Part shown: in pieces, positions 1-64,000 of the stretch
Position numbering within the stretch: position 1 is the first letter of the stretch
How the letters are laid out: each line of letters begins with the position of its first letter
Source of the DNA: Anaerolineae bacterium
GTDB lineage: Bacteria > Chloroflexota > Anaerolineae > 4572-78 > J111
Assembly (NCBI GenBank): GCA_022071955.1
Contig: JAJVIM010000042.1
Coordinates: 1-64,000 of the forward strand
Reading direction: 5' to 3'
DNA length: 64,000 bases
Made by a program: the position numbers and the translations under genes
The notes under the pieces: model-generated
Seen by the model: only the letters and a program-made list of their open reading frames with translations
What the model was told of the DNA's origin: nothing
Database searches by the model: none

Positions 1-1
1 G

Positions 2-127
2 GGAGACAGTATCAACCTGAAAGTGCAGTTGATTGTGCCGGTGGCGTTGGAAGACGGGTCGAAGTTTGCCATCCGCGAAGGTGGTCGGACCGTTGGCGCC
101 GGGATTATCACCAAAATTATCCAATAA
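2..127 (+). CDS. tuf: Elongation factor Tu, C-terminal fragment (5' truncated by window edge)
   Basis: Translation ...[20 protein letters not shown] matches the conserved EF-Tu C-terminus; in-frame stop at 125-127; followed by rpmG-secE-nusG, the canonical context. Confidence 0.9.
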
Positions 128-193
128 GCTGACTGGTTGAGTAGACCAGGGTAAATTTTGACGCTGGTTTTATCAGAAAGGAGTCTGAGGGTG

Positions 194-228
194 GAGAAGA
201 CACTCGACGTCTTCTCACCCTCTTTTTA
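194..228 (+). terminator. Rho-independent terminator after tuf
   Basis: Inverted repeat GAGAAGAC...GTCTTCTC (194-216) followed by a T-run CTCTTTTT. Confidence 0.6.
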
Positions 229-235
229 ATGAACT

Positions 236-400
236 ATGGCTAAAAAAGCGATTCGAATTGTAAGCACGCTGGCTTGTACCGAATGTGGCGAACGCAATTA
301 CACCACCGAGAAAAACCGACGGAATGACCCAAGCCGCATGGAATTGAAAAAGTATTGTCCGCGGTGCCGAGTTCATCGGTTGCATCGTGAAACCAAGTAA
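236..400 (+). CDS. rpmG: 50S ribosomal protein L33
   Basis: 54-aa [27 protein letters not shown]...[14 protein letters not shown] with a C4 zinc ribbon; below the ORF-track size cutoff but read directly; tuf-rpmG-secE synteny. Confidence 0.85.
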
Positions 401-411
401 GGGGATTTAGG

Positions 412-723
412 GTGGCAAAGTCAAAATCACGTCCGGTCACAACCGGTTCCAACAACGAACCGAATGTAATTGTAAAGTATTTTCTTGATACGCGTGCTGA
501 ATTGCGCCGGGTAACCTGGCCAACCCGCGATGAAACAAAAAACCTGACGCTAATCATCGTGGCGGTCACCCTGGTTATGGCCTTTTTTCTGGGTGCCCTG
601 GATTATATCTTCCAGATTGTAGTGGCCGGTATTGTCGGTGGCGACTGGATTAGAATTGGTATTGCGGTTGTGTTGTTTATTGCGGGTACTGCAGCATTTT
701 ACTACAACAGCCAGGAAGTATAG
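412..723 (+). CDS. secE: Preprotein translocase subunit SecE (GTG start)
   Basis: 103 aa, single C-terminal TM helix, position between rpmG and nusG. Confidence 0.8.
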   Translation: MAKSKSRPVTTGSNNEPNVIVKYFLDTRAELRRVTWPTRDETKNLTLIIVAVTLVMAFFLGALDYIFQIVVAGIVGGDWIRIGIAVVLFIAGTAAFYYNSQEV

Positions 724-756
724 TCAGTCGGTTTGATTGAGTTGAGAGAAGGTTAT

Positions 757-1422
757 ATGGCTGAAAAGTTGAAAAAGAGCGCCAAAAAAGCCGATAAGCC
801 GGTTGTAGAGCCTGCTGTTGAAACAGACGTGAATGATGTTGTTGACGAGGATGCGCTGGACAGCGATGATGGCGGCTCCCAGGAACAAGAAAAACCTTCT
901 GGCACCGAATGGTATGTCGTTCACAGTTACTCCGGTTACGAAAACAAGGTTGAAAAGAACCTGAGGCATCGCATTGATTCGATGGGGATGCAGAATAAAA
1001 TCTTTCAGGTAGTTGTTCCAACCGAGGAAGAAGTAGAGCTGAAAGATGGCCATCGCCGCACGATTGAGCGCCGCGTTTTCCCGGGTTACATCCTGGTAGA
1101 AATGATCCTGGATGAGGACTCGTGGTACGTGGTGCGCAATACACCCGGTGTAACAGGTTTTGTCGGTTCCGGTAATAAACCCACACCGCTTCGCCCTGAC
1201 GAAGTTGATAAAATTCTCAAACGGATGGAAGCCGAAGCGCCCAAAATTAAGGTCAGCTTCAAAGTTGGTGAAAAAGTTCGGATTGTTGAAGGCCCGTTTG
1301 AAGATTTTATGGGCACCGTCGATGAAATTGACCTTGACCGGGGGCGGGTGCGCGTGTTGGTAAACTTCTTTGGACGTGAAACGCCCATCGAGCTTGACTT
1401 TTTACAGGTAGAACGTGCCTGA
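757..1422 (+). CDS. nusG: Transcription termination/antitermination factor NusG (with acidic N-terminal extension)
   Basis: NGN and KOW regions (WYVVHSYSGYENKV..., KVGEKVRIVEGPFEDFMGTVDEID); ATG at 757 preceded by GAGAAGG; the upstream in-frame ORF start at 733 lacks an RBS. Confidence 0.9.
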   Translation: MAEKLKKSAKKADKPVVEPAVETDVNDVVDEDALDSDDGGSQEQEKPSGTEWYVVHSYSGYENKVEKNLRHRIDSMGMQNKIFQVVVPTEEEVELKDGHRRTIERRVFPGYILVEMILDEDSWYVVRNTPGVTGFVGSGNKPTPLRPDEVDKILKRMEAEAPKIKVSFKVGEKVRIVEGPFEDFMGTVDEIDLDRGRVRVLVNFFGRETPIELDFLQVERA

Positions 1423-1449
1423 TAGGGAAATTATTGGGAAGGATTGAAA

Positions 1450-1875
1450 ATGGCTAAAAAAGTAAAAGCTATTGTAAAATTGCAGATTCCGGCCGGTAAG
1501 GCCAACCCGGCTCCGCCCGTTGGTACCGCTTTGGGGCCGCATCAGATTAACATTATGGCGTTTTGTAAAGAATACAACGCCAGAACCCAGGGCCAGATTG
1601 GGTCGATTATCCCGGCCGAAGTGACCATTTACACCGATCAAACGTTTTCGTTTGTCACCAAATCGCCGCCCGTGAGCGACCTGTTGAAAAAAGCCGCCGG
1701 CCTGCCCAAAGGTTCTGGCGTGCCCAACCGCAACAAGGTTGGCAAAATTTCACGCTCGCAGGTGCGCGAAATCGCCCAGTCTAAAATGCAAGACCTCAAC
1801 GCCATTGACGTAGAGGGCGCTATGCGGCAGATCGAAGGGTCTGCCCGCAGCATGGGTATTGTCATAGAAGATTAA
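1450..1875 (+). CDS. rplK: 50S ribosomal protein L11
   Basis: [25 protein letters not shown]... typical L11; RBS GGAAGGA. Confidence 0.9.
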
Positions 1876-1935
1876 TTGTTGCCATTTATGTGGGAGGGTT
1901 GAAAAACCCGTAATCACCACCTTTAGGAGGATAAC

Positions 1936-2649
1936 ATGCCTAAACGAGGCAAAAAGTATTTAGAAGCAGCAAAATTGATTGAACCCCAAAAGTTTTACAC
2001 GCCGGAAGAAGCTGTCGATCTGGTCAAACAGACGTCTTACGCCAAATTTGACGCCACCATTGAGGCCCACTTGCGCATGGGGTTAGACCCGCGCAAAGCC
2101 GACCAGCAAATTCGCTCGACGGTGCAGTTGCCCAACGGTACCGGTAATATTGTCCGTATCCTGGTATTTGCCGAAGGCGAAGACCAGAAAGCGGCACTGG
2201 ACGCGGGCGCCGATTTTGCCGGCACCGACGAGTACGTGCAGAAAATTCAGGGCGGCTGGTTTGAGTTTGATGTATCGGTGGCTACGCCCAATGTGATGTC
2301 TAAAGTTGGCCGGCTGGGTAAAGTGCTCGGCCCGCGGGGGTTGATGCCCAGCCCCAAAGCCGGTACAGTTGTCCCCGGCGAAGACATTGGCCGGGTAGTG
2401 AGCGAACTGAAAGCCGGCCGGGTGGAGTTTCGGCTCGATAGAACGGCTAATGTCCATGTGCCTATTGGCAAAGCCAACTTCACCAAAGAGGCGTTGCTGG
2501 AAAATCTGGCTTCGCTCATGGAAGCCATTGTTCAGGCCAAACCAAATGCGGCCAAAGGGATTTACATCAGACGAGTGACTCTGGCTGCGACAATAGGGCC
2601 TGGGGTTAAAGTAGACGCAACTCAAGCCTCGGCGCTGAAGGTTGCCTAA
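1936..2649 (+). CDS. rplA: 50S ribosomal protein L1
   Basis: Sequence similarity across the full length; strong RBS TAGGAGGATAAC before the ATG. Confidence 0.9.
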
Positions 2650-2858
2650 ACGCACAAAAACGCAGTCTCACTAAAAACTGAATTGTTGGATACCCAAGAC
2701 AGCAGGTGCGGATAACGCTCAATTGGTAACACAGCCTGCCGAGGTAGATGCTTAGATAGTTAAGGTGCGTGCAGTTTATTGCATGCTGCCTGCTTAAAAA
2801 AGTCTCTGCCTTGGTGTGGCAGAGACTTTTTGATTTTTTGAGAAAGGAGGGAAAAAAC
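2650..2858 (+). promoter_or_regulatory. rplJ (L10) leader region
   Basis: About 200-nt structured untranslated region between rplA and rplJ, the position of the L10(L12)4 autoregulatory leader in bacteria; contains an internal terminator hairpin. Confidence 0.5.
2802..2840 (+). terminator. Attenuator/terminator hairpin within the L10 leader
   Basis: GTCTCTGCC-ttggtgt-GGCAGAGAC followed by TTTTTGATTTTTT. Confidence 0.6.
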
Positions 2859-3401
2859 TTGGCTATAACGCGCGAGAAAAAAGAAGAACTTGTCGCCAGC
2901 TACCTGGAAAAACTTGTTGATTGCGATGGGATCATTATCACCGACTATCGCGGGATGACGGTACCTCAGGTTCAGGCTCTGCGGGCCAAAATTCGTGAAG
3001 CCGAAGGTAGTTATCTGATTGTGAAAAACACCCTGGCCAAACGAGCCTTGCAAGAAGCCGGCTTGCCCAGCGTAGATAAGTTGCTGACAGGGACCATTGG
3101 GATTGGTTTTTGCGCCAAAAACGTTCCTGGCGTGGCCAAAGCAATCACCGATTTTGCCAAAGGCAATGAGGCGATGACGGTTAAAGGCGGGGTAATGGGG
3201 AAATCCGTAATTACCGAAGCCGAAGTCAAACAGCTTGCTTCGCTGCCTTCACTGGAAGTTTTGCGGGCGCAATTGCTGGGCGTGATCAACGCCCCGGCCA
3301 GTCAACTGGTTGGCGTGATTGCAGGCGGCGTGCGGCAGTTGGTCAATGTGGTCAACGCCTACGCCGAAAAAGAAGCCGAACCCGCTGCGGTCGAGGCTTA
3401 A
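2859..3401 (+). CDS. rplJ: 50S ribosomal protein L10 (TTG start)
   Basis: LAITREKKEELVASYLEKLVD... L10; RBS AAAGGAGGG 9 nt upstream of the TTG at 2859; the longer ORF from 2769 has no RBS and overlaps the leader terminator. Confidence 0.85.
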   Translation: MAITREKKEELVASYLEKLVDCDGIIITDYRGMTVPQVQALRAKIREAEGSYLIVKNTLAKRALQEAGLPSVDKLLTGTIGIGFCAKNVPGVAKAITDFAKGNEAMTVKGGVMGKSVITEAEVKQLASLPSLEVLRAQLLGVINAPASQLVGVIAGGVRQLVNVVNAYAEKEAEPAAVEA

Positions 3402-3452
3402 TGTTGAAAATAAACTATCTCATTATAGAAAATACTCAAGGAGTTTATAGTA

Positions 3453-3836
3453 ATGGCAGATCTTGCTAAAATTGTTGAAGAACTGAGCCAGCTTACCGTT
3501 CTGGAAGCGGCCGAACTGACCAAAATGTTGGAAGAAAAATGGGGCGTAAGCGCCGCCGCTCCGGTTGCAGCAATGGCTGCGATGCCGGTTGCCGCTGCCG
3601 CGGTTGAAGAAGTTGAAGAAAAAACCGAATTTGACGTTACCCTGAAAGATGTTGGGGCCAAGAAAATTCAGGTTATTAAAGCCGTGCGCACCCTGCGCTC
3701 TGACCTGGGCCTGAAAGAAGCCAAAGACCTGGTTGATGGCGCTCCGGCCAAAGTGATGGAAGGCGTGTCCAAAGAAGTTGCCGAAGACGCCAAAGCCAAA
3801 CTGGAAGCCGAAGGCGCTGTGGCTGAAATCAGCTAA
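3453..3836 (+). CDS. rplL: 50S ribosomal protein L7/L12
   Basis: [32 protein letters not shown]..., Ala-rich hinge, conserved C-terminal domain. Confidence 0.9.
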
Positions 3837-3862
3837 CCTGCCCGGTTACTGCCGCAAAAATA

Positions 3863-3898
3863 AAAAGAGCCGTATCTTTGCGATGCGGCTCTTTTTTA
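3863..3898. terminator. Bidirectional rho-independent terminator between convergent rplL and the GMPP/PMM gene
   Basis: AGAGCCGTATCTTTGCGATGCGGCTCT palindrome flanked by an A-run (5') and a T-run (3'). Confidence 0.65.
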
Positions 3899-6397
3899 TT
3901 CCATCGGGGATATTTTTTCAATCACCTGCGCGTATTCGTCGGCCAGCGCTTCGGCTTCGGCCTGCGAGTCGGCTTCGGTGGTAACGCGGAAGTAGGGCTG
4001 GTCGGGGTCGGGTACAATCAGCACCCAGCGATCGGCTCCCAAATTCACTTTAACGCCGTGTTCGGTTTGGTTGGCGTAGTGATCAAACTTTTCGCTGATG
4101 AGCCGCATCACTTTGGGTTTTGCTTCCCAAATGCAGGATACGCGGCGGTCGGCGATGTGATACGGCGGCAAATTGAGCGCCACATCGCTGATCAACACAT
4201 TTTGGGTGGCCAAAAATTCCAGCAATTTGGCTACGGCCATCATTCCGTCAAACGCGCATTGAAAATCGGGGAAGATAAAGTTGCCCCGGCCGTTGCCGCC
4301 CATAATAACATTGTTGGCATACGTTGCCTGGAGTAAGGCATCAGATTCCATGTCGGTGCGGATAATGCGCCCGCCGTGTCGTTTGGCGATCTTTTCAAAA
4401 ATATTGGGCAAATTGACCGGAATAGCGATGGCGCTGCCCGGCGCATCGCGCAGAGCCAGTTCGGTCATTACCGCGCAGGCCGTAATTCCTTTGAGCAGCG
4501 TGCCGCGGTCGTCAACCACCACAATTCTTTCACCGCCCGGCTCAAGGTGAACGCCTAATTGAGCGCCCAGCGCCGTGGTAATTAGCTGCATTTGTTTGAG
4601 CGTTTTTTGAAATTGCGATTGATCAACAAATGAATTGGTAACATCGACGCTGGCGTTTAAGGCCACTACGTTGCATTTGAGCTGCTCCAATATTACCGGC
4701 AATACAGTGGCAATGGGCGCGTCTGAATAGTTGACCACCAAATTAAAAGAGTTATTCTGGATTGCTTTGGTGTTGAGGTGTTTGAGAAAGTCCTCAATGT
4801 AACGTTCGCGCACCCGCTCGGCGTAATCAATGCTGCCAATATCATCCAGATACACGCGTCGGAAATCTTCTCTGAAAAAGATGCGTTCAATATTGCGCTC
4901 GGCATTTTTGCTGAGATTCATGCCCTCGCGGTCCATAAAACGGATGTCTACCACCCGCTGGTCAAAGGGCGATAACCGCACGTGAACGCCGCCTTCGGCG
5001 TTGCTGATTTTGGTGTAATACCGGGCCACCGGGATAGGCTGGCTGCCCAAATCCCAGGCGTTTACTCCCGCCGAAGGCAACCCGGAAATGATGGCGCGTT
5101 TAATCATACGCGGGCTGCGGTGCATATCGCGGTTGATGGTTACAATTGACCCTCTGGGCAGGGTGGCGCCAAACGCCGCCCCCAGTTTGGCGCTGAATTC
5201 CGGCGTTAAATCAATGTTGACCACGCCGGTAACGCCGTAGCGGCCAAACAGCACCCGTCGTCCCTGCGACCCCCAGATTATGCTGCTGTTGACAATTGCG
5301 CCCGGTTCAACTTCTTTGCCCGGCCAAATTTTAACGCTGGGGTGGATAACCGCCCCTTCGCCAATGATGGTGCCATCGCCAATAACGGCGCTTTCAAAAA
5401 CGGTGGCGTATGATTTGAGGCTGCACTGGCGCAGCACAATCGCGCCGCTGGTTTGCACCCGTTCGCCAATGTAACAGTTGCGCCACAAAATTGAGCGGTC
5501 AATCTGGGCTTCGTTGTCAACAACCGTGTAATCTCTGATCACGGTTGGCCCCAAAATTACGGCGCCGCTTTTAATCTGCACCGAATTGCCCAGGTAAATT
5601 GGTCCTTTTAAATAGGCGGTTGAGGCAATTTCAACATCCTGCCCGGCCCAGATGCCATCGCCTATAGAATTGCCCAGGTCCATCCCCTCAATCTGCCCCT
5701 CGAGCGCATTGGCCGTGGCCCGAATATATTCGGTAATGTTGCCAACATCGCACCAGTAGCCATCAGCAATAAACCCGTGCAGCGGGTAACCGCGTTCGTG
5801 CAGCATTCTGAACAGGTCTTTGGCAAAATCAAAGGGGGTGTTGGGCGGCACATAATCCAGAATTTCCGGCTCCAGCATGTAAATGCCGGTGTTTACATAA
5901 TCAGACATTACGTTGCCGCGGCTGGGTTTTTCTTGAAAACGGGTAATGTGGCCGCTGCTGTTAATGGTAATCACCCCGTACTCAACCGGGTTAGAAACAT
6001 TGTACAACGCCAGCGTGGCCAGGGTGTTGGCGTTTTTGTGGTAATCGTGCAGTTTGGTCAGATTAAAGTTGGTCAGCGCGTCGCCGCTGATCACCAAAAA
6101 CGTATCGTCCAAAAATTCCTGGGCATTTTTAACGCTGCCGGCTGTGCCCAGCGGCGTTTCTTCAACACTGTAGTGGATTTTCATGCCGATACTGGAGCCA
6201 TCGCCAAAGTAATCCTGGATAAAATCGGCCAGGTACTGCACGGTGACCACCACCTCGGTGATATCGTGCTTTTTGAGCAAATCCAGAATATGCCCCATGA
6301 CCGGCTTGTTAACAATGGGGATCATGGGTTTGGGTCTTTGTATGGTTAGCGGGCGCAAGCGAGACCCTGCACCACCGGCCATAACAACCGCTTTCAT
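3896..6397 (-). CDS. Bifunctional mannose-1-phosphate guanylyltransferase (N-terminal nucleotidyltransferase plus left-handed beta-helix) / phosphomannomutase (C-terminal PGM/PMM)
   Basis: N-terminus [18 protein letters not shown] (G-x-G-x-R NTP-transferase motif), hexapeptide-repeat region, C-terminal phosphohexomutase-like region; start at 6397 supported by RBS GGAGAA, whereas the ORF-track start at 6517 has none. Confidence 0.8.
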
Positions 6398-6749
6398 AGG
6401 GGATATTCTCCTGACAAGAGTGGCGAAAAAATCAGCTTGATGCATGATACCACAAACCGGTTTAACCGTAAACCGACCGCTGCCCAAAAAGTGACACGAT
6501 TTGGCAAAAGTGGCCACGACGCAGCTTCACAAATGGACATGGCCGGTTACTCGACCCCGTTTTGAGTAATATTGATGGTCAACTAACATTTTATTAGAGC
6601 TAACCATTAGCGAATCACGCCGGAGAACCAGCGGAGCGAGTGAACAATCGAACCGGTTTTTTTGCCGGTGCGCCCAACGGTTTTGGCTGCAATTTGACAA
6701 ACAGGTAAAAAATCGGACAATTTTGTCTACACCTAACTGTGAGGATGCT

Positions 6750-7355
6750 ATGAAACGTTACAAATCCACAAGTTTTATCGCACTGATGTTATTATTGCTG
6801 GGGTTGTTGAGCAGTGCCTGTGCCTCCACCTACGAATATTCTGGCACCGTGTTTGATCCGCCGCTGGCGCTCACTGATTTTGAATTGCAGGATATGAATG
6901 AACAGCCGTTTCATTTAAGTGATGTGCAGGGCGATGTCGTGCTGTTGTTTTTTGGCTACACCTTTTGCCCCGATGTCTGCCCCCTGACTCTGGCCGATGT
7001 CAAAACGGCGTTGGTTGATTTTGACCAGCGTGATCGGGTGAAAGTGATATTTGTGACCGTAGACCCCGACCGGGACACCCCCGAAGCGATGCGCGATTAT
7101 CTGGGCCATTTTGACCCGGAATTTATCGGCCTGACCGACGACTACGCTAAAACTCAGGAAGTGATGAAACAATTTGGGGCCTATGCTGAAAAAGAAAAAG
7201 TCAGCAACTCGGCGGCCGGTTATCTGGTTAATCACACCGCCCGGTTGTATTTGATCAACCCCCAACAGCAACTGCTGCTCACTTACCCCTTTGGGTTTGA
7301 GGCGGAGGGATTGCAGGCCGATCTGGCTCATTTGCTGGCCAACAGCGGCACGTGA
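6750..7355 (+). CDS. SCO1/SenC family copper chaperone (thioredoxin-like lipoprotein)
   Basis: CPDVCP (CxxxC) motif, lipobox LSSAC, RBS GAGGA before the ATG at 6750. Confidence 0.8.
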   Translation: MKRYKSTSFIALMLLLLGLLSSACASTYEYSGTVFDPPLALTDFELQDMNEQPFHLSDVQGDVVLLFFGYTFCPDVCPLTLADVKTALVDFDQRDRVKVIFVTVDPDRDTPEAMRDYLGHFDPEFIGLTDDYAKTQEVMKQFGAYAEKEKVSNSAAGYLVNHTARLYLINPQQQLLLTYPFGFEAEGLQADLAHLLANSGT

Positions 7356-7368
7356 GTTATTCCCGGCG

Positions 7369-8151
7369 ATGAGTTGGCCGTATTTGCAGCGCGGCCGCCG
7401 GCAAAACCCGCCCATCGTGTTTTTGCACGGTTTTATGGGCCGGGGTGCGAACTGGCTGCCGCTGGTTGAACCACTGGCAGGCCACTTTTACTGCCTGCTG
7501 CCAGATTTGCCGGGTCACGGCCGCAACACGCAGTTACCCCTCAATAATCCCCTCAATTTTGATGCCGTAACAGACGCGCTCTTTTCGTTTTTGCACACAG
7601 TGGATACCCTGCCGGCCGGCCTGGTTGGTTATTCGCTGGGCGGGCGGTTGGCCCTTTATTTTGCTGCAAAATACCCCACTGCCGTCTCGGCGCTGGTGCT
7701 GGAGGGCGCCAGCCCCGGCCTGGCCGCCGAACCGGCTCGCCGCGAACGAGCCGCGCTCGATGACCGGCGAGCGGCTGAACTGGTCCAGCTCGGTCTGGCT
7801 GAGTTTGTTGAGCGTTGGTATCAAATGGAACTGTTTGACAGCTTGCGCCGCCAGCCGGAATTGCTGGCCCAAACAAAAGCGCGTCGCCTGCACAACGATG
7901 CGCGCTGGCTGGCCAAAATCATCCGCGAATTGAGTCCGGGGCGGCAGCCAGCGGTGTGGGAGCAGTTGGCGCAGTTGCCCATGCCGGTGCTGCTACTAGC
8001 CGGCACGCTCGATGCCAAATTTACCGCGCTGGCCGGGCAAATGGCGGCGCGCATCCCCCGGGCGCAGGTGCAGATTGTACCAAACGCCGGTCACAACGTC
8101 CACCTGGAACAGCCGGCGGCCTTTACCCACCTGCTCCGCGAATTTTTGTAA
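7369..8151 (+). CDS. Alpha/beta hydrolase, MenH-like
   Basis: HGFMG...GYSLGGRLALYFAAKYP nucleophile elbow; family assignment by motif only. Confidence 0.65.
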   Translation: MSWPYLQRGRRQNPPIVFLHGFMGRGANWLPLVEPLAGHFYCLLPDLPGHGRNTQLPLNNPLNFDAVTDALFSFLHTVDTLPAGLVGYSLGGRLALYFAAKYPTAVSALVLEGASPGLAAEPARRERAALDDRRAAELVQLGLAEFVERWYQMELFDSLRRQPELLAQTKARRLHNDARWLAKIIRELSPGRQPAVWEQLAQLPMPVLLLAGTLDAKFTALAGQMAARIPRAQVQIVPNAGHNVHLEQPAAFTHLLREFL

Positions 8152-8156
8152 GTTGG

Positions 8157-8891
8157 CTACGCCGCCACTTTTTCGCCTTCACCGGCCAGAGCCAGAATTT
8201 CGGCACGGTTAGTGATCACTTTGCGCACCCGGCCATCGAGCATTTGGATGACTTTGTCAACGTGGCGGCACATGCGCAGGTCGTGCGTCACCATAATTCC
8301 GGCCCGGTTCTGCTCGTGGATGAGGTCGGCAAAGGTGCGGACTACCTGAAACGAGCGTTCGGTGTCGAGGCTGGCGGTGGGTTCATCGGCCAGTACCACG
8401 GTGGGGTTGTGGACGAGCGCCCGGGCTATGGCCACGCGCTGCTGCTGCCCGCCAGAAAGCTGCGAGGGCAGGTTGTGCAGCCGTTCGCCCAACCCCAGCC
8501 GGGTGAGCAGTTTTTTGGCCTCGCGCTGTTTTTCTGTGGTGAGCTGGCCGGTCAGTTTGAGGATTAATTCTACATTTTCCAGCGCGGTCAGATAGGGCAG
8601 TAAATTGCTGGCCTGAAAAACAAAGCCAATTTTATGCCCCCGAAATTTGGTGCGCCGGGCATCCTTCATCTGGCCCAGCTCTTCGCCTTCAATCAAAATC
8701 TGGCCTCGATCCGGGCGGAGCAGGCCGGCCAAAATAGCCAGCATCGTGGTTTTGCCGGAGCCGCTGGGGCCAACCAGCGCGGCAAACTCGCCGGCTTCAA
8801 CGTGCAAGGCGACGTCATCCACCGCGCGGATTTCGATGCCGCCGGTGTGGTAAATTTTGGTAACGCCGTGGGTTTCAAGGGCAATTGTCAT
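8157..8891 (-). CDS. ABC transporter ATP-binding protein (MacB/LolD-like)
   Basis: Walker A GPSGSGKTT, signature LSGGQQQRVAIARAL, Walker B VLADEPT; RBS CAGGAGATAACG. Confidence 0.9.
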   Translation of the reverse strand: MTIALETHGVTKIYHTGGIEIRAVDDVALHVEAGEFAALVGPSGSGKTTMLAILAGLLRPDRGQILIEGEELGQMKDARRTKFRGHKIGFVFQASNLLPYLTALENVELILKLTGQLTTEKQREAKKLLTRLGLGERLHNLPSQLSGGQQQRVAIARALVHNPTVVLADEPTASLDTERSFQVVRTFADLIHEQNRAGIMVTHDLRMCRHVDKVIQMLDGRVRKVITNRAEILALAGEGEKVAA

Positions 8892-8903
8892 CGTTATCTC
8901 CTG

Positions 8904-10130
8904 CTATGAGGCCAGTCCCAGGGCCTTGAGCGGCTCGGCCCGGAGCAAAGTAAACACCGACACCAGCCCGCCAATCGGGCCAATTAACAGCAGTAACAGC
9001 ATGGCGCTGCTAACGGCATCGCCCCGGAAAATGATGGGGATGCCCGCCGGCAAAATCAGGGTGAGGGCATAGGTGCCCAGCCCGCCAATCACCACGCCAA
9101 CTACGTTAATCGCCACAATTTGAATAATCGAGGTGGCGGCGATGGCCAAATTTGAAGTGCCAATGGCTTTGAGCATCCCAATTTGGGCCACTTTTTGCAA
9201 CGTTTGAATCTGGAAAAAGCCGCCCAGCACCAGCACCCCGATGATCAGCGTAAATATTTTCTGGGTGTTGAGCGTGCTCTGTTGCGCGGTGTAGCCCGGC
9301 GTGTTTTCATAAGCGGTTTTAATGTCGGCGACCTCAACATCTTTGACCGCGCTTTCCAGCCGACGTTTCATTGTGTCAAAATCAGCGCTGCCATCCGTTT
9401 TAACCGCCATGATGTTAAAAATGTATTCGGCCTGCGGATCGGTGGTGGCGGCGCGCGGTTTGATCTCTTCCCAGGTTTGGTACGGCACAAAAATTGAGGG
9501 CTGGATGGAGTACTTCTGGCTGTCGCTGATACCGACAACTTTCAGCTCGTAAAATTGCTCGTCTGTGCCCACAATGGATTTCACGGTGATGGTTTGCCCT
9601 ACGTTTACCCCGACCTGCCGGGCTACGTTGGCATCGATGACCGCTTCTTTGGCGCGGCGGCTGAGCAGATTTTGACCCCGCTGAGCCACCGGTTCGCCCG
9701 GCTGGCCCGGATCGACGCCAATCAGCGATATTTTGAGTGGCTCAGTGCCGCCGCCAGGCTCAATCGAAGCGTTGCTGAAGCCAACAAAGCCGGTGCCAAC
9801 CACGCTTGGCACGCGCCGGACCTGGCGCATGGTAGACCACCCAATCCGGCTGGACGGGATGGACAGATCGACATTGGCCTGGTAGAGGAGGACGTCGGCA
9901 TTGAGTTTTTCAATATATTCCCGGTTGCCGGTGCCCAAACCTTCGGCCAACCCGGCGATAAACAGCACCAGCGTGGTGATGAGCGCCACTACCAGGCTGA
10001 TCAGCAGATAACGGCCTTTGTTGCGCCAAATATCTTTCCAGGCCAGATAGACCGCGATGGGCATGCCTGCACTTCGGCTGGACCGGCGCGCCGGCAGTAC
10101 TTTACCATAATCCAAACTGTCAACGCGCAT
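8904..10130 (-). CDS. ABC transporter permease, FtsX/MacB family
   Basis: N-terminal TM, large periplasmic domain, C-terminal four-TM FtsX-like region; RBS AAGGAGA supports the start at 10130. Confidence 0.85.
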   Translation of the reverse strand: MRVDSLDYGKVLPARRSSRSAGMPIAVYLAWKDIWRNKGRYLLISLVVALITTLVLFIAGLAEGLGTGNREYIEKLNADVLLYQANVDLSIPSSRIGWSTMRQVRRVPSVVGTGFVGFSNASIEPGGGTEPLKISLIGVDPGQPGEPVAQRGQNLLSRRAKEAVIDANVARQVGVNVGQTITVKSIVGTDEQFYELKVVGISDSQKYSIQPSIFVPYQTWEEIKPRAATTDPQAEYIFNIMAVKTDGSADFDTMKRRLESAVKDVEVADIKTAYENTPGYTAQQSTLNTQKIFTLIIGVLVLGGFFQIQTLQKVAQIGMLKAIGTSNLAIAATSIIQIVAINVVGVVIGGLGTYALTLILPAGIPIIFRGDAVSSAMLLLLLIGPIGGLVSVFTLLRAEPLKALGLAS

Positions 10131-10414
10131 GGGTGGGGGTCTCCTTGTCGCGCATAGAAATGGCAGCGCAGTCCTGCCGGCGGAATAACACTGCTGCTAT
10201 ATTGAGTATTTTGTTTTTGGCACTGCAAATCATTTTTTCCGCCACTTCATCTACTGAACAATCATTGATCCAAGTTTTGTACAATATTTTATCAGGTTTT
10301 GTAGTGAATGTCAAGGAGGTACGGAAGGTAGGTTCGGATAATCGTTGGTTCCTGGATTCGCTTGAAGACACCAGTACCTTTTTACTATGTTAAGGCTTTT
10401 GGGGCCGTTGTAAT

Positions 10415-10457
10415 CTGTTTGTGACAAATGTCACTCTGTTTGTATTACATTTGTCAC
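10415..10457. promoter_or_regulatory. Tandem operator-like element: CTGTTTGT-GACAAATGTCAC / CTGTTTGT-ATTACATTTGTCAC
   Basis: Perfect palindrome GTGACAAATGTCAC (10421-10434) plus a second related half-site copy 21 bp downstream, in a low-GC divergent intergenic region. Confidence 0.4.
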
Positions 10458-10670
10458 TTCCCCGCGCGTCAGTAATCGAGTAAATTTATATTACGAATAT
10501 TGTATTTGATGTGCGTATAAATCTTTGGCCGAGACTGAGGTTTGCCAGACTGCCCTGCGGCAGTTGTGCTTTTCAAAATTGGCGAAAAACTGAATAAAAC
10601 GTCGTTCTGAGAACACTGTCGTCTCGTGTCATTGTTGGGTCATTCCACCTGCACATTTATAGTCAAATGA

Positions 10671-10716
10671 GGCTTCTCGCAATGCAGCTGCATGCGCATG
10701 AGAAGCCTTTTTGTTT
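10671..10716 (+). terminator. Orphan rho-independent terminator in intergenic DNA
   Basis: GGCTTCTC-(21 nt loop)-GAGAAGCC followed by TTTTTGTTT, 70 bp upstream of the SPFH gene start with no upstream + strand CDS. Confidence 0.5.
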
Positions 10717-10787
10717 AAATCATTTGTTGTCTTGATTGCAAGACCTATATCCATTATTAATTTTACGTAGCCAATAAAGAGTGAACT

Positions 10788-12197
10788 ATGTTGCCACGGA
10801 GATTTTTGTTTTTGATCGGTTTGGTGGGTGGGATTGGGTTGTTGTTCTGGCCAAACGGCTACGCCCTGTGGGCCGGGATTGGGCTGTTGCGGTTTGTTAC
10901 GTTGTTGCAGGCCACGTTCAACGAGGACGAGGCCAGCCGCGCCCGCTGGATTTTTGCGGTGATTTTTGTGCTGCTGCTGGGCGTAACAGCTTGGGTATTT
11001 GAGCAGCGTTTGCAGCAGGCCCGCCCGCCCGCTGATTGGGTGGTGGCGCTGGAGCAGCGGGGTATTGCCCTGCTGCTGGGCGGTTTCATTTCCGCCATCG
11101 CCACCACGGCCCTGGCCACTTTGACCATTTTTGTTGCCAGCGTGTATGTGTTGTCCATCAACATTGTGGAGGAGGTGTCAATCTGGGCTGCGTTTCGGTC
11201 GCTGCTGTCGCTGATTCTCAATACGCAGTATGATTGGCAGGTGGTTAGCGAGGGCAAAGTAACACGTACACGAGAAGGCGGGGTAATGAAATTTTTGGGT
11301 GGGCCGGGCAAATTGATTGTTGACCCCGGTAACGCCGTAGCGTTGCAGCGCAGCGGGAAAATCACCCAAATTGTAGGTAGCGGCGTGTGGCTGACTCAGC
11401 GCAACGAAAACATTCGCGAGATATTTGATCTGACCAACCAGTCTGCTGTTCAATCATTAACCAATGTGATGACCGCCGACCGGATTCCGTTGGAAGTAGA
11501 AATCGGCATTGGCTACAGATTGGTGCGCGAGGCAGGCTCGGAAGTTGAAGGGTTGATTGAAAACAAGGATGAACACAAGATATTCCCGGTTAAAGAGGGA
11601 ACGCTTTTAAAAGCGATAAGTAATAACACTACTGGCGGCAGGTGGTCCGGTTTTGGCGGCGGCGCGCCGGTTGGCCAACTACGCGACCAGTTTATGTCTT
11701 ACACCCTGGACGAGTTGTTTGAACTCAACCCTGGCAAAGGTGACATTCTTCGGCCTAATCGCCGCCGGATAAGACAGATTGAACAGGAAATTTTAACCGT
11801 GTTGAATGGGTTTGCCGGCAATGTTGGGGTAACTTTTACCGGGGTTGACATCCGCGAAATCAAACTGCCTGCCAAGATAATGGAAACCATCTTTTTGCGC
11901 GAACGAGCGCGAGCAGAGGCCCGTGCGATTAATCAAATTGAAGATACGCGTAACATGGCAATGGGTAATATGATAATGAATATTCTTAACAATATACCGA
12001 ACCAACCGGGTATCAACCTGAGAGATGCGTTGCGTCTAGTAGAGACTTTTGCAACACGGAGTCGGCGCAATCTTACGGACGATATTTTGGGGCATGAGTA
12101 TCTCGAAATGTTGGAAAAAATGGCTAGTGCAGAAGGAACAAAAATTTTCTCCACTGGCAATGGTCCGTCGCCGCAAATTGATGTCCAACCAAGATAA
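10788..12197 (+). CDS. SPFH/band-7 (stomatin/flotillin-like) membrane protein
   Basis: N-terminal multi-TM region, central SPFH-like core (KVTRTREGGVMKFLGGPGKLIVDPGNAVALQRSGKITQIVGSGVW...IPLEVEIGIGYRL), C-terminal helical region; the gene's 3' half is lower in GC than its surroundings. Confidence 0.75.
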   Translation: MLPRRFLFLIGLVGGIGLLFWPNGYALWAGIGLLRFVTLLQATFNEDEASRARWIFAVIFVLLLGVTAWVFEQRLQQARPPADWVVALEQRGIALLLGGFISAIATTALATLTIFVASVYVLSINIVEEVSIWAAFRSLLSLILNTQYDWQVVSEGKVTRTREGGVMKFLGGPGKLIVDPGNAVALQRSGKITQIVGSGVWLTQRNENIREIFDLTNQSAVQSLTNVMTADRIPLEVEIGIGYRLVREAGSEVEGLIENKDEHKIFPVKEGTLLKAISNNTTGGRWSGFGGGAPVGQLRDQFMSYTLDELFELNPGKGDILRPNRRRIRQIEQEILTVLNGFAGNVGVTFTGVDIREIKLPAKIMETIFLRERARAEARAINQIEDTRNMAMGNMIMNILNNIPNQPGINLRDALRLVETFATRSRRNLTDDILGHEYLEMLEKMASAEGTKIFSTGNGPSPQIDVQPR

Positions 12198-12215
12198 CAG
12201 AGATTCAGTTTTTAG

Positions 12216-12482
12216 TTATTCGGAGGATTTTGGGAGGCTGATCATTCTGTTTAATTGACGGATATCGTGTTGGTTGCATTGAGCAAGAAAATCATCAAAA
12301 ACGCCCATCATTTGAGCCATAGCGCGAAGCGCGCTTTCGTAACCTTCATTATATCCACAAGCGTAAATCTCATTTTTTTGGATATTGCTGAAGTTATATT
12401 GGGCTAAACGGAGAGCTTGCAAACCATCAACAATTGCAGAACGGTGAAGAAACGAGGGAATGCTTTGAAATTTTTGCGACAT
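12216..12482 (-). CDS. Hypothetical small protein (88 aa)
   Basis: Low-GC ORF with an AT-rich upstream region; no recognisable motifs. Confidence 0.4.
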   Translation of the reverse strand: MSQKFQSIPSFLHRSAIVDGLQALRLAQYNFSNIQKNEIYACGYNEGYESALRAMAQMMGVFDDFLAQCNQHDIRQLNRMISLPKSSE

Positions 12483-12683
12483 TGATCTTCCTTAGAATTA
12501 TATACAGAAAATTTGTTCTATTATAACACATGTTGTTCCGAACACATCCTTAAATTTTGTATATGGCGATTGTCCAAAATTTGCCCTATAAATTTTCTCT
12601 CCCCCCAACTGCTCCAATCGACCATAAAACTCCCAATAACCTAAAGCCGATTGCCCTGGCCGCGGTTGGCTGGTATGATACCG

Positions 12684-12725
12684 GCGGGAGTTTTCCTCCC
12701 GCATCCAACTTGCGGCTAATTTTTT
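12684..12725 (+). promoter_or_regulatory. Mutually exclusive hairpins (antiterminator GCGGGAG-tttt-CTCCCGC versus terminator CCGCA-tccaact-TGCGG plus T-run) in the leader of the antiporter gene
   Basis: The two stems share the CCGC segment; the second is followed by CTAATTTTTTAG. Confidence 0.4.
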
Positions 12726-12854
12726 AGGGAGTGCTACCGAAGCTGCGCCACAGCAACGGGGAATAAAAATTCTTATTTAATCGGTTGGGAGACCCTGTGC
12801 GAAGCGAAGGGCCTGCCCGGCCCGTATTGGGCGGGGTGACACGATTGAGCACCC

Positions 12855-12907
12855 CCTAACTCCTAATTCCTGACTCCTGAATCCTATTTTTAGAGGAGAA
12901 CCTGCTT
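12855..12907 (+). promoter_or_regulatory. CU-rich 5' leader (repeated CUCCU anti-SD-like pentamers) plus SD box CTATTTTTAGAGGAG before the TTG start
   Basis: CCCTAACTCCTAATTCCTGACTCCTGAATCCTATTTTTAGAGGAGAACCTGCTTTTG; a near-identical copy occurs inverted at 18811-18880. Confidence 0.45.
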
Positions 12908-14752
12908 TTGACCGAAGAACTCATTTTTGGGATCGCCATTATCATTGTATTAGGCATATCCGCCCAGTGGCTGGCCTGGCGGCTGCGCCTGCCCTCAATT
13001 TTGCTGCTGCTGCTGGCCGGCTTTCTGGCCGGGCCGGTGACCCACCTGCTCAACCCCGATGAACTGCTGGGCGATCTGCTCTTCCCGGTGGTGTCGGTCT
13101 CGGTGGCGATCATTTTGTTTGAGGGCGGACTCAGCCTCAAGCGCAGCGAAATTCAGACCACCGGCCACGTGGTGCGCAACCTGGTCACGGTGGGGGCGCT
13201 GGTCACATGGGCCATCGCTGCGACGGGGGCCTACACCATTTTGGGGCTGGCCCTGCCGCTGGCCCTGTTGTTTGGAGCAATTTTAGTGGTGACTGGCCCC
13301 ACGGTGATCATCCCGCTGCTGCGCCACGTGCGGGCGGTGGGGTCGGTCAGTTCGCTGGCCAAGTGGGAGGGCATTGTCAACGACCCCATCGGCGCAATTT
13401 TGGCGGTGCTGGTATTTGAAGGCATCGTGGCCGCCGAATTTCAGCAGGCCACAACAACCATCATTTTTAGCCTGTTGGTAGCGTTGCTCATTGGCGCGGC
13501 GTTGGGGGCTATTGGGGCGTACACCCTGGCTTTTTTACTGCGTCGCTACTGGATTCCCGATTACCTGCAAAGTGTGGTTACGTTGATGGTGGTGGTGGCC
13601 GCATTTGCCATTTCCAACATCGTGCAAAAGGAGTCCGGCCTGCTGACAGTCACGCTGATGGGCATTATTCTAACCAATCAGCGCGGCGTCAACATCAAAC
13701 CTATCATCGAATTTAAAGAGAATCTGGGCGTGCTGCTGCTGTCATCGTTATTTATTATTTTGGCGGCGCGGCTGCGGCTGGAAGATTTGGCCCACCTTGG
13801 GCTGCCGAGCCTGCTCTTTTTGGCCGTGTTGATTTTTGTGGCCCGGCCGGCGGCGGTGTTTGTTTCAACCATTGGCTCCGGTTTAAAGTGGCAGGATAAG
13901 GTTTTTCTCACCTGGATGGCGCCGCGCGGAATTGTGGCCGCCGCGGTGACCTCGGTGTTTGCGCTGGAACTGACCGAAGGGGCTGGTTATCACGACGCCG
14001 AACTGATGGTACCGCAGATGTTTGCCATCATTGTTGGCACGGTGGCCGTTTACGGCTTGAGCGCTGCCCCGCTGGGCCGCTGGCTGGGCATCGCCAAACC
14101 CAACCCGCAGGGCGCGCTGATTGTGGGCGCGCATTCGTGGGCGCGCACCATTGGCAGCATGCTCCAGGCCGAGGGAATTAAAGTGCTGCTGGTAGATACC
14201 AACCGCAGCAATCTGTCTGCTGCCCGGTTGGCCGGGCTGCCAACGCTCTATGCCAGCGTGCTGTCGGAGTATATTCACCACGAGGTTGAGTTGGGCGCTT
14301 TTGGCCGGCTGCTGGCGCTCACCCACAATGATGAAGTCAACTCGCTGTCAACCCTCCATTTTGCCGAAGTTTTTGGCCGGGCGGGCGTGTACCAGTTGTC
14401 GCCCAAAAAAACCGAAGATGGCCGCGCCGAAAGTATCTCGCTGCCGCTGCGGGGGCGGTTGTTGTTTAGCAAAGACCTGTCTTACAATGAGTTCAACCAT
14501 CGCATAGAAACCGGCTCAATGATCAAGCGCACGCCCATTACCGGCCAGTTTGCCCTGGCCGAATTCTACGATTATTACGGCGCGTCGGCCCGGCCTTTGT
14601 TTTTAATTGATACGTTGGGCAGGCTGCGGGTGTTTACCGCCGATGATCAGCCGCTTGCGCCCGAACCGGGCGATATTTTGATCAGCCTGGTTGAACCGGT
14701 TGAAACGATGGTCGAGACGGTGGCTGCGCAGGCTGATCCGGCGGCCGGATAG
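12908..14752 (+). CDS. Na+(K+)/H+ antiporter, CPA1/NhaP type, with a C-terminal regulatory domain
   Basis: 12-13 TM helices, conserved CPA motifs, cytoplasmic C-terminal domain; TTG start. Confidence 0.85.
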   Translation: MTEELIFGIAIIIVLGISAQWLAWRLRLPSILLLLLAGFLAGPVTHLLNPDELLGDLLFPVVSVSVAIILFEGGLSLKRSEIQTTGHVVRNLVTVGALVTWAIAATGAYTILGLALPLALLFGAILVVTGPTVIIPLLRHVRAVGSVSSLAKWEGIVNDPIGAILAVLVFEGIVAAEFQQATTTIIFSLLVALLIGAALGAIGAYTLAFLLRRYWIPDYLQSVVTLMVVVAAFAISNIVQKESGLLTVTLMGIILTNQRGVNIKPIIEFKENLGVLLLSSLFIILAARLRLEDLAHLGLPSLLFLAVLIFVARPAAVFVSTIGSGLKWQDKVFLTWMAPRGIVAAAVTSVFALELTEGAGYHDAELMVPQMFAIIVGTVAVYGLSAAPLGRWLGIAKPNPQGALIVGAHSWARTIGSMLQAEGIKVLLVDTNRSNLSAARLAGLPTLYASVLSEYIHHEVELGAFGRLLALTHNDEVNSLSTLHFAEVFGRAGVYQLSPKKTEDGRAESISLPLRGRLLFSKDLSYNEFNHRIETGSMIKRTPITGQFALAEFYDYYGASARPLFLIDTLGRLRVFTADDQPLAPEPGDILISLVEPVETMVETVAAQADPAAG

Positions 14753-14763
14753 TTGATGGTACT

Positions 14764-16632
14764 ATGGCCGAAGAATTTTCATTTTTATCGTTATTGCTCA
14801 TTACCGCGCTGGCGGCGTTTGTGCCGCTGCTGGCAACGCGGTTTAGCCAGTTCCGGGTGCCGATTGTCGTCGGTGAGATTTTGGCCGGGATGATTGTGGG
14901 CAAAAGCGGCTTCAACTGGATTGAAGCCAGCCCGGCGCTGGACTTTCTGACCATCTTTGGCTTCACCTACCTCATGTTCATTTCCGGCCTGGAAGTGGAT
15001 TTTACCACGCTGGCGGCCAACAAATCGTCAAAAAAATGGCTCGATAACCCCATTTGGCTGGGGGTGGTCGTATTTGCCATTACCGTGGGCGTGGCCTTTT
15101 TTGCCGCCGAAGGGCTATATGCCCTTGGCTTTGTATCCGAGCCGTTTATCATTGCCCTCATCCTCAGCACCACCTCGCTGGGAATTGTGGTGCCGGTGCT
15201 CAAAGAGCGCGGGCTAATGCCAACCCGCTTTGGCCAAACGCTGCTGATGTCGGCGTTGGTGGCCGATTTTGGCACGCTGGTGCTCATCACCATCGATGTG
15301 GCTATTTTGAGCCGCGGCCTCACCTTTGAGGTGCTGCTGGTGCTGTTGCTGCTGCTGGCTTTTGCGGTGGTGGTGCAGGTGGGCAAATGGGCGGCGCGCA
15401 TTCCGGGGCTGCCCCGCCTGTTCGAAGAACTGTCGCACGCTACGGCCCAAATTAAAGTGCGCGGCGCGGTGGCGCTGATGGTGGCGTTTATTGTGCTGTC
15501 CCAATGGCTGGGCAGCGAGATCATTTTGGGCGCGTTTCTGGCCGGGGCGGTGATTTCGCTGCTGGCCGGCCACGAAGGCTCAAACCTGCGCCTTAAAATG
15601 GACGCCATCGGCTTTGGCTTTTTTATTCCCATTTTCTTCATTATGGTTGGGGTGCAGTTTGATCTGCCGGCGCTGTTCCGTTCGCCGGAGGCGCTGTTGC
15701 TGGTGCCGGTGCTGCTGGTGATTGCCTATGCCGTTAAATTTGTGGCGGCGCTGCTTTATCGCCTCCAATTTTCGTGGCAGGAAACCTTTGCCGCCGGCGG
15801 CCTGCTGTCGGCCCGGTTGTCGCTCATTATCGCCGCGTCGGCCATTGCCCTCAATTTGGGCATCATCGATGAAGCCATCAACGCCGATTTTATTCTGGTG
15901 GCGATTGTCACCTGTACTATTTCACCGCTGATTTTTAACCGGGTTTACCCCGCCGCCCAAAAAATCAAGCGCGAGGGCGTGATCATTGTCGGGCTGGGCG
16001 AAACCTCGGCGATGCTGGCCCGGCGCTTGCAGCAAACCGGCGAGCGCGTGACCGTGCTGGGCCAAAGCCCGGAGCGGGCGCAGCGGCTGGCCCAGCAGCA
16101 AAACCTGACCGTGTTCGAAGGCGACCCGCGCCAGCCGGACTCGCTGCACCGGGCGGGCGCGGCGCAGGCCGCCACTCTGATTGCCGTGAGTACATACGAT
16201 GACGTGAATCTGGCCGCCTGCCGGCTGGCCGCCGAGGAATTTGGCGTGCCGCTGCTCATTGCCCAAAGCAGCGATCCGGCCGTGGCCGATTGTTTGACGG
16301 AGATGGGCGTGCGCGTGGTCCGGCCGCAGTTGGCTACCGTGCATGCGCTGGAAGGGGCGCTTCATTTTCCGGCGGCGTTTGATATGCTCACCAACCACGA
16401 AGATGGCGTGGAAGTGCGCGAGGTGCAGCTCAATCACCCGCAGTACAACGGCAAATTAATGCGCGAGATTCGGCTGCCGGGCAATGCGCTGGTGTTGGGC
16501 CTGCGTCGCAACGGCGAGGTGCTGGTGCCGCATGGCGACACCCAGCTTTATCTGGGTGATCTGCTGATGCTGGTGGGCCACCCGGAATCGTTGCAGCAGG
16601 CGATGGTGCAGATGAACTCAGTCCGGGCCTGA
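14764..16632 (+). CDS. Cation:proton antiporter, CPA2/Kef type, with RCK (TrkA-N/TrkA-C) domain
   Basis: TM domain then Rossmann VIIVGLGETSAMLARRL, TrkA-C at the C-terminus. Confidence 0.85.
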   Translation: MAEEFSFLSLLLITALAAFVPLLATRFSQFRVPIVVGEILAGMIVGKSGFNWIEASPALDFLTIFGFTYLMFISGLEVDFTTLAANKSSKKWLDNPIWLGVVVFAITVGVAFFAAEGLYALGFVSEPFIIALILSTTSLGIVVPVLKERGLMPTRFGQTLLMSALVADFGTLVLITIDVAILSRGLTFEVLLVLLLLLAFAVVVQVGKWAARIPGLPRLFEELSHATAQIKVRGAVALMVAFIVLSQWLGSEIILGAFLAGAVISLLAGHEGSNLRLKMDAIGFGFFIPIFFIMVGVQFDLPALFRSPEALLLVPVLLVIAYAVKFVAALLYRLQFSWQETFAAGGLLSARLSLIIAASAIALNLGIIDEAINADFILVAIVTCTISPLIFNRVYPAAQKIKREGVIIVGLGETSAMLARRLQQTGERVTVLGQSPERAQRLAQQQNLTVFEGDPRQPDSLHRAGAAQAATLIAVSTYDDVNLAACRLAAEEFGVPLLIAQSSDPAVADCLTEMGVRVVRPQLATVHALEGALHFPAAFDMLTNHEDGVEVREVQLNHPQYNGKLMREIRLPGNALVLGLRRNGEVLVPHGDTQLYLGDLLMLVGHPESLQQAMVQMNSVRA

Positions 16633-17355
16633 CTGTTCCAACTCGTCCAGATTACAGCCACGCCGCAGCATTTCCCCAAATTCGGCGGGCAGCTTTTTTT
16701 GCCGCAATTTTTCAACTACCCGTTCCACATCATAGTCCAGCCGAAAATGGCGCACTCTGACGCCAGATTTTTTGAGGGTGAGCAGCGCATACGCCGCGCG
16801 CGGGTCCCCGTCGTCCGGGCGGCCAACGCTGCCGGGGTTGATAAACCACACCCCGCCAACCTGCCGGGCAAACGGCCGGTGCGAATGACCGCACACAATA
16901 ATATCGACGCCGGCCAGTTGGGCCAGTTCTCGCAGCCGGGCATCCGGCGTATCCGGGGTCAGCCCCTCTTTGTTAGAGGCCGGGCTGCCGTGCGTGAGCA
17001 GCACCGAGGCGTGTTTGAAGCGGAGTACAATTTCGCGGGGCAGGCTTTGCAGATAGCGCCGGTTCTTTTTAGAAAGCGACCGGTACGCCCATTCAAACGC
17101 GCGATATTTCAGCGGATGGCGCGGCGCTTTCCACCCTTTTTGGCCAAAGCGCAGCGCCTTTTCATCGTAATTGCCAATAATGCTGACCGCGCTGGCCCGG
17201 CGCAGCAGGCGCACCACCCGGTTAGGGTAGGGATTGTAGCCCACAAAATCGCCCACATACCAGATGGCATCCGGCTGCTGTTGGGCGGCGTGAGCCAGTA
17301 CTGTTTCCAGCGCCGGCAGGTTGGCGTGGGCATCGCCCAAAAGCGCAATTTTCAC
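16618..17355 (-). CDS. Metallophosphoesterase (calcineurin-like)
   Basis: [22 protein letters not shown] motifs; GTG start overlaps the gatA stop (cagttGTGAaa), indicating translational coupling; the longer track ORF (start at 17502) overlaps gatA. Confidence 0.75.
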
Positions 17356-18809
17356 AACTGCGGTTTCTGTTTGTGCCAGTCGGTGGCCTGCTCGTACTGG
17401 TAGGCCACGCGCAAAATGGCGCTCTCGCCCAGGGCCGGGCCGATGATTTGCAACCCCACCGGCAGGTCGTTGGCAAAGCCGCCCGGCACCGAAACTCCAC
17501 ACGCGCCGGCCAGGTTGAGCGTCACCGTCAGCACGTCGCTCAGGTACATTTGCAGCGGGTCGTTGGCCCGTTCGCCAATTTTAAAGGGCGTGCCGGGCGA
17601 TACTCCGGCCACCATCACATCGACCTGCTCAAACGCCTGCTCAAAATCCCGCCGGAGCAGAGTGCGCACCTGTTGCGCCTTCAGATAGTAGGCGTCGTAA
17701 TAGCCGGCCGAAAGGGCATACGTGCCGAGCATAATCCGCCGTTTAACTTCCGGGCCAAAACCGGCCTCGCGGGTTTCGCGGAACATACTCCACATATCGT
17801 CGCCTTCGCGGCGCAGGCCAAAGCGCACGCCGTCGTAGCGGGACAGGTTGGCCGAGGCTTCGGCGGTGGAAATTAAATAATAAGCGGCGATGCCGTAGCG
17901 CGTGTGCGGCAGCGAGACCTCAACGATTTCCGCGCCCAAAGTGGCCAGCCGGTCAATGGCGGTGCGGACGGCGCTTTCAACCCCCGGCTCCATGCCTTCA
18001 ACAAAATATTCTTTGGGCACGCCGATGCGGGTGCCGCGCAGGTCGTCCCCTTTTTTGATGTCGGCGGCGTAGTTGGGTACCGGCGCGTTGAGCGTGGTCG
18101 CGTCGAGCGGGTCCGGCCCGGCGATAGCGCCCAGCAGCAGGGCCACGTCTTCCACATCTTTGCCAAACGGGCCAATCTGGTCCAGCGACGAGCCGTGAGC
18201 GATGGCCCCGTAGCGGCTGACCCGGCCGTAGGTCGGTTTGAGGCCAACCACGCTGCAAAACGAGGCCGGCTGGCGAATGCTGCCGCCGGTATCGGTGCCC
18301 AGCGCGCCCAGCGCCTCATCGGCGGCAATGGCCGCAGCGCTGCCGCCGCTGCTGCCGCCCGGCACGCGGCTGGTGTCCCACGGGTTGTGGGTGATTTTGT
18401 AGGCCGAATATTCAGTGGAGCTGCCCATTGTAAATTCATCGGTGTTGGTTTTGCCCACAAACACCGCCCCGGCCTCGCGCAGTTTGCGCACGGTGGTGGC
18501 GTCAAAAGGCGGCGTAAAGCCTTCCAGAATCTTCGATCCAGCGGTGGTCGGCACGCCCTGGGTGATGATGGCGTCTTTAATGGCCAGCGGGATGCCCAAC
18601 AGCGGGTTGTCTTCGCCGGTGGCGCGACGCTCGTCGGCCAGTTGGGCCATGCGCAGGGCCAACTCCGGCTGCAGGCTGATGTACGCGCCCACCCGGCTTT
18701 CCACGGCGTCGATGCGCTCCAGCACGCTTTCGGTCAGTTCCACGGCGGTAATCTCGCCGTGGCGGAGTTTGGCTTGCGCCTCGTGAATGGTCAGTTGGTA
18801 GAGTTTCAA
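17352..18809 (-). CDS. gatA: Glutamyl-tRNA(Gln) amidotransferase subunit A
   Basis: Amidase signature [12 protein letters not shown]..., full-length similarity to GatA; TTG start preceded by CAGAGGAG. Confidence 0.9.
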
Positions 18810-18810
18810 G

Positions 18811-18880
18811 TAATACTCCTCTGAAAATAGGAATCAGGAGTCAGGAGTCAGGAATTAGGGAAATACTCCTCTGAAAATAG
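18811..18880 (-). promoter_or_regulatory. gatA 5' leader: duplicated SD box (CTATTTTCAGAGGAGTATT x2) flanking a CU-rich block CCCTAATTCCTGACTCCTGACTCCTGATTC
   Basis: Inverted paralogue of the 12855-12907 leader. Confidence 0.45.
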
Positions 18881-18890
18881 AGTTGGTTGG

Positions 18891-19050
18891 CCCTCACCCC
18901 CCTGCCCCCTCTACCCTGCGGGCACTTCGTCCCTGCTGGACGAGGGGGGAAATCTTTTTAGGTGTGTGTTGGGGCGGCAAAGCCGCCCCAACACACACCG
19001 TTAAACTTACTCCCCCTCCCCGTTAACGGGGAGGGGGCAGGGGGGTGGGG
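18891..19050. repeat. Composite GC-rich intergenic element, copy A: C-tract arm, 18-bp perfect-stem hairpin, C5TC4/G4AG5 hairpin, four-G-tract G-quadruplex motif
   Basis: GGTGTGTGTTGGGGCGGC-AAA-GCCGCCCCAACACACACC (18961-18999); CCCCCTCCCC-gttaac-GGGGAGGGGG (19012-19037); GGGG-A-GGGGG-CA-GGGGGG-T-GGGG (19028-19050); same architecture at 26123-26267. Confidence 0.5.
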
Positions 19051-19061
19051 TAACGTAACAA

Positions 19062-19352
19062 TCAATCCAACACCGCTTTTACCCGAAAGCTGCGGTCAGC
19101 GGCGTCCGGGGCGTTGGCCAGCGCGTCTTCGTTATCCAGCGACAGCCGCACTTCATCGGCGCGCATCACGTTAAACAGGGGGATGGCGCTGGTGGTGGGC
19201 GGAATATCGCTGGTGTCGAGTTGCTGCAACATTTCGGCGTATTCCAGCACGCTGGAAAGTTGCTCCTGAAACATCAGTTTTTCTTCGTCAGACAGGGTCA
19301 GCTTGGCCAGTTCGGCGATGGTTTCAACTTCTTCACGGCTAATTTTGGCCAT
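19062..19352 (-). CDS. gatC: Asp/Glu-tRNA amidotransferase subunit C
   Basis: MAKISREEVETIAELAKLTLSDEEK... typical GatC; RBS GGAGGAA before the ATG at 19352. Confidence 0.85.
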   Translation of the reverse strand: MAKISREEVETIAELAKLTLSDEEKLMFQEQLSSVLEYAEMLQQLDTSDIPPTTSAIPLFNVMRADEVRLSLDNEDALANAPDAADRSFRVKAVLD

Positions 19353-19432
19353 GAGGGTTCCTCCAGGTTGGCGAAATTGCGCGGTCATGATAGGGTTGGG
19401 GGGGCAGATTGTCAAGCATAGGAGTTCACCCA

Positions 19433-19864
19433 ATGGGTATTTTTGACGAACTGAAAAAATTCCTCGCGCCGACGCCGCAGCCCGCGCCGCGCCCGCTGAA
19501 TTATCCCATCGATGGCTGGGCCATCCCCACGCTGGTAGTGAGCTATTTTCCGCTGCGCGGCCGCAACATCGACATGCGCGTTACCGGCGATGTGGGCGCG
19601 CCGCTGGAGTCGTTGCGGCGGCACACGGCGACCACCACCGAAACAGTGGCGCGGGCGCTGGAAACCGGCAGCATGTACCACGGCTACAAAGACCCCGCCG
19701 CCCAGCCCAGCCTGCGCTATGAAATTATCGATACCATTGAAGTTTTGGAGCCGCTGCCCACCTGGTCCAAGCCGGGCCACCGCGTACCGATGACCGATTA
19801 CAACGCCGTGATGCAGCGCATCGATATTGCCCGCTGGCTGGCGCGTGGCGTGAAAGAGGTGTAG
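19433..19864 (+). CDS. Hypothetical protein (144 aa)
   Basis: ATG with AGGAG RBS; no recognisable domain. Confidence 0.5.
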   Translation: MGIFDELKKFLAPTPQPAPRPLNYPIDGWAIPTLVVSYFPLRGRNIDMRVTGDVGAPLESLRRHTATTTETVARALETGSMYHGYKDPAAQPSLRYEIIDTIEVLEPLPTWSKPGHRVPMTDYNAVMQRIDIARWLARGVKEV

Positions 19865-19909
19865 CTGTGGGGCTACCACGGCGGGGTCATCGATATTTGG
19901 GAGAGCAAT

Positions 19910-20413
19910 ATGGCCGGCCCGTGGGGCGACATCAGCAACAGCGACCGCGACCCGCACGATTTGCCGGTACTGGACCGGACGTACACGGTGTACCACTACA
20001 ATTACGGGCGTGGCGCCAGCGAAGCCGTGGAAGATCACATGCACCAGATTGAGGCCGTGCTGCGCCACATCGACCCGCACTTGTTTTGGGATAAATTTGT
20101 GGGCCGGCCGGGCGAGGGGCGCTGCGGCTGGGCGCACTATCCGCCCAACGGTGTGCGTGATTACGATTGGGCCAACCCCACCAAAGTGTGGACGGACATT
20201 GAGGATTGGCGGCCGGACGGGACAGGCCAAAAAGTACTCATCAACAGTGATTGCTGGCAGCGTGACAGCCTGCGCTGGTTTATCTACTGGATGCAGAATG
20301 TGCCGGGCCGCAACCACGGCATCAGCTACCGTGGCCGGCCGCTGACCAACTGGTGGCGCTTTATTGGGGATTTTGATGGGGCAATAGAGAGTAGGATGGG
20401 TTTGGTGAGTTAG
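19910..20413 (+). CDS. Hypothetical Trp/aromatic-rich protein (167 aa)
   Basis: Same reading frame as the previous ORF, separated from it by a single TAG. Confidence 0.5.
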   Translation: MAGPWGDISNSDRDPHDLPVLDRTYTVYHYNYGRGASEAVEDHMHQIEAVLRHIDPHLFWDKFVGRPGEGRCGWAHYPPNGVRDYDWANPTKVWTDIEDWRPDGTGQKVLINSDCWQRDSLRWFIYWMQNVPGRNHGISYRGRPLTNWWRFIGDFDGAIESRMGLVS

Positions 20414-20449
20414 GTGAGTTCTGTGAGTAAAAACATTTAACTCACCAAC

Positions 20450-21781
20450 TCATGCTACTCTTTTAACCGTCAGTTTAAAACCATCCATTTTGGTTACCAC
20501 CACCTGCGCCCCCGCCGGAATAGGCTGGCCATCGGCGCTGGTGGCGCGCCAGCGTTCACCCCAAACAAACACACTGCCTTCCGGTTCGAGCGCCACTTTT
20601 ACCGTGCCCACCGCGCCAAGCATCGCCTCTTCGCCGGTGGTCGGCTGCCGTTTCATCGCCTGAAACACCTTGCGAAAGCCAAAGCCGACAATAATGGCCA
20701 TCCCCACCGGAATGCCAATGATCGACGGCAGGGGGATGTCGTAGGCAAACTCGCTGGTGTTAAACAGGATAATTGCCCCGAGAATGAAAGACACCACGCC
20801 GGTGGCGGTCAGCGCGCCAAATGTGGGGGTAAACAGCTCGGCCACCAGCAGGCCAATCGCCAAAATGATCAGCGCCAGCCCGGCATAATTAACCGGCAAC
20901 TGGCCGATGCCGTACAGCCCCACCAGCAGCAACATTGCGCCCACAATCCCGCTGATGTAACCGCCCGGATTAATGATTTCATACAAAATGGCCAGGCTGC
21001 CTATCGAAATCAGCAGCAGCGCGAGCGACGGGTTGGTAATGACCCCCAGCAAATCTTCCAGCATTGTCTCTTCTATGGTGCGGGTTGGGGCGTTGGCGGT
21101 GTGCAGCGTTACTTCCTCGCCGTTAACATCCACCACAAAACCGTCCATCTGCCGCAGCAAATCGTCCAGATCGTTGGCCACAAAATCGATGACGCCCAGT
21201 TCGAGCGCCTCCTGCGCAGTGGCGGCTTTGGCCTGGGTGATGGCCTGCTGCGCCCAATCGATGGCTTCTTTGCCGCGGCGATTGGCCAGGTTTTTGATGT
21301 CGGCTACCAGGATGTTCTCGATTTTGGCTCGCAGGGTTTCGTCAATATCGCCGCCGTTGCTGTCAATTGGGCTGGCCGCGCCGATGCTGGTATTGGGGGC
21401 CATTGCCGCCACATGAGCGGCCAAAGTGATGAACGTGCCGGCCGAGGCGGCAAAGCCGCCGCGCGGCCAAACGTAAACCACCACCGGCACATCGCTGGAG
21501 ATGATTTGCTGGATGATCTGGCGGGTCAAATCGACGCTGCCGCCGGGGGTGTTCAACCGGATGACCAGCGCTTCGGCGTTGGCGGTATCGGCGGCCTTAA
21601 TGGCGCGTTCAATAAAGCTGAGCATCACCGGCGTTACCGGGCCATCAACATCTGCCACCAGCACTTCCCGCTGGGGTTGGGCCAGCGCCGCCGGGGCCAG
21701 CAGGTGGGCTACCACCAGCACCAGATAGAACAGCCGCAGAAGTTTGTGTAATACCGGCATAAGTTCCTCGCTTTTAATCAA
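20450..21781 (-). CDS. NfeD-family membrane-bound serine protease (ClpP-class) with C-terminal OB-fold
   Basis: ClpP-like fold region (RLNTPGGSVD...FAASAGTFITLAA), multi-TM middle, NfeD short-form OB domain at the C-terminus. Confidence 0.8.
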   Translation of the reverse strand: MIKSEELMPVLHKLLRLFYLVLVVAHLLAPAALAQPQREVLVADVDGPVTPVMLSFIERAIKAADTANAEALVIRLNTPGGSVDLTRQIIQQIISSDVPVVVYVWPRGGFAASAGTFITLAAHVAAMAPNTSIGAASPIDSNGGDIDETLRAKIENILVADIKNLANRRGKEAIDWAQQAITQAKAATAQEALELGVIDFVANDLDDLLRQMDGFVVDVNGEEVTLHTANAPTRTIEETMLEDLLGVITNPSLALLLISIGSLAILYEIINPGGYISGIVGAMLLLVGLYGIGQLPVNYAGLALIILAIGLLVAELFTPTFGALTATGVVSFILGAIILFNTSEFAYDIPLPSIIGIPVGMAIIVGFGFRKVFQAMKRQPTTGEEAMLGAVGTVKVALEPEGSVFVWGERWRATSADGQPIPAGAQVVVTKMDGFKLTVKRVA

Positions 21782-21801
21782 TCGTGTATTGATATTATAG
21801 C

Positions 21802-23187
21802 TTGGCCGGCAGGCCGCGCCAAGCCGGGGTAAGGTTGAGGTTGGCTGTATTTGTGCTACAATGCGGTGCGGTCAGCTCACGTAAGGAGACTCCCATCGAC
21901 CTAACACAGACTCATGGCCAAAAGCGCAGCCTGCCTTTTATTTTGGCGGTGGCCCTGTTTGGCCTGGCGCTGGGCTTTAACGCCAGCACCCTTGACCCCT
22001 TTATTTACACCGAAAAAGTGCGCCTGCTGGCCCCGCCGGAATTAAAAAATACCGCGCTCGGCGGCATTACCATTTTGGCTTTGCTGATGGCGCTGCTGGT
22101 GCAGCCGCTGGTGGGCCAATGGAGCGACCGCACTCGCGGGCGGTGGGGCAAACGCGCCCCGTTCCTGATTGTTGGCTCGGTGGGGATGAGCCTGGCCCTG
22201 GCGGTACTGGTGGGGGCTAACAGTTTGGTTATTTTGCTGGTGGGCGCGCTGCTGGTGTCAATGTTTTCCAACACCACCCAGGCGGCCTGGCAGGCGCTCA
22301 TCCCCGATTATATTCGCGTGGCCCAGCACGGCACATCGGCGGGGGCCAAAACGGTGCTGGAGCTGGTGGGCGTGGTTAGCGGCATTGGCGTGGTGGGCTA
22401 TTTTTTGTCGCGGGGAAATGTGTGGGCCGCGCCGGCGGTTACCGCCGGACTGTTTTTGGTAATCCTGCTGGTAACGCTGGGACTGGTGCTGAAAACACCG
22501 GCCATCGACAGCGAGCCGGCGCCCCGCCAAACGGCCAGTTTTGCGGCGACGTTTGCCGTCAATTTAAAAAATGCGCCGCCGGCGTTTTTGTGGTGGATGC
22601 TCAACCGGATTTTATTTTGGGCGGCGGCTATTTCTGTCCGTACCTTTTTGCTCAATTATCTGGAAGATGTGCTGGGCCTCACCCCGGCCGAGGCGCAATC
22701 GCAAAGCAGCCGGATTTTGATTTTGCTGGGGCTGGGCGTGTTTGTGCTGGCGCTGCCGGCCGGCGCGGTGGCCGACCGGATTGGACGGCGACCAATTTTA
22801 ATTTTGGCCGGCCTGATGGCCGCCGGCGGTGCGACGTTGCTGGTGGTTTCCCGCGATCTGTCTGTTTTATACGTGGCCGGCGGGCTGATTGCCGGTGCGG
22901 CCGGTATATTTGCCAGCGCCAGTTGGGCGCTGGCCATCAACCTGGCTCCGCACCACGAAGGCGCGCTGTATTTGGCGCTGGCCAACGCGGCCACGGTGAC
23001 AGGCAGTATTGTTGGCCGGGTGGGCGGCGCGCTGATCGATGGACTCAACCAGTGGCTCGGCACGGCGACGACCGGCTATCTGGTGGATTACAGCATCGCC
23101 GCGCTGTTTTTTTTGGCCAGCAGCCTGGTAGCTTTCAAAATCCCGGAGACAATCCGGCGCCGCGGCGATACCGCCGGGCCGGATTGA
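21802..23187 (+). CDS. MFS transporter (start codon uncertain)
   Basis: 12 predicted TM helices, MFS loop motif GQWSDRTRGRWGKRAP; AAGGAG at 21883; a possible sigma70-like promoter TTGAGG-16-TACAAT (21835-21862) lies inside the maximal ORF, suggesting a later start. Confidence 0.75.
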   Translation: MAGRPRQAGVRLRLAVFVLQCGAVSSRKETPIDLTQTHGQKRSLPFILAVALFGLALGFNASTLDPFIYTEKVRLLAPPELKNTALGGITILALLMALLVQPLVGQWSDRTRGRWGKRAPFLIVGSVGMSLALAVLVGANSLVILLVGALLVSMFSNTTQAAWQALIPDYIRVAQHGTSAGAKTVLELVGVVSGIGVVGYFLSRGNVWAAPAVTAGLFLVILLVTLGLVLKTPAIDSEPAPRQTASFAATFAVNLKNAPPAFLWWMLNRILFWAAAISVRTFLLNYLEDVLGLTPAEAQSQSSRILILLGLGVFVLALPAGAVADRIGRRPILILAGLMAAGGATLLVVSRDLSVLYVAGGLIAGAAGIFASASWALAINLAPHHEGALYLALANAATVTGSIVGRVGGALIDGLNQWLGTATTGYLVDYSIAALFFLASSLVAFKIPETIRRRGDTAGPD

Positions 23188-23230
23188 CATTCTGTTTAGG
23201 GTGCGTAAAAATATAAGTTCCCGCGCCCCG

Positions 23231-23340
23231 GAATGTCACTCTGAGCCGAAGGCGAAGAGTCCCCAGGTTATCGGCTTAAACGGGCCACGGTCAGAGAGAT
23301 TCTTACCCAAGGGCACAGGTCGCTTCGCTCAGAATGACAT
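23231..23340. repeat. Long imperfect inverted repeat between convergent genes (AATGTCACTCTGAGCCGAAGGCGAAG ... CTTCGCTCAGAATGACAT)
   Basis: About 22-bp arms with about 52-bp spacer; candidate bidirectional terminator or MITE-like element. Confidence 0.45.
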
Positions 23341-23366
23341 AACGGAAGTTATTCTTTTACGAACTC

Positions 23367-25076
23367 TTAGCGCCGGTCCTGGCCGTAGTCGGGCACGTAT
23401 TCGGCCCGCTTGATTTTGTTGGTGGGAGTTTTGACAAAAGGCGCGCGCTGTTCGATCACCTTTTGGATTTGTGAAAAAGTGGGCAGTATTTTGTTCACCT
23501 GCCGGCGCACGTCTTCCAAAATTTGCTCGATGTCCTGGGCAATGGTCTCTTCTGATTTGTTCTTTTCGATGCTTTGAATGTAGCTGTAATCGGGGTAAAT
23601 CCGGGCCGTCAACTGGCCTTCCAGTTGTAAAACCAGCGCCTCGTCTACAAACGGCGAAGATTTGAGTTTGTCCTCAATAATTTCGGGGTAAATGTTTTCG
23701 CCGGATGGCCCAATGATGACGTTTTTGGAACGCCCTTTGATGTACAGGTAGCCGTCCGCGTCAATGTAGCCGCGGTCGCCGGTAATCAGCCAGCCATCGG
23801 CGGTGAACACCCGGCGGGTTTCGCTTTCGTTTTTGTAGTAGCCCTGCATCACGTTGGGGCCTTTTACCAAAATTTCACCGATGCCGGTTTCCGGGTTGGG
23901 GTCAATAATTTTTATCTGCACATCCTGAATCGGATAGCCAGTGGATCCCAGCCGGGTGGCGTGGATGGGCGAGCCGGTTACCAGCGGCGCGCATTCGCTC
24001 AGGCCGTACCCAATGGCGTAGGGGATGCCGGCTTCGCGCAGAAACAGTTCGGCTTCAGAGGCCAAACTGGCCCCGCCAATCAGTATCCCCTGCATTTTGC
24101 CCCCAAATACGGCTTTTACCTTGCGGCCAATGAGCCGATACACCAGTTTTCTGGTCAGCGGCAGCTTCACCAGTTGGCGCAGCGCCGGATTGCCGGCAAT
24201 GGCCGGCACCACCTGCTTTTGATAAATCTTTTCAAAGATCAGCGGGACGGCGGCCATAAACGTTGGTTTTACCTGCTGCATGGCGTTGAGCAGCACCTTT
24301 GGCGACGGTTTTTTGTCCATGTAGTACACCGACGCGCCGCAGTACAGCGGCGACAGCAGGGTAATGGTTGAGCCAAAGGCGTGGGCCATCGGCAAAATAG
24401 CCAGCAGCACGCTTTCCGGGGTGATCACTTTCACCAGCTCCGGCCCGCCGATCAGGTTGCTTACCAGATTTTTGTGGGTGAGCATTACCCCTTTGGAATG
24501 GCCGGTGGTGCCGGAAGTGTATAAAATCTGGGCCAGATCGTCTTCCCTGATTTCAATGACCGCCAGTTCCGGGCTGGATTTTTCGCGGACCGGCCGGATT
24601 TTTTCCGGCAGGTGGTGAAGCGGGTTCCACGGATTGTCGCTGGCCGGCGGCTCGCCGAGCGGGGCCAGGCAGGTCAGATCAACAATAATGTTGATTTTTT
24701 CCAGCGAGGGCAGATTGAGGCTGTTGTACAGCGCCTCGTCAATGATAATGGCTTTGGCTTCGGAGTGGTTAATAATGTAATCGATGTCCGGTTCGGGAAA
24801 TTCCGGCATCACCGGCACCACCACCGCGCCCATGGTCATCACACTCAAAAACGCCACAGACCAGTTGGGCGAGTTGGCTCCCACCAGCACCACTTTATCG
24901 TGCGGATTAACTCCGTACCGGCGTAACTGCTGTTGCAGATTTTTTACCCGCTCGCCCAATTCACGGTAGGTAAAGGGCGACTGGCCGGTAAAGGCCAGCG
25001 CCGGCCGGTCGGCGTATTTTTGAACTGCGGCCTCAAAAAATGCATTGAGGGTGAGTTTGGACAGATTTAACGTCAT
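23367..25076 (-). CDS. Long-chain fatty acid-CoA ligase (AMP-binding family)
   Basis: YTSGTTGHSKGV AMP-binding motif, full-length family similarity. Confidence 0.85.
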   Translation of the reverse strand: MTLNLSKLTLNAFFEAAVQKYADRPALAFTGQSPFTYRELGERVKNLQQQLRRYGVNPHDKVVLVGANSPNWSVAFLSVMTMGAVVVPVMPEFPEPDIDYIINHSEAKAIIIDEALYNSLNLPSLEKINIIVDLTCLAPLGEPPASDNPWNPLHHLPEKIRPVREKSSPELAVIEIREDDLAQILYTSGTTGHSKGVMLTHKNLVSNLIGGPELVKVITPESVLLAILPMAHAFGSTITLLSPLYCGASVYYMDKKPSPKVLLNAMQQVKPTFMAAVPLIFEKIYQKQVVPAIAGNPALRQLVKLPLTRKLVYRLIGRKVKAVFGGKMQGILIGGASLASEAELFLREAGIPYAIGYGLSECAPLVTGSPIHATRLGSTGYPIQDVQIKIIDPNPETGIGEILVKGPNVMQGYYKNESETRRVFTADGWLITGDRGYIDADGYLYIKGRSKNVIIGPSGENIYPEIIEDKLKSSPFVDEALVLQLEGQLTARIYPDYSYIQSIEKNKSEETIAQDIEQILEDVRRQVNKILPTFSQIQKVIEQRAPFVKTPTNKIKRAEYVPDYGQDRR

Positions 25077-26074
25077 TGTTGTCTTTCCTGATTGGGTTGA
25101 ATGATTTGACCGGCTTTGAGCTGCTGAACCAGCCGGGCGTTTTCAATGGCGACGGCGGTTTGGTTGGCCATGGCGGTCATTATTTTAATATCGCGTTGGG
25201 TAAAATTCGGCCCATCCAGATTGTTGGCGGCAGTTAATGTGCCAAGAATTGTACCCCGAAAGATAATAGGCACAACCAGCACCGCGCCGGCCTGGTTGTA
25301 CTGCCGGTACTGCTGTACCTCCGGGCTTTCGCGCAGGTCAGGCTGCTCCTTGGGCGAGAGCGCCGGCATTTTCTCGCGAATGACCCAACCGCTCAAACCG
25401 GCCATCATTTGGGCAAACGATATGACCGGTTTGTACTGGTTTGATTCAACATTGGTGACAATATTGGTTATATTTTGCCGGGCCAAATCCACCAGAATCA
25501 GCGCGGCCCGGTGCGCGGGCAGCGTTTGGCTAATGCTGTTTACGGCGTCCTGCAACAGGTCGGCCAGGCTGGTGATGGTAGTTAGCGACAGGCTGAAGCG
25601 GTACAGCGCCTCGGTATCGGCCAGCATGGCGGCGCTTTGCTCAAACAGGCGGCGATAGCGGGCCTCGCTGTATTTGAGCTTTTGCTCCATATTGTGTTTG
25701 TACAGGGCCATTTCGATGGTGCTGGGCAGGTCGCGGTTTTCAAAAGGCTTCAGCATGTAGCCGGCCGGTTCGGTTTGTTTGGCCCGCTCAAAGGTTTCGG
25801 CGTCGGTGTAGGCCGTCATAAAAACAATGGGCGTTACCTGCCGCTGGCGGATTTCCTGGGCCGCTTCAATGCCATCGAGCGAGCCTTGCAGTTTGATGTC
25901 CATCAGAATCAAATCCGGTTTAAGTTCCAGTGTCCGGGTAATGGCTTCTTCGCCACTGGCGACAATGGCCAGTACCGGGTAGCCGTGCTGCTCCAAACTC
26001 AGTTTAATGTTAGCAGCGACAATAAATTCATCTTCAACAATTAATATTCGGGCTTTGGGCATCCTGTTGCTCAT
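25073..26074 (-). CDS. Response regulator with REC and GAF domains (no DNA-binding output)
   Basis: ILIVEDEFIVAANIKL...DLILMDIKL receiver; C-terminal GAF-like region; ATGA overlap with the acyl-CoA ligase. Confidence 0.8.
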   Translation of the reverse strand: MSNRMPKARILIVEDEFIVAANIKLSLEQHGYPVLAIVASGEEAITRTLELKPDLILMDIKLQGSLDGIEAAQEIRQRQVTPIVFMTAYTDAETFERAKQTEPAGYMLKPFENRDLPSTIEMALYKHNMEQKLKYSEARYRRLFEQSAAMLADTEALYRFSLSLTTITSLADLLQDAVNSISQTLPAHRAALILVDLARQNITNIVTNVESNQYKPVISFAQMMAGLSGWVIREKMPALSPKEQPDLRESPEVQQYRQYNQAGAVLVVPIIFRGTILGTLTAANNLDGPNFTQRDIKIMTAMANQTAVAIENARLVQQLKAGQIIQPNQERQQ

Positions 26075-26122
26075 CAGTTTTGGCCAAAACTATACTGAAT
26101 CAATTTGAGAGTTACACTTTTG

Positions 26123-26267
26123 CCCTCATCCCCCCGGCCCCCTTCTCCCTCAGGGAGAAGGGGGAGAAAAGCTTTTTTGGTGCGGTTTTGAGCGGCGAAG
26201 CCGCTCAAAACCGCACCAAGTCAATCGTTCCCCCTCCCCAATTTGGGGAGGGGGTTGGGGGGAGGGG
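26123..26267. repeat. Composite GC-rich intergenic element, copy B
   Basis: GCCCTCATCCCCCCGGCCCCCTTCTCCCT arm; GGTGCGGTTTTGAGCGGC-GAA-GCCGCTCAAAACCGCACC (26179-26217); CCCCCTCCCC-aattt-GGGGAGGGGG (26230-26254); G4 motif 26245-26267. Confidence 0.5.
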
Positions 26268-26329
26268 ACCAGAAAGTGCAATTTTCATTCTGGCTTCAGT
26301 ATAAACGCCAGAAATTTCTATTGTAGTCT

Positions 26330-27460
26330 TCAACCGGGGTTGTCAGAAATAACCCGGTTCAGTGTTTCGATCAGTTTTTGCTGGGCCTGGGGCGATAATC
26401 CGCCGGCGGCCGCCGCCTGCAAAACGGGTTCCCAGTGCGGCACCGGCGTGTCCTGCCAGGCGATGCCGGCAGCTTCAAACACGGGCCGGGTGGCCGGCCA
26501 CGCTTCGGCCACCAGCGCCACCGGCTGGCTGCCATCGAGCGGCAGCGGCAGCGAAGTGGGCGGCGCGGACGGTGCGGGCGGTTGTTCGCCGGGGGGCAGC
26601 AGGCCAAACAGCCGCGCCGCGTTAAGGCCCATAATGTTGTCGGCAGCGTCGGGCGGCAACTTGAGCTGCTCAATTTCTTCGATAAACGGGCTAAAATCGG
26701 GGGCAGTCTGGCGGCGCGGGTAGAGTCGCAGCGGGTAGTCGGAGCCGTACAATATTTTGCCGGGGTCAACGCAGTGCAGGGCCGTGGCAAAAATTTTGGC
26801 GGTAGGGTAGAGCAGCGGCGAGGCGGCTGTATCGTACCACACGTTTTTGAGCACCCGGCCAACTTTGGGCATCAGCTCATAAAACAGCAACCCGCCGCCC
26901 CAGTGGGCCAAAATGAGCTTTAACTCCGGCAGGGTTTGCGCCAGCCGGTAGTAATGGCGCAGCGGCGTTGTGCTTTTGCCGGGGTAGTAGGGGCCAACCG
27001 CTTCGTTAACATGCAGATTGAGGGGAATATTGTGCCGGATGCAGGCCTCGGCCAGGCGCAGAAAATGGGTATCGCTCAGGCTGAAGCCCTGGGCGTACGG
27101 GTTCAACTCGCCCACCCCGGCAAAGCCGGCATCGAGGCAGCGCCGAAGTTCGGCCAGGGCCAGCGGACCGGCGTTAGGCTGAATCACTGCCAGCGGGATA
27201 ATCCGGTTGGGCCAGCGCCGGGCCAGTTCCATCGCCCGGTTGTTGCGCTCCACGCAGGCCTCGTGCCGCCGAAAATACTCGCCCACCAGCGCCACTCGGG
27301 CCAGCCCGGCCCGGTCCATAGCGGCGATCATCTGCTCGGCGCTGGCCCAGCCCTGCACCGATTTTGGCCCCAGCAGCAGCCCCCAATACGGTTCGCGCCC
27401 GGCCAGTTGGGCCGGGTCAATGGTGGGCGGCATATAATGAACGTGAGCATCAATGCGCAT
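26330..27460 (-). CDS. Amidohydrolase-family (TIM-barrel metal-dependent hydrolase) protein with C-terminal extension
   Basis: MRIDAHVHYMPP (HxH metal site) and conserved downstream His/Asp; start at 27460 or 27478. Confidence 0.75.
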   Translation of the reverse strand: MRIDAHVHYMPPTIDPAQLAGREPYWGLLLGPKSVQGWASAEQMIAAMDRAGLARVALVGEYFRRHEACVERNNRAMELARRWPNRIIPLAVIQPNAGPLALAELRRCLDAGFAGVGELNPYAQGFSLSDTHFLRLAEACIRHNIPLNLHVNEAVGPYYPGKSTTPLRHYYRLAQTLPELKLILAHWGGGLLFYELMPKVGRVLKNVWYDTAASPLLYPTAKIFATALHCVDPGKILYGSDYPLRLYPRRQTAPDFSPFIEEIEQLKLPPDAADNIMGLNAARLFGLLPPGEQPPAPSAPPTSLPLPLDGSQPVALVAEAWPATRPVFEAAGIAWQDTPVPHWEPVLQAAAAGGLSPQAQQKLIETLNRVISDNPG

Positions 27461-27519
27461 GGGCAGCTCTTTCTGCATAGCCGGATAATAGCACGGATAA
27501 GGCCAAAACGCTATCGGGA

Positions 27520-27548
27520 TTGCTTTCTGTCTGGCGTTTGGGTACAAT
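27520..27548 (+). promoter_or_regulatory. Candidate sigma70-type promoter for the STAND operon (TTGCTT-17-TACAAT)
   Basis: Hexamers and spacing read directly; 30 bp upstream of the ATG at 27579. Confidence 0.4.
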
Positions 27549-27578
27549 CTTAACCAACTTGCAAGAGGGTCCAGCGCG

Positions 27579-30500
27579 ATGAGTTTTACTGACGAGTGGC
27601 AGTCGCAGACAGCCGGCTCCATTGTTGAGGCGGCCCGATTGGTACCGCGGCTGCCCAATGTTGATCTCAAATTTGAGCTAATGGTGGTTGGGGTGCTCTG
27701 GCCGGCCCGGCAGCGGATTCAGGATTTTGAGGTGGATGCGCTGGGGGCGGTGCAGCAAGTTGTCGGTGGGCGCGCCGTAGCCGTGCTGTGCCAGGTGCAG
27801 CAGTGGAACGACGATATGCTGGCCGCCGCCCGCAGCCTGGCCGCGCTCGCGCCACGCAGCAGCGAACTTGACTCCGAATTGAAAAAGTTGATCGCCTATT
27901 TTAACGCGTTTCCGGTGTTTGCCCGGCAACTGGCCCAAAACGCCGCCGCGCCGCAGCCGGAGGTTGTTGCCCCGGTAACCGCGCCGGCCCCGCCGCGCGT
28001 GCTGCTGGCTTATGTTCAGCGCGATGGGGTTGAGCTGGCCGCGGAAATCCGCCAAACGCTGGAAGCCGAAGGGATTTCGGTGTGGCCGGATTTGGGCCAG
28101 CCGGCCGGCCAGCGCAACTGGTGGGCGCAAATGACCGCGGCCATTGCCCAGGCCGAATATTTGCTGGTGGTGATGACGCCGGCGGCGGCGCAATCCAAAT
28201 TGATTCGCCGCCAGTGGCGGGCGGCCAGCCAGCACGGCACCTGCATTTTCCCGGTTACCCGCGCCGACGACATCGATTACTCGCTGCTGCCGCGCTGGAT
28301 CAGGCAGGTTCACTTTTTCAATTTAAAGCTGGAATGGTCCAAGCTGATTGCCGCCCTCAAACAAAAGTGTGAAACCCCGCGCGTGCCGTTTATGGCCGAT
28401 GACCTGCCGGACGATTTTGTTGACCGGCCCCAGCTCGGCAAGCGGCTGCTTGGTTACCTGTTTGACCCCGTCCGCGAGGAGTCGATCCCCGGCACGGTGG
28501 GGTTATCTGGCCCCGGCGGTTACGGCAAAACCACGCTGGCCCAGATGGTTTGCCATAACGACGACATTCGGCAGGTGTTTGACAACGGCATTTTGTGGGT
28601 GACGCTGGGCGAAACCCCCGGCGATTTGAGCCGCCACGTGGTTGATTTGATCGAAGTGCTTAGCGGCGAGCGCCCCGGTTTTTCCGGGCTTGACGCGGCC
28701 GTGGTGCGGCTCAGCGAACTGCTGGCCGATCGCGAACTGCTGCTGGTCATCGACGATGTGTGGGACGCGGCCCATCTCAAACCTTTTTTGCAGGGCGGCA
28801 GCCACTGCGCCCGGCTCATCACTACCAGAAACATCAGCGCCCTGCCGGTTGATACCAAAATTGCCGAAATTGGCCCCATGCAGCCCGCCGAAGCGGTGTC
28901 GCTGCTGCGCTACCAGCTTCCCGCCGGCGGCGAAAACGAATTGCAGGCGCTGGCCCAGCGCATGGGTGGCTGGCCGCTGCTGCTCAAACTGACCAACGGT
29001 ACTCTGCGCGAGCGGGTGCAAAAATACAAACAGCCGCTGCTCGAAGCGGTTGCCTTTGTCAATCAGGCGCTCGATCAGCGCGGCCTGACCGCGTTTGATG
29101 ACCAGAGCGACGACGACCGCGATTCGGCGGTTACCCAGACCATCACCCTCAGTTTAGACCAGCTCACCCCGGTTGAACGGGAGCGCTTCAACGAGCTGGC
29201 CATCTTTCCGGACGACATCGACATTCCGCAGGCCACGCTGGAAACGCTGTGGGGCGCAACCGCCGGCCTGGATGATTTTGACACCGAAGAGCTGGCCGAT
29301 CACCTGCACGCGCTGTCTCTGCTCTCAAAGTTTGATTTAACCAGCCGCCAGATTCGGCTGCACAAAGTAATGCACAGTTATCTGCGCTACCAGCAGCGCG
29401 AGCAGCTTGTTCAAATTCACCAGCAGTTTTTGCAGGCGCAATTGGCGGCGGTGGGCCGCTGGAGTAACCTGCCCGCCAGCGATGGCTACATGTGGTCGCA
29501 CCTGGCTTACCACCTGCTCAACGCCAACCGCGCCGCCGAACTGCTGCAAACCGTGCAGGAGTTGCCTTACCTGGCCGCCAAAATTCAAATCAAAGGCTCG
29601 CACTACGCCGAGAGCGATTTAAAAACGGCGCAGGCGCTCAGTCCCACCGATGCGGCGCTGGGCGCATTGCGGCGGGCGGTATCGCAGGCCAGCTATCTGC
29701 TGGTGAAAGTTCAAAACCCGGCCGACATCATCAACACCCTGCACAGCCGCATGGTCAACATCCCGGAGCTGGCCGGCATTGTTGACTCGGCCAACTTGCC
29801 CCGGCCGCTCATCACCGCCCGCCACATGCTGCCGGATTTGCCCGATCCCCGGCTCATCCGCACTTTGTGGGGCCACACCACCGGCGTGCTGGATTGCGCT
29901 ATCAGCGCCGATGGCTCCACCACCGTTTCCGTGGACAAAGACAACACCGTGATTGTGTGGGATACCAACACCGGCGCGGCCCGCTTCCGGGTAATGCCCA
30001 GCGACAGCAAAGTGTGGAGTTGCGCGGCCAACGCCGATGGCTCGGTGGTGGTGTACGGTGCGGCCGATGGCCGGGTAACCCTGCTCGATACGGCCGCCGA
30101 GGCCGTGAAAAAACTGTGGAACGCCCACGAGGCCGGGGTCATCAGTTGCTGCATCAGCGCCGATGGCAAGCTGGTGGTCACGGCCTCTAAAGACAAAACC
30201 CTGAAAATTTGGGATGCGGCCACCGGCTCGCAGCGAGCCGTACTGGTGGGCCACGAGCGCACCGCCACCCGCTGCGGCATCAGCGCCGATGGCCGGGTGG
30301 TGGTTTCGGCCTCTAACGACGGCACGGTCAAAGTGTGGGATGCCGCCACCGGTGCGGAACGCCGCACCTTTGTGGTCGGCGCAGTTGATTCCGGGGTCGA
30401 TCAGCTTACCTTTTACAGCCAGCGCGACATCAGCTTTGGCTGCGCCATCAGCGCCGACGGCCGGATGGTAGCCGGGGCATCGTCGGCCGGCATGTTAAAT

Positions 30501-31649
30501 GTGTGGGATGCCGCCACCGGCGAGCTGAAATTTGGCACAATGGTCGATAAACGGGGCGTGTACGGCCTGGCGCTCAGCAGCGACGGCAGCCGGGTGGTTA
30601 CCGCCTCCAGCACCGGCGCGCTCAGCGTGAGAGACACCGCCGGCACGTTGCTGATGCGGCTTGAGGACCACACCCGCATTGTGAATGCCTGCGACATCAG
30701 CGCCGACGGGCTGCGCATCGTTTCGGCCTCTGATGATAAAACGGTAAAAGTGTGGGATGGCGGCAGCAGCGCCGCCGCCAGTTTGGCCGAGGTGCCGTAC
30801 AAACTCGCGGCCCAAACCTGCGCCGTCAGCGCCGATGGCCGGCTGGCGGTCACGGCGCTGGCCGATAATTCAGTAAAAGTGTGGGATGTGGCCAGCGGTG
30901 CGGATTTGGTCACCCTGCGGGGGCACACCCGCCGGGTCAATAGCTGCGCCATCGGCGCCGACGGCAAGCTGGTGGTTACGGCCTCGCAGGACCAAACGGC
31001 CATCGTTTGGGATGTTGCAACCGGCCAGCCGCAGCACACGCTGGCCGGCCACAGTTGGTCGGTGAATGGCTGCGCCATCGGCGCTAACGGGCTGTTGCTG
31101 ATGACCGCCTCAGACGACAGCACCCTCAAAGTGTGGGAAACCCGCACTGGCGAAGAACGGTTTACCCTCACCGGCCACAGCCGGGCCGTAAAAAGCTGCG
31201 CCATTAACAGCAACGGGGCGATGGCCGTTTCCGCTTCCGGCGATGGCACGCTGCGCCTGTGGAATCCGCATACCGGCGAGCAGCGGGCCGTACTCACCGG
31301 CCACACCGCGCTGGTCAACACCTGCGCCATCAGCGCCGACGGCAGCACCGTGGTCTCGGCGTCGCTGGACAAAACGCTCAAAGTGTGGAATACCCGCCCC
31401 GCCGCGGAACGGCTCACGTTGGCCGGCCACGATGCCAGCGTTACCGGCTGCGCCATCAGCGCCGACGGCCGGGTGGTGGTTTCTGTTTCTCGGGACAAAA
31501 CGCTCAAAGTGTGGGATGGCCGCTCCGGGGCGTGTTTGGGCACGCTGTTTGTCGATGAACCGCTGCACGACTGCGCCTGCTCGGCCGACGCCGGCACCAT
31601 TGTGGCGGTGAGCAGCGGCGGCGTTTATTTTTTGAAACTGGTGCAATAA
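27579..31649 (+). CDS. STAND NTPase, copy 1: N-terminal helical domain, divergent TIR, NB-ARC (Apaf-1-type AAA+), about 12-13 WD40 repeats (1356 aa)
   Basis: Walker A GLSGPGGYGKTTLAQ, Walker B LLLVIDDVWD, TTRN, GGWPLLLKL (GxP) motifs; TIR-like block RVLLAYVQRDG...; C-terminal half is repeated ...SADG..V(K/L)VWD... units. Confidence 0.85.
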   Translation: MSFTDEWQSQTAGSIVEAARLVPRLPNVDLKFELMVVGVLWPARQRIQDFEVDALGAVQQVVGGRAVAVLCQVQQWNDDMLAAARSLAALAPRSSELDSELKKLIAYFNAFPVFARQLAQNAAAPQPEVVAPVTAPAPPRVLLAYVQRDGVELAAEIRQTLEAEGISVWPDLGQPAGQRNWWAQMTAAIAQAEYLLVVMTPAAAQSKLIRRQWRAASQHGTCIFPVTRADDIDYSLLPRWIRQVHFFNLKLEWSKLIAALKQKCETPRVPFMADDLPDDFVDRPQLGKRLLGYLFDPVREESIPGTVGLSGPGGYGKTTLAQMVCHNDDIRQVFDNGILWVTLGETPGDLSRHVVDLIEVLSGERPGFSGLDAAVVRLSELLADRELLLVIDDVWDAAHLKPFLQGGSHCARLITTRNISALPVDTKIAEIGPMQPAEAVSLLRYQLPAGGENELQALAQRMGGWPLLLKLTNGTLRERVQKYKQPLLEAVAFVNQALDQRGLTAFDDQSDDDRDSAVTQTITLSLDQLTPVERERFNELAIFPDDIDIPQATLETLWGATAGLDDFDTEELADHLHALSLLSKFDLTSRQIRLHKVMHSYLRYQQREQLVQIHQQFLQAQLAAVGRWSNLPASDGYMWSHLAYHLLNANRAAELLQTVQELPYLAAKIQIKGSHYAESDLKTAQALSPTDAALGALRRAVSQASYLLVKVQNPADIINTLHSRMVNIPELAGIVDSANLPRPLITARHMLPDLPDPRLIRTLWGHTTGVLDCAISADGSTTVSVDKDNTVIVWDTNTGAARFRVMPSDSKVWSCAANADGSVVVYGAADGRVTLLDTAAEAVKKLWNAHEAGVISCCISADGKLVVTASKDKTLKIWDAATGSQRAVLVGHERTATRCGISADGRVVVSASNDGTVKVWDAATGAERRTFVVGAVDSGVDQLTFYSQRDISFGCAISADGRMVAGASSAGMLNVWDAATGELKFGTMVDKRGVYGLALSSDGSRVVTASSTGALSVRDTAGTLLMRLEDHTRIVNACDISADGLRIVSASDDKTVKVWDGGSSAAASLAEVPYKLAAQTCAVSADGRLAVTALADNSVKVWDVASGADLVTLRGHTRRVNSCAIGADGKLVVTASQDQTAIVWDVATGQPQHTLAGHSWSVNGCAIGANGLLLMTASDDSTLKVWETRTGEERFTLTGHSRAVKSCAINSNGAMAVSASGDGTLRLWNPHTGEQRAVLTGHTALVNTCAISADGSTVVSASLDKTLKVWNTRPAAERLTLAGHDASVTGCAISADGRVVVSVSRDKTLKVWDGRSGACLGTLFVDEPLHDCACSADAGTIVAVSSGGVYFLKLVQ

Positions 31650-34600
31650 ATGGCTTTTGAACAACAGTGGCGCGAGCAAGCGCATCATTGGATTGCCGAG
31701 TGCGTGCAGTTGGCCCAGGCCAACCCCGATGGCGAACTGGAATCGGTGCTGGCCGCGGTGGCGGTGCTGTGGCCGCTGCGCGAGCCGGTGCAGCAGTTTG
31801 ATCTGGAGGTCATCGCCGCAGTGCACCAGCAAGCTGGCGGCGGCTCAAAGTTTGTGCTGCGGCAGGTGCAGGCCTGGGATGATGGCGATCTGCTCAAAAC
31901 CGCCCGCCGCCTCCGCCGCGATCTGGCCCAAAACCCCGATCTGCTGGGCGCGGTCAACCGCCTGCTGGAGCAGTTTGGCGCCAAAGCCGAGTTTGATCGG
32001 CTGGCCGCGGCCGGCCAACCGACCCCCGCGAGCGCCGTGGCCGCGGCCCAATCGCGCGTGTTTATTTCGTATGCCCGCAGCGACGGCGAAACCGAAGCCC
32101 ACCATCTGCGCCAGCGGCTGGAGGCGGAAGGGATTGCAGTGTGGCAGGATCGGGTCAAAATGGTCGGTGGCCGCGATTGGTGGCTGCAAATTACCGAGGC
32201 GCTCGATCAGGTGGAGTTTTTGCTGCTGGTAGCTACCCGCGGCGCGCTGCAATCAGAAGTTGTCCACAAAGAGTGGCGCTACGCCCGCCAGCAAGGGGTG
32301 TGCGTGCTGCCCATCCAGGTGCAGGCCGATCTGCCGGAAGAGCTTATCCCCCGCTGGATGCGCCGCGCCCATTTTTACAACATCGAGCAGGAGTGGTCGC
32401 GGCTGATTGAAAATTTGAACACGCCCTGCCAAACCCCGCGCGTGCCGCACATGGTCGAAGAACTGCCGGATGGCTTTGTGTCCCGGCCGCAGCTTCTTGA
32501 CCAGGTGGCGGCGCAGTTGGTCAGCGCCAGCGGCGAGCCGGTGGCGGCAACGGTGGCTCTGCACGGGCTGGGTGGCTACGGTAAAACGTTGCTGGCCCGG
32601 TCGGTGTGCCACAGCGACGCGATTCGGCAGGGCTTTGACGACGGGATTTTGTGGATGACGCTGGGTGAAACCCCCGGCGACCTGACCGAGCGGGTGGTTG
32701 ATCTGATTGAGGTACTCACCGGCGAGCGGCCGGCCTTTGCCGGGCTTGACGCCGCCGAAACGCGGCTGGCCCAATTGTTGGGCGAGCGCAATTTTTTGCT
32801 GGTCATCGATGATGTGTGGCAGGCCAGCCATCTGGCCCCATTTTTGCAGGGCGGCCCGTGCTGCGGCCGCATCATTACCACCCGCAATCTGTCAACGCTG
32901 CCGCCGCAGGCCCAGCCCATCGAAGTTGGGCCAATGACCCAGCCCGAAGCAACGGCTTTGCTCGGCCGGGGGCTGCCGGCCGGGCCGGAAAAACCGCTGC
33001 ACGATCTGGCCGAACGGCTGGCGTACTGGCCGCTGCTGCTTGGCCTGGTGAACGGTACACTGCGCGACCGGGTGAATAATGACAACCAGCCGCTGGCCGA
33101 TGCGCTGGTTTACGTGAATAAAGCGCTCGACAAGCGCGGCCTGACTGCGTTTGATGCGGTCAATACCGGCGCTCGCGATCAGGCCGTAAGCCACACCCTC
33201 GGTATGAGCCGTGATTTGCTGCTACCGGATGAACTGGCCCGTTTTAACGAGCTGGCCATCTTTCCGCCGTATGCCGCCATTCCGCTGGACACGCTGGCCG
33301 TTTTTTGGGGCGCAACCGGTGGTCTTGATGCCGCCGCCATCGAAGCCCTGTGCCAGCGCCTGTTTCAGTTGTCGCTGTTGGCCCGGTTTGATATTCCCAG
33401 CCAAACCATCAAAGTGCATTCAATTTTGCGCAATTATCTCACCACCGAGCACGCCGCCCAGTTGCCGGCGCTGCACCAGAAATTTTTGGATGCCTTTGCT
33501 CAAAACCTGCCCGCCTGGGCCGCGTTGCCCCATGCCAACGGCTATTTGTGGAATCATCTGGCCTACCATCTGGTTAACGCTGGCCGCAGTGACGAGTTAG
33601 TCAGCACTGTGAAAGATTTGAGCTATCTGGCGCACAAAACATTTTTGCGCTCGGCCAACGCCGCCGAGGCCGATTTGCTGGCCGCCCGCCGGGTTGCGCC
33701 GGCAGACGCGGTTTTGGCCAAGTTGCATCTCGCCTTTTCACAGGCCAGCCACCTGCTGGCCGAGTGCAAGTCACTGGCAGAAGTGGCCGGCACGCTGCAC
33801 AGCCGGCTGGCTTTTGCGCCGCAACTAGCGCCGCTGGCCACCGCCGCCGAGGTTGGCTTGCCGCGGCCGCTGCTCACCGCCGGCCAACCCCTGCCCGATC
33901 TGCCGGCAGCCAGTTTGCTGCGGGCGTTTGCCGGCCATAATACCGCGGCGCTGGGCTGCGACATTGATGATGCCGGGGCCAGCGTGGTGTCTATTGACCG
34001 CGCGGCGCAGGTTAAAGTTTGGGACGCCCGGACCGGCGCGGAGCGGCTGACTCTGGCCGGCCACCAAACGCTGGGTAACTGCTGCGCCATCAGCGGCAAC
34101 GGTGCGGTGGTGGTGTCCGCTGCCTGGGATGGCGCACTCAACGTGTGGGACGCTGCTACCGGCGAACTGCGCCACGCGCTATCGGCCCACGAGGCGCCCA
34201 TTTACGCCTGCGCCATCAGCGCCGATGGCTCCGTTATTTTGTCGGCTTCCAAAGATAAAACGGTAAAAATTTGGGATGGCGTAACCGGCGCGCTGCGGTT
34301 TACGTTGAGCGGCCACGAGCGAACGGTGACCGGCTGCTCGCTCAACGCCGATGGCGCGCTGGCGGCCAGTTGCGCGCTGGACGGCACGGTAAAACTGTGG
34401 CATACGGCCAGCGGCCAGTTGCAGGCTACCCTCACCGCTTATGAACTGCGCGATTACAGCCCGGTGGCCGATTTAACCTTTACCTCCACCGCCTCATCGC
34501 TGTTGAGCTGCGCCCTCAGCGCCGATGGCCGCACGCTGGTGTCAACGCTGCCCAACGGCGCGCTCAAAGTGTGGGATGTGCCCACCGGCGCGGAACGCTG

Positions 34601-35705
34601 CCTGCTGCGCGGCCACACCGGCTGGGTTGAAAATTGCGCCGTCAGCGCCGATGGCCGGCTGCTGGTGTCCGCGGGGAATGATAAAACTCTCAAAGGCTGG
34701 GATGGCGTAACCGGCGACCTGCTGTTTACGCTCAAAGGCCATTTACGCGCGGTTGCCGCCTGCGCCATTAATGCTGATGGCACTATCATCGCCTCGGCCT
34801 CGCATGACCGGTCGGTGCGGTTGTGGGATGCCCGGGCCAGCCAGGAGCCTGTTGCCACCGAAGTATACAGTTCGCCAACGCAGGCGTGCGCCAGCAGCGC
34901 CAGTTTGCTGGCTTTTGGCGTGGCCGAAGAGTCCGTGCAACTTTTGGAAATCGCCACGCAGCAGCCGGGGCCGTTGCTCAGCGGCCATCAGCGGCCAATA
35001 TTGGGTTGCGCGGTGGGCCGGCGACTGGCGGTAACGGCTTCGCAGGATCATTCGCTCAAAATTTGGGATGCCGCCACCGGCCGCCAACTGCATTCGCTCG
35101 GCGGCCACGCCTGGGCGGTGAATGATTGTGCATTGACCCCCGATGAAACGCGGGTGGTTTCCGCCTCCGATGACAGCACCCTCAAAATTTGGGATACCGC
35201 TACCGGCGCCGAGTTGCGCACGCTGGCCGGCCATATCCGCGGGGTAAACGGCTGCGCGGTTAGCCCCGATGGCGCGTTTGTGGTTTCGGCCGCGGCGGAT
35301 GAAACGCTCAAAATTTGGGACTTGTCCACCGGCGCGGAGCGGTTGACTCTGGCCGGCCACACCGGTCCGGTGAATCAGTGCGCCGTCAGCCCCGATGGCG
35401 GGTTGATCGCTTCCGCCTCGCGGGACGGCACGCTCAAAATCTGGCGCAGTCAGAATGGGGCGGAGGTCATCACTTTAACCGGCCACACCGGTTTTGTGAC
35501 CGGCTGTGCGTTCCACCCCGGCGGCGAATTTCTGCTGTCGGTTTCCAGAGATGAAACCATCAAACTGTGGCGGATTGGCACCGGGCAGGGCGTGGCTTCG
35601 CTGCGGGTTAGCGGCGGCCTGCACAACTGCGCCTGGGCTTCCGACGGTCGGCTCGCGCTGGTGGCCGGGGCCAGAGGCGTTTACTTTTTGCGGGTTATTT
35701 GGTGA
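31650..35705 (+). CDS. STAND NTPase, copy 2: N-terminal helical domain, canonical TIR, NB-ARC, WD40 (1351 aa)
   Basis: TIR signature RVFISYARSDGETEAHHLRQRLEAEGIAVWQD; Walker A GLGGYGKTLLAR; LLVIDDVWQ; WD40 repeats; start codon abuts the copy 1 stop (TAAATG). Confidence 0.85.
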   Translation: MAFEQQWREQAHHWIAECVQLAQANPDGELESVLAAVAVLWPLREPVQQFDLEVIAAVHQQAGGGSKFVLRQVQAWDDGDLLKTARRLRRDLAQNPDLLGAVNRLLEQFGAKAEFDRLAAAGQPTPASAVAAAQSRVFISYARSDGETEAHHLRQRLEAEGIAVWQDRVKMVGGRDWWLQITEALDQVEFLLLVATRGALQSEVVHKEWRYARQQGVCVLPIQVQADLPEELIPRWMRRAHFYNIEQEWSRLIENLNTPCQTPRVPHMVEELPDGFVSRPQLLDQVAAQLVSASGEPVAATVALHGLGGYGKTLLARSVCHSDAIRQGFDDGILWMTLGETPGDLTERVVDLIEVLTGERPAFAGLDAAETRLAQLLGERNFLLVIDDVWQASHLAPFLQGGPCCGRIITTRNLSTLPPQAQPIEVGPMTQPEATALLGRGLPAGPEKPLHDLAERLAYWPLLLGLVNGTLRDRVNNDNQPLADALVYVNKALDKRGLTAFDAVNTGARDQAVSHTLGMSRDLLLPDELARFNELAIFPPYAAIPLDTLAVFWGATGGLDAAAIEALCQRLFQLSLLARFDIPSQTIKVHSILRNYLTTEHAAQLPALHQKFLDAFAQNLPAWAALPHANGYLWNHLAYHLVNAGRSDELVSTVKDLSYLAHKTFLRSANAAEADLLAARRVAPADAVLAKLHLAFSQASHLLAECKSLAEVAGTLHSRLAFAPQLAPLATAAEVGLPRPLLTAGQPLPDLPAASLLRAFAGHNTAALGCDIDDAGASVVSIDRAAQVKVWDARTGAERLTLAGHQTLGNCCAISGNGAVVVSAAWDGALNVWDAATGELRHALSAHEAPIYACAISADGSVILSASKDKTVKIWDGVTGALRFTLSGHERTVTGCSLNADGALAASCALDGTVKLWHTASGQLQATLTAYELRDYSPVADLTFTSTASSLLSCALSADGRTLVSTLPNGALKVWDVPTGAERCLLRGHTGWVENCAVSADGRLLVSAGNDKTLKGWDGVTGDLLFTLKGHLRAVAACAINADGTIIASASHDRSVRLWDARASQEPVATEVYSSPTQACASSASLLAFGVAEESVQLLEIATQQPGPLLSGHQRPILGCAVGRRLAVTASQDHSLKIWDAATGRQLHSLGGHAWAVNDCALTPDETRVVSASDDSTLKIWDTATGAELRTLAGHIRGVNGCAVSPDGAFVVSAAADETLKIWDLSTGAERLTLAGHTGPVNQCAVSPDGGLIASASRDGTLKIWRSQNGAEVITLTGHTGFVTGCAFHPGGEFLLSVSRDETIKLWRIGTGQGVASLRVSGGLHNCAWASDGRLALVAGARGVYFLRVIW

Positions 35706-35720
35706 GAAAGGAGCGCAGCC

Positions 35721-36167
35721 ATGAAAATTGCCGTCGCCAGCGATGAAAAAACTTATCTGACCGATTTTGTGGTCAAGGATTTGAATCAGCGCGGCCACGA
35801 ACCGCTGCTTTTTGGCCCGCTGGCCGGTGTTGACCTGCCCTGGACGCTGGCCTCGGAGCAACTGGCCGATGCTGTGGCCAGCGGCGAAGCCGACGAAGGC
35901 GTATTGTTTTGTTACACCGGCACCGGTGCCTCGATGGCCGCCAACAAGGTGCCGGGCATCCGCGCTGCCCTCTGCGGCGATGCCCAAACCGCCCGTGGGG
36001 CGCGCTGGTGGAATGACGCCAATGTGCTGGTGTTAAGTTTAAGAGCAACCTCGCCGGAGGTGGCAAAAGAAATTCTTGATGCCTGGTTTTCGGAAACCGT
36101 TCGGCCAGATGAAGTCGCCACGATTGCCCAGTTGAAAGCGATTGAAGCTCGCCACGCCCCAAAATAG
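35721..36167 (+). CDS. RpiB/LacA/LacB-family sugar-phosphate isomerase
   Basis: CYTGTGASMAANKVPGIRAALC...WWNDANVLVLSLR; 15 bp after STAND copy 2 with its own RBS GGAGC. Confidence 0.75.
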   Translation: MKIAVASDEKTYLTDFVVKDLNQRGHEPLLFGPLAGVDLPWTLASEQLADAVASGEADEGVLFCYTGTGASMAANKVPGIRAALCGDAQTARGARWWNDANVLVLSLRATSPEVAKEILDAWFSETVRPDEVATIAQLKAIEARHAPK

Positions 36168-36170
36168 CCG

Positions 36171-36208
36171 GTTGGGGGTGGTTTAACCCCAACTCTGTTT
36201 TCGTATTT
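36171..36208 (+). terminator. Rho-independent terminator after the RpiB-family gene
   Basis: GTTGGGG-gtggtttaa-CCCCAAC followed by TCTGTTTTCGTATTT. Confidence 0.55.
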
Positions 36209-36233
36209 GGCCCCCGATTCGTAAGTTTGGTTC

Positions 36234-36262
36234 TTGACAAGCGTGTTTAACTATGGTATTCT
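36234..36262 (+). promoter_or_regulatory. Promoter of the LacI-family regulator (TTGACA-17-TATTCT)
   Basis: Consensus -35 and near-consensus -10 read directly. Confidence 0.45.
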
Positions 36263-36273
36263 GGGCGAAATTT

Positions 36274-36289
36274 CCGGTAACGTTACCGG
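36274..36289. promoter_or_regulatory. LacI-family operator palindrome CCGGTAACGTTACCGG (autoregulatory site)
   Basis: Perfect 16-bp palindrome with central CG, immediately downstream of the -10. Confidence 0.55.
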
Positions 36290-36328
36290 TATTGATACCG
36301 AAATCGCGAAAAATTGAGAATTTGACCA

Positions 36329-37345
36329 ATGCCACGTTCAAAGGGATCCGTAACCATCCACGATGTTGCCCGCGCCGCCGGAGTTTCGGTGTCTACGGTT
36401 TCCCGTGTATTAAATGACAAAGACGATGTTGCCATTGATACGTATGAACAGGTGAAGCAGGTCATTTCAGAGTTAGGTTATACCTCCAGCCTGGCCGCCA
36501 AAAGCATGCGCAGCCGAAAAACAAATGTTATCGGTTTGGTCATGCCTGATGTGGGCGACTCTTTTTCAGTTGAGGTAATGAAAGGGGTCAACCAGGCGAT
36601 TGCCCAGTTTGGGTATGATTTGATTATGTACACCGGCGGCGACGCCAGCGCCAGTTCGTGGCCGGCCCGCGAACAAAAATACATCTCGCTGCTTAACGGC
36701 AGTATTACCGATGGCGTTGTCATTGTAGCACCCTACGCGCTCACCTTTCCCACCACTTACCCCGTAGTAGCAGTAGACCATCACCCCGGCGACACAAATT
36801 TTCCCGCTGTTGTTTCTACCAACCGTGAAGGCGCGTTAGCCATTATGGAATATTTGATTCAACTTGGGCATCGACGCATTGGCTACGTTGGCGGGCGTAG
36901 CGACCTGCAAAGCGGTATTCGTCGATATCAGGGTTATGTTGATGCCTTGCAGCAGGCGGACATCCCCGTTAACCCGGAACTGGTTCAGGAAGGTAATTTT
37001 ACAATTGATGTTGGGTATCGCTGTGGCCAGCATCTGTTGAACCTGCCCGAACGGCCAACAGCTATTTTTGCCGCCAACGACCAATCGGCCTTTGGTGTGA
37101 TTAGGGCTGCCCACGAAATGGGGCTGAAAATCCCCGACGATGTCTCGATTGTGGGGTTTGACAATATCCCGGAAACAGCCTATTTCCTGCCCGGTGGTTT
37201 AACAACCGTAGACCAGAGTGTGCGCCAGATGGGGCTGGCCGCAACGGAAATGCTGGTCAAACTTATTAAAGGGGAGGCATTGGCTGAAACGATTTACAAA
37301 GTGCCAACCCGACTTGTTGTTCGTGGCTCCTGCCGGGCCGTTTAG
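36329..37345 (+). CDS. LacI-family transcriptional regulator
   Basis: N-terminal HTH VTIHDVARAAGVSVSTVSRVLN, periplasmic-binding-protein-like core. Confidence 0.9.
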   Translation: MPRSKGSVTIHDVARAAGVSVSTVSRVLNDKDDVAIDTYEQVKQVISELGYTSSLAAKSMRSRKTNVIGLVMPDVGDSFSVEVMKGVNQAIAQFGYDLIMYTGGDASASSWPAREQKYISLLNGSITDGVVIVAPYALTFPTTYPVVAVDHHPGDTNFPAVVSTNREGALAIMEYLIQLGHRRIGYVGGRSDLQSGIRRYQGYVDALQQADIPVNPELVQEGNFTIDVGYRCGQHLLNLPERPTAIFAANDQSAFGVIRAAHEMGLKIPDDVSIVGFDNIPETAYFLPGGLTTVDQSVRQMGLAATEMLVKLIKGEALAETIYKVPTRLVVRGSCRAV

Positions 37346-37369
37346 TCCCCCATCTTTTTTTTACCTTTT

Positions 37370-37394
37370 CGGTAACGTTACCGGAAACGTTATC
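37370..37394. promoter_or_regulatory. Second LacI-family operator (CGGTAACGTTACCGG plus partial AAACGTTATC) upstream of the sugar ABC operon
   Basis: Same palindrome as at 36274. Confidence 0.55.
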
Positions 37395-37562
37395 ACTACA
37401 CAAGGAGGTGGCATCGGTAAAAAATCTGTTCATATGGAATAGCAAGGCTTCCCTTTCTTCTCTGCACTTGAGGGAAAACTTGCCCAAAGCGGTGTGGGGC
37501 CGAGCATCACACCTACAATGATTTAACCCGTTAAAACGAACACTATTTTAAGGAGAAGAACA

Positions 37563-39068
37563 ATGCGTAAGTCGTTTATGTATACCTTTAGTTTGTTGAT
37601 TATCTTGTCCCTGATACTCGGCGCTTGCGGTGGCGCTGCCCCGGCTCAGCCGGCCGCCGAAAAACCCGCCGCCGAAGCGCCTGCTGCTGAAAAGCCTGCC
37701 GAGCAACCCGCCGCCGAAGCGCCTGCTGCTGAAAAACCCGCGGAACAGCCCGCCGCCGAACAGCCCGCTGCCGAAAAAACTGTCTTGAATGTGTGGTCAT
37801 TCACCAACGAAATCAACACAATGGCTATTGCCTTTGAAGGCAAACATGCCGATGTGGATATTAAATACACGATGATCCCGATGACCAATGGTGAATACCA
37901 GACCAAGCTCAAAGCTGCGTTGGGCACCGCGGATGCCCCCGACGTAATCGCTCTGGAAGCTTCTTTTGTGAAAGAACTGGTTGAATCTGATTTTTTGGCC
38001 GACCTGGGCGAGCTGCTCCCCGACGCTGAAGCCAACAAAACCTATCCCTTTGTGGTTGATGTTGGCACAAACGATGGTGTAACCAAAGCCTACGCCTATC
38101 AGGCTACTCCCGGCGCATTGTTTTACCGCCGCAGCCTGGCCAAAGAGTATTTTGGCACCGACGACCCCGCAGAAATTCAGGCGCTGTTGTCTGACCTTGA
38201 CAAGTTCGTTGCCGCCGCGGCTGTTGTTAAAGAAAAATCTGGCGGCAACACCTACATGGTCGGCTCCAGCGGCGATTTCCAGAATCCCTTCTTTGCCAAC
38301 CGGGAACAACCCTGGATTGTGGATGACACGCTGGTAGTTGACCCCATGGTGCAAAAATATGTTGAAACCGCCAAGCTGTTCCGCGATCAGGGCTACGAAG
38401 CTCAGGCGCAGCAGTGGCAAGAAGGCTGGTTTGCCGGCATGAACGACAGCCTGGTTGATGCCCAGGGCAATCCCAAAAAAGTATTCAGCTACTTCCTGCC
38501 CACCTGGGGATTGCCCTACGTACTGGCCCCCAACGCCAAATCGGCGGATGGTTCGAGCGATACCAGCGGCGACTGGGGCGTTATCAGCGGGCCGCTGCCC
38601 TACCAATGGGGCGGCACCTGGCTGGGTGTGATGAAAGATAGTTCCAAAATGGACCTGGCCAAAGAATTTGTTCGCTTTGCCACGCTGGATCAGGAAAACC
38701 TCACCAACTGGGCCACCGGCGTTTACACCAACGACTACCTGAAGGCCATCGATCCCCAAGTTCCCGCCGACCAGATGCAGGCCCCTGGCGACTTTGTTTC
38801 CAGCCAGGTTGTTGTTGAAAAGATCATTTCTTCCTTTGATAATTCCGAACTCAGCGCCTTTTTAGCCGGGCAAAACTCGTATGCCGGCTTTGCCGAAGCC
38901 GCGCCCAGCGTCAATGCCAAATTGATGACCGGTTCCGACGATGCCATTCAACGAGCGCTCAACGACCCGCTTAACCAATACCTCAACGGCGAAATCACCG
39001 AAGACCAGATGTGGAGCACCTGGAAAGACAGCCTCCGCATTGAATTCCCGGATTTAACCATCCCCTAA
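37563..39068 (+). CDS. ABC transporter substrate-binding lipoprotein (carbohydrate, family 1)
   Basis: Signal peptide with lipobox LGACG, Pro/Ala/Glu-rich linker, SBP fold; strong RBS AAGGAGAAG. Confidence 0.85.
   Translation: MRKSFMYTFSLLIILSLILGACGGAAPAQPAAEKPAAEAPAAEKPAEQPAAEAPAAEKPAEQPAAEQPAAEKTVLNVWSFTNEINTMAIAFEGKHADVDIKYTMIPMTNGEYQTKLKAALGTADAPDVIALEASFVKELVESDFLADLGELLPDAEANKTYPFVVDVGTNDGVTKAYAYQATPGALFYRRSLAKEYFGTDDPAEIQALLSDLDKFVAAAAVVKEKSGGNTYMVGSSGDFQNPFFANREQPWIVDDTLVVDPMVQKYVETAKLFRDQGYEAQAQQWQEGWFAGMNDSLVDAQGNPKKVFSYFLPTWGLPYVLAPNAKSADGSSDTSGDWGVISGPLPYQWGGTWLGVMKDSSKMDLAKEFVRFATLDQENLTNWATGVYTNDYLKAIDPQVPADQMQAPGDFVSSQVVVEKIISSFDNSELSAFLAGQNSYAGFAEAAPSVNAKLMTGSDDAIQRALNDPLNQYLNGEITEDQMWSTWKDSLRIEFPDLTIP
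37650..37780 (+). repeat. Coding tandem repeat (about 42-45 bp x 3) encoding the AEKPAEQPAAEAPA linker
   Basis: Near-identical nucleotide repeats read directly. Confidence 0.6.
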
Positions 39069-39084
39069 GTTCTTGTTATAGTAT

Positions 39085-39120
39085 GGGCCAGTGTATTTCA
39101 AATACACTGGCCCATTTTAT
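39085..39120 (+). terminator. Intercistronic hairpin/partial terminator between SBP and permease genes
   Basis: GGGCCAGTGTATTT/AAATACACTGGCCC 14-bp perfect stem followed by ATTTTAT. Confidence 0.55.
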
Positions 39121-39220
39121 AGGAGTCCGGCAGAACCGGGGGTAGATACCAAAAATGCCTGCCTCTAAAGGGAGCTGCCTCCCACGCCCGGTCTGCGGTG
39201 TTATTTTCACAGGAGTAAAT

Positions 39221-40123
39221 ATGATGGGTCGATTGCGATTAAGAAAAGATCACTACGGATATGTTTTTATCGCTCCTTTTATTATTGGTTTTCTGACATT
39301 TGGTTTATACCCGGTTTACAACACGCTGTACCTCAGTTTTACAGATACAATCCTGTTAAGTAGCAGCGCCAATTTTGTGGGGTTTACCAACTTTGTGCGC
39401 CTGTTTGCTGATAATGTGTTTATGAACGCCATCAAAAATAGCTGGCTGCTCTGGATCCTAAATTTTATTCCCCAAATTGGAGTAGCCATGTTGCTGTCGG
39501 TTTGGTTTACCAGCCTGCGGCTGAGAATTAAAGGTGTTGGCATTTGGCGGGCGATATTCTTTTTGCCAAATTTGCTGATGCCCGCTGCTGTGGCGGCGCT
39601 GTATTTTAGCTTGTTCTCGTTTTACGGCCCGGTTAACCAATTTTTGGTCCGGGCCGGATTTTTATCTGAGGCGATGCAGTTTTTGCAGAATGCTACCATT
39701 GCCCGCGGCCTTGTGGTTTTCATTCAGTGGTGGATGTGGTACGGCCCAACCATCATTTTGCTGATGGCCGGGATGACCGCCATTCCCGTTTCGCTGTATG
39801 AATCGGCCATGATCGACGGCGCCAACGAGCAGCAGATGTTCTGGCGGATAACACTGCCGCTGCTAAAACCCATCCTGATTTATATTTTTGTCACGTCGCT
39901 GGTTGGCGGGATGCAAATGTTTGATATTCCCTACCTTTTAACGGACGGCCGCGGCTCGCCCAGCGGTTCCATTATGACCAACAACATCCTGATGTATCTG
40001 AAATTTGCCAGCAGTAAAGGTCACATTGGCGCGGCGTCGTCTGTTGGGGTTTTGGTTTTTATTATGACCTGCGTTTGTGCGCTCGGCATCTTTTATTTTT
40101 TACGAGAAAAAGACCATCGTTGA
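39221..40123 (+). CDS. Sugar ABC transporter permease (MalF/UgpA-like)
   Basis: Six TM helices, EAA-like loop; RBS AGGAG. Confidence 0.85.
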   Translation: MMGRLRLRKDHYGYVFIAPFIIGFLTFGLYPVYNTLYLSFTDTILLSSSANFVGFTNFVRLFADNVFMNAIKNSWLLWILNFIPQIGVAMLLSVWFTSLRLRIKGVGIWRAIFFLPNLLMPAAVAALYFSLFSFYGPVNQFLVRAGFLSEAMQFLQNATIARGLVVFIQWWMWYGPTIILLMAGMTAIPVSLYESAMIDGANEQQMFWRITLPLLKPILIYIFVTSLVGGMQMFDIPYLLTDGRGSPSGSIMTNNILMYLKFASSKGHIGAASSVGVLVFIMTCVCALGIFYFLREKDHR

Positions 40124-40168
40124 TGACCGTTTGGGGTGGAAAATAATGCAAAAACCGGAGATGTTGCG

Positions 40169-41014
40169 ATGCTGAACACTTATAAATTGAACACACTGAT
40201 CCTGCGTGGATTTATCTATATTATCCTGTTTGTCCTGTTAATTGTCACCATTGTGCCGATTTGGCTGTTAATTGTAAATTCAACCCGCTCTACCGTTGAA
40301 ATTCAACAGGGGTTGAGTTTTATGCCCAGCACCCATTTGGTTGAAAATTACGGCATTCTGCTCGGCCGGGGATTGAACCTGTGGCGCGGTTTTTTTAACA
40401 GCCTGTTTGTGGCCGTGGCGTCAACCATTCTGACAGTTTATTTTTCAATGCTCACCGCGTACGGTATTGTCGTTTACAATTTTAAGGGCAAACGACTCTT
40501 TTCTAATTTTATTGTGGTGCTGGTTATGATCCCAATGCAGCTTTCAATTGTTGGCTTTTACCAGTACATGTCAAAACTGGGGCTAACCGATAATTTTGCC
40601 TCGCTGATTTTGCCCACCATTGCCTCGGCCGGCTCCGTATTTTTTGGCAAGCAATACCTTGAGTCGGTGGTGATCAAAGACCTCATCGATGCCGGCCGCG
40701 TTGATGGAGCCAGCGAATTCAGCATTTTTCACAGCATTATGATGCCTATCGCTCTGCCGGGGGCGGTAACGATGGGAATTTTCGCCTTTATTGCATCCTG
40801 GAACAACTTTTTCAACGCGTTTATCCTGATTTCGTCACTTGAGCGCTACACCCTGCCGATGCTGGTGCAAACCCTGCGCGGCGACGTGTATCGCACCGAA
40901 TACGGCGCTATCTATCTGGGGCTGGCTTTTACCGTTGTCCCCATCATTATTATTTATACTATTTTTTCCAGATACATCGTCAGCGGTATCGCGATGGGTT
41001 CGGTTAAAGAATAG
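40169..41014 (+). CDS. Sugar ABC transporter permease (MalG/UgpE-like)
   Basis: Six TM helices; RBS GGAG. Confidence 0.85.
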   Translation: MLNTYKLNTLILRGFIYIILFVLLIVTIVPIWLLIVNSTRSTVEIQQGLSFMPSTHLVENYGILLGRGLNLWRGFFNSLFVAVASTILTVYFSMLTAYGIVVYNFKGKRLFSNFIVVLVMIPMQLSIVGFYQYMSKLGLTDNFASLILPTIASAGSVFFGKQYLESVVIKDLIDAGRVDGASEFSIFHSIMMPIALPGAVTMGIFAFIASWNNFFNAFILISSLERYTLPMLVQTLRGDVYRTEYGAIYLGLAFTVVPIIIIYTIFSRYIVSGIAMGSVKE

Positions 41015-41049
41015 GTTATCTCACATCGCCACATTTGAAAGGTAAAATA

Positions 41050-43656
41050 ATGACCCAAACGAATCACCCCTCCGAACGACTCTATCTCGACCCAACGCAA
41101 CCTATCGCCGCGCGCGTGCAAAACCTGGTCGGCCAGATGACGCTGGCCGAAAAAATCTCGCAGATGGTTTTTACCGCGCCGGCCATCGACCGGCTGGATA
41201 TTGCCAAACACAATTGGTGGAACGAAGGGCTGCACGGCCTGGGCCGGGCCGGCGTGGCCACCGTTTTTCCGCAGGCCATTGGGCTGGCCGCCACCTGGAA
41301 CGAGCAACTGATGCACACCGTCGCTACCGCCATTTCCGACGAAGCCCGGGCCAAACACCACGCCGCCGCCCGCCACGGCCTTCGAGAAATGTACACCGGC
41401 CTCACCTGTTGGTCGCCCAATGTTAACATTTTCCGCGATCCCCGCTGGGGGCGCGGCCAGGAAACCTACGGCGAAGACCCCTATTTAACCGCCAAAATGG
41501 GCGTCGCCTTTGTCAAAGGGTTGCAGGGCGATGACCCCCATTATCTCAAACTGGCGGCCACCCCCAAACATTACGCCGTCCACAGCGGGCCGGAGTCGCT
41601 GCGCCACCATTTTGATGCCCGGATTGATGAACGGGATATGCGCGAATTTTACCTGTTTGCCTTTGAAGCCACCGTTAAAGAAGCCAACGCCGCTTCAATT
41701 ATGGGCGCGTACAACCGCACCAACGGCGAACCGTGCTGCGCCAGCCCCACCCTGCTGGAGCAGATTTTGCGCCGCGAATGGGGCTTTGATGGCTACGTTG
41801 TTTCGGACTGCGAAGCTATCCGCGACATTTTTGAAAACCACAAAGTGGTGGCCACGGCCGCCGAAGCCGCGGCGCTGGCCGTAAAAAACGGCTGCGAGTT
41901 GAACTGTGGCCGAATTTATTCGGTGCTGCTCGACTCCGTTAAACAGGGACTGATTGACGAAGCCGCCATCGATCAGGCCGTGACGCGGCTGTTCACGGCC
42001 CGCTTCAAACTGGGCATGTTCGATCCGCCGAAAAGCGTGCCCTATGCCCACATCCCCATCGACGTGATTAATTCGCCGGCGCATCAGAAACTGGCGTTGC
42101 AGGCGGCCCGAGAATCGATTGTGCTGCTCAAAAATGAAGGCAACCTGCTGCCGCTGCGCAAAGACATCGGTTCAATTGCCGTGATTGGGCCAAATGCCGA
42201 CGACGTACAGATTTTGCTGGGCAATTACAACGGCACGCCGGCCACAGCGGTTACACCACTCGACGGCATTCGCCAGAAAGTTAGCCCGGCCACCCGCGTT
42301 TACCACGCCTCCGGCTGCGCGCTGGCCGACGGCATGCCGTTTTTGCAGACAATTCCCACCGCGCACCTGCGCCCTGCCCATCGAACCACCGCCGAAACCG
42401 GGCTGACCGGCCGTTACTATCCCAACGCTCAATTCAGCGGCCAGCCGCAACTGGAGCAGATCGACAGCCAGATCAACTTTATCTGGAAAGATACCAACCC
42501 GCTCACCGGCCGCTGGGGTGATCATTTCAGCGTTCGCTGGGACGGTTTTTTGGTGCCGCCGGCCAGCGGTGTGTACCATCTGGCCGCCAACGGCTTCAGC
42601 GAATACCGGCTCTATCTGGATGGCGAACTGCTGGTGGACAATAAAATGGAACACCATCCCATCCTCAAATACAAAGAAATCGCGCTCGAAGCCGGCCGAT
42701 TTTACCGTCTGCAACTGGAATACGTGAACGAGGGGCTTGACCCGCAAATTCAGCTTTTGTGGGCGCCCCCGGAACGGGATTACGAATCGGCGGCACTGGC
42801 CGCGGCGCAAAATGCCGAGGTGGTGGTGCTGGTAATGGGGCTGTCGGCGCAGTTGGAAGGGGAAGAAATGCCCATTTTCATTGATGGCTTTGCCGGCGGC
42901 GACCGGACCGACATCAAACTGCCGGCGGCGCAGGAAAATCTGCTCAAAAAAATCCACGCGCTGGGCAAACCGGTGGTGCTGGTGCTGACCAACGGCAGCG
43001 CGTTGGCGGTCAATTGGGCGGCAGAACACATTCCGGCCATTGTCGAAGCGTGGTATCCGGGGCAGGCCGGCGGCGCGGCCCTGGCCGATGTGCTGTTTGG
43101 CGATTACAACCCGGCCGGCCGGTTGCCGCTCACGTTCTACCAATCGGTTGATGATTTGCCGCCGTTTGAGGATTACCGGCTGGAGGGGCGCACCTATCGT
43201 TATTTCTGCGGCCAGCCGCTCTTTTCCTTTGGCCACGGTTTGAGTTATACTACCTTTGCGTATAGCAATTTACAGTTTGACCGCCCGGATGTTGCGGCGG
43301 GCGGAGAAGTGGCTGTCAGCGTGGATATTACCAACAGCGGCGCTCGCGCCGGCGATGAGGTGGTGCAGTTGTACATTCGCCAGGCCGAAGGAGCGCGGTC
43401 GGCGTTGAAGCTCAAAAGCTTCAAACGGCTGTCGCTGGAGCCGGGCCAATGCAAAACGGTTACGTTTTATCTGCACACCCACCAGCTCGGCCTGTATAAT
43501 GAGGCCATGCGCTACATGGTTGAGCCGCAAACGGTGCAGGTGCTGGTGGGACGCTCGGCCGCAGATTTGCCGCTGGCTGCAACGCTCAACGTGGTTGGCC
43601 AACCGGTCGATGCCACCGACCATAAAGTCTTTTTCAGCGAGGTTGTGGTGGATTAA
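41050..43656 (+). CDS. Glycoside hydrolase family 3 beta-glucosidase with PA14 insertion
   Basis: GH3 N-terminal catalytic region (GFDGYVVSDCEA...), PA14-like block (GRYYPNAQFSGQP...HFSVRWDGFLVPP), C-terminal Fn3-like region. Confidence 0.9.
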   Translation: MTQTNHPSERLYLDPTQPIAARVQNLVGQMTLAEKISQMVFTAPAIDRLDIAKHNWWNEGLHGLGRAGVATVFPQAIGLAATWNEQLMHTVATAISDEARAKHHAAARHGLREMYTGLTCWSPNVNIFRDPRWGRGQETYGEDPYLTAKMGVAFVKGLQGDDPHYLKLAATPKHYAVHSGPESLRHHFDARIDERDMREFYLFAFEATVKEANAASIMGAYNRTNGEPCCASPTLLEQILRREWGFDGYVVSDCEAIRDIFENHKVVATAAEAAALAVKNGCELNCGRIYSVLLDSVKQGLIDEAAIDQAVTRLFTARFKLGMFDPPKSVPYAHIPIDVINSPAHQKLALQAARESIVLLKNEGNLLPLRKDIGSIAVIGPNADDVQILLGNYNGTPATAVTPLDGIRQKVSPATRVYHASGCALADGMPFLQTIPTAHLRPAHRTTAETGLTGRYYPNAQFSGQPQLEQIDSQINFIWKDTNPLTGRWGDHFSVRWDGFLVPPASGVYHLAANGFSEYRLYLDGELLVDNKMEHHPILKYKEIALEAGRFYRLQLEYVNEGLDPQIQLLWAPPERDYESAALAAAQNAEVVVLVMGLSAQLEGEEMPIFIDGFAGGDRTDIKLPAAQENLLKKIHALGKPVVLVLTNGSALAVNWAAEHIPAIVEAWYPGQAGGAALADVLFGDYNPAGRLPLTFYQSVDDLPPFEDYRLEGRTYRYFCGQPLFSFGHGLSYTTFAYSNLQFDRPDVAAGGEVAVSVDITNSGARAGDEVVQLYIRQAEGARSALKLKSFKRLSLEPGQCKTVTFYLHTHQLGLYNEAMRYMVEPQTVQVLVGRSAADLPLAATLNVVGQPVDATDHKVFFSEVVVD

Positions 43657-43668
43657 CCTCGAACTGTT

Positions 43669-44595
43669 GTGAACAAAATGCGCCGAGGATCATCGCCCAA
43701 GTTTCGCTACTGGCTGCGGCTGGCGCTCTTTTTTGGAGCGACGCTGGTTGTGGCGCTGGCAATTGTGCCGGCGCTGTTTGGCGCGCTGACCACCCTCGGC
43801 CTGCTGTATGCGCCCTGCAGCCCGGCTGCCGCCACCCCCGCCGATTTCGGCCTCAACGCCGAGCCGGTGACCATTGCCACGGGTGCGGGCGGCGCATTTG
43901 CCGGTTATTTTATCCCCGGCAGCAACGGCGCTACCGCGCTGATGCCGCCGCCGTTTACCAGCAATCGCTCGGTGCGGCTGCCGGAGGCGGCGCTGCTGGC
44001 CAGGCACGGGTATGCGGTGCTCACGTTTGAGTCGCGGCGCTGCGCCGGGTTGGGGCCGCTCAGCCTGGGCGCGAGCGAAGTGCGCGAGGTAACCGCCGCG
44101 CTGGATTATTTGAGCGCCCGGCCCGAGGTTGACTCCACCCGGATTGGCATTCACGGGTTTTCATCGGCGGGGGCCACGGCGATACTGGCTGCGGCGGCGG
44201 ACTTGCGGCTGCGGGCGGTGGTGGCCGAGGGCGGTTACAGTGATTTTATGGCCGGCGCGGTGGGCTACGGCGACCCCGCCCGGCCATTTTCGGTTTATTT
44301 TATGGCGCTCTATCGCGCCGCGATGCGGGCCACCTACCGGCTGGTCACCGGTGCAAGCATTGATAACCTGCGCCCGGTGGCGGAGATCGGCCGGATTGCG
44401 CCGCGGCCGGTGCTGCTGATTTACGGCAGCCGCGAGCCGAGTCTGGCCGGCGGGCGACAGCAGGTCGCGGCTGCGGGACCATCAGCCCAATTGTGGGTGG
44501 TTGAGGGCGCGAGTCACGGCGATTATATGCAAGTTGCCCCGGCGGAGTACGAGCGCCGGCTGGTTGAGTTTTTTGACGCGGCGCTATTGAGGTAA
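43669..44595 (+). CDS. Alpha/beta hydrolase (dienelactone hydrolase/peptidase S9-like), N-terminal TM/signal
   Basis: GIHGFSSAG nucleophile motif; start at 43669 (GTG) or 43678 (ATG). Confidence 0.6.
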   Translation: MNKMRRGSSPKFRYWLRLALFFGATLVVALAIVPALFGALTTLGLLYAPCSPAAATPADFGLNAEPVTIATGAGGAFAGYFIPGSNGATALMPPPFTSNRSVRLPEAALLARHGYAVLTFESRRCAGLGPLSLGASEVREVTAALDYLSARPEVDSTRIGIHGFSSAGATAILAAAADLRLRAVVAEGGYSDFMAGAVGYGDPARPFSVYFMALYRAAMRATYRLVTGASIDNLRPVAEIGRIAPRPVLLIYGSREPSLAGGRQQVAAAGPSAQLWVVEGASHGDYMQVAPAEYERRLVEFFDAALLR

Positions 44596-44631
44596 AATAG
44601 GATTTTTACAAATCCAGCCCAGGAGAAAAAG

Positions 44632-45426
44632 ATGACTGACTCGGTAATTGCCCCAAATCTTATGAAACAGGCCTTGCAGCAGGGAAAATCGCTGGTGGGC
44701 ACGATGGTAGTTGAAATCCGCCAGCCATCGGTGATGCAGTTGCTGGCCAACGCCGGCTTCGATTTTGTGATCATCGACAATGAACACGGCTCTTTTAACG
44801 TGGAAACGCTGGCCGATTTGACCCGGACGGCGCTGTACGTTGGCCTGACGCCGATTGTCCGCCCGCCCGATCTGGCCTACCCCTACCTGGCTCAGGTGCT
44901 CGATGGCGGCGCGCAGGGAATTATGTTGCCGCGGATTTACGGCGTTGAACAGGTGCAGGAAGCGCTGCAAATTATGAAATACCCGCCGGTTGGCCGGCGC
45001 GGCAACGCGATGGCCCGCGGCTTTAGCAGATTCCTTTCGGCCCCGCCGCTGCCGGCGATGGCTCGCTCCAATCAGGAAACCATGCTGATCGCCCAGATTG
45101 AAACCAAAGAAGCTGTAGCCAACATCGATGAGATTGCGGCCACGCCCGGCGTCGATGTGGCCCTGATTGGCCCCAACGATTTATCGATTTCACTGGGCGT
45201 GGGCGGCCAGCTCGATTCGCCGGTGCTGCATCAAGCCATCGAAACCACCATCGCCGCCTGCCTGCGGCACGGCGTTTATCCGGCTATTCACATCAACGAA
45301 ACGGACAAAGCAGTTTATTGGGCCAAAAAGGGGATGCGGGTGATCAGTACCAACGCCGAAATTGGCTTTTTGGTGAAGGCCGGCGCAGAGGCCGCGACGG
45401 CAATCCGGCAGGGGTTTTTGGCCTAA
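44632..45426 (+). CDS. HpcH/HpaI-family 2-keto-3-deoxy-acid aldolase
   Basis: Family fold similarity, IIDNEHG motif; RBS AGGAGAAAAAG. Confidence 0.8.
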   Translation: MTDSVIAPNLMKQALQQGKSLVGTMVVEIRQPSVMQLLANAGFDFVIIDNEHGSFNVETLADLTRTALYVGLTPIVRPPDLAYPYLAQVLDGGAQGIMLPRIYGVEQVQEALQIMKYPPVGRRGNAMARGFSRFLSAPPLPAMARSNQETMLIAQIETKEAVANIDEIAATPGVDVALIGPNDLSISLGVGGQLDSPVLHQAIETTIAACLRHGVYPAIHINETDKAVYWAKKGMRVISTNAEIGFLVKAGAEAATAIRQGFLA

Positions 45427-46325
45427 AACAGCCGGGGCAAAATTAACCCCAACGCCAAAAGCAAACTGAAAACGAGTTCTAACCGGGCCGTTCCCGCCAG
45501 CGCTTGATTGAGGGGACGGCCTTTTTGTTTGAAAATGAGGTACAGCAGCGGGCGCAGCAGCGGCAGCGATAACCAGCTCAGCAGTACCCAGGCCGAACTG
45601 ACGCCGAGCAGAGCCATCAGCAGCGGGGCCAGGTACGAGCCGCCGGCCAACAGCAGATATTCCATTTGCGCGCCGCGCCGGCCCAGCCGCACGGCCATTG
45701 TTTTTTTGCCGGCGGCCCGGTCGGTGTCGATGTCGCGCAGGTTGTTGACGACCAAAATGGCGGTGGCCAAAAATCCCAGCGGGATGGCCGTCCACACGGC
45801 CGCCGCGCTCACCGTGAGCGCCTGCACGTAGTAGGTGCCGCACACGGCCACCAGCCCAAAAAAGATAAACACAAACAGATCGCCCAGGCCGTTGTAACCC
45901 AGCGGAAACGGCCCGCCCGTGTAGGCAATGCCTGCCAAAATGGACAACAGGCCGATGACCACAATTGGCCAGCCGCCCACCAAAACCAGATACACGCCGA
46001 TCACTGCTGCCAGCCCAAAGGTGAGCCACATACCGGCCATCACCTGCCCCGGCGAGAGCAGCCCGGCCTGCGTAACGCGCAGCGGCCCCAGCCGTTCGGT
46101 GGTGTCGGCTCCTTTTTTGTAATCAAACACATCGTTGGCAAAGTTGGTGGCTATTTGGATGAGCAGCGCGCCCAGCAGCGCCGCCAGCGCCGGCCAAAAG
46201 CTGAACACACCTTCACTGATGGCCACCGCCGTGCCAACCGCCACCGGGGCGGCGGCTGCGGGCAGGGTTTTGGGCCGGGCGGCCAGCACCCATTTTTGCG
46301 GGGTTGAAAGTTGGGCGTTAATCAT
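45423..46325 (-). CDS. UbiA-family prenyltransferase, likely 1,4-dihydroxy-2-naphthoate octaprenyltransferase (MenA)
   Basis: Eight or nine TM helices; Asp-rich motifs NFANDVFDYKKGAD and NNLRDIDTD. Confidence 0.75.
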   Translation of the reverse strand: MINAQLSTPQKWVLAARPKTLPAAAAPVAVGTAVAISEGVFSFWPALAALLGALLIQIATNFANDVFDYKKGADTTERLGPLRVTQAGLLSPGQVMAGMWLTFGLAAVIGVYLVLVGGWPIVVIGLLSILAGIAYTGGPFPLGYNGLGDLFVFIFFGLVAVCGTYYVQALTVSAAAVWTAIPLGFLATAILVVNNLRDIDTDRAAGKKTMAVRLGRRGAQMEYLLLAGGSYLAPLLMALLGVSSAWVLLSWLSLPLLRPLLYLIFKQKGRPLNQALAGTARLELVFSLLLALGLILPRLF

Positions 46326-46331
46326 GGGCAA

Positions 46332-46426
46332 GATGAAGGATGACCCCCCTTGCAGGGGGCAGGGGATGAAGGATGAGGGACAATCCGTTTATTGGCTGAT
46401 TCGTAATTCATCATTCGTAATTCATC
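46332..46426. repeat. Micro-repeats in the menA upstream region: 12-bp direct repeats GATGAAGGATGA flanking a 21-bp GC hairpin, then a 14-bp tandem ATTCGTAATTCATC x2
   Basis: Read directly. Confidence 0.5.
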
Positions 46427-46430
46427 ATTG

Positions 46431-48557
<2,127 letters not shown>

Positions 48558-48591
48558 AAGCGGTGTCCTGTGTTGAATCCGGGTTCGATTG

Positions 48592-50757
48592 TTAGGGAGT
48601 CCAACTGATGCGTTCTTCGGTCCAGCCGCGGCTGGCATTGCGGTTTGCCCCCACGTAGCCATCGGGCGAGCCTTCCAGCTCAAAGAGCAGGCGCTGGCCT
48701 TCGCCGGTGGGCAGGGTAACCCAAATGCCCCATTTGCCATCACGCTGGCTCACAAAAGCGATGACGTTGCCATCGGGCGACCAGGCGGGCAGGCCGTCGT
48801 CGCCGGGGTTGCTGGTAATGCGGATGGGATTGGAGCCATCGATATTGGCCACAAAAATATCCCAGTTGCCTTCCCGGCGCGACATAAACGCCACTTTGCG
48901 GCCGTTGGGCGATAACGACGGCGCGGTGTCTTCGTCACGTTGGGTGACGGGCTGGAGGTTGTCAAAATTGATGCTGCCGAGACGCAGCCCGGTGCCGGAG
49001 TTGCCCCAGCCGCGGAAAATGAGGTCGCCGGTGGAGGCCACGGTGGGATATTCGCCTTCGCCCAAAACCATGCCGTTGCTGTTGAGCTGGGTACTGCCCA
49101 CTTTGATCAGCCGCGATTTGCGGTCGCCTTCGCGGCGGGAGAGATAGATGATTTCGCCGCCGTCGCTGGTCCAGGTAGGGAGCTGGTCTTCAACAAAATC
49201 GGCAATGAGCAGCGGTTCGCTGTCGGGTAGCTGCATGGTTACCAGCCCCCACGGTTCCAGCCAGGAGTGAAAGGCAATCCGGGTGCCATCGGCGCTGAAC
49301 GCCGGCTGGCTGGCGTGTTTGCGAAACAGCATTGTCCCGGAGCCATCGGCCCGGCCAAAATACAGGTCAAAATCTGTGCCGTTGAACACCGGGTAGGCAA
49401 TGGTGCCCACCAGCGAGGCCGGTGAAATAGCCGTGCCGCCGGAACCGGCCGCGGGCGCGGTGGTAGGGCTGGCGGTGGGCGTGGCGGTGGGCGGCGCGAG
49501 GGTAGGGGTGTCGGTGGGTGGGGGTGTGGCGGTGGGTTCGACAACCGGGCCGGCGCTGGTTGGTTCGTTGGCCGGGGCATCGCTCAAAGGCTGCACGCTG
49601 AGCGATGCCGGCGTGGCGGTTGGGTCGCTGCCGGCCAGCGCGATGGGCCGTGGCAGGGCTTGGCCGCCATTACCCCCGGCAAACACAAACATATAAAGCG
49701 CGCTGCCCACCAGCCCCACCAGCAGCACTCCCAGCAGCGATACCAGCCACAGAGGCATTGCCCGCCGCGGCGGCGCAGCGGCGGCGCGCGGTTGGGCCGG
49801 GGCAGCAACCGGCTGCGGCTGCTGGCTGCCTTTGGCTATCTCTGTTAGCGCGGCCCGCATTTCGGCGGCGGATTGAAAGCGCTCGTTGGGGTAAACAGCC
49901 ATCGCTTTGAGGATAGCCTGTTCCGTTGCTTCTGACAGCCCGGGATTGAGCTGGCGCGGCTTTACCAGCGCCTCGGGGTCAAACAGCCGCTGGTGAACCT
50001 CGCTGGGCGGTATGTGAGTAACCAGATGGTAGAGTGTGGCCCCCAGCGCGTAAATATCGGAGCGGGCGTCGGTGTGTTCCTGGCTGCCGGCAAATTGCTC
50101 CAGCGGCGCGTAGGCCGGCGTGCCCAGCCCGCGCAGCTCAACTTTGGTGGCCGGGTTGCTGGGGTCCAGCAATTTAACCAGCCCAAAATCGACCAGTTTG
50201 ACTCGCCCGCGCGAGTTGACGCGCAGGTTGGCCGGTTTAATATCGCGGTGAATGATCGGCTGCGGTTCGTGGTTGTGCAGGTAATCGAGCGCGTCCAGCA
50301 CCTGATCGGCCCATTCCAGCACGGTCTGCTCGTCGAGGGGCTGTTTGCTTTTGGTGAGCACGCTGACCAGGTCATCGCCTTCAACGTAATCCATCACCAG
50401 ATATTCGCGGTTGTTTTCCACAAAATAATCAGATACTTTGGGCAGGCGCGAATGATCGAGCCGGGCCAGCACGCTGGCTTCGGCCAAAAACTGCTCGCGG
50501 GCCTGCCCCCGCAGTTTGTCCGGCAGCGATTCGTCGGGCCGGTTTTCTTTGATGGCGCAGCGCCGGCCGGCCAGGCGGTTATCCTCGGCCAGGTAAACCG
50601 CGCCCATCGCGCCGTACCCCAACACGCCAACCGCAGTGTAGCGCTGGCTGAGAACGCTGCCTTTGCCCAGTAATCCACGCAGAGTTGAGTCGCAGTTGAT
50701 ACAGACTTGGGCCTCATCTGAATTGTCAAAACTGCAACCCGGACACATTTGGGTCAT
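48592..50757 (-). CDS. Ser/Thr protein kinase, paralogue of the downstream kinase (Zn-ribbon, kinase, TM, TolB-like propeller)
   Basis: CPGCSF...CINCDSTL, HRDIKPANLRV, same domain order, conserved C-terminus RGWTEERISWTP. Confidence 0.8.
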   Translation of the reverse strand: MTQMCPGCSFDNSDEAQVCINCDSTLRGLLGKGSVLSQRYTAVGVLGYGAMGAVYLAEDNRLAGRRCAIKENRPDESLPDKLRGQAREQFLAEASVLARLDHSRLPKVSDYFVENNREYLVMDYVEGDDLVSVLTKSKQPLDEQTVLEWADQVLDALDYLHNHEPQPIIHRDIKPANLRVNSRGRVKLVDFGLVKLLDPSNPATKVELRGLGTPAYAPLEQFAGSQEHTDARSDIYALGATLYHLVTHIPPSEVHQRLFDPEALVKPRQLNPGLSEATEQAILKAMAVYPNERFQSAAEMRAALTEIAKGSQQPQPVAAPAQPRAAAAPPRRAMPLWLVSLLGVLLVGLVGSALYMFVFAGGNGGQALPRPIALAGSDPTATPASLSVQPLSDAPANEPTSAGPVVEPTATPPPTDTPTLAPPTATPTASPTTAPAAGSGGTAISPASLVGTIAYPVFNGTDFDLYFGRADGSGTMLFRKHASQPAFSADGTRIAFHSWLEPWGLVTMQLPDSEPLLIADFVEDQLPTWTSDGGEIIYLSRREGDRKSRLIKVGSTQLNSNGMVLGEGEYPTVASTGDLIFRGWGNSGTGLRLGSINFDNLQPVTQRDEDTAPSLSPNGRKVAFMSRREGNWDIFVANIDGSNPIRITSNPGDDGLPAWSPDGNVIAFVSQRDGKWGIWVTLPTGEGQRLLFELEGSPDGYVGANRNASRGWTEERISWTP

Positions 50758-50829
50758 TGAATGGCACCTGCAACAATTTGACCGTAATACTATACACCAA
50801 ACTCACAAAATCCTCAACGATTGCGCCGG

Positions 50830-51816
50830 TTATTCCTCGCCCAAAACGCCCAGCGCAATGCCGATGAGCAGCAGCACCAAACCGGCCAATTGCACCGGCG
50901 CAAACGTTTCGCCAAAAATAAAATAGGCCAGAATGGCCGAGCCAATTGGCTCACCCAGCACGGTGAGCGCCACCAGCGTGGCCGACAGGTGGGCCAGCGC
51001 CCAGTTGTACGCGGTGTGGCCCATCAACTGCGGCCCCAGCCCCAGCAGCAGAATCCACAGGTAAATCTGCCAGCCGTAGCCAAACAACGAGTGTTCGCTG
51101 AACAGCACCACAATCAGCATCGTTGCCATGGCCGCCGAATAAACCAGCCACACGTAAGCCGTGTTGGAAATGCGGCGGCGCAGGTCGCGGCCCACAAGCA
51201 AATACGCGGCCACGGTGACGGCCCCCACCAGCGCCAGCATATCGCCGGAGAGGGCGGTATCGGCTTTGCCGGCCGGGGCCAGCAGGTTTTCCCAGTAAAA
51301 CTGAACCCTGCCGCCGTCAACAACCAGAATGCCGCCATCGCTGAAGGCGATGAGCAGGCTGCCGGTAAAGCCGGCGATCAGCCCCAGCACGGTGCTGCGC
51401 GACAGCTTTTCGCGGAAGATAAAATAGACGGCCAGCGCTACCCACAGCGGGTTGGTGGTTACCAGCGCCGCCGATGACGCCACCGAGGTGTATTCCAGTG
51501 AGGTGATCCATGTGGCCAGATGGACGGCCAGCAGCACTCCAGCGGCCGCGGCCCAGCCCACATCTTTGCGGCGCAGGCGGACTACTTCGCTGCGGCTGTT
51601 GCGCCAGGCGATGGGCGTTAAAATGGCCGAGGCCACCGCCAGCCGCCAGGTGGCAATGACGATGGAGGGCGCGCCGTGGCCGCCATCCTGAGCCAGCCGG
51701 ACCAGTATCGAGGATGTGGCGGCGATAAACACACCCGCCAGCAAAACCAGATAGGGTACAAATCGAGATTGGGCCAATGGATTTTCCTGTAGCGCGCGCT
51801 GCGTGGCACGCAACAC
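50830..51816 (-). CDS. EamA/DMT-family transporter
   Basis: 10 TM helices in two EamA-like halves. Confidence 0.8.
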   Translation of the reverse strand: MLRATQRALQENPLAQSRFVPYLVLLAGVFIAATSSILVRLAQDGGHGAPSIVIATWRLAVASAILTPIAWRNSRSEVVRLRRKDVGWAAAAGVLLAVHLATWITSLEYTSVASSAALVTTNPLWVALAVYFIFREKLSRSTVLGLIAGFTGSLLIAFSDGGILVVDGGRVQFYWENLLAPAGKADTALSGDMLALVGAVTVAAYLLVGRDLRRRISNTAYVWLVYSAAMATMLIVVLFSEHSLFGYGWQIYLWILLLGLGPQLMGHTAYNWALAHLSATLVALTVLGEPIGSAILAYFIFGETFAPVQLAGLVLLLIGIALGVLGEE

Positions 51817-51825
51817 GCGGCGCGC

Positions 51826-51869
51826 ATTAAAAATAAAAACGGAGACCCCGTGAGTCCGGAGCCTCCGTT
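51826..51869 (-). terminator. Probable terminator downstream of ppdK
   Basis: CGGAG...CTCCG stem with T-rich run TTTTTATTTTT on the minus strand; stem is short. Confidence 0.4.
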
Positions 51870-51889
51870 TTGGTCAAACAGAATCAAAC

Positions 51890-54598
51890 TTATTTGGCTT
51901 TGAAGCCTTTTTCTTTCAACGCGGCCTGCGCGGCAGCCAACCGGGCAATCGGCACGCGGAAGGGCGAGCAGGAGACGTAGTTGTTGCCGGCGTAGTGGCA
52001 GAACTCCACGGATTCGGGATCGCCGCCGTGCTCACCGCAGATGCCCACTTCCAGGCTGGGGCGGGCTTTGCGGCCGTTGTCGATGGCCATTTTCATGAGC
52101 TGGCCCACACCGTCCACGTCGATGGTTTGGAACGGGTTTTTAGGCAGGATGCCGTCTTCTACATATTTCAGCAAAAAGCCGGCTTCGGCGTCGTCGCGGG
52201 AGTAACCAAAGGTCATCTGGGTCAGGTCGTTGGTGCCAAAGGAGAAGAACTCGGCCACTTCGGCGATTTCGTAGGCGGTCAGCGCGGCGCGCGGAATTTC
52301 AATCATCGTGCCGAATTTGTACTCAACTTCCACGCCTTGCTCTTCCATAACCGCTTTGGCTACTTCTTCCAGCGCCGGCTGGATGAGTTTCAGCTCGTTG
52401 ACGTGGCCGGTCAGCGGAATCATCACTTCCGGTTTGGGGTTGTAGCCTTCTTTTTTCACTTCGCAGGCGGCTTCAAAGATGGCGCGCACCTGCATTTTAA
52501 CCAGGCCGGGGAAGACCACGCTCAGGCGGATACCGCGCAAGCCCATCATGGGGTTGCTTTCGTGCATTTTTTCAATGGCTTCCAGCAGGGCTTCGTCTTC
52601 GGCCAGGCCGGCGGTTTCGCCTTTAACGCGTTTGGTGATGACGCGCTCAAAGACTTCGTCGTGTTCCGGCATAAACTCATGCAGCGGCGGGTCGATGAGG
52701 CGGATGATAACGGGCAGATCGGTCATGGTGCGGAACAGGCCGGTGAAATCGCCTTTTTGGTAGGGCAGCAGTTTGTCGAGCGCCTGCTGGCGAACATCTT
52801 CGCTCTCGGCCAGGATCATTTTCTGGACGATGGGCAGGCGTTCTTCTTCAAAGAACATGTGCTCGGTGCGGCACAGGCCAATGCCCTGCGCGCCGTAGTT
52901 GCGGGCGCGCTGCGCGTCGGCGGGGTAATCGGCGTTGGCCCACACTTGCAGCTTGCGGAAGTCATCGGCCCAGCTCAGCAGGGTCATCAGGTCTTCCTGC
53001 TCTTCCAGTTTGGCTTCCACGGTGGGAATCTGGCCGGCAAAGGCTTCGCCGGAGGAGCCGTCGATGGAGACCCATTCACCTTCTTTAATGGTAATACCGT
53101 TAACGCTCAGTTCGCGTTTTTCGTAGTTGAGGCTGATGTCGCTGGCGCCAACCACACAGGGCACGCCAAATTGGCGGGCCACAACGGCGGCGTGGCTGGT
53201 GGCCCCGCCTTCGGTGGTGAGAATGCCTTTGGCGGCGAGCATGCCGTGCACGTCATCGGGGCGGGTAAACTGGCGGACCATGATCACGTCCTTGCCTTCT
53301 TCTTTGCCCCATTTTTCGGCCAGGTCGGCGTCCATCGCGACCACGCCCACGGCCGCGCCCGGCGAAGCGTTGACGCCTTTGGCCAGCCGTTTGCCTTCGG
53401 CGGTGGCGGATTGTTTGGCTTCGTAATCAAATTGGGGGTGGAGCAGGGTATCAACCTGCTGCGGGGTAACGCGCAGCACGGCCTGTTGTTTGGTGATGAA
53501 ACCATCGTTGGCCATATCGACGGCAATTTTGATGGCGGCGCGAGCGGTGCGTTTGCCGTCGCGGGTTTGCAGCATCCACAGTTTGCCGTTTTCAATGGTA
53601 AATTCCACGTCCTGCATTTCGCGGTAGTGGTTTTCCAGTTTGGTGCAGATGTCCACAAATTCCTGGAAGGCCGCGGGGATTTCGTTTTTAAGGTTGGCAA
53701 TGGGTTCGGTGTTGCGGATACCGGCCACCACGTCTTCGCCCTGGGCGTTGATGAGGTAATCGCCGTAAAGCACGTTTTCGCCGGTGGCGGGGTCGCGGGT
53801 AAAGGCCACGCCGGTGCCGGAGTTGTTGCCCATGTTGCCAAAGACCATCGTTACAATGTTAACAGCGGTGCCCAGATCGTGGCGGATGCCGGCGGCGTTG
53901 CGGTAGTCGCGGGCGCGTTTGCCGTTCCAACTTTTGAACACGGCTTCGGTGGCCAGTTTGATCTGATAGGTGGGGTCTTGCGGGAAGGGGATGCCGGTTT
54001 CTTTTTTGAAGATTTCTTCAAATTCGGCCACAACTGCTTTCCACTGGTCGGCGTTCAGTTCGGTGTCGCTTTTTACGCCGGCTTTTTTGCGGGCTTCGGC
54101 CAGCACTTCTTCAAACGGCTCGTCGTCGATGTTCATCACCACGCTGCCAAACATCTGGATGAGGCGGCGGTAGCTGTCGTACACAAAGCGGGCGTCGCCG
54201 GTGAGTTTGGCCATACCGGCGGCTACTTCGTCGGTCATACCAATATTGAGCACGGTGTCCATCATCCCGGGCATGGAGAATTTGGCCCCGGACCGGCAGG
54301 AGACCAGCAGCGGGTTGTTCGGATCGCCAAATTTTTTGCCGGTTTGCTGCTCAATAACTTTCATGGCTTCCAGCTCTTGTTCCCAGCAGCCTTCGGGGAA
54401 TTGCTGGCCGGCGGCCAGATAAGCGTTGCAGGCTTCGGTGGTTACCGTGAATCCAGGGGGTACCGGCAGGCCAGCGCGGGCCATATCGGCCAGGTTGGCG
54501 CCTTTACCACCCAGCAAGGCACGGACGCCGTCCCAGTTACCAGTGTACTGTTCGGCTTCCGCAACTTCTTTGTATAGGTATACCCATTTCTTTGACAT
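51890..54598 (-). CDS. ppdK: Pyruvate, phosphate dikinase
   Basis: Full-length PPDK similarity (ATP-grasp, phospho-His and PEP-utilising domains); RBS GGAGGAA before the ATG at 54598. Confidence 0.9.
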   Translation of the reverse strand: MSKKWVYLYKEVAEAEQYTGNWDGVRALLGGKGANLADMARAGLPVPPGFTVTTEACNAYLAAGQQFPEGCWEQELEAMKVIEQQTGKKFGDPNNPLLVSCRSGAKFSMPGMMDTVLNIGMTDEVAAGMAKLTGDARFVYDSYRRLIQMFGSVVMNIDDEPFEEVLAEARKKAGVKSDTELNADQWKAVVAEFEEIFKKETGIPFPQDPTYQIKLATEAVFKSWNGKRARDYRNAAGIRHDLGTAVNIVTMVFGNMGNNSGTGVAFTRDPATGENVLYGDYLINAQGEDVVAGIRNTEPIANLKNEIPAAFQEFVDICTKLENHYREMQDVEFTIENGKLWMLQTRDGKRTARAAIKIAVDMANDGFITKQQAVLRVTPQQVDTLLHPQFDYEAKQSATAEGKRLAKGVNASPGAAVGVVAMDADLAEKWGKEEGKDVIMVRQFTRPDDVHGMLAAKGILTTEGGATSHAAVVARQFGVPCVVGASDISLNYEKRELSVNGITIKEGEWVSIDGSSGEAFAGQIPTVEAKLEEQEDLMTLLSWADDFRKLQVWANADYPADAQRARNYGAQGIGLCRTEHMFFEEERLPIVQKMILAESEDVRQQALDKLLPYQKGDFTGLFRTMTDLPVIIRLIDPPLHEFMPEHDEVFERVITKRVKGETAGLAEDEALLEAIEKMHESNPMMGLRGIRLSVVFPGLVKMQVRAIFEAACEVKKEGYNPKPEVMIPLTGHVNELKLIQPALEEVAKAVMEEQGVEVEYKFGTMIEIPRAALTAYEIAEVAEFFSFGTNDLTQMTFGYSRDDAEAGFLLKYVEDGILPKNPFQTIDVDGVGQLMKMAIDNGRKARPSLEVGICGEHGGDPESVEFCHYAGNNYVSCSPFRVPIARLAAAQAALKEKGFKAK

Positions 54599-54865
54599 AA
54601 AACGTTCCTCCAAAAGATTAACAGAAAAGTGTGTTTAGGATTTGGACATAGAAAAACCTCCACCACGCCCAAAGTGAGGGAGGCTGGTCAGCGTTGACCG
54701 TTGGTGCAGTTGTTACTTGCAACGGATTTTATCGATGTACAGACAAAAAACGCCAGCATCGATTATACGCAGCCCGTAACTTTTGGGCAAAGAGTCATCG
54801 GTATGATGGCAGCGTTTACATAAGGGCAGGGTGGCGCATTTCTGCTTTGGCAGGGGTAATCTTCA

Positions 54866-54898
54866 GGTGACTGGCACACTGAGCCAGCGCCAGTCACC
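54866..54898. repeat. 10-bp perfect-stem hairpin GGTGACTGGC...GCCAGTCACC flanked by direct CTTCAGG repeats
   Basis: Read directly in the ppdK upstream region. Confidence 0.35.
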
Positions 54899-54925
54899 CT
54901 TCAGGCGGCACAGTTGCTGGCCCGG

Positions 54926-56041
54926 TTACGCTACTTTTGTCCAGCAGACGGTATCAAAGCCAACGGCCAGCGGAGAGGCAGTCAGCTCGCCGGTTGCGTT
55001 TTCCAGCCGAACGTAGCCTTTGCCGGGGGCAAATTGAAAGCGACCCAAAATTTCCCAGCGACCGCGGTTGGCAGCCTGATTGACCGGGATTTCGGTTTGG
55101 CCGCCGGCGTGGATTATCTGATAGCGGGCGTAGGTGGTGGTGGCGTTATTTTTGGGAATGTAAACCCACACTTCCCACCAGCCGGCGCTGGGGAAAACCG
55201 GTCGCCATTCACCCCAATGGGTGGATTGTTGAGCCGCAGCCGGCGTCGAGAGGGCATCGCCCTGAAACCCGCCCGCAACTTTGGTAAACCCGGCTGATTG
55301 CGAGGCAAAAAAGCCACCGGTTTGCGTGCTGCTTTGCTGGGTGTTGATAACTACCTGCACCACCTGCGCTGCGGTGGCCGGCTGCGCCACCGGCGCGGGC
55401 TGAGTGACAACTGGCTGGGTCACCGGCGCGGGTTGGGGTGCGGCCGGTTGCGCTGGCGCGGGCTGGGGTGCGGCCGGTTGGGGCACTTCTAATTTGCGAT
55501 GACTTTTAATGAAGTCGTTGGGGCTGTAGTAGTTGGCCAGCACCTCGTCTTTGTCTTTGGTCATCGGCGACCAGTTGTTGATGGGCAGCCGGTTTTTGCG
55601 GATTTCAAAATGGAGGTGGGCCAGATAGCGATCTTTGTCGCCCTTGCCCATGGTGCCGATTTGGTCGCCGCGGCTTACTTTTTGGCCCACTTTGGTTACC
55701 AATATTTTTTGCAGGTGGGCGTACTGGCTCCAGACCCGGGTATTATCAGGCAGGGCGTGTTCCAGCAGCACAATGTTGCCCCAGGTGGGGTAAAAACCAA
55801 ACTCTACCACTTTGCCGTTTGAAACCGCGTAAATGGGGTCGCCCAAATCGGTGTCGCCGCCGCCCCGGCCGTTCCAGTCTTCGCCGGGGTGCCAGTAACC
55901 CAGCGATTTGAAATAGTCGGGGTCGGCCAAAACGGTGTCGATTTTTTGGGTTTGAAAAACATCAACATTATCGCCGCGTGGGCCCACCGGGTAATCAAAC
56001 CCATCGGAAATTGGCACGCCATCGCTTGTTTCGTTTGCCAT
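54926..56041 (-). CDS. M23-family metallopeptidase with Pro/Gln-rich linker and C-terminal domain
   Basis: HxxxD and HLHFE zinc-binding motifs; linker encoded by tandem nucleotide repeats at about 55330-55490. Confidence 0.75.
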   Translation of the reverse strand: MANETSDGVPISDGFDYPVGPRGDNVDVFQTQKIDTVLADPDYFKSLGYWHPGEDWNGRGGGDTDLGDPIYAVSNGKVVEFGFYPTWGNIVLLEHALPDNTRVWSQYAHLQKILVTKVGQKVSRGDQIGTMGKGDKDRYLAHLHFEIRKNRLPINNWSPMTKDKDEVLANYYSPNDFIKSHRKLEVPQPAAPQPAPAQPAAPQPAPVTQPVVTQPAPVAQPATAAQVVQVVINTQQSSTQTGGFFASQSAGFTKVAGGFQGDALSTPAAAQQSTHWGEWRPVFPSAGWWEVWVYIPKNNATTTYARYQIIHAGGQTEIPVNQAANRGRWEILGRFQFAPGKGYVRLENATGELTASPLAVGFDTVCWTKVA

Positions 56042-56181
56042 TTTGCTCGCCCCTTTTATGGTAAAGTTTAAAAAATTCTAGCATACGGCTGCGCTGGGGT
56101 CAACTGGTGTTGGCCAGTAATTGACACCGGCGCAACGCCGGGGTAAATTAGAGCGCTCACATTATGCACCCGGAGAAAAAG

Positions 56182-57504
56182 ATGACCACGACTCGTTGGG
56201 GACGGTTTTTAGTCAGGCGGCTGCTGCAACTGGATCGGCCTGCCCCGTTGCGCCTCAGCAGTGAGGTTGCCGCCGAGGTTGAGCGCAATTATCGCTGGAA
56301 TTTTACGGTGAATATGCTCGATGGCACGGCCTTTTGGTTTGGGCTGAACACCATTTCTTCGGCCACCATTATTCCGCTGTATGTTAGCAAACTCAGCGAC
56401 AGCACCGTACTGATTGGTTTGGTTGCGGTGCTGGCCCAGGCCGGCTGGTTGCTGCCGCAGCTTTTTGTGGCCGGGTTGGTTGAACGGCTGCCCCGCAAAA
56501 AACCAATGGTCATCAACGTGGGCTTTTTCACCGAGCGTCTGCCCACCTGGTTGTGGCCGCTGTCGGCGCTGCTGGTGCCGTTTTCACCCATTGCGGCGCT
56601 GGTGCTGTTTTTTGTGGGCTTTGCCTGGCATCATTTGGGGGCGGGAGTGATCGGCCCGGCCTGGCAGGATATGATTGCCCGCTGTTTTCCGGTGAACCGG
56701 CGGGGACGTTACTTTGGCACCACTACGTTCATCGGCACCGGCGTGGGGGCGCTGGGCGCGCTGCTGAGCGGCTGGCTGCTGGAAACATACCCCTTCCCGT
56801 TTAATTTTGCCTACATTTTTCTGATCGCCGCCATTGCGATTAATGTAAGCTGGGCGTTTTTGTCGCTCACCCGCGAACCGGTGCAGCCGGCCGAGCCGTC
56901 GCCGCACGCCCCGCCGCGGTTGTGGGGCAAACTGGTGGCTATTGTCAAAGCCGATGTCAATTTTAGAAACTATCTGATCGCCCGGATTACGCTGGCTTTT
57001 GGCTCGATGGGGTTGGGCTTTGTGACCGTGGCGGCGGTGCAGCGGTTGAATGTGTCTGATATTACGGTGGGGCTGTTTACGGTGGCCCTGCTGGTGGGGC
57101 AAACCACCGGCAATTTGCTGGCCGGCTGGCTGGCCGATCGTTTTGGCCACAAAGGGCCGCTGGAAGCAGCCGGGCTGTGCGCCGCGGCGGCGTTTGGGCT
57201 GGTGTGGCTGGAGCCGGGTGTGGACTGGTATTTTCTGGCGTTTGGGCTGCTGGGGATATCGGTTGGGGCCAGCATTGTGTCCGGCCTGCTGATTGTGCTG
57301 GAATTTTCACGGCCGGAGCAGCGGCCCACCTATGTGGGCATCGCCAATACCGGCGTCGGCGTGGGTAGCGCCATTGCGCCGCTGGTGGGCGGCTGGCTGG
57401 CCGGCGCGAGCTACGGCTGGCTCTTTGCCCTGAGCGCGCTGGTCAGCGTGGCGTCGGTGGCCCTGATGAGCGTGACCGTAAAAGACCCGCGCGACTCACA
57501 CTAA
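56182..57504 (+). CDS. MFS transporter
   Basis: 12 TM helices; ATG at 56182 with RBS GGAGAAAAAG. Confidence 0.8.
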   Translation: MTTTRWGRFLVRRLLQLDRPAPLRLSSEVAAEVERNYRWNFTVNMLDGTAFWFGLNTISSATIIPLYVSKLSDSTVLIGLVAVLAQAGWLLPQLFVAGLVERLPRKKPMVINVGFFTERLPTWLWPLSALLVPFSPIAALVLFFVGFAWHHLGAGVIGPAWQDMIARCFPVNRRGRYFGTTTFIGTGVGALGALLSGWLLETYPFPFNFAYIFLIAAIAINVSWAFLSLTREPVQPAEPSPHAPPRLWGKLVAIVKADVNFRNYLIARITLAFGSMGLGFVTVAAVQRLNVSDITVGLFTVALLVGQTTGNLLAGWLADRFGHKGPLEAAGLCAAAAFGLVWLEPGVDWYFLAFGLLGISVGASIVSGLLIVLEFSRPEQRPTYVGIANTGVGVGSAIAPLVGGWLAGASYGWLFALSALVSVASVALMSVTVKDPRDSH

Positions 57505-58326
57505 CCGCGCCTCAATCCAGTTCAATATAAAATCGATGACTTCCCCCTGTTCCGGCTCATTGTGCGGTTCGTGAAACAGGCCGTCCCACAATTTAAAGGT
57601 GCAGTTGGGCGCGCGCCGGGCAAATTCCTGGCTGGCCAGATGGCTGGTAATCCTGTCGTGGCTGCCGTGCATCAGCAGCAGCGGCCGGGTAAATTCCGCG
57701 GCGTGCGCCAGCGCCCACGCGCCGGCCCGGTTGGCCTCGGTGGCCAGCCGCACCGAAATCCGGTCGTGGTTGAGCGGGTCGGTCTGGTAGGCCCGCACCG
57801 AGTTGGGATCACGTGACACCGCCGTGATGTCGAGCCGGGTGGCAAAGGTGAGGCCGGGCCACACGCGGTCGGCCAGCGCCAGCAACCGTGTTTGCAGGGC
57901 GGGCGGCTCGGTGGCCAGTTGCAGCCACGGCGAGGTGACAATCGCTCCGGCCAGGGTTGGCCGGCGACGCAGCACATAATTGAGCGCCAGATTGCCGCCA
58001 AAACTGTGGCCGTACAAAAAACAGGGCAGGCCGGGGTAATCCTCGGCGGCGCGGTTGAGCAGCGTGGTAATGTTATCCAGCAAAATGGCGTAGGTGAGGG
58101 CGTGGCCGCGTTTGCCCCCCGATTGGCCGTGGCCCGGCAGGTCAAACGTAGTCAGGCAGAAGCCGGCCCGGTTAAAGGCGCGGGCCACGTGGCCGTAGCG
58201 GCTGCTGTGTTCGCCCAGGCCATGCACCAGGCAGACCACGGCGCGCGGCGCGGTTTCCGGCTGCCAGCTTTGGGCAAATATCTGTAAACCGTCTGGCGAG
58301 CGCCAGCCAGATGTGGCGTGGGTCAT
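57496..58326 (-). CDS. Alpha/beta hydrolase, lysophospholipase/monoacylglycerol-lipase-like
   Basis: HGLGEHSSRY, GHSFGG nucleophile elbow. Confidence 0.75.
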   Translation of the reverse strand: MTHATSGWRSPDGLQIFAQSWQPETAPRAVVCLVHGLGEHSSRYGHVARAFNRAGFCLTTFDLPGHGQSGGKRGHALTYAILLDNITTLLNRAAEDYPGLPCFLYGHSFGGNLALNYVLRRRPTLAGAIVTSPWLQLATEPPALQTRLLALADRVWPGLTFATRLDITAVSRDPNSVRAYQTDPLNHDRISVRLATEANRAGAWALAHAAEFTRPLLLMHGSHDRITSHLASQEFARRAPNCTFKLWDGLFHEPHNEPEQGEVIDFILNWIEARLV

Positions 58327-59081
58327 TCGGACAGGGCGGCGGCTATTTGCGGCAACACCAGGGCGGAGTTATCGCGGATAACCAGCTCGGCCTTGGAGTC
58401 CAGATAAGTGGGCTGGTAGTTGATGATGACGATTTTTGCACCGTTATCCAGCGCCACCAGCGGTAAATCTGAGGCGGGGGCTACTTCCAGCGACGAACCA
58501 ACAATCAGCAGCACGTCGGCGGCTTCAATGGCCATTTGGGCGGCCACAAACTCCTGCATGGGCAGTTGTTCGCCAAACAGGATGGTGTTGGGCTTGAGCA
58601 CGCCGCCGCACTCCGGGCAGCGCGGCACCTGGGCATCATCTACAAACTGGCGCAAAATACCGTCGGCCGGCTGCACCCGGTAACATTGCACGCAGGTTAC
58701 CTCGCGCAGATGGCCGTGCAGCTCAAACACGGTTTTTGAGCCGGCCCGGTGGTGCAAGTTATCGATATTTTGGGTGACGACAGCCTTTAAATGGCCGCTG
58801 CGTTCCAATTGCGCCAGGGCATAATGGGCTGCGTTGGGTTCGGCCTGCATGAACAGGCTGGAGAGCGGATGGATCCAGTTGTAAAAGGCTTTGGGATTTT
58901 GCCGAAAGGCGTGAATCGAAGCCACCGCCAGCGGGTCAACGCTGTCCCACACGCCGGAGTTGGGGCTTCTGAAATCGGGGATGCCGGAGATAGTGCTGAT
59001 GCCGGCCCCGGTCATGGCCACCACGTTGCGGGCCTTTTTGATGATGGCTGCTGCCTGTTGAATTTGTTGGCTGAGTTCCAT
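58323..59081 (-). CDS. NAD-dependent protein deacylase (Sir2 family)
   Basis: GAGIST..GIPDFRS, QNIDNLH, CxxC...CxxC zinc site. Confidence 0.85.
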   Translation of the reverse strand: MELSQQIQQAAAIIKKARNVVAMTGAGISTISGIPDFRSPNSGVWDSVDPLAVASIHAFRQNPKAFYNWIHPLSSLFMQAEPNAAHYALAQLERSGHLKAVVTQNIDNLHHRAGSKTVFELHGHLREVTCVQCYRVQPADGILRQFVDDAQVPRCPECGGVLKPNTILFGEQLPMQEFVAAQMAIEAADVLLIVGSSLEVAPASDLPLVALDNGAKIVIINYQPTYLDSKAELVIRDNSALVLPQIAAALSE

Positions 59082-59245
59082 ATGGCTAAAGATACCTTTA
59101 GTTAAGCATTAAGCAGTTTTCAACTCTAAATTGGTACTTTATATTGGATAGAATTAACAGGATTGATTTGATTTTAGCTGTTTTAATCCCGAAAATCCTG
59201 TCTATTTGTTTTATGACAATTTTAAAAGTTGGTTTTGAAAAATAC

Positions 59246-62200
59246 TTAAACGGGGAGCGGCAGGGTAAATGTAAAAATGCTACCCTGGCCGGTTTCGCTT
59301 TCGGCCCAGATTTTGCCGCCGTGCGCTTCAACAATCTGTTTGGCAATGTGCAGCCCCAGCCCGGTGCCCATCGGCGAGCGGTGGCTTCTGTTGCTCACCT
59401 GATAGTAGCGGGAAAAAATGCTTTCCAGCGCCTCGGCCGGAATACCGATGCCGTTGTCTTTCACCGAAACACGCACCTCGTCATTGCCAAGTTCGGCGGT
59501 AATCAAAATTTGTTCGTTGGCCGGCGAAAATTTGATGGCGTTGCCAATGAGATTATTCAGCACCTGTTCCAGCCGGTGGCTGTCGCCGATAATCACCGGG
59601 ATGGTCGCCGCCAGATTGGTGACAACTTTTACCTGCTGCTGGTGCGCGTAGCCCTGCAATTTTAAAATTGTCTGGTTGATCACATCCACCACCGACACCG
59701 GCTTTTGCTCCAGCACCAGTTTGCCATCTTCCAATTTAGAAATATCCAGCAGATTGTTGACCATTTCACTCAACTGGATGGCCTGACGCTGGATGGTGTT
59801 TAAAAATTCGGTGCGGGTTTCAACATCAAGTTCCGGTTCTTCCATCATAATCTGGGCAAAACCCTGAATGGAAAACAGCGGCGTGCGCAGCTCGTGGGAA
59901 ATGGTTGAGAAAAAGTCGTCCTTGAGCTGGTCCAGCTCGCGCTCTTTGGTCACATCGTGGACAACTCTCACTTCGCCGGCGGGGTGACGGGCGTTGTCGG
60001 TGATGATGGTTGAAAAGATTTGCAGCGTGCGCGGCCGCGGTGAGTCGATGTTTACTTCCTGGGCCAGCACGCCGGTGCGGGCCACCTGATGGGCCGTGGT
60101 GGCGGCCACCTTGGCCAGATTGGGGTGCAGGTTGTTGGCGTAAATATTTTGGCCTACAATCTGGCCGCGTTGCAACCCCAACATCATGGCCAGCGTGGAA
60201 TTACAGGTGATGATGGTGCCTTTGCGGTCAATCAACAGCAAGCCATCGGCCATGTGCTGAATCACCGCCTGCATCTGTTTTTGCTCGTTGGAGATTTTGG
60301 TAAACAGCCGCGCGTTTTCAATGCTGATGCCCACCTGGGTCGCGGCAATAGTCAGCAGTCGTTCCTGGTCAACACTAAAGGCATTGGGCGAGCTGTCATC
60401 AAGGTTAATGGTGCCGATGACTTTGCCGTGCGCCACCAGCGGCACCACCAATAACGATTTAACCGTTTCATCAAAAACCACGTAGCTGGGGTCCTGGGAG
60501 GTGTCCGGGATAAAAATGGTCCGGTTTTCGGCGGCGGCGCGGCCGGCAGCTCCTTCGCCCAACTGGAGTTTGGCCATTTTGCGCCAGTGCGGTTTTAGCC
60601 CGTCGGCGGCCCTGACTTCAAGCTGTTTTTCCTGCTCGTCCAGCAGAAAGATGGTGCAGGCCCGGCAGCCGGTCACTTCCCGCATCGATTTGACCACGGA
60701 GTTGAGCACTTCGTCAAGGTTTAGCGTTGAGGCAATCTGCTGGGCCATGGTGTACAGCATGCTCACCTCGTTGAGGCGATTGACCATTTCATCAAACATG
60801 CGGGCCTGTTCAATGGCGATGGCCGTTTGGGTGGCCAGAATCCGGCAAAACTGAATATCTTCCGGCGAAAAGGTGCGGTTGGGGTTTTTGTCGTAAATTT
60901 CAATGAGGCCGGCAATTTTGGATTTGGACTCAAAGGGAATGGCCAGCACCACGCTCCATTTTGATTCGGTGGTGGGTTTTTTGCCGCTGGGAATCCGCCA
61001 GATGAGGTTTTTGGTAGTGGTGGTGCTGGATTTTTGGGCGCGGCTGATGGCCGGCCGGGCTACTTTGAGCGTTTGCCGGGCGATGGGGTCTTTGGCAATG
61101 GGCGTGGCCACATTGAGCGGCCGCCACGTGTGCGATGGGTTGCCGGGGTGGCGCAGCACGTATTCGGCCAGGGCGGTGATGGTGTTGTATTTCTGGTTGA
61201 TCTGGCAGATAACGCAGGCCCCGGCTTCCATCACCAGCGTAATTTTCTGGCTCATTTGCCGCAGTACGTTGTCTACATTTGAGGCCGCGCCCAAACTCAC
61301 AATGGTATCGTAAATTAATGATTGCTCGCGGGCGTAACGTTTGAGGGTATCCTGCAGCCCCAGGTTTTCGGCGGTCATGGCCAGGTGATTGGCCAGCGAT
61401 TGCAGCACTTTTTGGTCATCGTCGGTAAAGGCATCGAGCTGATCGCTTTGAATATCGAGCACGCCAATCAGCCGGCGGGGCGTGAGCAGCGGCACAGCGA
61501 CCTCTGAGCGGGTATTGGGCAGCGACGGGTGCGGGCTAAACAGGCTGGTGTCGGCCACATTGTTGAGCAGCAGCGGCTGGCCGGTGGCGGCCACGCGGCC
61601 GGGCACACCTTCTTCCAGCTTAATCCAGATCATATCGGCCGGGGCAAACTGGCGGTTGGTCCAGGCGGCGTGGCGGAGTTGCAGCTCCTGTTTGGTCATC
61701 GGCATCACAAATATGTTGACGGTGGCAAAGCCAAAAATGCGCTGCACCAGTTGGACAACCTGATCAAACAGCATGTCCTGATCTACTCCGCCGGAAATCC
61801 TTCGATCCAGTTCGGAAACGGTTTGCAAATAGAGCGCCTGCCGGGTGAGCGAGCCGGTTTGCGGCAGCGCTTTTCGTTCTGCGGAAATTTGGGCTGCGGC
61901 CCGGAGAATGCGGTTTTGGATTTCAATCATACTTTGCCAGTCGTTGGAGTCAAGCTGACTGGCGTTGGTTTTGGCCGCCTCAAAGGTGGCGTTCAACAAA
62001 TCGGACAGCAACACCCAATCGCTCAGCGATTGGTCACCGCTTTTGGGCATCTTGAGTAACTGCACAACATATTTGGGCAGTTGCTCCGGCGCGGTGGCGG
62101 CGGCGTGCAGCAGGCTGAGCCAATCGCTCAGATTGGGCGTGGGCTGGCTGGCCGGAACACTCAAAAGATGGTCGGCCCATGAGGTGCGCAGCGAGTCAAA

Positions 62201-62281
62201 AACTTTGGGCACCCAACTTTCAAGATTAGCATCCGGCGAGTTGTACTTGCTTGACAGTGGCACGTTTGCAGACATAGGCAT
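59246..62281 (-). CDS. Multi-sensor histidine kinase (multiple GAF and PAS domains, HisKA, HATPase_c)
   Basis: H-box ISHELRTPL, N/G1/G2 boxes at the C-terminus, about 1011 aa. Confidence 0.8.
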   Translation of the reverse strand: MPMSANVPLSSKYNSPDANLESWVPKVFDSLRTSWADHLLSVPASQPTPNLSDWLSLLHAAATAPEQLPKYVVQLLKMPKSGDQSLSDWVLLSDLLNATFEAAKTNASQLDSNDWQSMIEIQNRILRAAAQISAERKALPQTGSLTRQALYLQTVSELDRRISGGVDQDMLFDQVVQLVQRIFGFATVNIFVMPMTKQELQLRHAAWTNRQFAPADMIWIKLEEGVPGRVAATGQPLLLNNVADTSLFSPHPSLPNTRSEVAVPLLTPRRLIGVLDIQSDQLDAFTDDDQKVLQSLANHLAMTAENLGLQDTLKRYAREQSLIYDTIVSLGAASNVDNVLRQMSQKITLVMEAGACVICQINQKYNTITALAEYVLRHPGNPSHTWRPLNVATPIAKDPIARQTLKVARPAISRAQKSSTTTTKNLIWRIPSGKKPTTESKWSVVLAIPFESKSKIAGLIEIYDKNPNRTFSPEDIQFCRILATQTAIAIEQARMFDEMVNRLNEVSMLYTMAQQIASTLNLDEVLNSVVKSMREVTGCRACTIFLLDEQEKQLEVRAADGLKPHWRKMAKLQLGEGAAGRAAAENRTIFIPDTSQDPSYVVFDETVKSLLVVPLVAHGKVIGTINLDDSSPNAFSVDQERLLTIAATQVGISIENARLFTKISNEQKQMQAVIQHMADGLLLIDRKGTIITCNSTLAMMLGLQRGQIVGQNIYANNLHPNLAKVAATTAHQVARTGVLAQEVNIDSPRPRTLQIFSTIITDNARHPAGEVRVVHDVTKERELDQLKDDFFSTISHELRTPLFSIQGFAQIMMEEPELDVETRTEFLNTIQRQAIQLSEMVNNLLDISKLEDGKLVLEQKPVSVVDVINQTILKLQGYAHQQQVKVVTNLAATIPVIIGDSHRLEQVLNNLIGNAIKFSPANEQILITAELGNDEVRVSVKDNGIGIPAEALESIFSRYYQVSNRSHRSPMGTGLGLHIAKQIVEAHGGKIWAESETGQGSIFTFTLPLPV

Positions 62282-62531
62282 TTTGGTGGGCTTACTTTAT
62301 CGGGCTGAGAAATATCGCAGAAGCAGCGAATTGTTGGAAAGTTTCAGGAATTTTACCACACTGGCGTTGATTACACAACGAGTCCGTTTGGTACATTCGG
62401 CGGATGGCACTTTGGACGAACCACCCCCATGCATGTTATAATGCCCCGCTGAGTTAAGCGTTTGCGCCGGCAAACTGGTTTGCGGGAACACGGCGCAGCG
62501 CATTTTGAAATGAATGGGATGTTTGAGAAAA

Positions 62532-63200
62532 ATGACGCGTTTGAGATTATTGTTGTTTGTGCTGGTTTTGCCGGTTTTGGCCTGTGGCCCGGCGGTAAGT
62601 ATCAGGGTAACGCCCACACCGACCAAAACCCCAAGAATTGTTAAAACCTTACCGCCGCTGCCAACCGCGACGCAGCCCGTAATTATTTTACCCACCGATA
62701 CCCCGCTGCCCACGCCCACTGATACGCCGACGCCGGAGCCAACCGCTACCGATACCCCCACCCCGGAACCCACCGCCACGGATACGCCCGTGCCGCCGCC
62801 AACGCAACCACCGCCACCGCCGCCCACGGATACGCCCGTGCCGCCGCCCACCGAAGCGCCTGCACCGCAACCGACTTCGCCGCCGCCACCCCCGCCTAGT
62901 TCCGGGCCGGTGGTGGTTATCAGCCTGCCAGATGGCGACACCTACAAAACCGGCGACAAGGTTAAATTTGATATTACGGTTTCTGATCCCGATGGTGTAA
63001 AAAGTTTTACCTGGGGCGTGTTTACGCAAAACCAATCGCCGGTTGGTTTGGGCGGCGATAAAGGCTGCGGTAACGCCACCCAATGCACCCTCTCAGATAA
63101 ATTTGAGGCCAAACTGCCCGGCATCTTCTTTTTGGGTGTCGATGCGCTGGACACCGCCGGCAATACTGTTCGCGAAGTGAAGCAGATTTATGTAGGCTGA
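62532..63200 (+). CDS. Secreted lipoprotein with Pro/Thr-rich linker and C-terminal Ig-like domain
   Basis: Lipobox LACG; PTPEPTATDTP tandem coding repeats. Confidence 0.6.
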   Translation: MTRLRLLLFVLVLPVLACGPAVSIRVTPTPTKTPRIVKTLPPLPTATQPVIILPTDTPLPTPTDTPTPEPTATDTPTPEPTATDTPVPPPTQPPPPPPTDTPVPPPTEAPAPQPTSPPPPPPSSGPVVVISLPDGDTYKTGDKVKFDITVSDPDGVKSFTWGVFTQNQSPVGLGGDKGCGNATQCTLSDKFEAKLPGIFFLGVDALDTAGNTVREVKQIYVG

Positions 63201-63212
63201 TGATTCGGCTTC

Positions 63213-64000
63213 ATGTCTAAACTCACCTATTTTGCGTTTCGCCTGGGGGGAGGATTGATTTCCAAAACGCCGCCGGCTTTGGGGTATGCCATTTGCCGGG
63301 GCGCGGCGGCGGCGTTGTACCGGTTTAACCCCACCGGCCGCCGGGTTATCGAACTGAACCTGTCCCGGATTATGGGGCCAGATTGCCCCCCGGCCGAAAT
63401 CCAGCGCCGGACCCGGTTGGCGTTTAACAACATTTTATATAACTATTTTGATCTGTTTAGATTGCCTGCCCTCACTGATGAGGCAGTAGACCGGTTAGTT
63501 ACGGTTGAAGGCTGGGAAAATGTGGAGGCCGCTCTGGCCGAGGGCAAAGGCATAGTGATGACCTCGGCTCATCTGGGCAACATCGAAGTGGTGCTGTACG
63601 CCATGCTGCGCCGTGGCCTGCAAATTACCATCCCGGTTGAACGGACAGAGCCGCCAGAATTGTTTGATTACCTCTCGCAATTACGGATGAGCAAAGGGTT
63701 AAAGCTGATCCCCATCGATGGCCCGCTGCTCCATTTGATCCGCACGCTGAAAAAAGGCGGCGTGGCCGGTTTGGCCGGCGATCGGGATATTACCGCTACC
63801 GGCCAAACCGTAGAATTTTTTGGCCACCCGGCCCGCCTGCCCGATGGTCACATTCGGCTGGCGTTGAAAACAGGCGCGCCGCTGGTCATCGGTTTTAGCC
63901 AGCGCCGGCCAAACCACACCTATCACGCCTATTTTTTGCCGCCGTACCACCCGCCCGCAACCGGTACCGACGAAGAGCGTGTGACCGCCGGCTTGCAGCA
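63213..64000 (+). CDS. Lysophospholipid acyltransferase, LpxL/HtrB family (3' truncated by window edge)
   Basis: Not in the ORF track because it has no stop in the window; acyltransferase HX4D-type region TSAHLGNIE. Confidence 0.7.
   Translation, partial: MSKLTYFAFRLGGGLISKTPPALGYAICRGAAAALYRFNPTGRRVIELNLSRIMGPDCPPAEIQRRTRLAFNNILYNYFDLFRLPALTDEAVDRLVTVEGWENVEAALAEGKGIVMTSAHLGNIEVVLYAMLRRGLQITIPVERTEPPELFDYLSQLRMSKGLKLIPIDGPLLHLIRTLKKGGVAGLAGDRDITATGQTVEFFGHPARLPDGHIRLALKTGAPLVIGFSQRRPNHTYHAYFLPPYHPPATGTDEERVTAGLQ

Follow-up and report, generated by a model that had tools for sequence, protein, structure and literature searches.

Described heptamer repeats and comparison with the Anaerolineae locus

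Direct repeats of the heptamer TAACTGA occur in marine Beggiatoaceae and in some cyanobacteria and Bacteroidetes (MacGregor, 2015, PMC4679880). Their arrays comprise two to six units, mostly "forward" and a few nucleotides upstream of the starts of unrelated genes, and the unit contains stop codons, with none in its reverse complement (PMC4679880). No stable RNA structure is predicted for these arrays, canonical ribosome-binding sites (RBSs) are rare beside them, and a translational role has been proposed (PMC4679880). Contiguous heptamer repeats are also located near promoters or start codons in Nostoc/Anabaena, among them a GAC(C/T)AAT array upstream of the Nostoc recO gene (bioRxiv 10.1101/2022.06.06.494920). 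Two further groups of dispersed elements are close enough to be compared: the putative mobile promoters, in which non-homologous genes share upstream regions of 50-100 nt with at least 80% identity (Matus-Garcia et al., 2012, PMC3488235), and the mosaic extragenic repeats known as BIME/REP and REPINs (PMC3116915).

The DNA analyzed here, hereafter the window, is a stretch of 64,000 nt from an Anaerolineae bacterium (GCA_022071955.1, JAJVIM010000042.1:1-64000), with a G+C content of 57.6% and closest relatives named Caldilineaceae or Anaerolineae. Our preferred reading, to which we assign a probability of about 0.6, is that the leaders of its nhaP and gatA genes carry a lineage-specific, recombining modular intergenic repeat, in which a heptamer array and an RBS cassette are placed before many unrelated genes. 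The cassette would consist of two to five tandem YCCTRAN units fused to a fixed box of 15-16 nt, CCTATTTTYAGAGGAG. Like the TAACTGA repeats, its 13 arrays are co-oriented, have two to five units and end, with the box, 4-9 nt from start codons. In contrast, the unit is YCCTRAN, the phylum is Chloroflexota, a canonical AGGAG Shine-Dalgarno (SD) sequence always follows the array, and the arrays belong to larger mosaics of other repeats.

The cyanobacterial STRRs were reportedly treated by Mazel et al. in 1990, and Elhai et al. are said to have dealt with the small dispersed repeats of cyanobacteria in 2008. The arrays studied here share with the STRRs the dispersed intergenic location of tandem heptamers and the presence of several unit types per genome, and with cyanobacterial heptamers in general the other small repeats embedded in or beside the arrays. 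Moreover, a GACCAAT array at locus L010 (3293-3328) matches the unit of the recO array; it is the sole unit here that resembles those of Nostoc. STRRs, with the units STRR1-3, belong to (heterocystous) cyanobacteria; the host here is not a cyanobacterium, judging from the match in a Caldilineaceae genome and from GatA relatives that are Anaerolineae/Chloroflexota, and a CU-rich unit with an attached RBS box is not described for STRRs.

As with mobile promoters, near-identical upstream sequence stands before unrelated genes both within and between genomes; the part conserved here is, however, the RBS-proximal leader, of 38-45 nt, and not demonstrably a promoter. The shared stretch has a core of 31-48 nt at 87-98% identity and reaches 91 nt (window versus L009) only with the inclusion of an adjoining repeat, module A. 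Intergenic mosaics composed of a few hairpins and spacer motifs in variable order, with rapid strain turnover, are a feature in common with BIME/REP and REPINs, from which the cassette differs in being strictly co-oriented, abutting the downstream start and containing tandem heptamers. REP elements have palindromic units in characteristic doublets and an associated RAYT transposase; in the loci studied here, palindromes were present in the mosaics, but neither REP doublets nor a RAYT gene were observed. No paper tying heptamer repeats to Chloroflexota was found in the literature searched. The phenomenon itself is known, albeit poorly understood; the present case differs from its precedents in phylum and unit, in having a fixed SD box joined to the array, and in that the units are chained.

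Leader modules of nhaP and gatA

The initial annotation had described near-identical CU-rich elements in the leaders of nhaP and gatA, with the SD box duplicated at the gatA copy, and the sequence of both sites reads as it described. The element is a real recurrent module that supplies the SD and is also present before unrelated genes, whereas, of the two interpretations proposed for it, that of a translational switch was not supported and that of terminal inverted repeats was refuted (see below). The same module is found at 12854-12898 on the plus strand (nhaP) and at 18880-18816 on the minus strand (gatA), in both cases as four YCCTRAN units leading into CCTATTTTYAGAGGAG and ending 9 nt (nhaP) or 6 nt (gatA) before a TTG start. 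Over a 45-nt alignment, the two copies are 88.9% identical (E = 2.8e-8).

As read from the sequence, the array in the nhaP 5' leader (12854-12881, plus strand) consists of CCCTAAC (12854-12860), TCCTAAT (12861-12867), TCCTGAC (12868-12874) and TCCTGAA (12875-12881); with a TAA or TGA in every unit, it closes all three reading frames. A degenerate last unit, TCCTATT (12882-12888), overlaps the RBS box CTATTTTTAGAGGAG (12884-12898), whose GGAG (12895-12898) is the SD located 9 nt ahead of the TTG start at 12908. The gatA copy lies on the minus strand in the gatC-gatA spacer and begins with an upstream, orphan box CTATTTTCAGAGGAG (18866-18880) followed by TATT. After one further T comes the array CCCTAAT TCCTGAC TCCTGAC TCCTGAT (18833-18860), and a degenerate TCCTATT unit (within 18816-18832) again overlaps the functional box CTATTTTCAGAGGAG (18830-18816), which is followed by TATTAC and the TTG start at 18809, with the SD 6 nt before the start. 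The duplication of the box (18880-18866 and 18830-18816) is part of a 19-nt direct repeat, CTATTTTCAGAGGAGTATT, at 18880-18862 and 18830-18812. A box-only member without CU heptamers, TTATTTTCACAGGAG, is located at 39201-39215 (plus strand), 5 nt before an ATG at 39221, and the CACAGGAG variant of this box is also found at loci L004 and L008. The box pattern has four matches in the window against 0.06 expected, a number reached in none of 100 shuffles; the patterns TCCTGAYTCCTGA and TCCTNNNTCCTNNNTCCT each have six, against 0.82 and 0.08 expected, respectively.

The gene calls made initially for this region (antiporters, phosphoesterase and gatA) were upheld by Pfam domains and by a GatA homologue search. 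Na_H_Exchanger domains were assigned at 12908-14752 and 14764-16632, Metallophos at 16618-17355 and GatC at 19062-19352, and the GatA search returned one 100% identical match (P0001) together with many named GatA proteins. Another gene precedes gatA in its unit: gatC (19352-19062), located directly upstream on the same strand. The intercistronic spacer between them measures 252 nt, the module filling its last 65 nt. The remainder (18881-19061, minus strand) is made up of other repeat modules without counterpart in relatives, namely perfect palindromes and G/C-run motifs: a 39-nt palindrome at 18961-18999, a G/C-run segment and the palindrome CCCCCTCCCCGTTAACGGGGAGGGGG at 19012-19037.

Promoter-like sites are present upstream of both modules. 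The one upstream of nhaP, TTGCCC-17-(TG)TATGAT (12651-12679, plus strand), is conserved in the metagenome contig L007, and a near-consensus TTGACA-17-TATCAT precedes gatC. Judging from these consensus matches, both modules should be transcribed as mRNA, and the nhaP module would lie inside the 5' UTR, about 170-220 nt in. Between the promoter-like site and the array lies the strain-variable repeat module A (..GGGAGACCCT..hairpins..GGGTGACACGATTGAGCACCCC; 12735-12853, plus strand, left edge approximate).

The nhaP leaders also contain conserved features composed of a hairpin and a T-run, at 12651-12725 in the window (GGCGGGAGTTTTCCTCCCGC..CTAATTTTTT) and at 2437-2510 in L007. The nhaP leaders of relatives (L013 9926-10000 and L014 14720-14800, both on minus strands) have GCCGCC..GGCGATTTTTTT directly before the SD. 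These features may represent an attenuator or a riboswitch-like element of the antiporter operon; Rfam gave no match for them.

A dispersed family of co-oriented cassettes

The motif was searched for in other leaders, and the same module was found before other, unrelated genes. One genome per bacterial and archaeal species was scanned with the 22-base pattern TCCTRANTCCTATTTTNAGAGGAG, which gave three matches, all in one uncultured Caldilineaceae metagenome-assembled genome (MAG). The three matches stop 5-9 nt short of the ATGs of three different genes, which encode a 140-aa protein, a signal-peptide protein and a glycosyltransferase-like protein. A slightly looser pattern gave seven further matches in a metagenome scan, all in one sample. 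A local inventory, allowing up to two mismatches in the box and covering the window, one Caldilineaceae MAG and one metagenome, yielded 19 non-redundant boxes in about 108 kb of the lineage, against none in 47 kb of loci from relatives.

All 19 boxes are co-oriented with the downstream gene. For 13 of them, the start of a long ORF follows after 4-9 nt, and the other six are internal, embedded in longer mosaics made up of hairpins, additional boxes and heptamer arrays of other kinds. These proportions are not an unbiased census since the loci were retrieved with box-containing patterns. The genes are unrelated: those served encode an antiporter, GatA, an MbtH-like protein, a tail-sheath-like N-terminus, a glycosyltransferase and a lipoprotein-like protein. 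Two to five CU-rich YCCTRAN units precede the box in 13 of the 19 cases. Across 13 copies the 38-nt core is 93% identical, and the similarity ends right after AGGAG. Within the units, position 5 is only G or A and position 7 is free, with CCTRA highly conserved. Every unit contains TGA or TAA and its reverse complement is stop-free; owing to the period of seven, three units close all three reading frames, which is the case in 12 of the 13 arrays.

Could the arrays be independent products of local slippage, each derived from its own leader and similar by convergence? Heptamer arrays of many unit types are indeed common in these loci and in relative L013, as well as in viral contigs generally. 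However, the non-repetitive 15-nt box and the order of the unit variants are shared at 87-98% between unrelated genes and genomes, and the orthologous leaders of relatives contain no precursor, which makes such an origin very improbable. Bare (TCCTRAN)x3+ arrays were present in at least 120 viral contigs, and the control heptamers CTCTRAN and TCCTRTN in 115 and 41, respectively. In view of these controls, the viral matches show just that heptamer STRs are common, and no link to the cassette is drawn from them.

A phage origin of the cassette was considered and rejected, the module together with its box having no match in viral contigs. One viral contig family has (TCCTGAT)n between conserved flanks, varying from about 4 to 10 copies, and represents a phage VNTR (loci L027, L032, L038, L044, L045, L048 and L050, and further L052, L054, L059, L060, L064 and L068), which is unrelated to the cassette of the window.

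Mosaic organization of the intergenic regions

The six internal boxes are followed by shared modules instead of a start codon, and then by another heptamer array and box. Three such units are chained between a stop codon and the next ATG at L008, and two each at L009 and L004, while gatA has the minimal arrangement of box, array and box. At gatA, L008 and L009 the boxes flank the arrays as direct repeats. The box variants CACAGGAG and CAAGGGAG come after other heptamers (ATTCGCN) or G-rich palindromes. Heptamer unit types found in these intergenic regions comprise YCCTRAN, ATTCGCN, GACCAAT, AAGGATG and GATGAAT/TACGAAT.

Two larger modules recur next to the arrays. Module A, of the form GGGAGACCCT..GGGTGACAC..TTGAGCACMCCC, is found at the nhaP leader of the window and at L001, L004, L008 and L009, where in the latter four its copies precede a heptamer array. 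Module B is a perfect hairpin, GGAGTCCAAAAC-N4-GTTTTGGACTCC, followed by ACAATTTTTTAGAG..GGCAGGAAT, and occurs in L002, L004, L006 and L007. A role of module B as a mobile promoter was rejected, its TTGGAC-16-TAGAGT falling below the threshold of the promoter scan.

Recent gain and turnover among relatives and strains

GatA of the relatives represented by L012, L013 and L014 is 85, 84 and 81% identical to that of the window, respectively. Their gatC-gatA spacers measure 11, 69 and 59 nt, versus 252 nt in the window; they have ordinary SDs and lack the module. The module is also absent from the nhaP leaders of L013 and L014, which are unrelated to it. These comparisons point to a recent gain of the module at both window sites, nhaP and gatA. 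A T-run with an AGGA-type SD after it was already present in the ancestral nhaP leader, and part of the similarity of the nhaP box could be ancestral.

The flanks of the arrays vary even between strains. The metagenome contig L007 belongs to the strain of Logan contig L011, which is 99.37% identical to the window over 5994 nt (window 12870-18863). In L007, the position immediately 5' of the nhaP array is occupied by module B instead of the module A of the window, with the sequence on either side of the swap 92-98.6% identical to the window. Such a swap between near-identical strains implies that array flanks are exchanged on the time-scale of strain divergence. Both ends of L011 itself fall within the repeat copies, its start in the gatA array and its end in the nhaP array, the behavior expected of a multi-copy repeat in short-read assembly.

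The initial annotation had alternatively viewed the two copies as terminal inverted repeats of a mobilized segment of about 6 kb carrying both antiporters, the phosphoesterase and gatA. Two 45-nt copies are indeed in inverted orientation 6 kb apart, and in L012 the metallophosphoesterase and both antiporters are lacking between gatA and a small ORF, so that part of the 6-kb region is indel-variable. This is a three-gene indel (L012 11459-11923 versus window 12216-17352), after which gatA is directly followed by a homologue of the window's 88-aa ORF (42% identity), and its boundary is the 3' end of gatA and not the gatA leader, contrary to what the mobilized segment would predict. The order NfeD-x-gatC-gatA-metallophos-antiporter-antiporter-(small ORF)-Band_7-FtsX is identical in the window, L013 and L014, so synteny runs through both copies there, and the collinearity of L012 with the window spans 17362-29897, continuing for 12 kb beyond gatC. 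Moreover, gatA belongs with gatC, outside the supposed block; at least 17 further copies are found elsewhere, all single and gene-oriented; and the sole products of the block are GatA, Metallophos and two Na_H_Exchanger proteins, with no transposase among them. Inspection of both sites revealed no direct repeats outside the two copies that would represent a target-site duplication. A mobilized block is therefore extremely improbable and was refuted by the relatives, in which neither copy coincides with a synteny break, the test that the initial annotation had set; the copies look inverted because nhaP and gatA are divergently oriented.

Another question is whether the arrays serve a trans-acting regulon, in which UCCURAN repeats spaced by 7 nt would form a platform for an RNA-binding factor that co-regulates translation or premature termination. 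The factor may be S1, a cold-shock-type protein, a Csr-like protein or Rho acting on the C-rich, G-poor tract. The strict orientation, the start-proximal position and the high conservation of CCTRA within units with a free position 7 are consistent with it, and the same has been proposed for the Beggiatoaceae repeats (PMC4679880) and the Nostoc heptamers (bioRxiv 10.1101/2022.06.06.494920). Exact conservation of 38 nt before unrelated genes could likewise be due to selection for a trans-acting binder and not to recent copying. On the other hand, the arrays are short (14-35 nt), and the box also stands behind ATTCGCN heptamers or G-rich hairpins, so that there is no fixed link between box and heptamer type. 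We consider such a regulon unlikely; the recent gain at gatA and nhaP and the swaps of flanks fit repeat dynamics better than an old regulon.

RNA folding and accessibility of the Shine-Dalgarno site

RNA thermometers such as ROSE and fourU are cis-regulators that sequester the SD. The cassette resembles them in having an upstream pyrimidine-rich stretch that can pair with the SD, but it has no stable conserved hairpin, covariation or Rfam match, and its masking is ordinary for the window. According to the initial annotation, the CUCCU pentamers could sequester the AGGAG and act as a translational switch. Such a switch would be a cis attenuator or thermosensor occluding the RBS until the weak helix is melted by temperature, a helicase or a factor. 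The complementarity of CUCCU and AGGAG was confirmed in every copy, whereas the predicted masking was weak, within the ordinary range and without covariation. A helix of CUCCU:AGGAG stacked on CUGAN:UYAG, with a 7-nt loop and a 5-nt bulge, can be drawn in every copy. Its pairability in 93% of cells across the 13 copies, against 49-65% in slid controls, is nevertheless uninformative on the helix either way since the paired columns do not vary, and compensatory changes were zero across the 13 copies.

The predicted cost of opening the SD averaged about 4.3 kcal/mol in CU-array leaders (range 1.8-6.3) and about 2.4 kcal/mol in box-only leaders (range 1.2-4.1), and was about 1-1.5 kcal/mol lower at 55 C, in line with a switch. 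However, leaders of the ancestral type in relatives, without the module, span the same range (0.4-5.8 kcal/mol). Among 31 gene starts of the window that were called heuristically (median 3.4, IQR 2.7-4.75 kcal/mol), nhaP (4.6 kcal/mol) ranks at about the 68th percentile and gatA (5.3 kcal/mol) at about the 87th, both in the upper half but not as outliers. With opening costs in the ordinary range, the arrays would add at most modest self-masking.

The minimum free energies of the leaders ranged from -5.9 to -20.7 kcal/mol. When the leaders were folded, as the initial annotation had suggested, none was more stable than its shuffles (z-scores of +0.71, -0.23, -0.16, +1.54 and -1.64); the weak -1.64 belongs to L003, whose fold does not use the CUCCU:AGGAG helix. 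An Rfam search of the whole window at the gathering threshold gave just the L10 leader, located elsewhere, and at E <= 1 both leaders returned sub-threshold hairpin noise and no family match. Furthermore, the genes served have no common functional theme. Overall, a cis switch appears improbable, and by these models a dedicated one seems unsupported by anything computed here.

Proposed spread of the cassette and its implications

The preferred reading remains that of a portable repeat combined with an RBS. The cassette would sit within mRNAs, in 5' UTRs and intercistronic spacers, always toward the next gene, and the box of the last unit would be the SD site of the downstream gene and its working RBS. 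AGAGGAG would be able to pair over seven positions, one of them G-U, with the conserved 3' tail of the 16S rRNA, if the host has this tail. The nhaP and gatA copies would represent independent acquisitions, each replacing the ancestral SD region. Recombination between copies, or template switching, anchored in the homology of the box or the SD, probably accounts for the spread and reshuffling of the cassette; such anchoring is suggested by the box-bounded duplications, by the junction exactly after AGGAG and by the finding of no terminal inverted repeats, target-site duplication or transposase. Array length would be set by slippage, and the element would have no transposase-type ends, its exact ends being our estimate. 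The effect on expression is probably modest: a standardized strong SD with three-frame stop insulation, a G-poor, weakly structured platform in front of the SD, and partial masking of the SD by the leader itself, at about 2-6 kcal/mol.

A bolder version, which we regard as unlikely, combines two ideas, either or both of which might apply. The first is a self-propagating, "RBS-homing" miniature element that would copy itself to the SD-start junctions of new genes by annealing to the SDs of these genes; as its 3' end is the SD, it would always restore the translation of the gene on which it lands. The second is a lineage-wide post-transcriptional regulon of Chloroflexota, in which heptamer arrays would be operators in filamentous members of the phylum, in parallel to the proposal for Beggiatoaceae and cyanobacteria.

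If the preferred reading of a portable repeat and RBS cassette is true, a Chloroflexota lineage rewrites the RBS regions of unrelated genes, including the essential gatA, with a standard cassette, at the pace at which strains diverge. Heptamer repeats next to start codons would then extend to a third or fourth phylum, and the fixed SD box traveling with the array would be a feature not described before. The cassette would be a counterpart in nature to the "three-frame stop + RBS" insulator of synthetic design, and would offer a concrete case in which to study whether repeats of this kind have a selfish, structural or regulatory character. There would also be practical consequences: cassettes break short-read assemblies exactly at gene starts, as in the case of L011, and can mislead the calling of start codons and operons in MAGs.

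Other repeats and leaders in the window and related loci

Several further repeats were observed beside the cassette. A different heptamer leader of the same genome occupies the spacer of two co-directional genes at 46331-46431 (minus strand): it contains (GATGAAT TACGAAT)x2, CU-rich heptamers (TCCCTCA TCCTTCA ... TCATCCT TCATCTT) and a small palindrome, and abuts ATG/TTG without an obvious SD. A palindrome CCCCCTCCCC-N4-6-GGGGAGGGGG recurs at 19012-19037 and 26228-26253 of the window and at about 1578-1600 of L004, representing another dispersed intergenic module, beside perfect palindromes at 18961-18999, 26138-26164 and 26177-26219. Long concatenated (AAGGATG)n, (GACGAAT)n and (GACCAAT)n arrays lie upstream of the CU array of L010 (3212-3328). 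An inverted array at L008 795-870 (AGGAGTC AGGAGTT AGGAATC AGGAGTT GGGAGTT AGGG) is separated by a 6-nt loop from the forward CU array that it faces, and the two would give a long heptamer hairpin after a stop codon. An intergenic 9-mer array, (GGTGAGTTA)x3, stands beside its partial inverse at window 20400-20428.

Within coding sequences, a 42-nt tandem repeat in three copies is located in the 5' part of a gene (37654-37778), where it encodes an Ala/Pro/Glu-rich linker. Two large paralogous genes at 28372-35400 have common internal repeats, in blocks 76-97% identical, which are probably of the WD40 type by analogy with the TIR/NB-ARC/WD40 protein called in L012. The ribosomal protein L10 leader (Rfam RF00557, 74.5 bits) was located at 2675-2841 (plus strand) in the nusG-rplKAJL region, as expected.

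Follow-up and report, generated by a model that had tools for sequence, protein, structure and literature searches.

The closest described counterparts of the elements reported here are the BoxC/PIT/TMECO repeats (Bergler, 1992; Hoyne and Maher, 2000, 2002; Holder et al., 2015, PMC4666352). The Escherichia coli BoxC repeat, later renamed PIT element or TMECO, is a class II (purine-motif) intrastrand triplex motif, of which strain MG1655 carries 23 copies, all intergenic and without strand bias, including five inverted pairs that each join two subtypes (PMC4666352). NMR showed that TMECO oligonucleotides form a triplex and not a quadruplex in vitro, while no stable triplex was detected in vivo in E. 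coli; among E. coli strains, an "intergenic change" occurred at 39% of TMECO sites, as against under 1% of controls, and triplex motifs with a high G/C content also abound in cyanobacteria (PMC4666352). As summarized in PMC4666352, Hoyne and Maher (2002) found neither terminator nor promoter activity for these repeats. They have been known since the early 1990s without a function or a mechanism of spreading.

Other short intergenic repeats also invite comparison. REP/REPIN units are short palindromes that mostly form inverted intergenic doublets, carry a GTAG/CGTC tag and are associated with RAYT, an HUH Y1 transposase; the small nuclease gene in question, mostly present as a single copy, is bordered by the repeats, which are few in lineages that do not have it. 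BIMEs are mosaics of alternating palindromic units separated by other conserved motifs, and MITEs (ERIC, Correia, RUP) are non-coding sequences of 100-200 bp with terminal inverted repeats and long stem-loops in transcribed intergenic sites.

In the window, i.e., the whole 64-kb stretch of DNA that was analyzed, two elements of 145-160 bp, at 18890-19050 (copy 1) and 26122-26267 (copy 2), have one common architecture. Each has a perfect GC-rich hairpin of 18-20 bp at its center, flanked on either side by an intrastrand triplex motif (TM); the two TMs are inverted relative to one another and point their third-strand arms outward. A TM starts with a pyrimidine block, which a loop separates from the purine block complementary to it; after a second loop, of 2-3 nt, comes a G-rich mirror of the purine block. 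The following features were assigned.

18890-18949, minus strand: left TM of copy 1; arm GCCCTCACCCCCCTG is the third-strand complement; hairpin CCCCCTC / GAGGGGG with a 30-nt loop that holds two mini-hairpins.
18950-18960, no strand: linker of copy 1 with T-run, AAATCTTTTTA.
18961-18999, no strand: central perfect 18-bp hairpin of copy 1 (arms 18961-18978 and 18982-18999), GGTGTGTGTTGGGGCGGC-AAA-GCCGCCCCAACACACACC.
19012-19050, plus strand: right TM of copy 1, CCCCCTCCCC-GTTAAC-GGGGAGGGGG-CAG-GGGGGTGGGG; 10 perfect triads, T opposite A, loops of 6 and 3 nt.
26123-26164, minus strand: left TM of copy 2, CCCCCTTCTCCC-TGA-GGGAGAAGGGGG-CCG-GGGGGATGAGGG; 12 perfect triads, loops of 3 and 3 nt.
26165-26176, no strand: linker of copy 2 with T-run, AGAAAAGCTTTT..
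26177-26219, no strand: central perfect 20-bp hairpin of copy 2 (arms 26177-26196 and 26200-26219), TTGGTGCGGTTTTGAGCGGC-GAA-GCCGCTCAAAACCGCACCAA.
26230-26267, plus strand: right TM of copy 2, CCCCCTCCCC-AATTT-GGGGAGGGGG-TTG-GGGGGAGGGG; 10 perfect triads, A opposite A, loops of 5 and 3 nt.
26091-26303, no strand: extended palindrome around copy 2, TATACTGAA ... TTCAGTATA.
46344-46365, plus strand: mini-hairpin C6-TTGCA-G5-CA-G4, flanked by an 11-nt direct repeat, ATGAAGGATGA.

The near-identical architecture for which the initial annotation had singled out these two regions was recovered in all its parts. A C-tract arm, GCCCTCA(C/T)CCCCC.G.CCCC, starts at 18890 and at 26122; further along lie a T-run (CTTTTTA in copy 1, CTTTTTT in copy 2), a central hairpin with a perfect stem (18 bp in copy 1, 20 bp in copy 2) and a GCGGC-RAA-GCCGC tip in both, a CCCCCTCCCC-loop-GGGGAGGGGG hairpin (19012-19037 and 26230-26254) and G-tracts of the form G4 N1 G5 N2 G6 N1 G4 (19028-19050 and 26245-26267). 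The two central hairpins are the longest perfect hairpins in the 64 kb. What had been described as a G-quadruplex motif corresponds to the purine and mirror blocks of the right-hand TM, and the C-arm and this motif contain the third-strand blocks of the two TMs. The left TM of copy 1 is degenerate, with 7-8 triads and an oversized loop of 30 nt (a hand parse that was checked against the motif finder); its 18-nt loop insert also occurs in the orthologue of copy 2 at locus L250, from a near-identical strain. Both copies are situated between co-directional minus-strand genes, as had been noted: copy 1 lies in the spacer between gatC (19062-19352; GatC is MCG3212181.1) and gatA (17352-18809), whereas copy 2 has an amidohydrolase gene (from 26330) on one side and a response-regulator/GAF gene (25073-26062) on the other.

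The two copies are 72-78% identical, with 78% column identity across the full-length alignment, and BLAST, pattern and motif scans identified them as the only two in the window. A 3' pattern, CCCCCTCCCC-N4-7-GGGGAGGGGG-NN-GGGGGG, matched twice, as against 0.00 matches expected from 100 dinucleotide shuffles, and the pattern of the 5' arm matched three times in the window, as against 0.36 expected in shuffles. A triplex-motif finder returned three perfect motifs of 10-12 triads for the window and none for 100 shuffles. Chance origin of the shared architecture is excluded.

The outer C-arm and the terminal G-tracts form inverted repeats, 20 nt long and 95% complementary in copy 1, 26 nt long and 73% complementary in copy 2. 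Each element is thus one long imperfect palindrome, centered on the loop of its middle hairpin. This relation between C-arm and G-tracts had not been recorded in the initial annotation. As single strands, both copies were predicted to fold into a closing stem with three hairpins, at energies for copies 1 and 2 of -122 and -110 kcal/mol, respectively, as RNA and of -66 and -62 kcal/mol as DNA; z-scores were around -10 and no shuffled sequence was as stable. A search of Rfam at gathering and permissive thresholds gave sub-threshold matches to generic hairpins and no family, and the 64-kb window contained no tRNA or tmRNA genes.

The motifs of the window, that of copy 1 left being degenerate, fall within the definition of G/C-rich class II intrastrand triplex motifs (stems of 6-15 nt, loops of 1-6 nt, and a third block that mirrors the purine block by G.G, A.A or T.A). 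With BoxC/PIT/TMECO they share a three-block unit with a mirror G-block, a third strand of the ..GTGAG.. type and a 3-nt loop, an intergenic and multicopy occurrence without orientation preference that defines these repeats sensu lato, frequent arrangement as inverted pairs of two subtypes, and a link to replacement of intergenic DNA between close strains. In contrast, the strict TMECO pattern, CCCTCNCCC N3-6 GGGNGAGGG N3 GGGNGAGGG, had no match in the window, so that the elements represent a sequence variant rather than TMECO sensu stricto: their blocks are C5TC4/G4AG5 and C5TTCTC3, as against C3TCNC3 in TMECO. They further differ in the additional long central hairpin and linkers, in their host, an Anaerolineae bacterium of the Chloroflexota, and in the geometry of the pairs. 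Inverted doublets in the collected DNA had their arms outside in 68 cases and inside in one, whereas four of the five MG1655 TMECO pairs are arms-inside (PMC4666352, Table 1). The elements are an arms-outside doublet with a central hairpin, a Chloroflexota version of the known BoxC/TMECO kind of triplex motif.

The initial annotation had considered the family to be genome-specific, which is not supported: the unit of arm and hairpin occurs in at least eight phyla and belongs to the BoxC/PIT/TMECO type of intrastrand triplex motif that had already been described (PMC4666352). In a scan of a genome collection, the 5' arm was found at at least 120 loci. The hosts listed include Chloroflexota (many orders), Cyanobacteria, Armatimonadota, Acidobacteriota, Gemmatimonadota, two Proteobacteria, a Leptospirales MAG and a Bipolaricaulota MAG, and in nearly all of these listed matches a CTCTCCC-loop-GGGAGAG hairpin follows the arm, very often with an inverted second unit next to it. 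The BoxC-type unit reaches far beyond Proteobacteria and Cyanobacteria into Chloroflexota, Armatimonadota, Acidobacteriota, Gemmatimonadota, Deinococcota and other groups. Only 11 viral contigs contained the arm, and phages are therefore not an obvious vector. The composite, searched as the hairpin tip together with CCCCCNCCCC, occurred at more than 120 metagenome loci (a lower bound), and most of those listed were full composites with the same order of modules. These loci, paralogues with unrelated flanks, and presence or absence among strains bear out the description as a REP-, BIME- or MITE-type repeat family, a label that was right in spirit.

The likeness to each of these types is partial. 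The central hairpin module was also found alone and in other composites, and in some metagenome lineages the composite forms the core of a larger repeat of 400-450 bp with outer inverted repeats of its own; on these grounds the elements are mosaics, as BIMEs are. The unit sequences differ from those of BIMEs, and the composites gave no evidence of IHF or gyrase sites. As in MITEs, the composites are non-coding, multicopy and shorter than 300 bp, have terminal inverted repeats and long stem-loops and occupy transcribed intergenic sites; unlike MITEs, they showed no target-site duplication and have no known DDE-transposase parent. As with REP/REPIN units, TMs are short palindromic units that occur mostly as inverted intergenic doublets, but they start with GCCCTCA and lack the GTAG/CGTC tag, possess a mirror third block and, unlike REPINs, share their unit sequence across many phyla. 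The tip of the central hairpin resembles a further DNA structure. Hirao et al. reportedly described d(GCGAAGC) as an extra-stable DNA mini-hairpin, and ..GCGAAGC.. is the tip in most family members; here it caps a stem of 18-30 bp, and copy 1 has AAA in place of GAA.

Variation within the family was used to assess the kind of constraint that acts on it. Across 54 distinct copies of the central hairpin, 98.1% of cells were paired, with approximately 0.5% G-U, and 14 of 14 variable pairs had changed on both sides. Such a pattern marks a palindrome that both strands require, as opposed to a helix of RNA. In the stem of copy 2, one compensated change, G-C to A-T, was found in the L250 orthologue and two compensated changes in the paralogue at locus L187. 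The third block was constrained as well. A full mirror block followed 218 of 777 C/G hairpins (72 ± 7 in permutations) and co-varied with the purine block in many distinct patterns, for example GGGAGAAGGGGG/GGGGGATGAGGG and GGGGAGGAGAAGGGGG/GGGGGATGAGGAGGGG. Between copy 2 and the L187 paralogue, which is 88% identical to it, a single coordinated change has altered each of the three blocks. In 20 full composites, the triplex (mirror) rule was satisfied at 470 of 477 triad positions (98.5%), as compared to an arm-to-arm match at 150 of 205 positions; under the purine-motif triplex rule, an arm agrees more closely with its own hairpin than, as a pairing partner, with the opposite arm. Mirror repeats are created by no duplication mechanism. 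Semerad and Maher, as cited in PMC4666352, reported that purine-motif triplexes do not form in RNA, and the covariation of the mirror block consequently lacks an RNA rationale. The nature of this constraint points to DNA, and not RNA, as the level at which the elements act, and the selected form would be single-stranded DNA folded into hairpin and triplex. Covariation of blocks according to the mirror rule constitutes rare sequence-level evidence for selection on a DNA triplex fold.

Action as an RNA-level cis element, which would terminate the upstream mRNA or shield it from 3' exonucleases and thereby set the gatC:gatA and amidohydrolase:regulator ratios, appears unlikely in comparison. Such a role would be in line with the location of both copies between co-directional genes, one of them within the gatC-gatA pair, with the extreme predicted RNA folds and with the T-rich tract that many relatives have 3' of the central hairpin. 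However, on the gene strand no U-run follows any of the hairpins, G-U pairs are almost absent from the stems, the mirror-block covariation is without explanation at the RNA level, and strains of ca. 99.7% identity manage without copy 1. Moreover, orientation relative to flanking genes was unbiased (tandem-sense 16, tandem-antisense 22, convergent 10 and divergent 9, counts that are approximate since they derive from crude long-ORF gene calling without a GC3 filter), copies between divergent genes being among those counted. With the inactivity of the E. coli homologues, as far as it is related in PMC4666352, the missing U-runs and the lack of orientation bias also speak against the terminator function that had been suggested for the elements. 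The sole terminator-like call, at the T-run of copy 2 on the plus strand, lies opposite to the genes, and the elements do not match an intrinsic terminator, in which a U-run comes after a GC-rich hairpin on the transcribed strand and the orientation depends on the upstream gene.

A G-quadruplex, folded from the four G-tracts in DNA or RNA and modulating transcription or translation, is a highly improbable alternative to selection on hairpin and triplex folds. Both copies match the regular expression for such structures (four G-tracts of at least 3, loops of 1-7), and in its G>=4 form this expression matched the window at these two sites only, so the motif reported in the initial annotation exists as such. 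A role for it is weakly indicated: for each G-tract the element also contains a C-tract of perfect complementarity, and all predicted folds show the G-tract paired, and the opposite strand of the motif is a C-tract. The A/T interruptions of the G-runs, for which a quadruplex has no need, obey the mirror rule. For the E. coli homologue, 18 imino signals in NMR were consistent with a triplex, and a quadruplex was excluded (PMC4666352).

Comparison of related loci indicated that the composite is dispersed as a unit. Of 170 pairs of similar sequences, drawn from composites that contained one motif or more, 164 had unrelated flanks, with identities of up to 98% over 177-275 nt; the dispersed paralogues were 90-98% identical. 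Instability was also evident between close strains, in whose intergenic regions variability was elevated at two loci. In six contigs with both flanks 99.6-99.9% identical to those of the window, positions 18827-19060 of the gatC-gatA spacer were exchanged for an unrelated spacer of 162 nt, a replacement and not a clean insertion; this alternative spacer had no other copy among the fetched sequences and is accordingly not another repeat family. The same MAG has copy 2 with 100% conservation. Locus L250 is 98-99.5% identical on the right-hand side, but its homology stops exactly at 26091, the outer left limit of the extended palindrome of copy 2. Neither target-site duplications nor flanking direct repeats were seen at the window copies or at loci L187 and L037, and the identity of just 72-78% between copies 1 and 2 gives no sign of recent movement in the source genome. 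The relatives thus behave as selfish dispersed doublets, REPIN- or MITE-like, and as hot spots of intergenic replacement, and the elements of the present genome presumably do the same. In practice, such elements break metagenome assemblies, many contigs of which end inside them, and cause strain-level differences within operons.

Among the fetched loci, genes bracketed by two motifs were two homologous small ORFs, from a Roseiflexaceae MAG and from Paramagnetospirillum, both of which encode DUF559 proteins (PF04480, E ~1e-37). A third DUF559 gene, in a Bipolaricaulota MAG, abuts a motif, and all three DUF559 genes in loci that had been selected by TMs are therefore hugged by TMs. No Y1 (HUH) transposase was seen flanked by motifs in these loci. 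Where REP/REPIN repeats are associated with RAYT, the TM-associated gene encodes a PD-(D/E)XK Vsr-like protein, similarly small and usually single-copy.

Independent sampling, starting from the protein, provided 19 DUF559 contexts: seven MAG or metagenome loci, the E. coli locus and 11 plasmid or chromid records from cyanobacteria, Alpha-, Beta- and Gammaproteobacteria and Deinococcus. Ten of the 19 DUF559 genes had a strict TM at a distance of no more than 100 nt, as did 5 of 35 ORFs located beyond 600 nt from the gene (Fisher p = 0.004), and 17 of 46 TMs adjoined a DUF559 gene, where 9.8% was expected (p = 8e-7). TMs are therefore statistically associated with DUF559 genes. Inspection by eye showed a hugging motif, or a lineage-specific short or degenerate version of it, at all 19 genes, of which the strict finder captured only about half. 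Geometry tracked lineage and matched that of the gene-less doublets: TM(-), DUF559 gene, TM(+), with arms outside, in Chloroflexota and Deinococcus, and TM(+), DUF559 gene, TM(-) in Proteobacteria and cyanobacteria. Locus L277, from an Anaerolineae MAG, conforms to the arms-outside geometry and has an arm nearly identical to that of copy 1. DUF559 genes were inserted within operons at ureC|ureE, sufB|sufC, two hpa operon sites and hsdS|hsdR.

The E. coli DUF559 gene is ycjD; in MG1655, 168 nt separate it from TMECO #9, and this part of the genome, around fabI, is where BoxC was originally reported. Of 5426 complete E. coli genomes, 3378 carried ycjD, which is single-copy. The strains named in Holder's Table S1 were placed in what are presumably their phylogroups. 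On that assignment, TMECO numbers are 19-30 in strains of phylogroups A, B1 and C, 1-2 in B2 and 6-15 in D, E and F (PMC4666352, Table S1). The fabI-sapF site contains ycjD in phylogroups A, B1 and C and eefRABCD elsewhere (PMC12817139). The lower numbers of TMECOs in lineages without ycjD suggest that the repeats depend on the gene; this correlation follows phylogeny and represents few independent events, and phylogroups D, E and F, mostly without ycjD, yet have their 6-15 TMECOs. ST69 and ST182 possess ycjD within phylogroups that are otherwise devoid of it. Together with the TMs that hug DUF559 genes, the scarcity of TMECOs in the absence of ycjD suggests a partnership of the REPIN/RAYT kind. 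For DUF559 itself no activity has been demonstrated, and its only solved relative, 3HRL, has no assigned function; a literature search of incomplete coverage, for the repeat sequences and for DUF559 in combination with repeats, retrieved no paper that connects the two.

Considered as a whole, the elements are probably best explained as a quasi-palindromic non-coding DNA repeat, a selfish dispersed doublet that acts at the DNA level and is likely driven by DUF559. According to this proposal, the composite would be copied as a unit into intergenic DNA, and the window composites would be non-autonomous doublets. Since TMs that hug DUF559 genes share the geometry of gene-less doublets, the doublet would most likely be a gene-less derivative of a TM-DUF559-TM unit, itself a candidate for the parent that MITEs have in their DDE transposons. 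DUF559, a Vsr-like PD-(D/E)XK endonuclease (YcjD in E. coli), might maintain or move the doublet in trans, its targets being hairpin or triplex folds that single-stranded DNA adopts. Effects on neighboring genes, such as those of the extremely stable four-way-junction fold predicted inside the gatC-gatA transcript, would then be by-products. The 64-kb window contained no DUF559 gene, and the central GCGGC-RAA-GCCGC hairpin was absent from DUF559 units; with its occurrence alone elsewhere, this indicates that the composite is a mosaic and not simply a deleted DUF559 unit.

A broader generalization can be advanced with caution, the probabilities being somewhat against it: BoxC-type TM repeats and DUF559 endonucleases may constitute an unrecognized repeat-nuclease partnership across many phyla, REPIN-RAYT-like but with a PD-(D/E)XK nuclease and with recognition of a hairpin/triplex fold of DNA, of which the window composites would be non-autonomous, gene-less members. 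The association might instead arise if TM doublets were homing or insertion targets of a mobile DUF559 gene, the repeats themselves persisting by slippage, gene conversion or a structural role in the host. The position of DUF559 in the spacer of the doublet, and at L277 even inside a TM loop, its insertions within operons, and the large excess of gene-less doublets over DUF559 genes are compatible with such targeting. This alternative is nonetheless doubtful, as it leaves near-identical composites at unrelated loci unexplained and is at odds with the far lower numbers of TMECOs in E. coli lineages without ycjD.

Of greatest interest is the testable hypothesis of a partnership between triplex motifs and DUF559; TM repeats are found in the company of a single small nuclease family whose function is unknown. 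Should the partnership prove real, DUF559/YcjD would gain a role, a nuclease that is domesticated or selfish and has a repeat population of its own would be known for a second time, and the purpose of triplex repeats would become a question for simple experiments in E. coli. The BoxC puzzle, 30 years old, would also find an explanation, as would the conservation of the GGGGTGAGGG arm across phyla and the instability of genomes at the sites of the repeats.

A fragment of the elements had been reported to recur near 46344. A mini-hairpin is indeed present at 46344-46365, but it gave no BLAST match to either copy and falls below any threshold for membership of the family; it is possibly a degenerate solo motif.

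In several metagenome lineages (comparison loci L179, L210, and L163, as well as L186, L241, and L203), the composite of two inverted triplex motifs flanking a central hairpin was observed as the core of larger repeats of 400–450 bp. These repeats possessed outer inverted repeats of their own, for example TGTTGAATCTCGTAAAGTCGTATCAC, and their palindromes showed an onion-like nesting. A rearranged form was present in Ca. Ribeiella danica (L037, 3260–3475), in which the left half of the composite was partly duplicated in tandem, adjoining a complete copy. The duplicated part comprised the arm, the hairpin, and one half of the central stem. Certain composites carried the GAA/TTC loop of their central hairpin in the opposite orientation with respect to both motif subtypes, at the following positions:

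L152, 3568: flipped GAA/TTC loop
L168, 4153: flipped GAA/TTC loop
L188, 10090: flipped GAA/TTC loop
L243, 1664: flipped GAA/TTC loop

This orientation is as expected if the loop was inverted by intrastrand template switching inside a perfect palindrome.

Genes of the DUF559 family (PF04480, Vsr-like endonucleases) interrupted conserved operons in L273 (4001–4405), L284 (2465–2875), L286, L287, and L269. Insertion sites were ureC|ureE, sufB|sufC, two separate places in the Deinococcus hpa operon, and hsdS|hsdR.

The start codons of gatA and of a Na+/H+ exchanger gene were directly preceded by a pyrimidine heptamer-repeat leader, CCCTAA..CCTGACTCCTGA(CTCCTGA)TTCCTATTTTNAGAGGAG, which was found at the following locations:

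Window 18810–18862, minus strand: heptamer-repeat leader
Window 12853–12897, plus strand: heptamer-repeat leader
L187 (locus with a paralogue of the second window composite), 1058–1110: heptamer-repeat leader
L250 (near-identical strain), about 835–870: heptamer-repeat leader

The CUCCU repeats of this leader resemble an anti-Shine-Dalgarno sequence and could sequester AGGAG. Upstream of gatA, the leader was accompanied by a 19-nt direct duplication that included the Shine-Dalgarno sequence. The Na+/H+ exchanger gene (TTG start at 12908) was additionally preceded by a conserved GC-rich leader (window 12785–12850). Because a similar stretch occurred in an unrelated metagenome contig (L187, 985–1055) and the leader yielded no Rfam matches at the gathering threshold, it may represent an unannotated, riboswitch-like leader. 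The only Rfam gathering hit within the window was RF00557:

Window 2675–2841: ribosomal protein L10 leader (RF00557, 74.5 bits)

Two very large genes (window 27579–31649 and about 32000–35600) were built from WD40-type repeats of 126 nt (42 amino acids), of which more than 20 copies were found at the DNA level. In a spacer separating two minus-strand genes (window 46333–46428), a 22-nt C6/G5 mini-hairpin was bordered on both sides by the 11-nt direct repeat ATGAAGGATGA, resembling a target duplication, and this arrangement was followed by two tandem copies of TTCGTAATTCATCA.

Follow-up and report, generated by a model that had tools for sequence, protein, structure and literature searches.

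Fusions of TIR with AP-ATPase, and bacterial orthologues of Apaf-1 that carry WD40 sensors, have already been described (PMC7159879, PMC8195603, PMC13581612). The single-gene TIR-NB-ARC-WD40 proteins, called 'bacterial Apaf-1 orthologues' (Leipe et al., 2004, as cited in PMC7159879; PMC8195603; PMC13581612), form a family with 714 matches in many phyla, the best 120 of the 714 all showing at least 44% identity; databases name them 'TIR domain-containing protein' or 'WD40 repeat protein', and the literature that we could search reports no experiment on any of them. In plants, paired TIR-NLRs such as RRS1/RPS4 and CHS3/CSA1 are linked NB-ARC and TIR receptors, one a sensor and the other an executor; the TIR of the sensor lacks the catalytic Glu and has a degenerate BB-loop, the executor keeps both, and the sensor has a repressing as well as a supporting effect on its partner (10.1101/2025.04.11.646618; PMC9528088). 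The locus described here resembles each of these systems in part, and we believe that it encodes a conserved two-protein receptor module.

The locus lies in a 64 kb stretch of DNA (the window; all coordinates are on its forward strand) from a filamentous Chloroflexota host, where two giant genes adjoin in the same orientation and each open reading frame encodes a TIR/NB-ARC/WD40 receptor. Copy 1 ('A', 27579–31649, 1356 aa) has an N-terminal domain (N-domain), a degenerate TIR, an NB-ARC NOD and WD40 repeats; copy 2 ('B', 31650–35705, 1351 aa) has the same order with a catalytic-type TIR. Both were recognised from their reading frames, Pfam matches and orthologues, those of copy 1 lying in L001–L007. 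At the junction, TAAATG, the TAA of copy 1 is directly 5' of the ATG of copy 2. The first-pass annotation had placed this co-oriented pair exactly, with copy 2 starting at the stop of copy 1, and its account of an extra N-terminal domain, TIR, NB-ARC/AP-ATPase and WD40 agrees with the Pfam profiles, which recover TIR_2 (E 2.6e-15 in copy 1 and 3.4e-19 in copy 2), NB-ARC (E ~1e-17) and WD40, with APAF1_C above the gathering score and a weak match to Dark_WHD. The logic that it proposed of a TIR effector, a STAND switch and a repeat sensor is an appropriate frame.

The NOD (NBD-HD1-WHD-HD2) occupies 28401–29858 in copy 1 (NB-ARC, APAF1_C) and 32457–33920 in copy 2 (NB-ARC, Dark_WHD, APAF1_C). 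Every motif claimed for it was recovered in both copies: Walker A, GPGGYGKT in copy 1 (28509–28532) and GLGGYGKT in copy 2 (32565–32588); Walker B, LLVIDDVW (28737–28763; 32793–32819); TTRN (28821–28832; 32877–32888); and a GxP-type WPLLL (28965–28982; 33021–33038). Judged from sequence, all nucleotide-binding and NTPase motifs are thus intact in both proteins. The closest solved relative of the NOD is Apaf-1 (E 7.5e-15, the best PDB match of copy 1), aligned over NBD-HD1-WHD-HD2, while Pfam NACHT matches only at E 0.03–0.04. The MHD-equivalent is RLHKV in copy 1 (29355–29369) and KVHSI in copy 2 (33411–33425). In NB-ARC proteins the MHD His stabilises the ADP-bound off state; none of the copy 1 orthologues has lost it, and the position is H, Q or P among those of copy 2. 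The WD40 regions extend over 29859–31646 in copy 1 (aa 761–1356; Pfam WD40 E 1e-87, with many seven-bladed propeller families) and 33921–35702 in copy 2 (aa 758–1351; E 1.6e-94). Pfam recognises at least nine repeats across ~590 aa, a length that would suffice for two beta-propellers per protein. The two regions are 41–43% identical to each other, and no DNA-level repeat homogenisation was found in that of copy 1.

The TIR domains distinguish the two proteins. In copy 2 (32055–32423, aa 136–258) the TIR has a canonical RVFISYARSDG motif and the BB-loop VWQDRVKMVGGRDWW, and its catalytic Glu208 (nt 32271–32273) lies in VHKEW, which aligns with VHKEI of SARM1 (E642) and VLKEI of the SPARTA TIR; copy 2 keeps a complete NADase-type TIR. 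In copy 1 (27996–28364, aa 140–262) the betaA motif reads RVLLAYVQRDG and the BB-loop VWPDLGQPAGQRNWW, and Gln212 (nt 28212–28214) replaces the catalytic Glu at the position aligned with SARM1 E642. This difference holds throughout the lineages: at the Glu position all copy 1 orthologues carry Q, L or I (window, L002, L003/P0002, L004, L005, L006, L007, P0001 and P0124), whereas all those of copy 2 retain E (window, L001, L002, L004, L005, L006, L007 and P0127). E is found in 108 of the 111 sequences of the family alignment, and the three exceptions are all of copy 1 type. Family-conserved TIR positions are likewise kept less often in copy 1 (37/60 in the window; 36–40/60 across its type) than in copy 2 (50/60; 44–53/60). 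Since the betaB-terminal Asp (W-x-D) is still present, the BB-loop of copy 1 is altered rather than deleted, a point that counts against the reading of the pair as sensor and executor.

Copy 1 is not decaying, as its dN/dS is 0.11 overall (against L006), 0.09 in the WD40 region and 0.09 in the TIR, which is under purifying selection as strong as that on the rest of the protein; TIR identity among copy 1 orthologues (59–67%) is similar to that of the other domains. For copy 2 the values are 0.14 overall and 0.14–0.17 in the WD40 region. The TIR of copy 1 is, on these alignments, catalytically dead yet conserved, and the two copies are not equivalent. What is new is that the copy 1 lineage as a whole lacks the catalytic Glu and has diverged in its betaA and BB-loop motifs. 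The first reading had missed this non-equivalence.

That reading had also taken the duplication to be recent or homogenised, with 75–80% DNA identity in conserved blocks. We measured 45% protein identity and 58% codon-aligned DNA identity overall, the latter reaching 74% only in the stretch of 100 codons that surrounds the P-loop and Walker B. Orthologues were found in seven other Caldilineaceae/Anaerolineae loci, five of which hold both copies, and the copies form separate orthologous lineages there, each with 100/100 bootstrap support, so that the duplication must be old rather than recent. The grouping of both clades together against the single-gene relatives, which include L009 and L010, has the same support (100/100). 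Gene order is identical in every one of the six two-gene loci (the window plus five more; L001, L002 and L004–L007 were compared, the cut-off L003 being left out), upstream genes are syntenic in L001, L002, L006 and L007, and members of the copy 1 lineage stand beside a catalytic partner on every contig long enough to show one. The stop-to-start gap is 0–1 nt in the window, L005, L006 and L007. It is ~200 nt in the more distant L002 and L004, so the tight coupling is specific to Caldilineaceae, which also counts against a sensor and executor pair.

Compared with its single-gene relatives, which share the TIR_2, NB-ARC, APAF1_C and WD40 core at 45–50% identity over TIR and NOD but begin with the TIR and keep its catalytic Glu, the window pair has gained an N-domain, duplicated long ago into an obligately adjacent pair and lost the Glu in one lineage. 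As in the plant pairs, one TIR of the window pair has no catalytic Glu and an altered BB-loop, and the other retains both. In contrast to them, its sensor region is WD40 rather than LRR, and its genes stand head-to-tail in one operon rather than head-to-head. Two further differences weigh against a plant-like division of roles: the copies share the same domain set, with no integrated decoy in the degenerate copy 1, and the P-loop is conserved in both, whereas that of RRS1 is dispensable. As the two copies form sister lineages inside a bacterial family, any such division would have arisen independently. The Apaf-1/Dark/CED-4 apoptosome has the same NBD-HD1-WHD-HD2 order followed by WD40 propellers, the 'LHD' of Apaf-1 aligns with 'RLHK' of the window, and APAF1_C and Dark_WHD both match, but the window module consists of two paralogues and its output would be an N-domain and an enzymatic TIR instead of a caspase-recruiting CARD. 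Avs/bNACHT antiphage STANDs have the logic of effector, STAND NTPase and repeat sensor in common with the pair; they differ in that the NOD here is NB-ARC, the sensor is WD40 and not TPR-like, and the locus lies outside a defence island. PADLOC gave only TIR-domain-level matches for the pair and no Avs or bNACHT model. The suggestion of an uncatalogued system thus holds in so far as no PADLOC model claims the pair, but not for single-gene TIR-NB-ARC-WD40 proteins, which are a large named family.

The N-domain is a new element here, a six-helix module specific to STAND N-termini. It covers 27579–27932 (aa 1–118) in copy 1 and 31650–32000 (aa 1–117) in copy 2, the two being 35% identical; that of copy 2, the first sequence of alignment A2, was modelled at pLDDT 96. 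This conserved region of ~118 aa had no Pfam match, including none to EAD or bDLD models, and comparison with solved structures gave no PDB relative and no death-fold match. It is rare (88 clusters among 1.84 billion) and confined to the N-termini of STAND NTPases of diverse kinds, in many of which it holds the effector/adaptor position with no other effector present. Its relatives adjoin effector-type genes (TIR, DUF4062, bDLD1, EAD7) and transposases/integrases. A short G/N/Q/V-rich segment is present in most STANDs that have the N-domain; it comes after that domain rather than at the extreme N-terminus, and it recurs in a small effector-type protein (TIR_2, DUF4062, EAD7 or bDLD1) encoded by the neighbouring gene. 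A segment common to a STAND and a small neighbour recalls BASS amyloid signalling (10.1101/2020.01.06.895854) and EAD/bDLD adaptors (PMC8195603), from which the relatives differ in the placing of the segment after the N-domain; both window proteins lack it and have the TIR in its stead.

An RpiB/LacAB-family sugar-phosphate isomerase gene (35721–36167; Pfam LacAB_rpiB E 1.8e-33, TIGR00689 above cut-off) follows copy 2 after 15 nt, as first reported, with a GGAG-type ribosome-binding site, and is probably co-transcribed with the pair. The claim that a terminator occurs only after RpiB is weak: the hairpin stands (36175–36190), but our scan places many terminator-like sites within the genes too, with 30 detected where 16 were expected. 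Only in Caldilineaceae does the gene stand after copy 2 (window, L006 and L007, spacing 15–16 nt); L002 lacks it, and L005 has a degraded copy or none. Its GC3 is 0.63 against 0.74–0.77 for the pair.

We believe, with a probability of roughly 0.55, that the locus encodes a putative hetero-oligomeric NADase switch of a sensor/regulator and an executor, and not redundant paralogues. It is unlikely that they are independent receptors left adjacent after an old duplication, each with its own homo-oligomers and ligands, copy 2 acting through NAD+ cleavage and copy 1 through, for example, its N-domain or a non-enzymatic TIR assembly. Complete NOD motifs and full WD40 sensors in both copies, WD40 divergence that could mean different ligands, relatives that act as single genes and the effector/adaptor position of the N-domain in many STANDs are all consistent with such independence; against it, order and adjacency are kept in all six two-gene loci with stop/start abutment in Caldilineaceae, Glu loss is confined to the lineage that has a catalytic partner alongside wherever contigs extend far enough, and the simplest explanation for strong constraint on a non-catalytic TIR is a partner role, as in RRS1. 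An improbable reading is that copy 1 is a pure inhibitor, antitoxin- or guard-like and without sensing, of an autoactive copy 2 that is activated when copy 1 is removed or titrated, such as by translation shut-off in infection. RRS1 does repress autoactive RPS4 (10.1101/2025.04.11.646618), the abutting upstream position means that copy 1 is made first, and the H/Q/P variation at the MHD-equivalent suggests that copy 2 may be prone to autoactivation, but a simple inhibitor would not need the constrained ~590 aa WD40 sensor and full set of NTPase motifs that copy 1 keeps, and there is no sign of copy 1 instability.

No defence or mobile-element neighbours were found in the 64 kb window, the neighbours of the pair being metabolic and signalling genes, which counts against an antiphage-type reading; stable synteny, this metabolic setting and the lack of diversifying selection in the WD40 region are atypical of antiphage systems. 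These observations, with vertical inheritance, synteny conserved over 55–95% identity, uniform purifying selection, RpiB beside copy 2 in three Caldilineaceae genomes and the existence of bacterial STANDs that are regulators (AfsR is among the PDB matches), would fit a further alternative, in which the pair does not act against invaders but serves housekeeping or developmental signalling of filaments, such as stress- or metabolite-triggered NAD+ control or programmed cell death, possibly linked through RpiB to pentose-phosphate metabolism. We nevertheless consider this distinctly unlikely, given that all characterised fusions of a TIR NADase, NB-ARC and a repeat sensor are tied to cell death or immunity (PMC8195603, PMC13581612), that a DNA-binding output domain is absent, that RpiB is missing in L002, degraded in L005 and unlike the pair in GC3, and that N-domain relatives adjoin effector-type genes and transposases/integrases. 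We infer that the pair may have an antiphage role.

For the sensor and executor pair, we propose that copy 1 is the sensor/regulator partner and copy 2 the executor. The two proteins would be produced together and associate as a hetero-complex by way of their TIRs, NODs and/or N-domains. The WD40 propellers would then bind a ligand, which might come from outside, as a protein of a phage or of some other invader, or be a danger signal of the cell itself, and ligand binding would lead to nucleotide exchange and to apoptosome- or resistosome-like oligomerisation, gathering the copy 2 TIRs into active sites. The dead TIR of copy 1 would be a restraining and/or scaffolding partner: in the resting state it may keep copy 2 inactive, and in the active state it may contribute the non-catalytic side of an asymmetric pair of TIRs. 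Finally, copy 2 would cleave NAD+, resulting in its depletion or in a signal nucleotide, and the affected cell of the filament would arrest or die. By analogy, labour would be divided as between RRS1 and RPS4, in a bacterial receptor pair that arrived at it independently.

The two co-oriented reading frames that the first-pass annotation described lie where it placed them, at 27579-31649 (copy 1, 1356 aa) and 31650-35705 (copy 2, 1351 aa), and copy 2 does start at the stop of copy 1, its ATG directly following the TAA (TAAATG). The genes run head-to-tail; their proteins do not differ in domain set and are 45% identical in an end-to-end alignment. All three proposed domains were recovered by Pfam profiles in both copies: TIR_2 with E-values of 2.6e-15 (copy 1) and 3.4e-19 (copy 2), NB-ARC at 60-64 bits (cut-off 23.5), and WD40 repeats over the ~590 C-terminal residues. 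Both also match APAF1_C, the Apaf-1 helical domain (27-28 bits, cut-off 22.8), and, weakly, the Dark_WHD winged-helix profile. By sequence, the closest solved relative of the NOD is Apaf-1 (E 7.5e-15), in an alignment that spans NBD-HD1-WHD-HD2 (residues 144-539) and in which 'LHD' of Apaf-1 faces the 'RLHK' of the NOD. With regard to the NB-ARC motifs (Walker A GxxxxGK[ST], Walker B hhhhDD, sensor-1 TTR and GxP), Walker A, Walker B, TTRN and a GxP-type WPLLL are intact in both copies, and the motifs are also present in all orthologues. The extra conserved N-terminal domain is likewise present in both; Pfam assigned no family to the first ~118 residues of either copy, even at E < 1. Given the E-values and the conservation across loci, this predicted anatomy is real and cannot be attributed to chance.

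The two TIR domains are unequal. That of copy 2 carries the family-consensus motifs RVFISYARSDG, VWQDRVKMVGGRDWW and VHKEW, and its Glu208, within VHKEW, aligns with VHKEI of SARM1, which holds the catalytic E642 in helix alphaC, and with VLKEI of SPARTA TIR-APAZ. Copy 1 has Gln212 (IRRQW) at this position, RVLLAYVQRDG as betaA and VWPDLGQPAGQRNWW as BB-loop, and retains the betaB Asp. The catalytic position is Q, L or I in every copy 1 orthologue (the window, L002, the truncated locus L003 with its protein P0002, L004-L007, and the proteins P0001 and P0124) and E in every copy 2 orthologue. Across the family alignment (n=111) it is E in 108 sequences, and the remaining three are all of the copy 1 type. 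When 60 TIR columns with 90% or more conservation across 103 single-gene relatives were compared, copy 1 types kept 36-40 and copy 2 types 44-53; the losses in the copy 1 TIR hit betaA, the BB-loop and the catalytic positions, and core residues are retained. Taking a catalytic Glu in helix alphaC as the mark of a TIR NADase, copy 2 has it and copy 1 does not, and on its sequence copy 1 should not be classed as an NADase.

This domain is nevertheless under constraint. Compared with L006, a locus from an uncultured Caldilineaceae bacterium whose 93-95% identity to the window assigns the latter to this filamentous Chloroflexota family, dN/dS is 0.09 for the copy 1 TIR, 0.11 for copy 1 overall and 0.14 for copy 2, and among orthologues the copy 1 TIR is 59-67% identical, like the remaining copy 1 domains. 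We therefore consider the two copies to be shown as non-equivalent, copy 2 having a predicted catalytic-type TIR and copy 1 a constrained, putatively non-catalytic one. That copy 1 is a decaying pseudogene was rejected, given its dN/dS of 0.11, a reading frame intact in four Caldilineaceae genomes and NTPase motifs that are all intact. The copies also differ in the winged helix, where the MHD-equivalent His is kept in all copy 1 orthologues as RLH[KN] and the same position varies between H, Q and P in copy 2 orthologues. In the single-gene family this His lies in a conserved 'RLHD'; in copy 2 the position falls within window 33411-33425, and the Gln or Pro of some copy 2 orthologues is seen at the corresponding sites in L005 and L007. 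In plant NLRs, changes to the MHD motif lead to autoactivity.

The duplication had been taken to be recent or homogenised on the basis of 75-80% DNA identity, a view that did not survive codon alignment: identity is only 58%, and it rises to 74% solely over the 100 codons that surround the P-loop and Walker B. In seven other Caldilineaceae/Anaerolineae loci (L001-L007), the first gene is 51-95% identical to copy 1 versus 42-44% to copy 2, and the second gene, which five of these loci hold, is 52-92% identical to copy 2 versus 40-47% to copy 1; without exception the first is nearer copy 1 and the second nearer copy 2. A neighbour-joining tree of TIR and NOD that included 35 single-gene relatives gave 100/100 bootstrap support to a copy 1 clade, to a copy 2 clade and to both together against those relatives. 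Since the copies form distinct orthologous lineages elsewhere, each in a clade supported at 100/100, the duplication is an old one that took place before these Anaerolineae lineages diverged. A recent or homogenised event is ruled out by the 58% DNA identity, the separately orthologous lineages and a WD40 region in which we found no tandem DNA repeats of the kind that homogenisation would leave.

The pair keeps the same order in the window, L001, L002, L004, L005, L006 and L007. From the stop of copy 1 to the start of copy 2 the gap is 0 nt in the window and L006, 0 nt in L005 with an alternative start (12 nt otherwise), 1 nt in L007 and about 200 nt in L002 and L004; in L001, whose assembly is frameshifted, the genes seemingly abut. 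Upstream, genes for an acyl-CoA ligase, a response regulator and an amidohydrolase are syntenic in relatives. In the window these three are joined as neighbours by RpiB, LacI, an ABC sugar transporter, GH3, kinases and PPDK, and no defence genes or mobile elements were found near the pair across the 64 kb. A defence island was accordingly rejected, as known defence genes and mobile elements are not over-represented in the neighbourhood and relatives show the same synteny. The longest reading frame of the divergent Amidohydro_2 gene (26330-27670, minus strand) runs over the initial 92 nt of copy 1, which begins at 27579; as the Pfam domain of the Amidohydro_2 protein begins only at residue 73, its true start probably lies further inside the frame, leaving a short intergenic or promoter region.

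As had been noted, an RpiB/LacAB-family gene (35721-36167) begins 15 nt after copy 2. Across the window, L006 and L007 the spacing is 15-16 nt; in L005 the gene is degraded and in L002 it is missing, and GC3 is 0.63 in RpiB versus 0.74-0.77 in the pair. RpiB is probably co-transcribed with the pair in Caldilineaceae; confined to that family, it is at most a candidate functional component. Of the suggestion that a terminator follows only after RpiB, what stands is a weak hairpin at 36175-36190; this is weak evidence because our scan found many such sites within genes too (30 terminator-like sites versus 16 expected). Further downstream, window positions 36329-41014 form a low-GC block (46-55% GC versus ~63% in the pair) that codes for a LacI-family regulator and an ABC sugar transporter, with a GH3 glycosidase after them. 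The L007 locus has an HpcH/HpaI-type aldolase gene directly after RpiB, so the block looks like an insertion relative to that locus. On the minus strand, 46431-48743 and 48592-50757 code for two neighbouring paralogues, both Ser/Thr protein kinases with PD40 beta-propeller repeats at the C-terminus; the listed reading frames overlap by ~150 nt, which makes the start of the downstream kinase uncertain. L002 has a similar gene of the kinase-PD40 type downstream of the pair.

The tandem pair with its N-terminal domain and RpiB gene had been taken for an uncatalogued defence system; the single-gene architecture is not uncatalogued. Residues 1-760 of copy 1, used as the query, gave 714 significant relatives, the best 120 all at least 44% identical, mostly of 1200-1280 aa, from Acidobacteriota, Chloroflexota, Betaproteobacteria and others, and named at source 'TIR domain-containing protein' or 'WD40 repeat protein'. 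Nearly all cover only ~82% of the query because their TIR is the very N-terminus, and the two that we inspected, L009 (Piscinibacter) and L010, are single genes amid metabolic genes. TIR domains fused to AP-ATPases have been reported in multicellular bacteria (PMC7159879, PMC8195603), as have bacterial 'orthologues of Apaf-1' whose sensors are beta-propellers (PMC13581612). With so large a named family and these published records, the base architecture is of a known kind; in the literature searched we found no experimental test of any TIR-NB-ARC-WD40 member. PADLOC bore out the expectation that the pair belongs to no catalogued defence system, and such membership is ruled out at profile level: PADLOC returned only TIR-domain-level matches and a WD40 match to HEAT-ARM_XIII, with no Avs or bNACHT model, and the Pfam NACHT profile (E 0.03-0.04) stayed below cut-off in both copies. 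One metagenomic relative, P0108 (868 aa), has a different N-terminal addition, a Cro/C1-type HTH (HTH_26, E 1.2e-5), so extra modules have been placed in front of the TIR on more than one occasion.

The N-domain is rare. Among 1.84 billion cluster representatives, only 88 proteins were recovered by a profile search, nearly always with the domain at the N-terminus, fused to NB-ARC, NACHT, nSTAND1 or nSTAND3/AAA_16 cores with WD40, TPR, HEAT or GAF regions; a further group of ~640 aa has a TM helix and TPR repeats. In most N-domain STANDs (proteins P0121-P0207) a conserved segment of ~25 aa directly follows the domain (consensus QLGGDTYNITEQIKAALVNIGGVTNIQSLTVNLNL, with the core ...IKAALVNIGGVTNIQSL...), and a strict pattern finds it in 24 of 68 N-domain proteins. 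TIR-bearing members, including both window proteins, have the TIR in place of the segment, and the motif HMM matched neither copy 1 nor copy 2, so that by this HMM the pair lacks a shared motif of the BASS type.

In three unrelated metagenomic loci, a segment-bearing N-domain STAND sits beside a small protein: a TIR_2 protein in L011 (2707-7834), a DUF4062 protein in L013 (3931-11842; same arrangement in L014) and P0208 in L015 (3522-9279). DUF4062 is a TIR-like NADase. The small proteins have a common C-terminal region of ~170 aa (50% identity, E 5e-51) and carry a matching segment (motif HMM E 7e-5 to 1.4e-3; none of 115 single-gene proteins taken as negatives scored below E ~5), and other members of their family carry EAD7 or bDLD1 domains. 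This arrangement looks like NLR-associated amyloid (BASS-like) signalling (10.1101/2020.01.06.895854) in that a short segment is common to the STAND and the adjacent small protein, although here the motif is internal rather than N-terminal. The segment thus places the N-domain, by position, in the putative output region of STAND receptors. A role as a homotypic adaptor shared with an effector in trans was not supported: the TIR neighbour in L011 has no N-domain, and the L013/L014 cluster has a single N-domain gene. In that co-oriented cluster, the genes for DUF4062 and for N-domain-nSTAND1-GAF are followed downstream by one (L013 7460-11842; L014 7472-11854) for a 1460-aa NB-ARC-WD40 protein with four tandem TIR_2 matches ahead of the P-loop (residue 707).

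We propose that the two copies form a hetero-pair receptor module, and put the probability of this best explanation at roughly 0.55. In our model, copy 1 and copy 2 would form a hetero-complex in which a ligand on the WD40 propellers would trigger nucleotide exchange and ring assembly. This would bring the copy 2 TIRs into an active arrangement, with the copy 1 TIR serving as a restraint, a non-catalytic face or both, and the resulting NAD+ cleavage would arrest or kill the cell of the filament. Should the copies instead be two independent receptors, which we think unlikely, they would merely be ordinary members of a large named family. A signalling role outside immunity strikes us as less likely again, and that copy 1 is a pure inhibitor of copy 2 we regard as the least probable of these readings.

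The closest parallel to the proposed hetero-pair comes from plants. In the RRS1/RPS4 class, the catalytic Glu is gone from the sensor TIR and the BB-loop there is degenerate, both are preserved in the executor, and the sensor represses and also supports the executor (10.1101/2025.04.11.646618; PMC9528088); this dead-sensor/intact-executor signature has been proposed for recognising paired TIR-NLRs (10.1101/2025.04.11.646618). The window pair resembles these in the tight, conserved linkage of two divergent NLRs, and in a copy 1 TIR without the Glu and with an altered BB-loop next to a copy 2 TIR with both, albeit that copy 1 keeps the betaB Asp. In contrast to the head-to-head plant genes, the window pair is a head-to-tail operon; it has no integrated decoy domain, both of its P-loops are conserved, its sensors are WD40 rather than LRR, and its origin is independent. 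A bolder reading, which we offer tentatively and with some doubt, is that an obligate sensor/executor pair of NLRs arose independently in bacteria, in which a dead but conserved copy 1-type partner may restrain and scaffold the catalytic executor within one hetero-oligomeric apoptosome-like ring, as in RRS1/RPS4. The N-domain, a six-helix module common to both copies, would then be a new STAND output or assembly module, in relatives presenting an amyloid-like segment to separately encoded effectors (TIR, DUF4062, death-like).

A central theme of plant immunity, with its mechanism still unsettled, is the NLR pair whose sensor carries a dead signalling domain and controls the executor. We found no description of such sensor/executor pairs in bacteria in the literature searched. 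The single-gene architecture being already known, what is new is a conserved pair with a proposed division of labour and a STAND-specific N-domain. A compact bacterial pair with Apaf-1-type NODs and WD40 repeats would be a tractable model for heterologous expression, in which one could ask by what means a non-catalytic TIR controls its catalytic counterpart, whether there are hetero-oligomeric apoptosome-like rings and how this division of labour evolves once a gene has been duplicated. Furthermore, the N-domain defines a small STAND-specific module whose relatives link NOD receptors to TIR, DUF4062, bDLD1 and EAD7 proteins via a short motif, and these links broaden the view of how multicellular bacteria signal in immunity and cell death.

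What the first reader, a model, noticed from the sequence alone, without database searches (positions are those of the whole stretch)
27579..28020. Conserved about 130-aa helical domain N-terminal to the TIR in both STAND proteins
Both proteins begin with a roughly 35-40% identical domain before the TIR: M(S/A)F(T/E)(D/Q)(E/Q)W...VLWP(A/L)R(Q/E)...QVQ(Q/A)W(N/D)D. The second copy lies at 31650-32070. An extra domain upstream of the effector in STAND conflict proteins often acts as an adaptor or oligomerisation (effector-associated or death-like) module. I cannot assign it to a known family from sequence alone.
Basis: seen in the sequence. Interest (0 to 1): 0.55.

Follow-up and report, generated by a model that had tools for sequence, protein, structure and literature searches.

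The report
New helical cap on bacterial NLRs
Both giant TIR-NB-ARC-WD40 immune-type proteins start with a real, independent ~120-residue six-helix domain from a rare, undescribed family seen so far only in Chloroflexota, always at the very start of sensor proteins; its function is inferred, not shown.

Summary
Two abutting genes (A 27579-31649, B 31650-35705) encode 45%-identical TIR-NB-ARC-WD40 proteins. Their first ~120 residues are 34-35% identical (E=3e-21).

The region is not part of the TIR. Pfam TIR_2 starts at residue 141 (A) and 137 (B). AlphaFold2 gives a confident six-helix bundle, a disordered linker, then the TIR.

An exhaustive profile search of 1.84 billion proteins found only 96 representatives. 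In essentially all, the domain is at the extreme N-terminus, and every named source is a Chloroflexota MAG. Most members have no TIR: the domain heads NB-ARC, NACHT, nSTAND1 and nSTAND3 NTPases, single-pass TPR membrane proteins and FGE-sulfatase proteins.

It matches nothing in Pfam, NCBIfam, PADLOC, PHROGs or the PDB, by sequence or by fold, and is unrelated to bDLD3. Conserved residues are core hydrophobics and three Trp, with no catalytic signature. Both copies are under purifying selection.

The domain works like an NLR N-terminal signalling domain, but Death-like and EAD membership tests fail or are untestable.

In relatives, though not in A or B, a conserved amyloid-like motif follows the domain and is shared with adjacent kinase and CHAT genes.

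My best inference is that it is a non-catalytic assembly or output module next to a self-assembling element, which here is the TIR.

The parts
27579..27944 (+). N-domain of protein A (residues 1-122): six-helix bundle, the feature in the finding
   Evidence: AF2 helices 3-20, 31-48, 52-74, 80-89, 95-107, 110-122. Family HMM match 1-121. dN/dS 0.22 against the L007 orthologue.
27945..27992 (+). Flexible A/P/Q-rich linker of A (residues 123-138)
   Evidence: pLDDT<50 for residues 124-136. Linker length varies from ~12 to ~50 aa among N-dom-TIR relatives. dN/dS 1.8, based on few sites.
27993..28394 (+). TIR domain of A (residues 139-272), with Gln212 at the catalytic-Glu position
   Evidence: Pfam TIR_2 141-250, E=1.2e-14. 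Q212 aligns with E208 of B. dN/dS 0.08.
28395..31649 (+). NB-ARC STAND NTPase, helical region and WD40 propellers of A
   Evidence: Pfam NB-ARC 301-479 and many WD40/beta-propeller families. P-loop at residue 311.
31650..32012 (+). N-domain of protein B (residues 1-121): second copy
   Evidence: AF2 model with pLDDT 87.5, pTM 0.80 and six helices spanning 3-121. HMM match 1-120. dN/dS 0.09.
32013..32051 (+). Flexible linker of B (residues 122-134)
   Evidence: pLDDT<50 from residue 124 to the end of the N-dom model. Low-complexity sequence AAAGQPTPASAVAAAQ.
32052..32453 (+). TIR domain of B (residues 135-268), catalytic Glu208 retained
   Evidence: Pfam TIR_2 137-244, E=1.2e-18. The 'HKEW' Glu aligns with the Glu of 'VHKEIV' in SARM1 TIR and with the SPARTA TIR Glu. 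Residue number.
32454..35705 (+). NB-ARC STAND NTPase, helical region and WD40 propellers of B
   Evidence: P-loop at residue 306.

Best explanation
Residues 1-~121 of A and B are an autonomous, non-catalytic six-helix domain. It belongs to a previously undescribed family found so far only in Chloroflexota, and it always sits at the extreme N-terminus of sensor-type proteins. In relatives it lies directly N-terminal to a self-assembling output element, a conserved G/N-rich amyloid-like motif. In A and B that slot is filled by a TIR on a flexible tether. Proposed mechanism: (1) the WD40 sensor binds a trigger and the NB-ARC switch oligomerises, probably as an A+B hetero-oligomer. (2) This clusters the flexibly tethered N-domains together with the TIRs. 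(3) The clustered N-domains self-associate and so nucleate or stabilise ordered packing of the adjacent output element. Here that element is the TIR layer, in which only B keeps the catalytic Glu. The domain therefore works like the CARD, PYD or CC caps of NLRs, by induced proximity rather than catalysis. Shown: domain autonomy, fold class, family distribution, architectures, lack of catalytic signature, purifying selection. Inferred: steps 1-3, hetero-oligomerisation and N-domain self-association.
For: Autonomy: TIR_2 begins at profile position 1 after the domain. AF2 gives a confident bundle, and the two-domain model has a disordered linker and pTM 0.49. Linker length varies from 12 to 50 aa. 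Family: 96 representatives among 1.84e9 proteins, with the match starting at residue <=13 in nearly all. Split halves of the family give 100% hhalign probability, and core against the distant subgroup gives 99.1%. Carriers are all sensor or switch proteins, with the domain in the N-terminal 'output' slot: NB-ARC, NACHT, nSTAND1-GAF, nSTAND3/AAA_16-TPR, TM-TPR and FGE-sulfatase. WD40 and FGE-sulfatase domains are treated as sensors in PMC13581612. Non-catalytic: the conserved positions are W7 (100%), L40/W41/P42, W76, L88, L98, L102, F109, R44 and some Asp, with no catalytic set. Soluble-type: helix 1 has median KD -0.23, and only 4 of 84 domains hold a TM-like stretch. Always next to a self-assembling element: the motif follows 5-20 residues after the domain in about 36 or more members of every non-TIR class, and the TIR follows in A, B and their orthologues. 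Functional constraint: dN/dS 0.22 (A) and 0.09 (B), against 0.08-0.15 for the other domains. Obligate pair: the TAA-ATG junction, the tandem pair conserved in L001 and L007, and the A-type Gln/Ile versus B-type Glu difference.
Against: There is no direct evidence of self-association, because multimer prediction was not possible with these tools. The domain is the least conserved folded region between A and B (34% against 42-58%). If it only served assembly in cis, its retention in single-pass TM-TPR and FGE-sulfatase proteins that lack an NTPase is not obviously explained. In most relatives it is the only non-sensor globular domain, which fits a direct effector equally well. A restraining (autoinhibitory) role would fit the same positional evidence. 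Taxonomy and context rest on fragmentary MAG contigs, and only 13 loci were examined.
Confidence: 0.4

Rival explanations
1. Direct non-enzymatic executioner. In this reading the N-domain is a functional analogue of Bell, HeLo, MLKL-4HB or plant CC domains. Clustering on the oligomerised STAND, or conversion of the adjacent amyloid-like motif in relatives, would activate it to damage the membrane or another cellular structure. In A and B it would be a second effector beside the TIR.
For: It occupies the effector slot and is the only non-sensor globular domain in about 60 relatives. It sits immediately N-terminal to an amyloid-like motif, the same geometry as HET-S and Bab (Bell-BASS) described in 10.1101/2020.01.06.895854 and 10.1101/2024.11.07.622273. 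It is strictly N-terminal, with a conserved M1-x-F3-x-x-x-W7 start. A distant subgroup has a TM-like hydrophobic helix 2/3 hairpin. It occurs in filamentous Chloroflexota.
Confidence: 0.2
2. Gatekeeper or autoinhibitory cap. The N-domain would hold the neighbouring self-assembling element (amyloid-like motif in relatives, TIR in A and B) in an inactive, soluble state until the sensor fires.
For: The positional evidence is the same as for the best explanation: always directly N-terminal to the motif or TIR, and only on sensor-type carriers. It has the features of a soluble helical bundle. It is under purifying selection.
Against: AF2 places no confident contact between the N-domain and the TIR (pTM 0.49, disordered linker). 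The long, variable linkers (12-50 aa) are unusual for an intramolecular lid. Closely related TIR-NB-ARC proteins function without it or with a trypsin-like domain in its place (P0006, P0022).
Confidence: 0.17
3. Classical effector-associated (EAD or Death-like) homotypic adaptor. N-domains on A and B would recruit separate proteins carrying the same domain, either effectors or upstream receptors such as the TM-TPR proteins, encoded elsewhere in the genome.
For: It is a small, non-enzymatic, all-helical terminal domain on conflict-type proteins of multicellular bacteria, which fits the general EAD description in PMC7159879. Two adjacent genes both carry it. It is fused to several unrelated core modules, including membrane receptors and FGE-sulfatase proteins.
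Against: No member among the 96 representatives is an N-domain fused only to an enzymatic effector. The apparent N-dom-TIR-only and standalone forms are split genes. Nine other loci hold a single copy within +/-10 kb. The A-B adjacency is explained by whole-gene tandem duplication, and the two copies are no more alike than unrelated members (33% against 32-45%). In relatives the adjacent-gene coupling is carried by the short motif instead. There is no Death-like fold or bDLD3 relationship.
Confidence: 0.12
4. Heterotypic docking or decoy domain that binds a conserved host or phage protein lacking the N-domain, acting as an extra sensor or target mimic. Alternatively it is a small-molecule-binding domain.
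For: Three near-invariant Trp plus conserved Arg and Asp could line a binding pocket or surface. No homotypic partner was found in the neighbourhoods.
Against: Carriers already have dedicated C-terminal sensors (WD40, TPR, FGE-sulfatase). The conserved residues are mostly buried-type hydrophobics. No recurrent neighbour lacking the motif was seen.
Confidence: 0.08
5. Not an independent feature: either an N-terminal extension of the TIR fold, or similarity that merely reflects the paralogy of A and B.
For: A and B are paralogues along their whole length, so similarity at the N-terminus alone would not prove a domain.
Against: The TIR profile starts after it. AF2 shows a separate bundle and a disordered linker. 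About 85 of 96 family representatives carry the domain without any TIR.
Confidence: 0.01

Closest known systems
Effector-associated domains (EAD1-12) and bacterial Death-like domains (bDLD1-3) of Kaur, Burroughs, Iyer and Aravind (PMC7159879, PMC8195603)
   Same: [quoted passage not shown] It is promiscuously fused to unrelated core modules and plausibly acts by induced proximity.
   Different: No sequence relationship: there is no Pfam hit, and hhalign to bDLD3 gives 0.4%. No Death-fold similarity. It is about 120 aa with three long helices, against 80-90 aa for Death-like domains. The defining pairing with a second copy on an adjacent effector protein was not observed. It is strictly N-terminal, whereas EADs occur at either end.
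Bell / HeLo / HELL / MLKL-4HB / plant CC N-terminal helical executioner domains, with adjacent amyloid signalling motifs (BASS; 10.1101/2020.01.06.895854, 10.1101/2024.11.07.622273)
   Same: N-terminal helical bundle. In relatives it is followed at once by a short G/N-rich beta-type motif that is shared with adjacent genes. It is also found fused directly to NLR-type NTPases, and it occurs in filamentous bacteria.
   Different: The N-terminal helix is not hydrophobic, and no MEPIS-type motif is present. It has six helices over ~120 aa, against a predicted five-helix ~100 aa (Bell) or ~80 aa (Bab). No structural match was found. Here the helical domain and the motif sit on the receptor itself, not on a small separate effector. 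A and B lack the motif. Bell was reported in Chloroflexota only for the genus Chloroflexus. Homology to Bell could not be tested because no Bell sequences were available.
Apaf-1-like and plant-TNL-like TIR-NB-ARC-WD40 STAND proteins, including paired sensor/helper NLRs
   Same: A and B are TIR-NB-ARC-WD40 proteins. They form a conserved tandem pair in which one TIR has lost the catalytic Glu. This is reminiscent of paired plant TNLs, a comparison from general knowledge that was not tested here.
   Different: An extra N-terminal helical domain precedes the TIR. More than 100 close TIR-NB-ARC relatives lack it, and one has a trypsin-like peptidase in its place.

Membership tests
TIR domain (N-terminally extended TIR) | The region is covered by, or structurally continuous with, the flavodoxin-like alpha/beta TIR fold | tested here: not met
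   Pfam TIR_2 begins at profile position 1 at residue 141 (A) and 137 (B). AF2 gives an all-alpha bundle at 3-122, a linker with pLDDT<50 at 124-136, then the beta-alpha TIR at 141-261. The domain occurs without a TIR in most relatives.
Death-like superfamily (DD/DED/CARD/PYD, bDLD1-3) | Six-helix Greek-key Death fold of about 80-95 residues, detectable by structure comparison | tested here: not met
Death-like superfamily (DD/DED/CARD/PYD, bDLD1-3) | Profile-profile similarity to a bacterial Death-like family | tested here: not met
   hhalign of A2 against 21 rows of the published bDLD3 alignment gives probability 0.43%. Positive controls give 100% and 99.1%. bDLD1, bDLD2 and CARD profiles were not tested.
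Effector-associated domains (EAD principle, PMC7159879) | Small domain without enzymatic features, mostly alpha-helical, at a terminus of a core component | tested here: met
   ~120 aa, six helices. No catalytic residue pattern. Always N-terminal on STAND, TM-TPR or FGE-sulfatase proteins.
Effector-associated domains (EAD principle, PMC7159879) | Further copies fused to effector or signalling (usually enzymatic) domains in separate proteins, often encoded by the adjacent gene | tested here: not met
   No N-dom-enzyme-only architecture was found among 96 representatives. The apparent N-dom-TIR-only protein is a split gene. There is a single copy within +/-10 kb in L003-L006 and L008-L013. Only the duplicated A/B pair is adjacent. 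Whole genomes could not be searched.
Effector-associated domains (EAD principle, PMC7159879) | [quoted passage not shown] | tested here: not met
   A against B gives 33-35%. A against the unrelated carrier P0132 gives 36%, B against P0132 gives 32%, and A-type orthologues are 45-58% identical to each other.
Effector-associated domains (EAD principle, PMC7159879) | Sequence membership in one of EAD1-12 | tested here: inconclusive
   No Pfam-A (2025 copy) family hits the region in A, B or 20 relatives. The signature motif is absent from the supplementary data of the 2021 paper. I could not confirm which EAD models the Pfam copy holds, and no EAD alignments were available.
Bell / HeLo-type membrane-targeting executioner domains | Hydrophobic N-terminal (pore-lining) helix with a conserved MEPIS-like motif and an acidic residue at position 2-3 | tested here: not met
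   Helix 1 has median KD -0.23 (A -0.29, B -0.83). The consensus start is M-x-F-x-x-x-W-R-x-Q. Acidic residues at position 2 occur in only some members.
Bell / HeLo-type membrane-targeting executioner domains | Helical domain followed directly by an amyloid signalling motif that is shared with an adjacent gene | tested here: inconclusive
   Met in relatives: the motif follows the domain and recurs in neighbouring kinase, CHAT and small-protein genes. It is not met in A or B, which have A/P-rich linkers and no motif-bearing neighbour in the window. The amyloid nature of the motif is untested.
Bell / HeLo-type membrane-targeting executioner domains | Sequence or structural homology to Bell or Bab | not testable with these tools
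   No Bell or Bab sequences or coordinates were available. No solved structure resembles the model.
Anti-sigma factor N-terminal domain (considered because of the N-dom-TM-ectodomain relatives) | Adjacent ECF sigma factor gene, and a match to an anti-sigma domain family | tested here: not met
   No sigma-70 family hit in neighbours of TM-type members. No Pfam match over the domain.

The most novel reading that the evidence does not exclude
The N-domain is a new fold-level family. Together with the conserved 'QIKAALVNIGGxTNIQSL' motif and the partner proteins (Ser/Thr kinase, CHAT protease or small proteins carrying motif plus a DUF4404-like tail), it would define a previously unrecognised signalling network specific to Chloroflexota and based on amyloid-like templating. 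In this network the N-domain would be either a new type of executioner or the nucleator of templated assembly. The window's A/B pair would be a derived branch in which the motif was replaced by a TIR and the two paralogues specialised into a catalytically dead member (A, Gln212) and an active member (B, Glu208).
Probability: 0.25. Interest if true: 0.7.

Novelty: new variant of a known kind. Interest (0 to 1): 0.45.

Why it matters
N-terminal non-enzymatic helical domains are the signalling heads of NLR-type immune receptors in animals, plants, fungi and bacteria. Examples are CARD, PYD, CC, HeLo, Bell and the EADs.

This appears to be a further family of that kind with no detectable relative. 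It is confined to poorly studied filamentous Chloroflexota, and it is used on at least five different sensor chassis, including membrane receptors. If its mode of action were worked out, it would add a new element to the vocabulary shared by bacterial and eukaryotic innate immunity.

The associated motif and partner genes give a concrete, testable handle on amyloid-like signalling outside Actinobacteria and Cyanobacteria.

For this window specifically, the finding refines the annotation of two 'TIR-NB-ARC-WD40' genes into a probable obligate pair, each with an extra conserved head domain.

The limit on its importance is that new conflict-system domains are described frequently, and no function is demonstrated here.

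Tried and rejected
- **Word-indexed protein search, N-domain of A alone:** 0 hits, not even itself. The exhaustive HMMER search was what revealed the family.
- **`search for related loci` with alignments A1 and A2:** The single-protein scan found only the near-identical Caldilineaceae MAG.
- **AFDB50 fold search:** the library was unavailable. The AlphaFold database, the most likely place for structural relatives, was therefore never searched.
- **Viral mimic idea:** no BFVD or PHROGs match.
- **Anti-sigma-factor idea for the TM-type relatives:** no sigma factor neighbours.
- **'Standalone N-domain' and 'N-dom-TIR only' architectures:** initially counted as support for adaptor logic, then rejected as split or fragmented genes. 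L005 has an NB-ARC fragment downstream, and L004 has NACHT-HD and FGE-sulfatase fragments downstream.
- **Adjacent-copy coupling of the N-domain itself:** not found outside the duplicated A/B pair.
- **Defence-island context:** rejected, since the flanking genes are metabolic.
- **Membrane insertion by simple hydrophobicity:** not supported for most members.
Full report
**1. What is in the sequence**

On the + strand there are two long ORFs: A (27579..31649, 1356 aa) and B (31650..35705, 1351 aa). A's TAA stop is immediately followed by B's ATG, so the two genes are almost certainly co-transcribed and translationally coupled. The proteins are 45% identical over their full length. Both have Pfam TIR_2 (A 141-250, B 137-244), NB-ARC and many WD40/beta-propeller matches.

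Two small corrections apply. The folded unit is about 120 residues, not about 130. The stated ends (28020, 32070) run a few residues into the TIR.

**2. It is an independent domain, not part of the TIR**

- The TIR_2 profile starts at its own position 1 after the region.
- AlphaFold2 on a 7-sequence alignment gives a confident model for B residues 1-134 (pLDDT 87.5, pTM 0.80). It has six helices (3-24, 31-48, 52-74, 81-94, 96-109, 111-121) and a disordered tail.
- A second model of A residues 1-275 shows the same bundle (3-122), a linker with pLDDT<50 (124-136), and then a normal alpha/beta TIR (141-261). Its pTM of 0.49 means no confident packing between the two.
- Among relatives with N-dom plus TIR, the linker varies from about 12 to about 50 residues and is A/P/Q/S/T-rich.
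- Decisively, most relatives carry the domain without any TIR (see section 3).

**3. The family**

The word-indexed search found nothing with the N-domain alone. With N-dom plus TIR it returned 136 TIR relatives, of which only five also cover the N-domain.

An exhaustive HMMER profile search of 1.84 billion representative proteins found 96 hits at E<=1e-3, 55 at <=1e-10 and 13 at <=1e-30. The match starts at or very near residue 1 in nearly all. The family is coherent: hhalign gives 100% between split halves and 99.1% between the core and a distant subgroup.

Every source that names an organism is a Chloroflexota MAG:
- Caldilineaceae, 98% identical to the window (L007)
- a contig labelled Litorilinea
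- Ardenticatenaceae
- Anaerolineae
- 'Chloroflexota bacterium'

Clusters have 1-4 members, so the family is rare. No source annotation names the domain.

**4. Architectures**

| Class | Approx. number of representatives | Examples |
|---|---|---|
| N-dom-TIR-NB-ARC-WD40 (the window's type) | ~10 | A, B, P0121, P0126, P0127 |
| N-dom followed by a P-loop NTPase, no TIR | ~40 | NB-ARC-TPR/WD40; NACHT (P0132, P0199; some with three TM segments before WD40); nSTAND1-GAF (P0140); nSTAND3/AAA_16-TPR (P0135, P0154) |
| N-dom, ~50-aa segment, one strongly hydrophobic helix, ~450-aa TPR region (625-790 aa, no P-loop) | ~20 | P0134, P0138, P0147, P0148; presumably single-pass membrane proteins with the N-domain in the cytoplasm |
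| N-dom-FGE-sulfatase (420-450 aa, complete genes) | 3 | P0142, P0156, P0167 |

Apparent 'N-dom-TIR only' and 'standalone' forms turned out to be split or fragmented genes.

All carriers are therefore sensor or switch proteins, and the domain always occupies the N-terminal slot where NLR-type proteins carry their signalling or effector head. WD40 and FGE-sulfatase domains are treated as sensors in a recent systematic STAND survey (PMC13581612). A close TIR-NB-ARC relative (P0022) has a trypsin-like peptidase in the same slot, and many others have nothing there. The slot is therefore modular.

**5. No known relative**

- A, B and 20 relatives give no Pfam-A hit over the domain.
- NCBIfam, PADLOC and PHROGs give nothing.
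- Single-sequence and profile searches of PDB sequences give nothing, or only designed helical proteins at noise level.
- Foldseek against PDB and BFVD gives no hit at E<=1e-3, with TM scores around 0.2-0.35.
- hhalign against the published bDLD3 alignment gives 0.4%.
- The family's 'LWP(I/V)R' signature is absent from the 6.2 million characters of supplementary data in Kaur et al. 2021.
- AFDB could not be searched, which is the main gap.

**6. Properties**

Conserved positions across 84 complete domains are W7 (100%), L40, W41, P42, W76, L88, L98, L102 and F109. R44 (80%) and partly conserved Asp and Arg residues complete the set. There is no His/Cys/Ser/Glu constellation that would suggest catalysis.

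Helix 1 is amphipathic and polar on average (median KD -0.23). Only 4 of 84 domains, all in the distant subgroup, contain a TM-like 19-mer.

Against the 92-95% identical Caldilineaceae orthologues, dN/dS is 0.22 for A's N-domain and 0.09 for B's. The other folded regions give 0.08-0.15, and A's linker gives about 1.8. Both copies are therefore functionally constrained.

**7. Context**

In the window the pair is flanked by metabolic genes: AMP-binding enzyme, response regulator-GAF, amidohydrolase, RpiB, LacI-type regulator and sugar ABC transporter. The same synteny is seen in L001 and L002, so this is not a defence island.

An HMM scan of all six-frame ORFs found no other N-domain in the 64 kb. 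Two adjacent copies occur only at A/B-type loci (window, L001, L007). Nine other loci have a single copy within +/-10 kb.

**8. An unexpected feature of the wider family**

In every non-TIR class, a highly conserved ~25-residue G/N-rich motif lies 5-20 residues after the N-domain. Examples:
- 'VYNLSEQIKAALVNIGGVTNIQSLEVTVSL'
- 'ANITGDIKAALVNIGGITNIDSLAVHLNL'
- the variant 'IDISGTITGGNIVIGGNQIVAGDLII'

The motif also occurs in genes adjacent to N-domain genes:
- a Ser/Thr kinase directly upstream in L010 (E=0.0016)
- a 167-aa protein upstream in L011 (E=3e-6)
- a 140-aa protein downstream in L008/L009 (E=0.003)
- weakly, a 244-aa protein upstream in L006
- the C-terminus of a CHAT protease 12 bp upstream in L013

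After the motif, these partners share a helical tail with near-threshold, full-length DUF4404 matches.

A short beta-type motif shared between adjacent genes is the grammar described for bacterial amyloid signalling (BASS). A helical N-terminal domain followed at once by such a motif is the layout of Bell-BASS, Bab and HET-S.

A and B lack the motif; their linkers are 'QNAAAPQPEVVAPVTAPAPP' and 'AAAGQPTPASAVAAAQS'. No motif-bearing ORF exists in the window. In the A/B lineage the element next to the N-domain is the TIR.

**9. How it most likely works**

What is shown: an autonomous, non-catalytic, soluble-type helical domain under purifying selection. It is always the N-terminal head of a sensor protein, and it always lies directly N-terminal to an element whose activity depends on ordered self-assembly. 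That element is the amyloid-like motif in relatives and the TIR here.

What I infer (confidence about 0.4):
1. Trigger binding by the WD40 sensor drives NB-ARC oligomerisation, probably of A together with B.
2. The tethered N-domains are thereby clustered and self-associate.
3. Self-association nucleates or stabilises packing of the adjacent TIRs.

This is how CARD, PYD and CC heads of NLRs work. It is a statement about mechanism, not about family membership.

Rivals:
- A direct non-enzymatic executioner of the Bell/HeLo/CC type (0.2). This is favoured by the effector-slot position and the domain-then-motif layout. It is disfavoured by the polar helix 1 and the lack of any structural match.
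- An autoinhibitory gatekeeper of the neighbouring element (0.17).
This is weakened because no N-dom-enzyme proteins exist among 96 representatives, and because adjacent-gene coupling is carried by the motif rather than the domain.
- A heterotypic docking or ligand-binding domain (0.08).
- A TIR extension or mere paralogy (0.01, refuted).

**10. Comparison with known families**

The domain works like an NLR N-terminal signalling head. It meets the generic EAD description (small, helical, non-enzymatic, terminal) but fails the defining pairing criteria. It fails the fold and profile tests for the Death-like superfamily. It shares the 'helical domain + adjacent motif' grammar with Bell/HeLo in relatives, but it lacks the hydrophobic MEPIS-type N-terminus. 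Direct homology to Bell could not be tested. I therefore file it as a new family within a known functional kind.

**11. Side observation on the pair**

B's TIR keeps the catalytic Glu: E208 in 'HKEW', which aligns with the Glu of 'VHKEIV' in SARM1 (residue E642, by my recollection of the literature) and with the SPARTA TIR Glu.

A has Gln212. All A-type orthologues have Gln or Ile at this position, and all B-type orthologues have Glu. A's TIR is nonetheless under strong purifying selection (dN/dS 0.08).

Together with the abutting genes and the conserved tandem arrangement, this suggests an obligate hetero-pair with one non-catalytic TIR.

**12. Verdict**

It is apparently undescribed, but it belongs to a familiar category. 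Interest is moderate (0.45). The domain family, its membrane-receptor members and the associated motif-and-partner system would merit a focused comparative study. Function is inferred only, and new conflict-system domains are found often.

Noticed in passing
window 28212-28214 (A Gln212) and 32271-32273 (B Glu208); junction 31647-31652: A's TIR has Gln where B's TIR has the catalytic Glu, which aligns with the SARM1 and SPARTA TIR Glu. All A-type orthologues have Gln or Ile, and all B-type orthologues have Glu. Both TIRs are under purifying selection, and the genes abut (TAA-ATG). This looks like an obligate pair with one non-catalytic TIR, reminiscent of paired plant TNLs.
   Followed up: partly
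Relatives, ~residues 125-160 (e.g. L011 1414-3291, L013 3185-5155, L010 10001-12922, L008 10001-16243); absent from window: A highly conserved ~25-aa G/N-rich motif ('QIKAALVNIGGxTNIQSLxV', variant 'GGNIVIGGxQIVAGDLII') follows the N-domain in every non-TIR class of the family. A and B have A/P-rich linkers instead. It resembles amyloid signalling (BASS/HET-s-type) motifs, but its amyloid nature is untested.
   Followed up: partly
L010 8270-9997; L013 1710-3173; L011 862-1365; L008 16839-17261; L006 135-869: Genes adjacent to N-domain genes carry the same motif followed by a shared DUF4404-like helical tail. They encode a Ser/Thr kinase, a CHAT protease and three small proteins. This suggests a motif-mediated partner system around the N-domain carriers. 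No paper in the searchable library mentions DUF4404.
   Followed up: partly
Family members P0134, P0138, P0139, P0143, P0145, P0147, P0148, P0150, P0153, P0155, P0158, P0170, P0171, P0177, P0178, P0191: About 20 representatives are N-dom, motif, a single hydrophobic helix (around residue 175-190), then a ~450-aa TPR-containing region with no P-loop. They are probably single-pass membrane receptors whose only cytoplasmic parts are the N-domain and the motif. Secreted-looking proteins often follow them (L012 573 aa, L013 523 aa).
   Followed up: partly
Family members P0130, P0132, P0133, P0164: These N-dom-NACHT proteins have three strongly hydrophobic segments (about residues 520-680) between the NTPase and the WD40 repeats. 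That is an unusual membrane-embedded NLR layout.
   Followed up: no
P0022: A TIR-NB-ARC protein with a TIR about 61% identical to B's carries a trypsin-like peptidase (PF13365) in the slot where A and B have the N-domain. Over 100 other close relatives have no N-terminal domain at all. The head position of this TIR-STAND clade is therefore modular.
   Followed up: no
L001 5887-12672: The syntenic A/B pair in this 53.7-kb metagenomic contig is broken into four ORFs, with A split at 8376 and B split inside the N-domain and again after the P-loop. This reflects either pseudogenisation or assembly and sequencing frameshifts.
   Followed up: no
L003 5712-11219: An N-dom-FGE-sulfatase gene is followed within 20-40 bp by a SIR2_2 gene, an FHA-nSTAND1 gene and a 444-aa gene of unknown family. 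This is a possible multi-gene conflict operon in which only the first protein carries the N-domain.
   Followed up: no
window 26001-36000 versus 36001-42000: The A/B region has G+C 0.61-0.65, against 0.51-0.52 immediately downstream and 0.56 upstream. Other parts of the window (16-20 kb, 42-50 kb) are equally G+C-rich, so this is not clear evidence of foreign origin.
   Followed up: no
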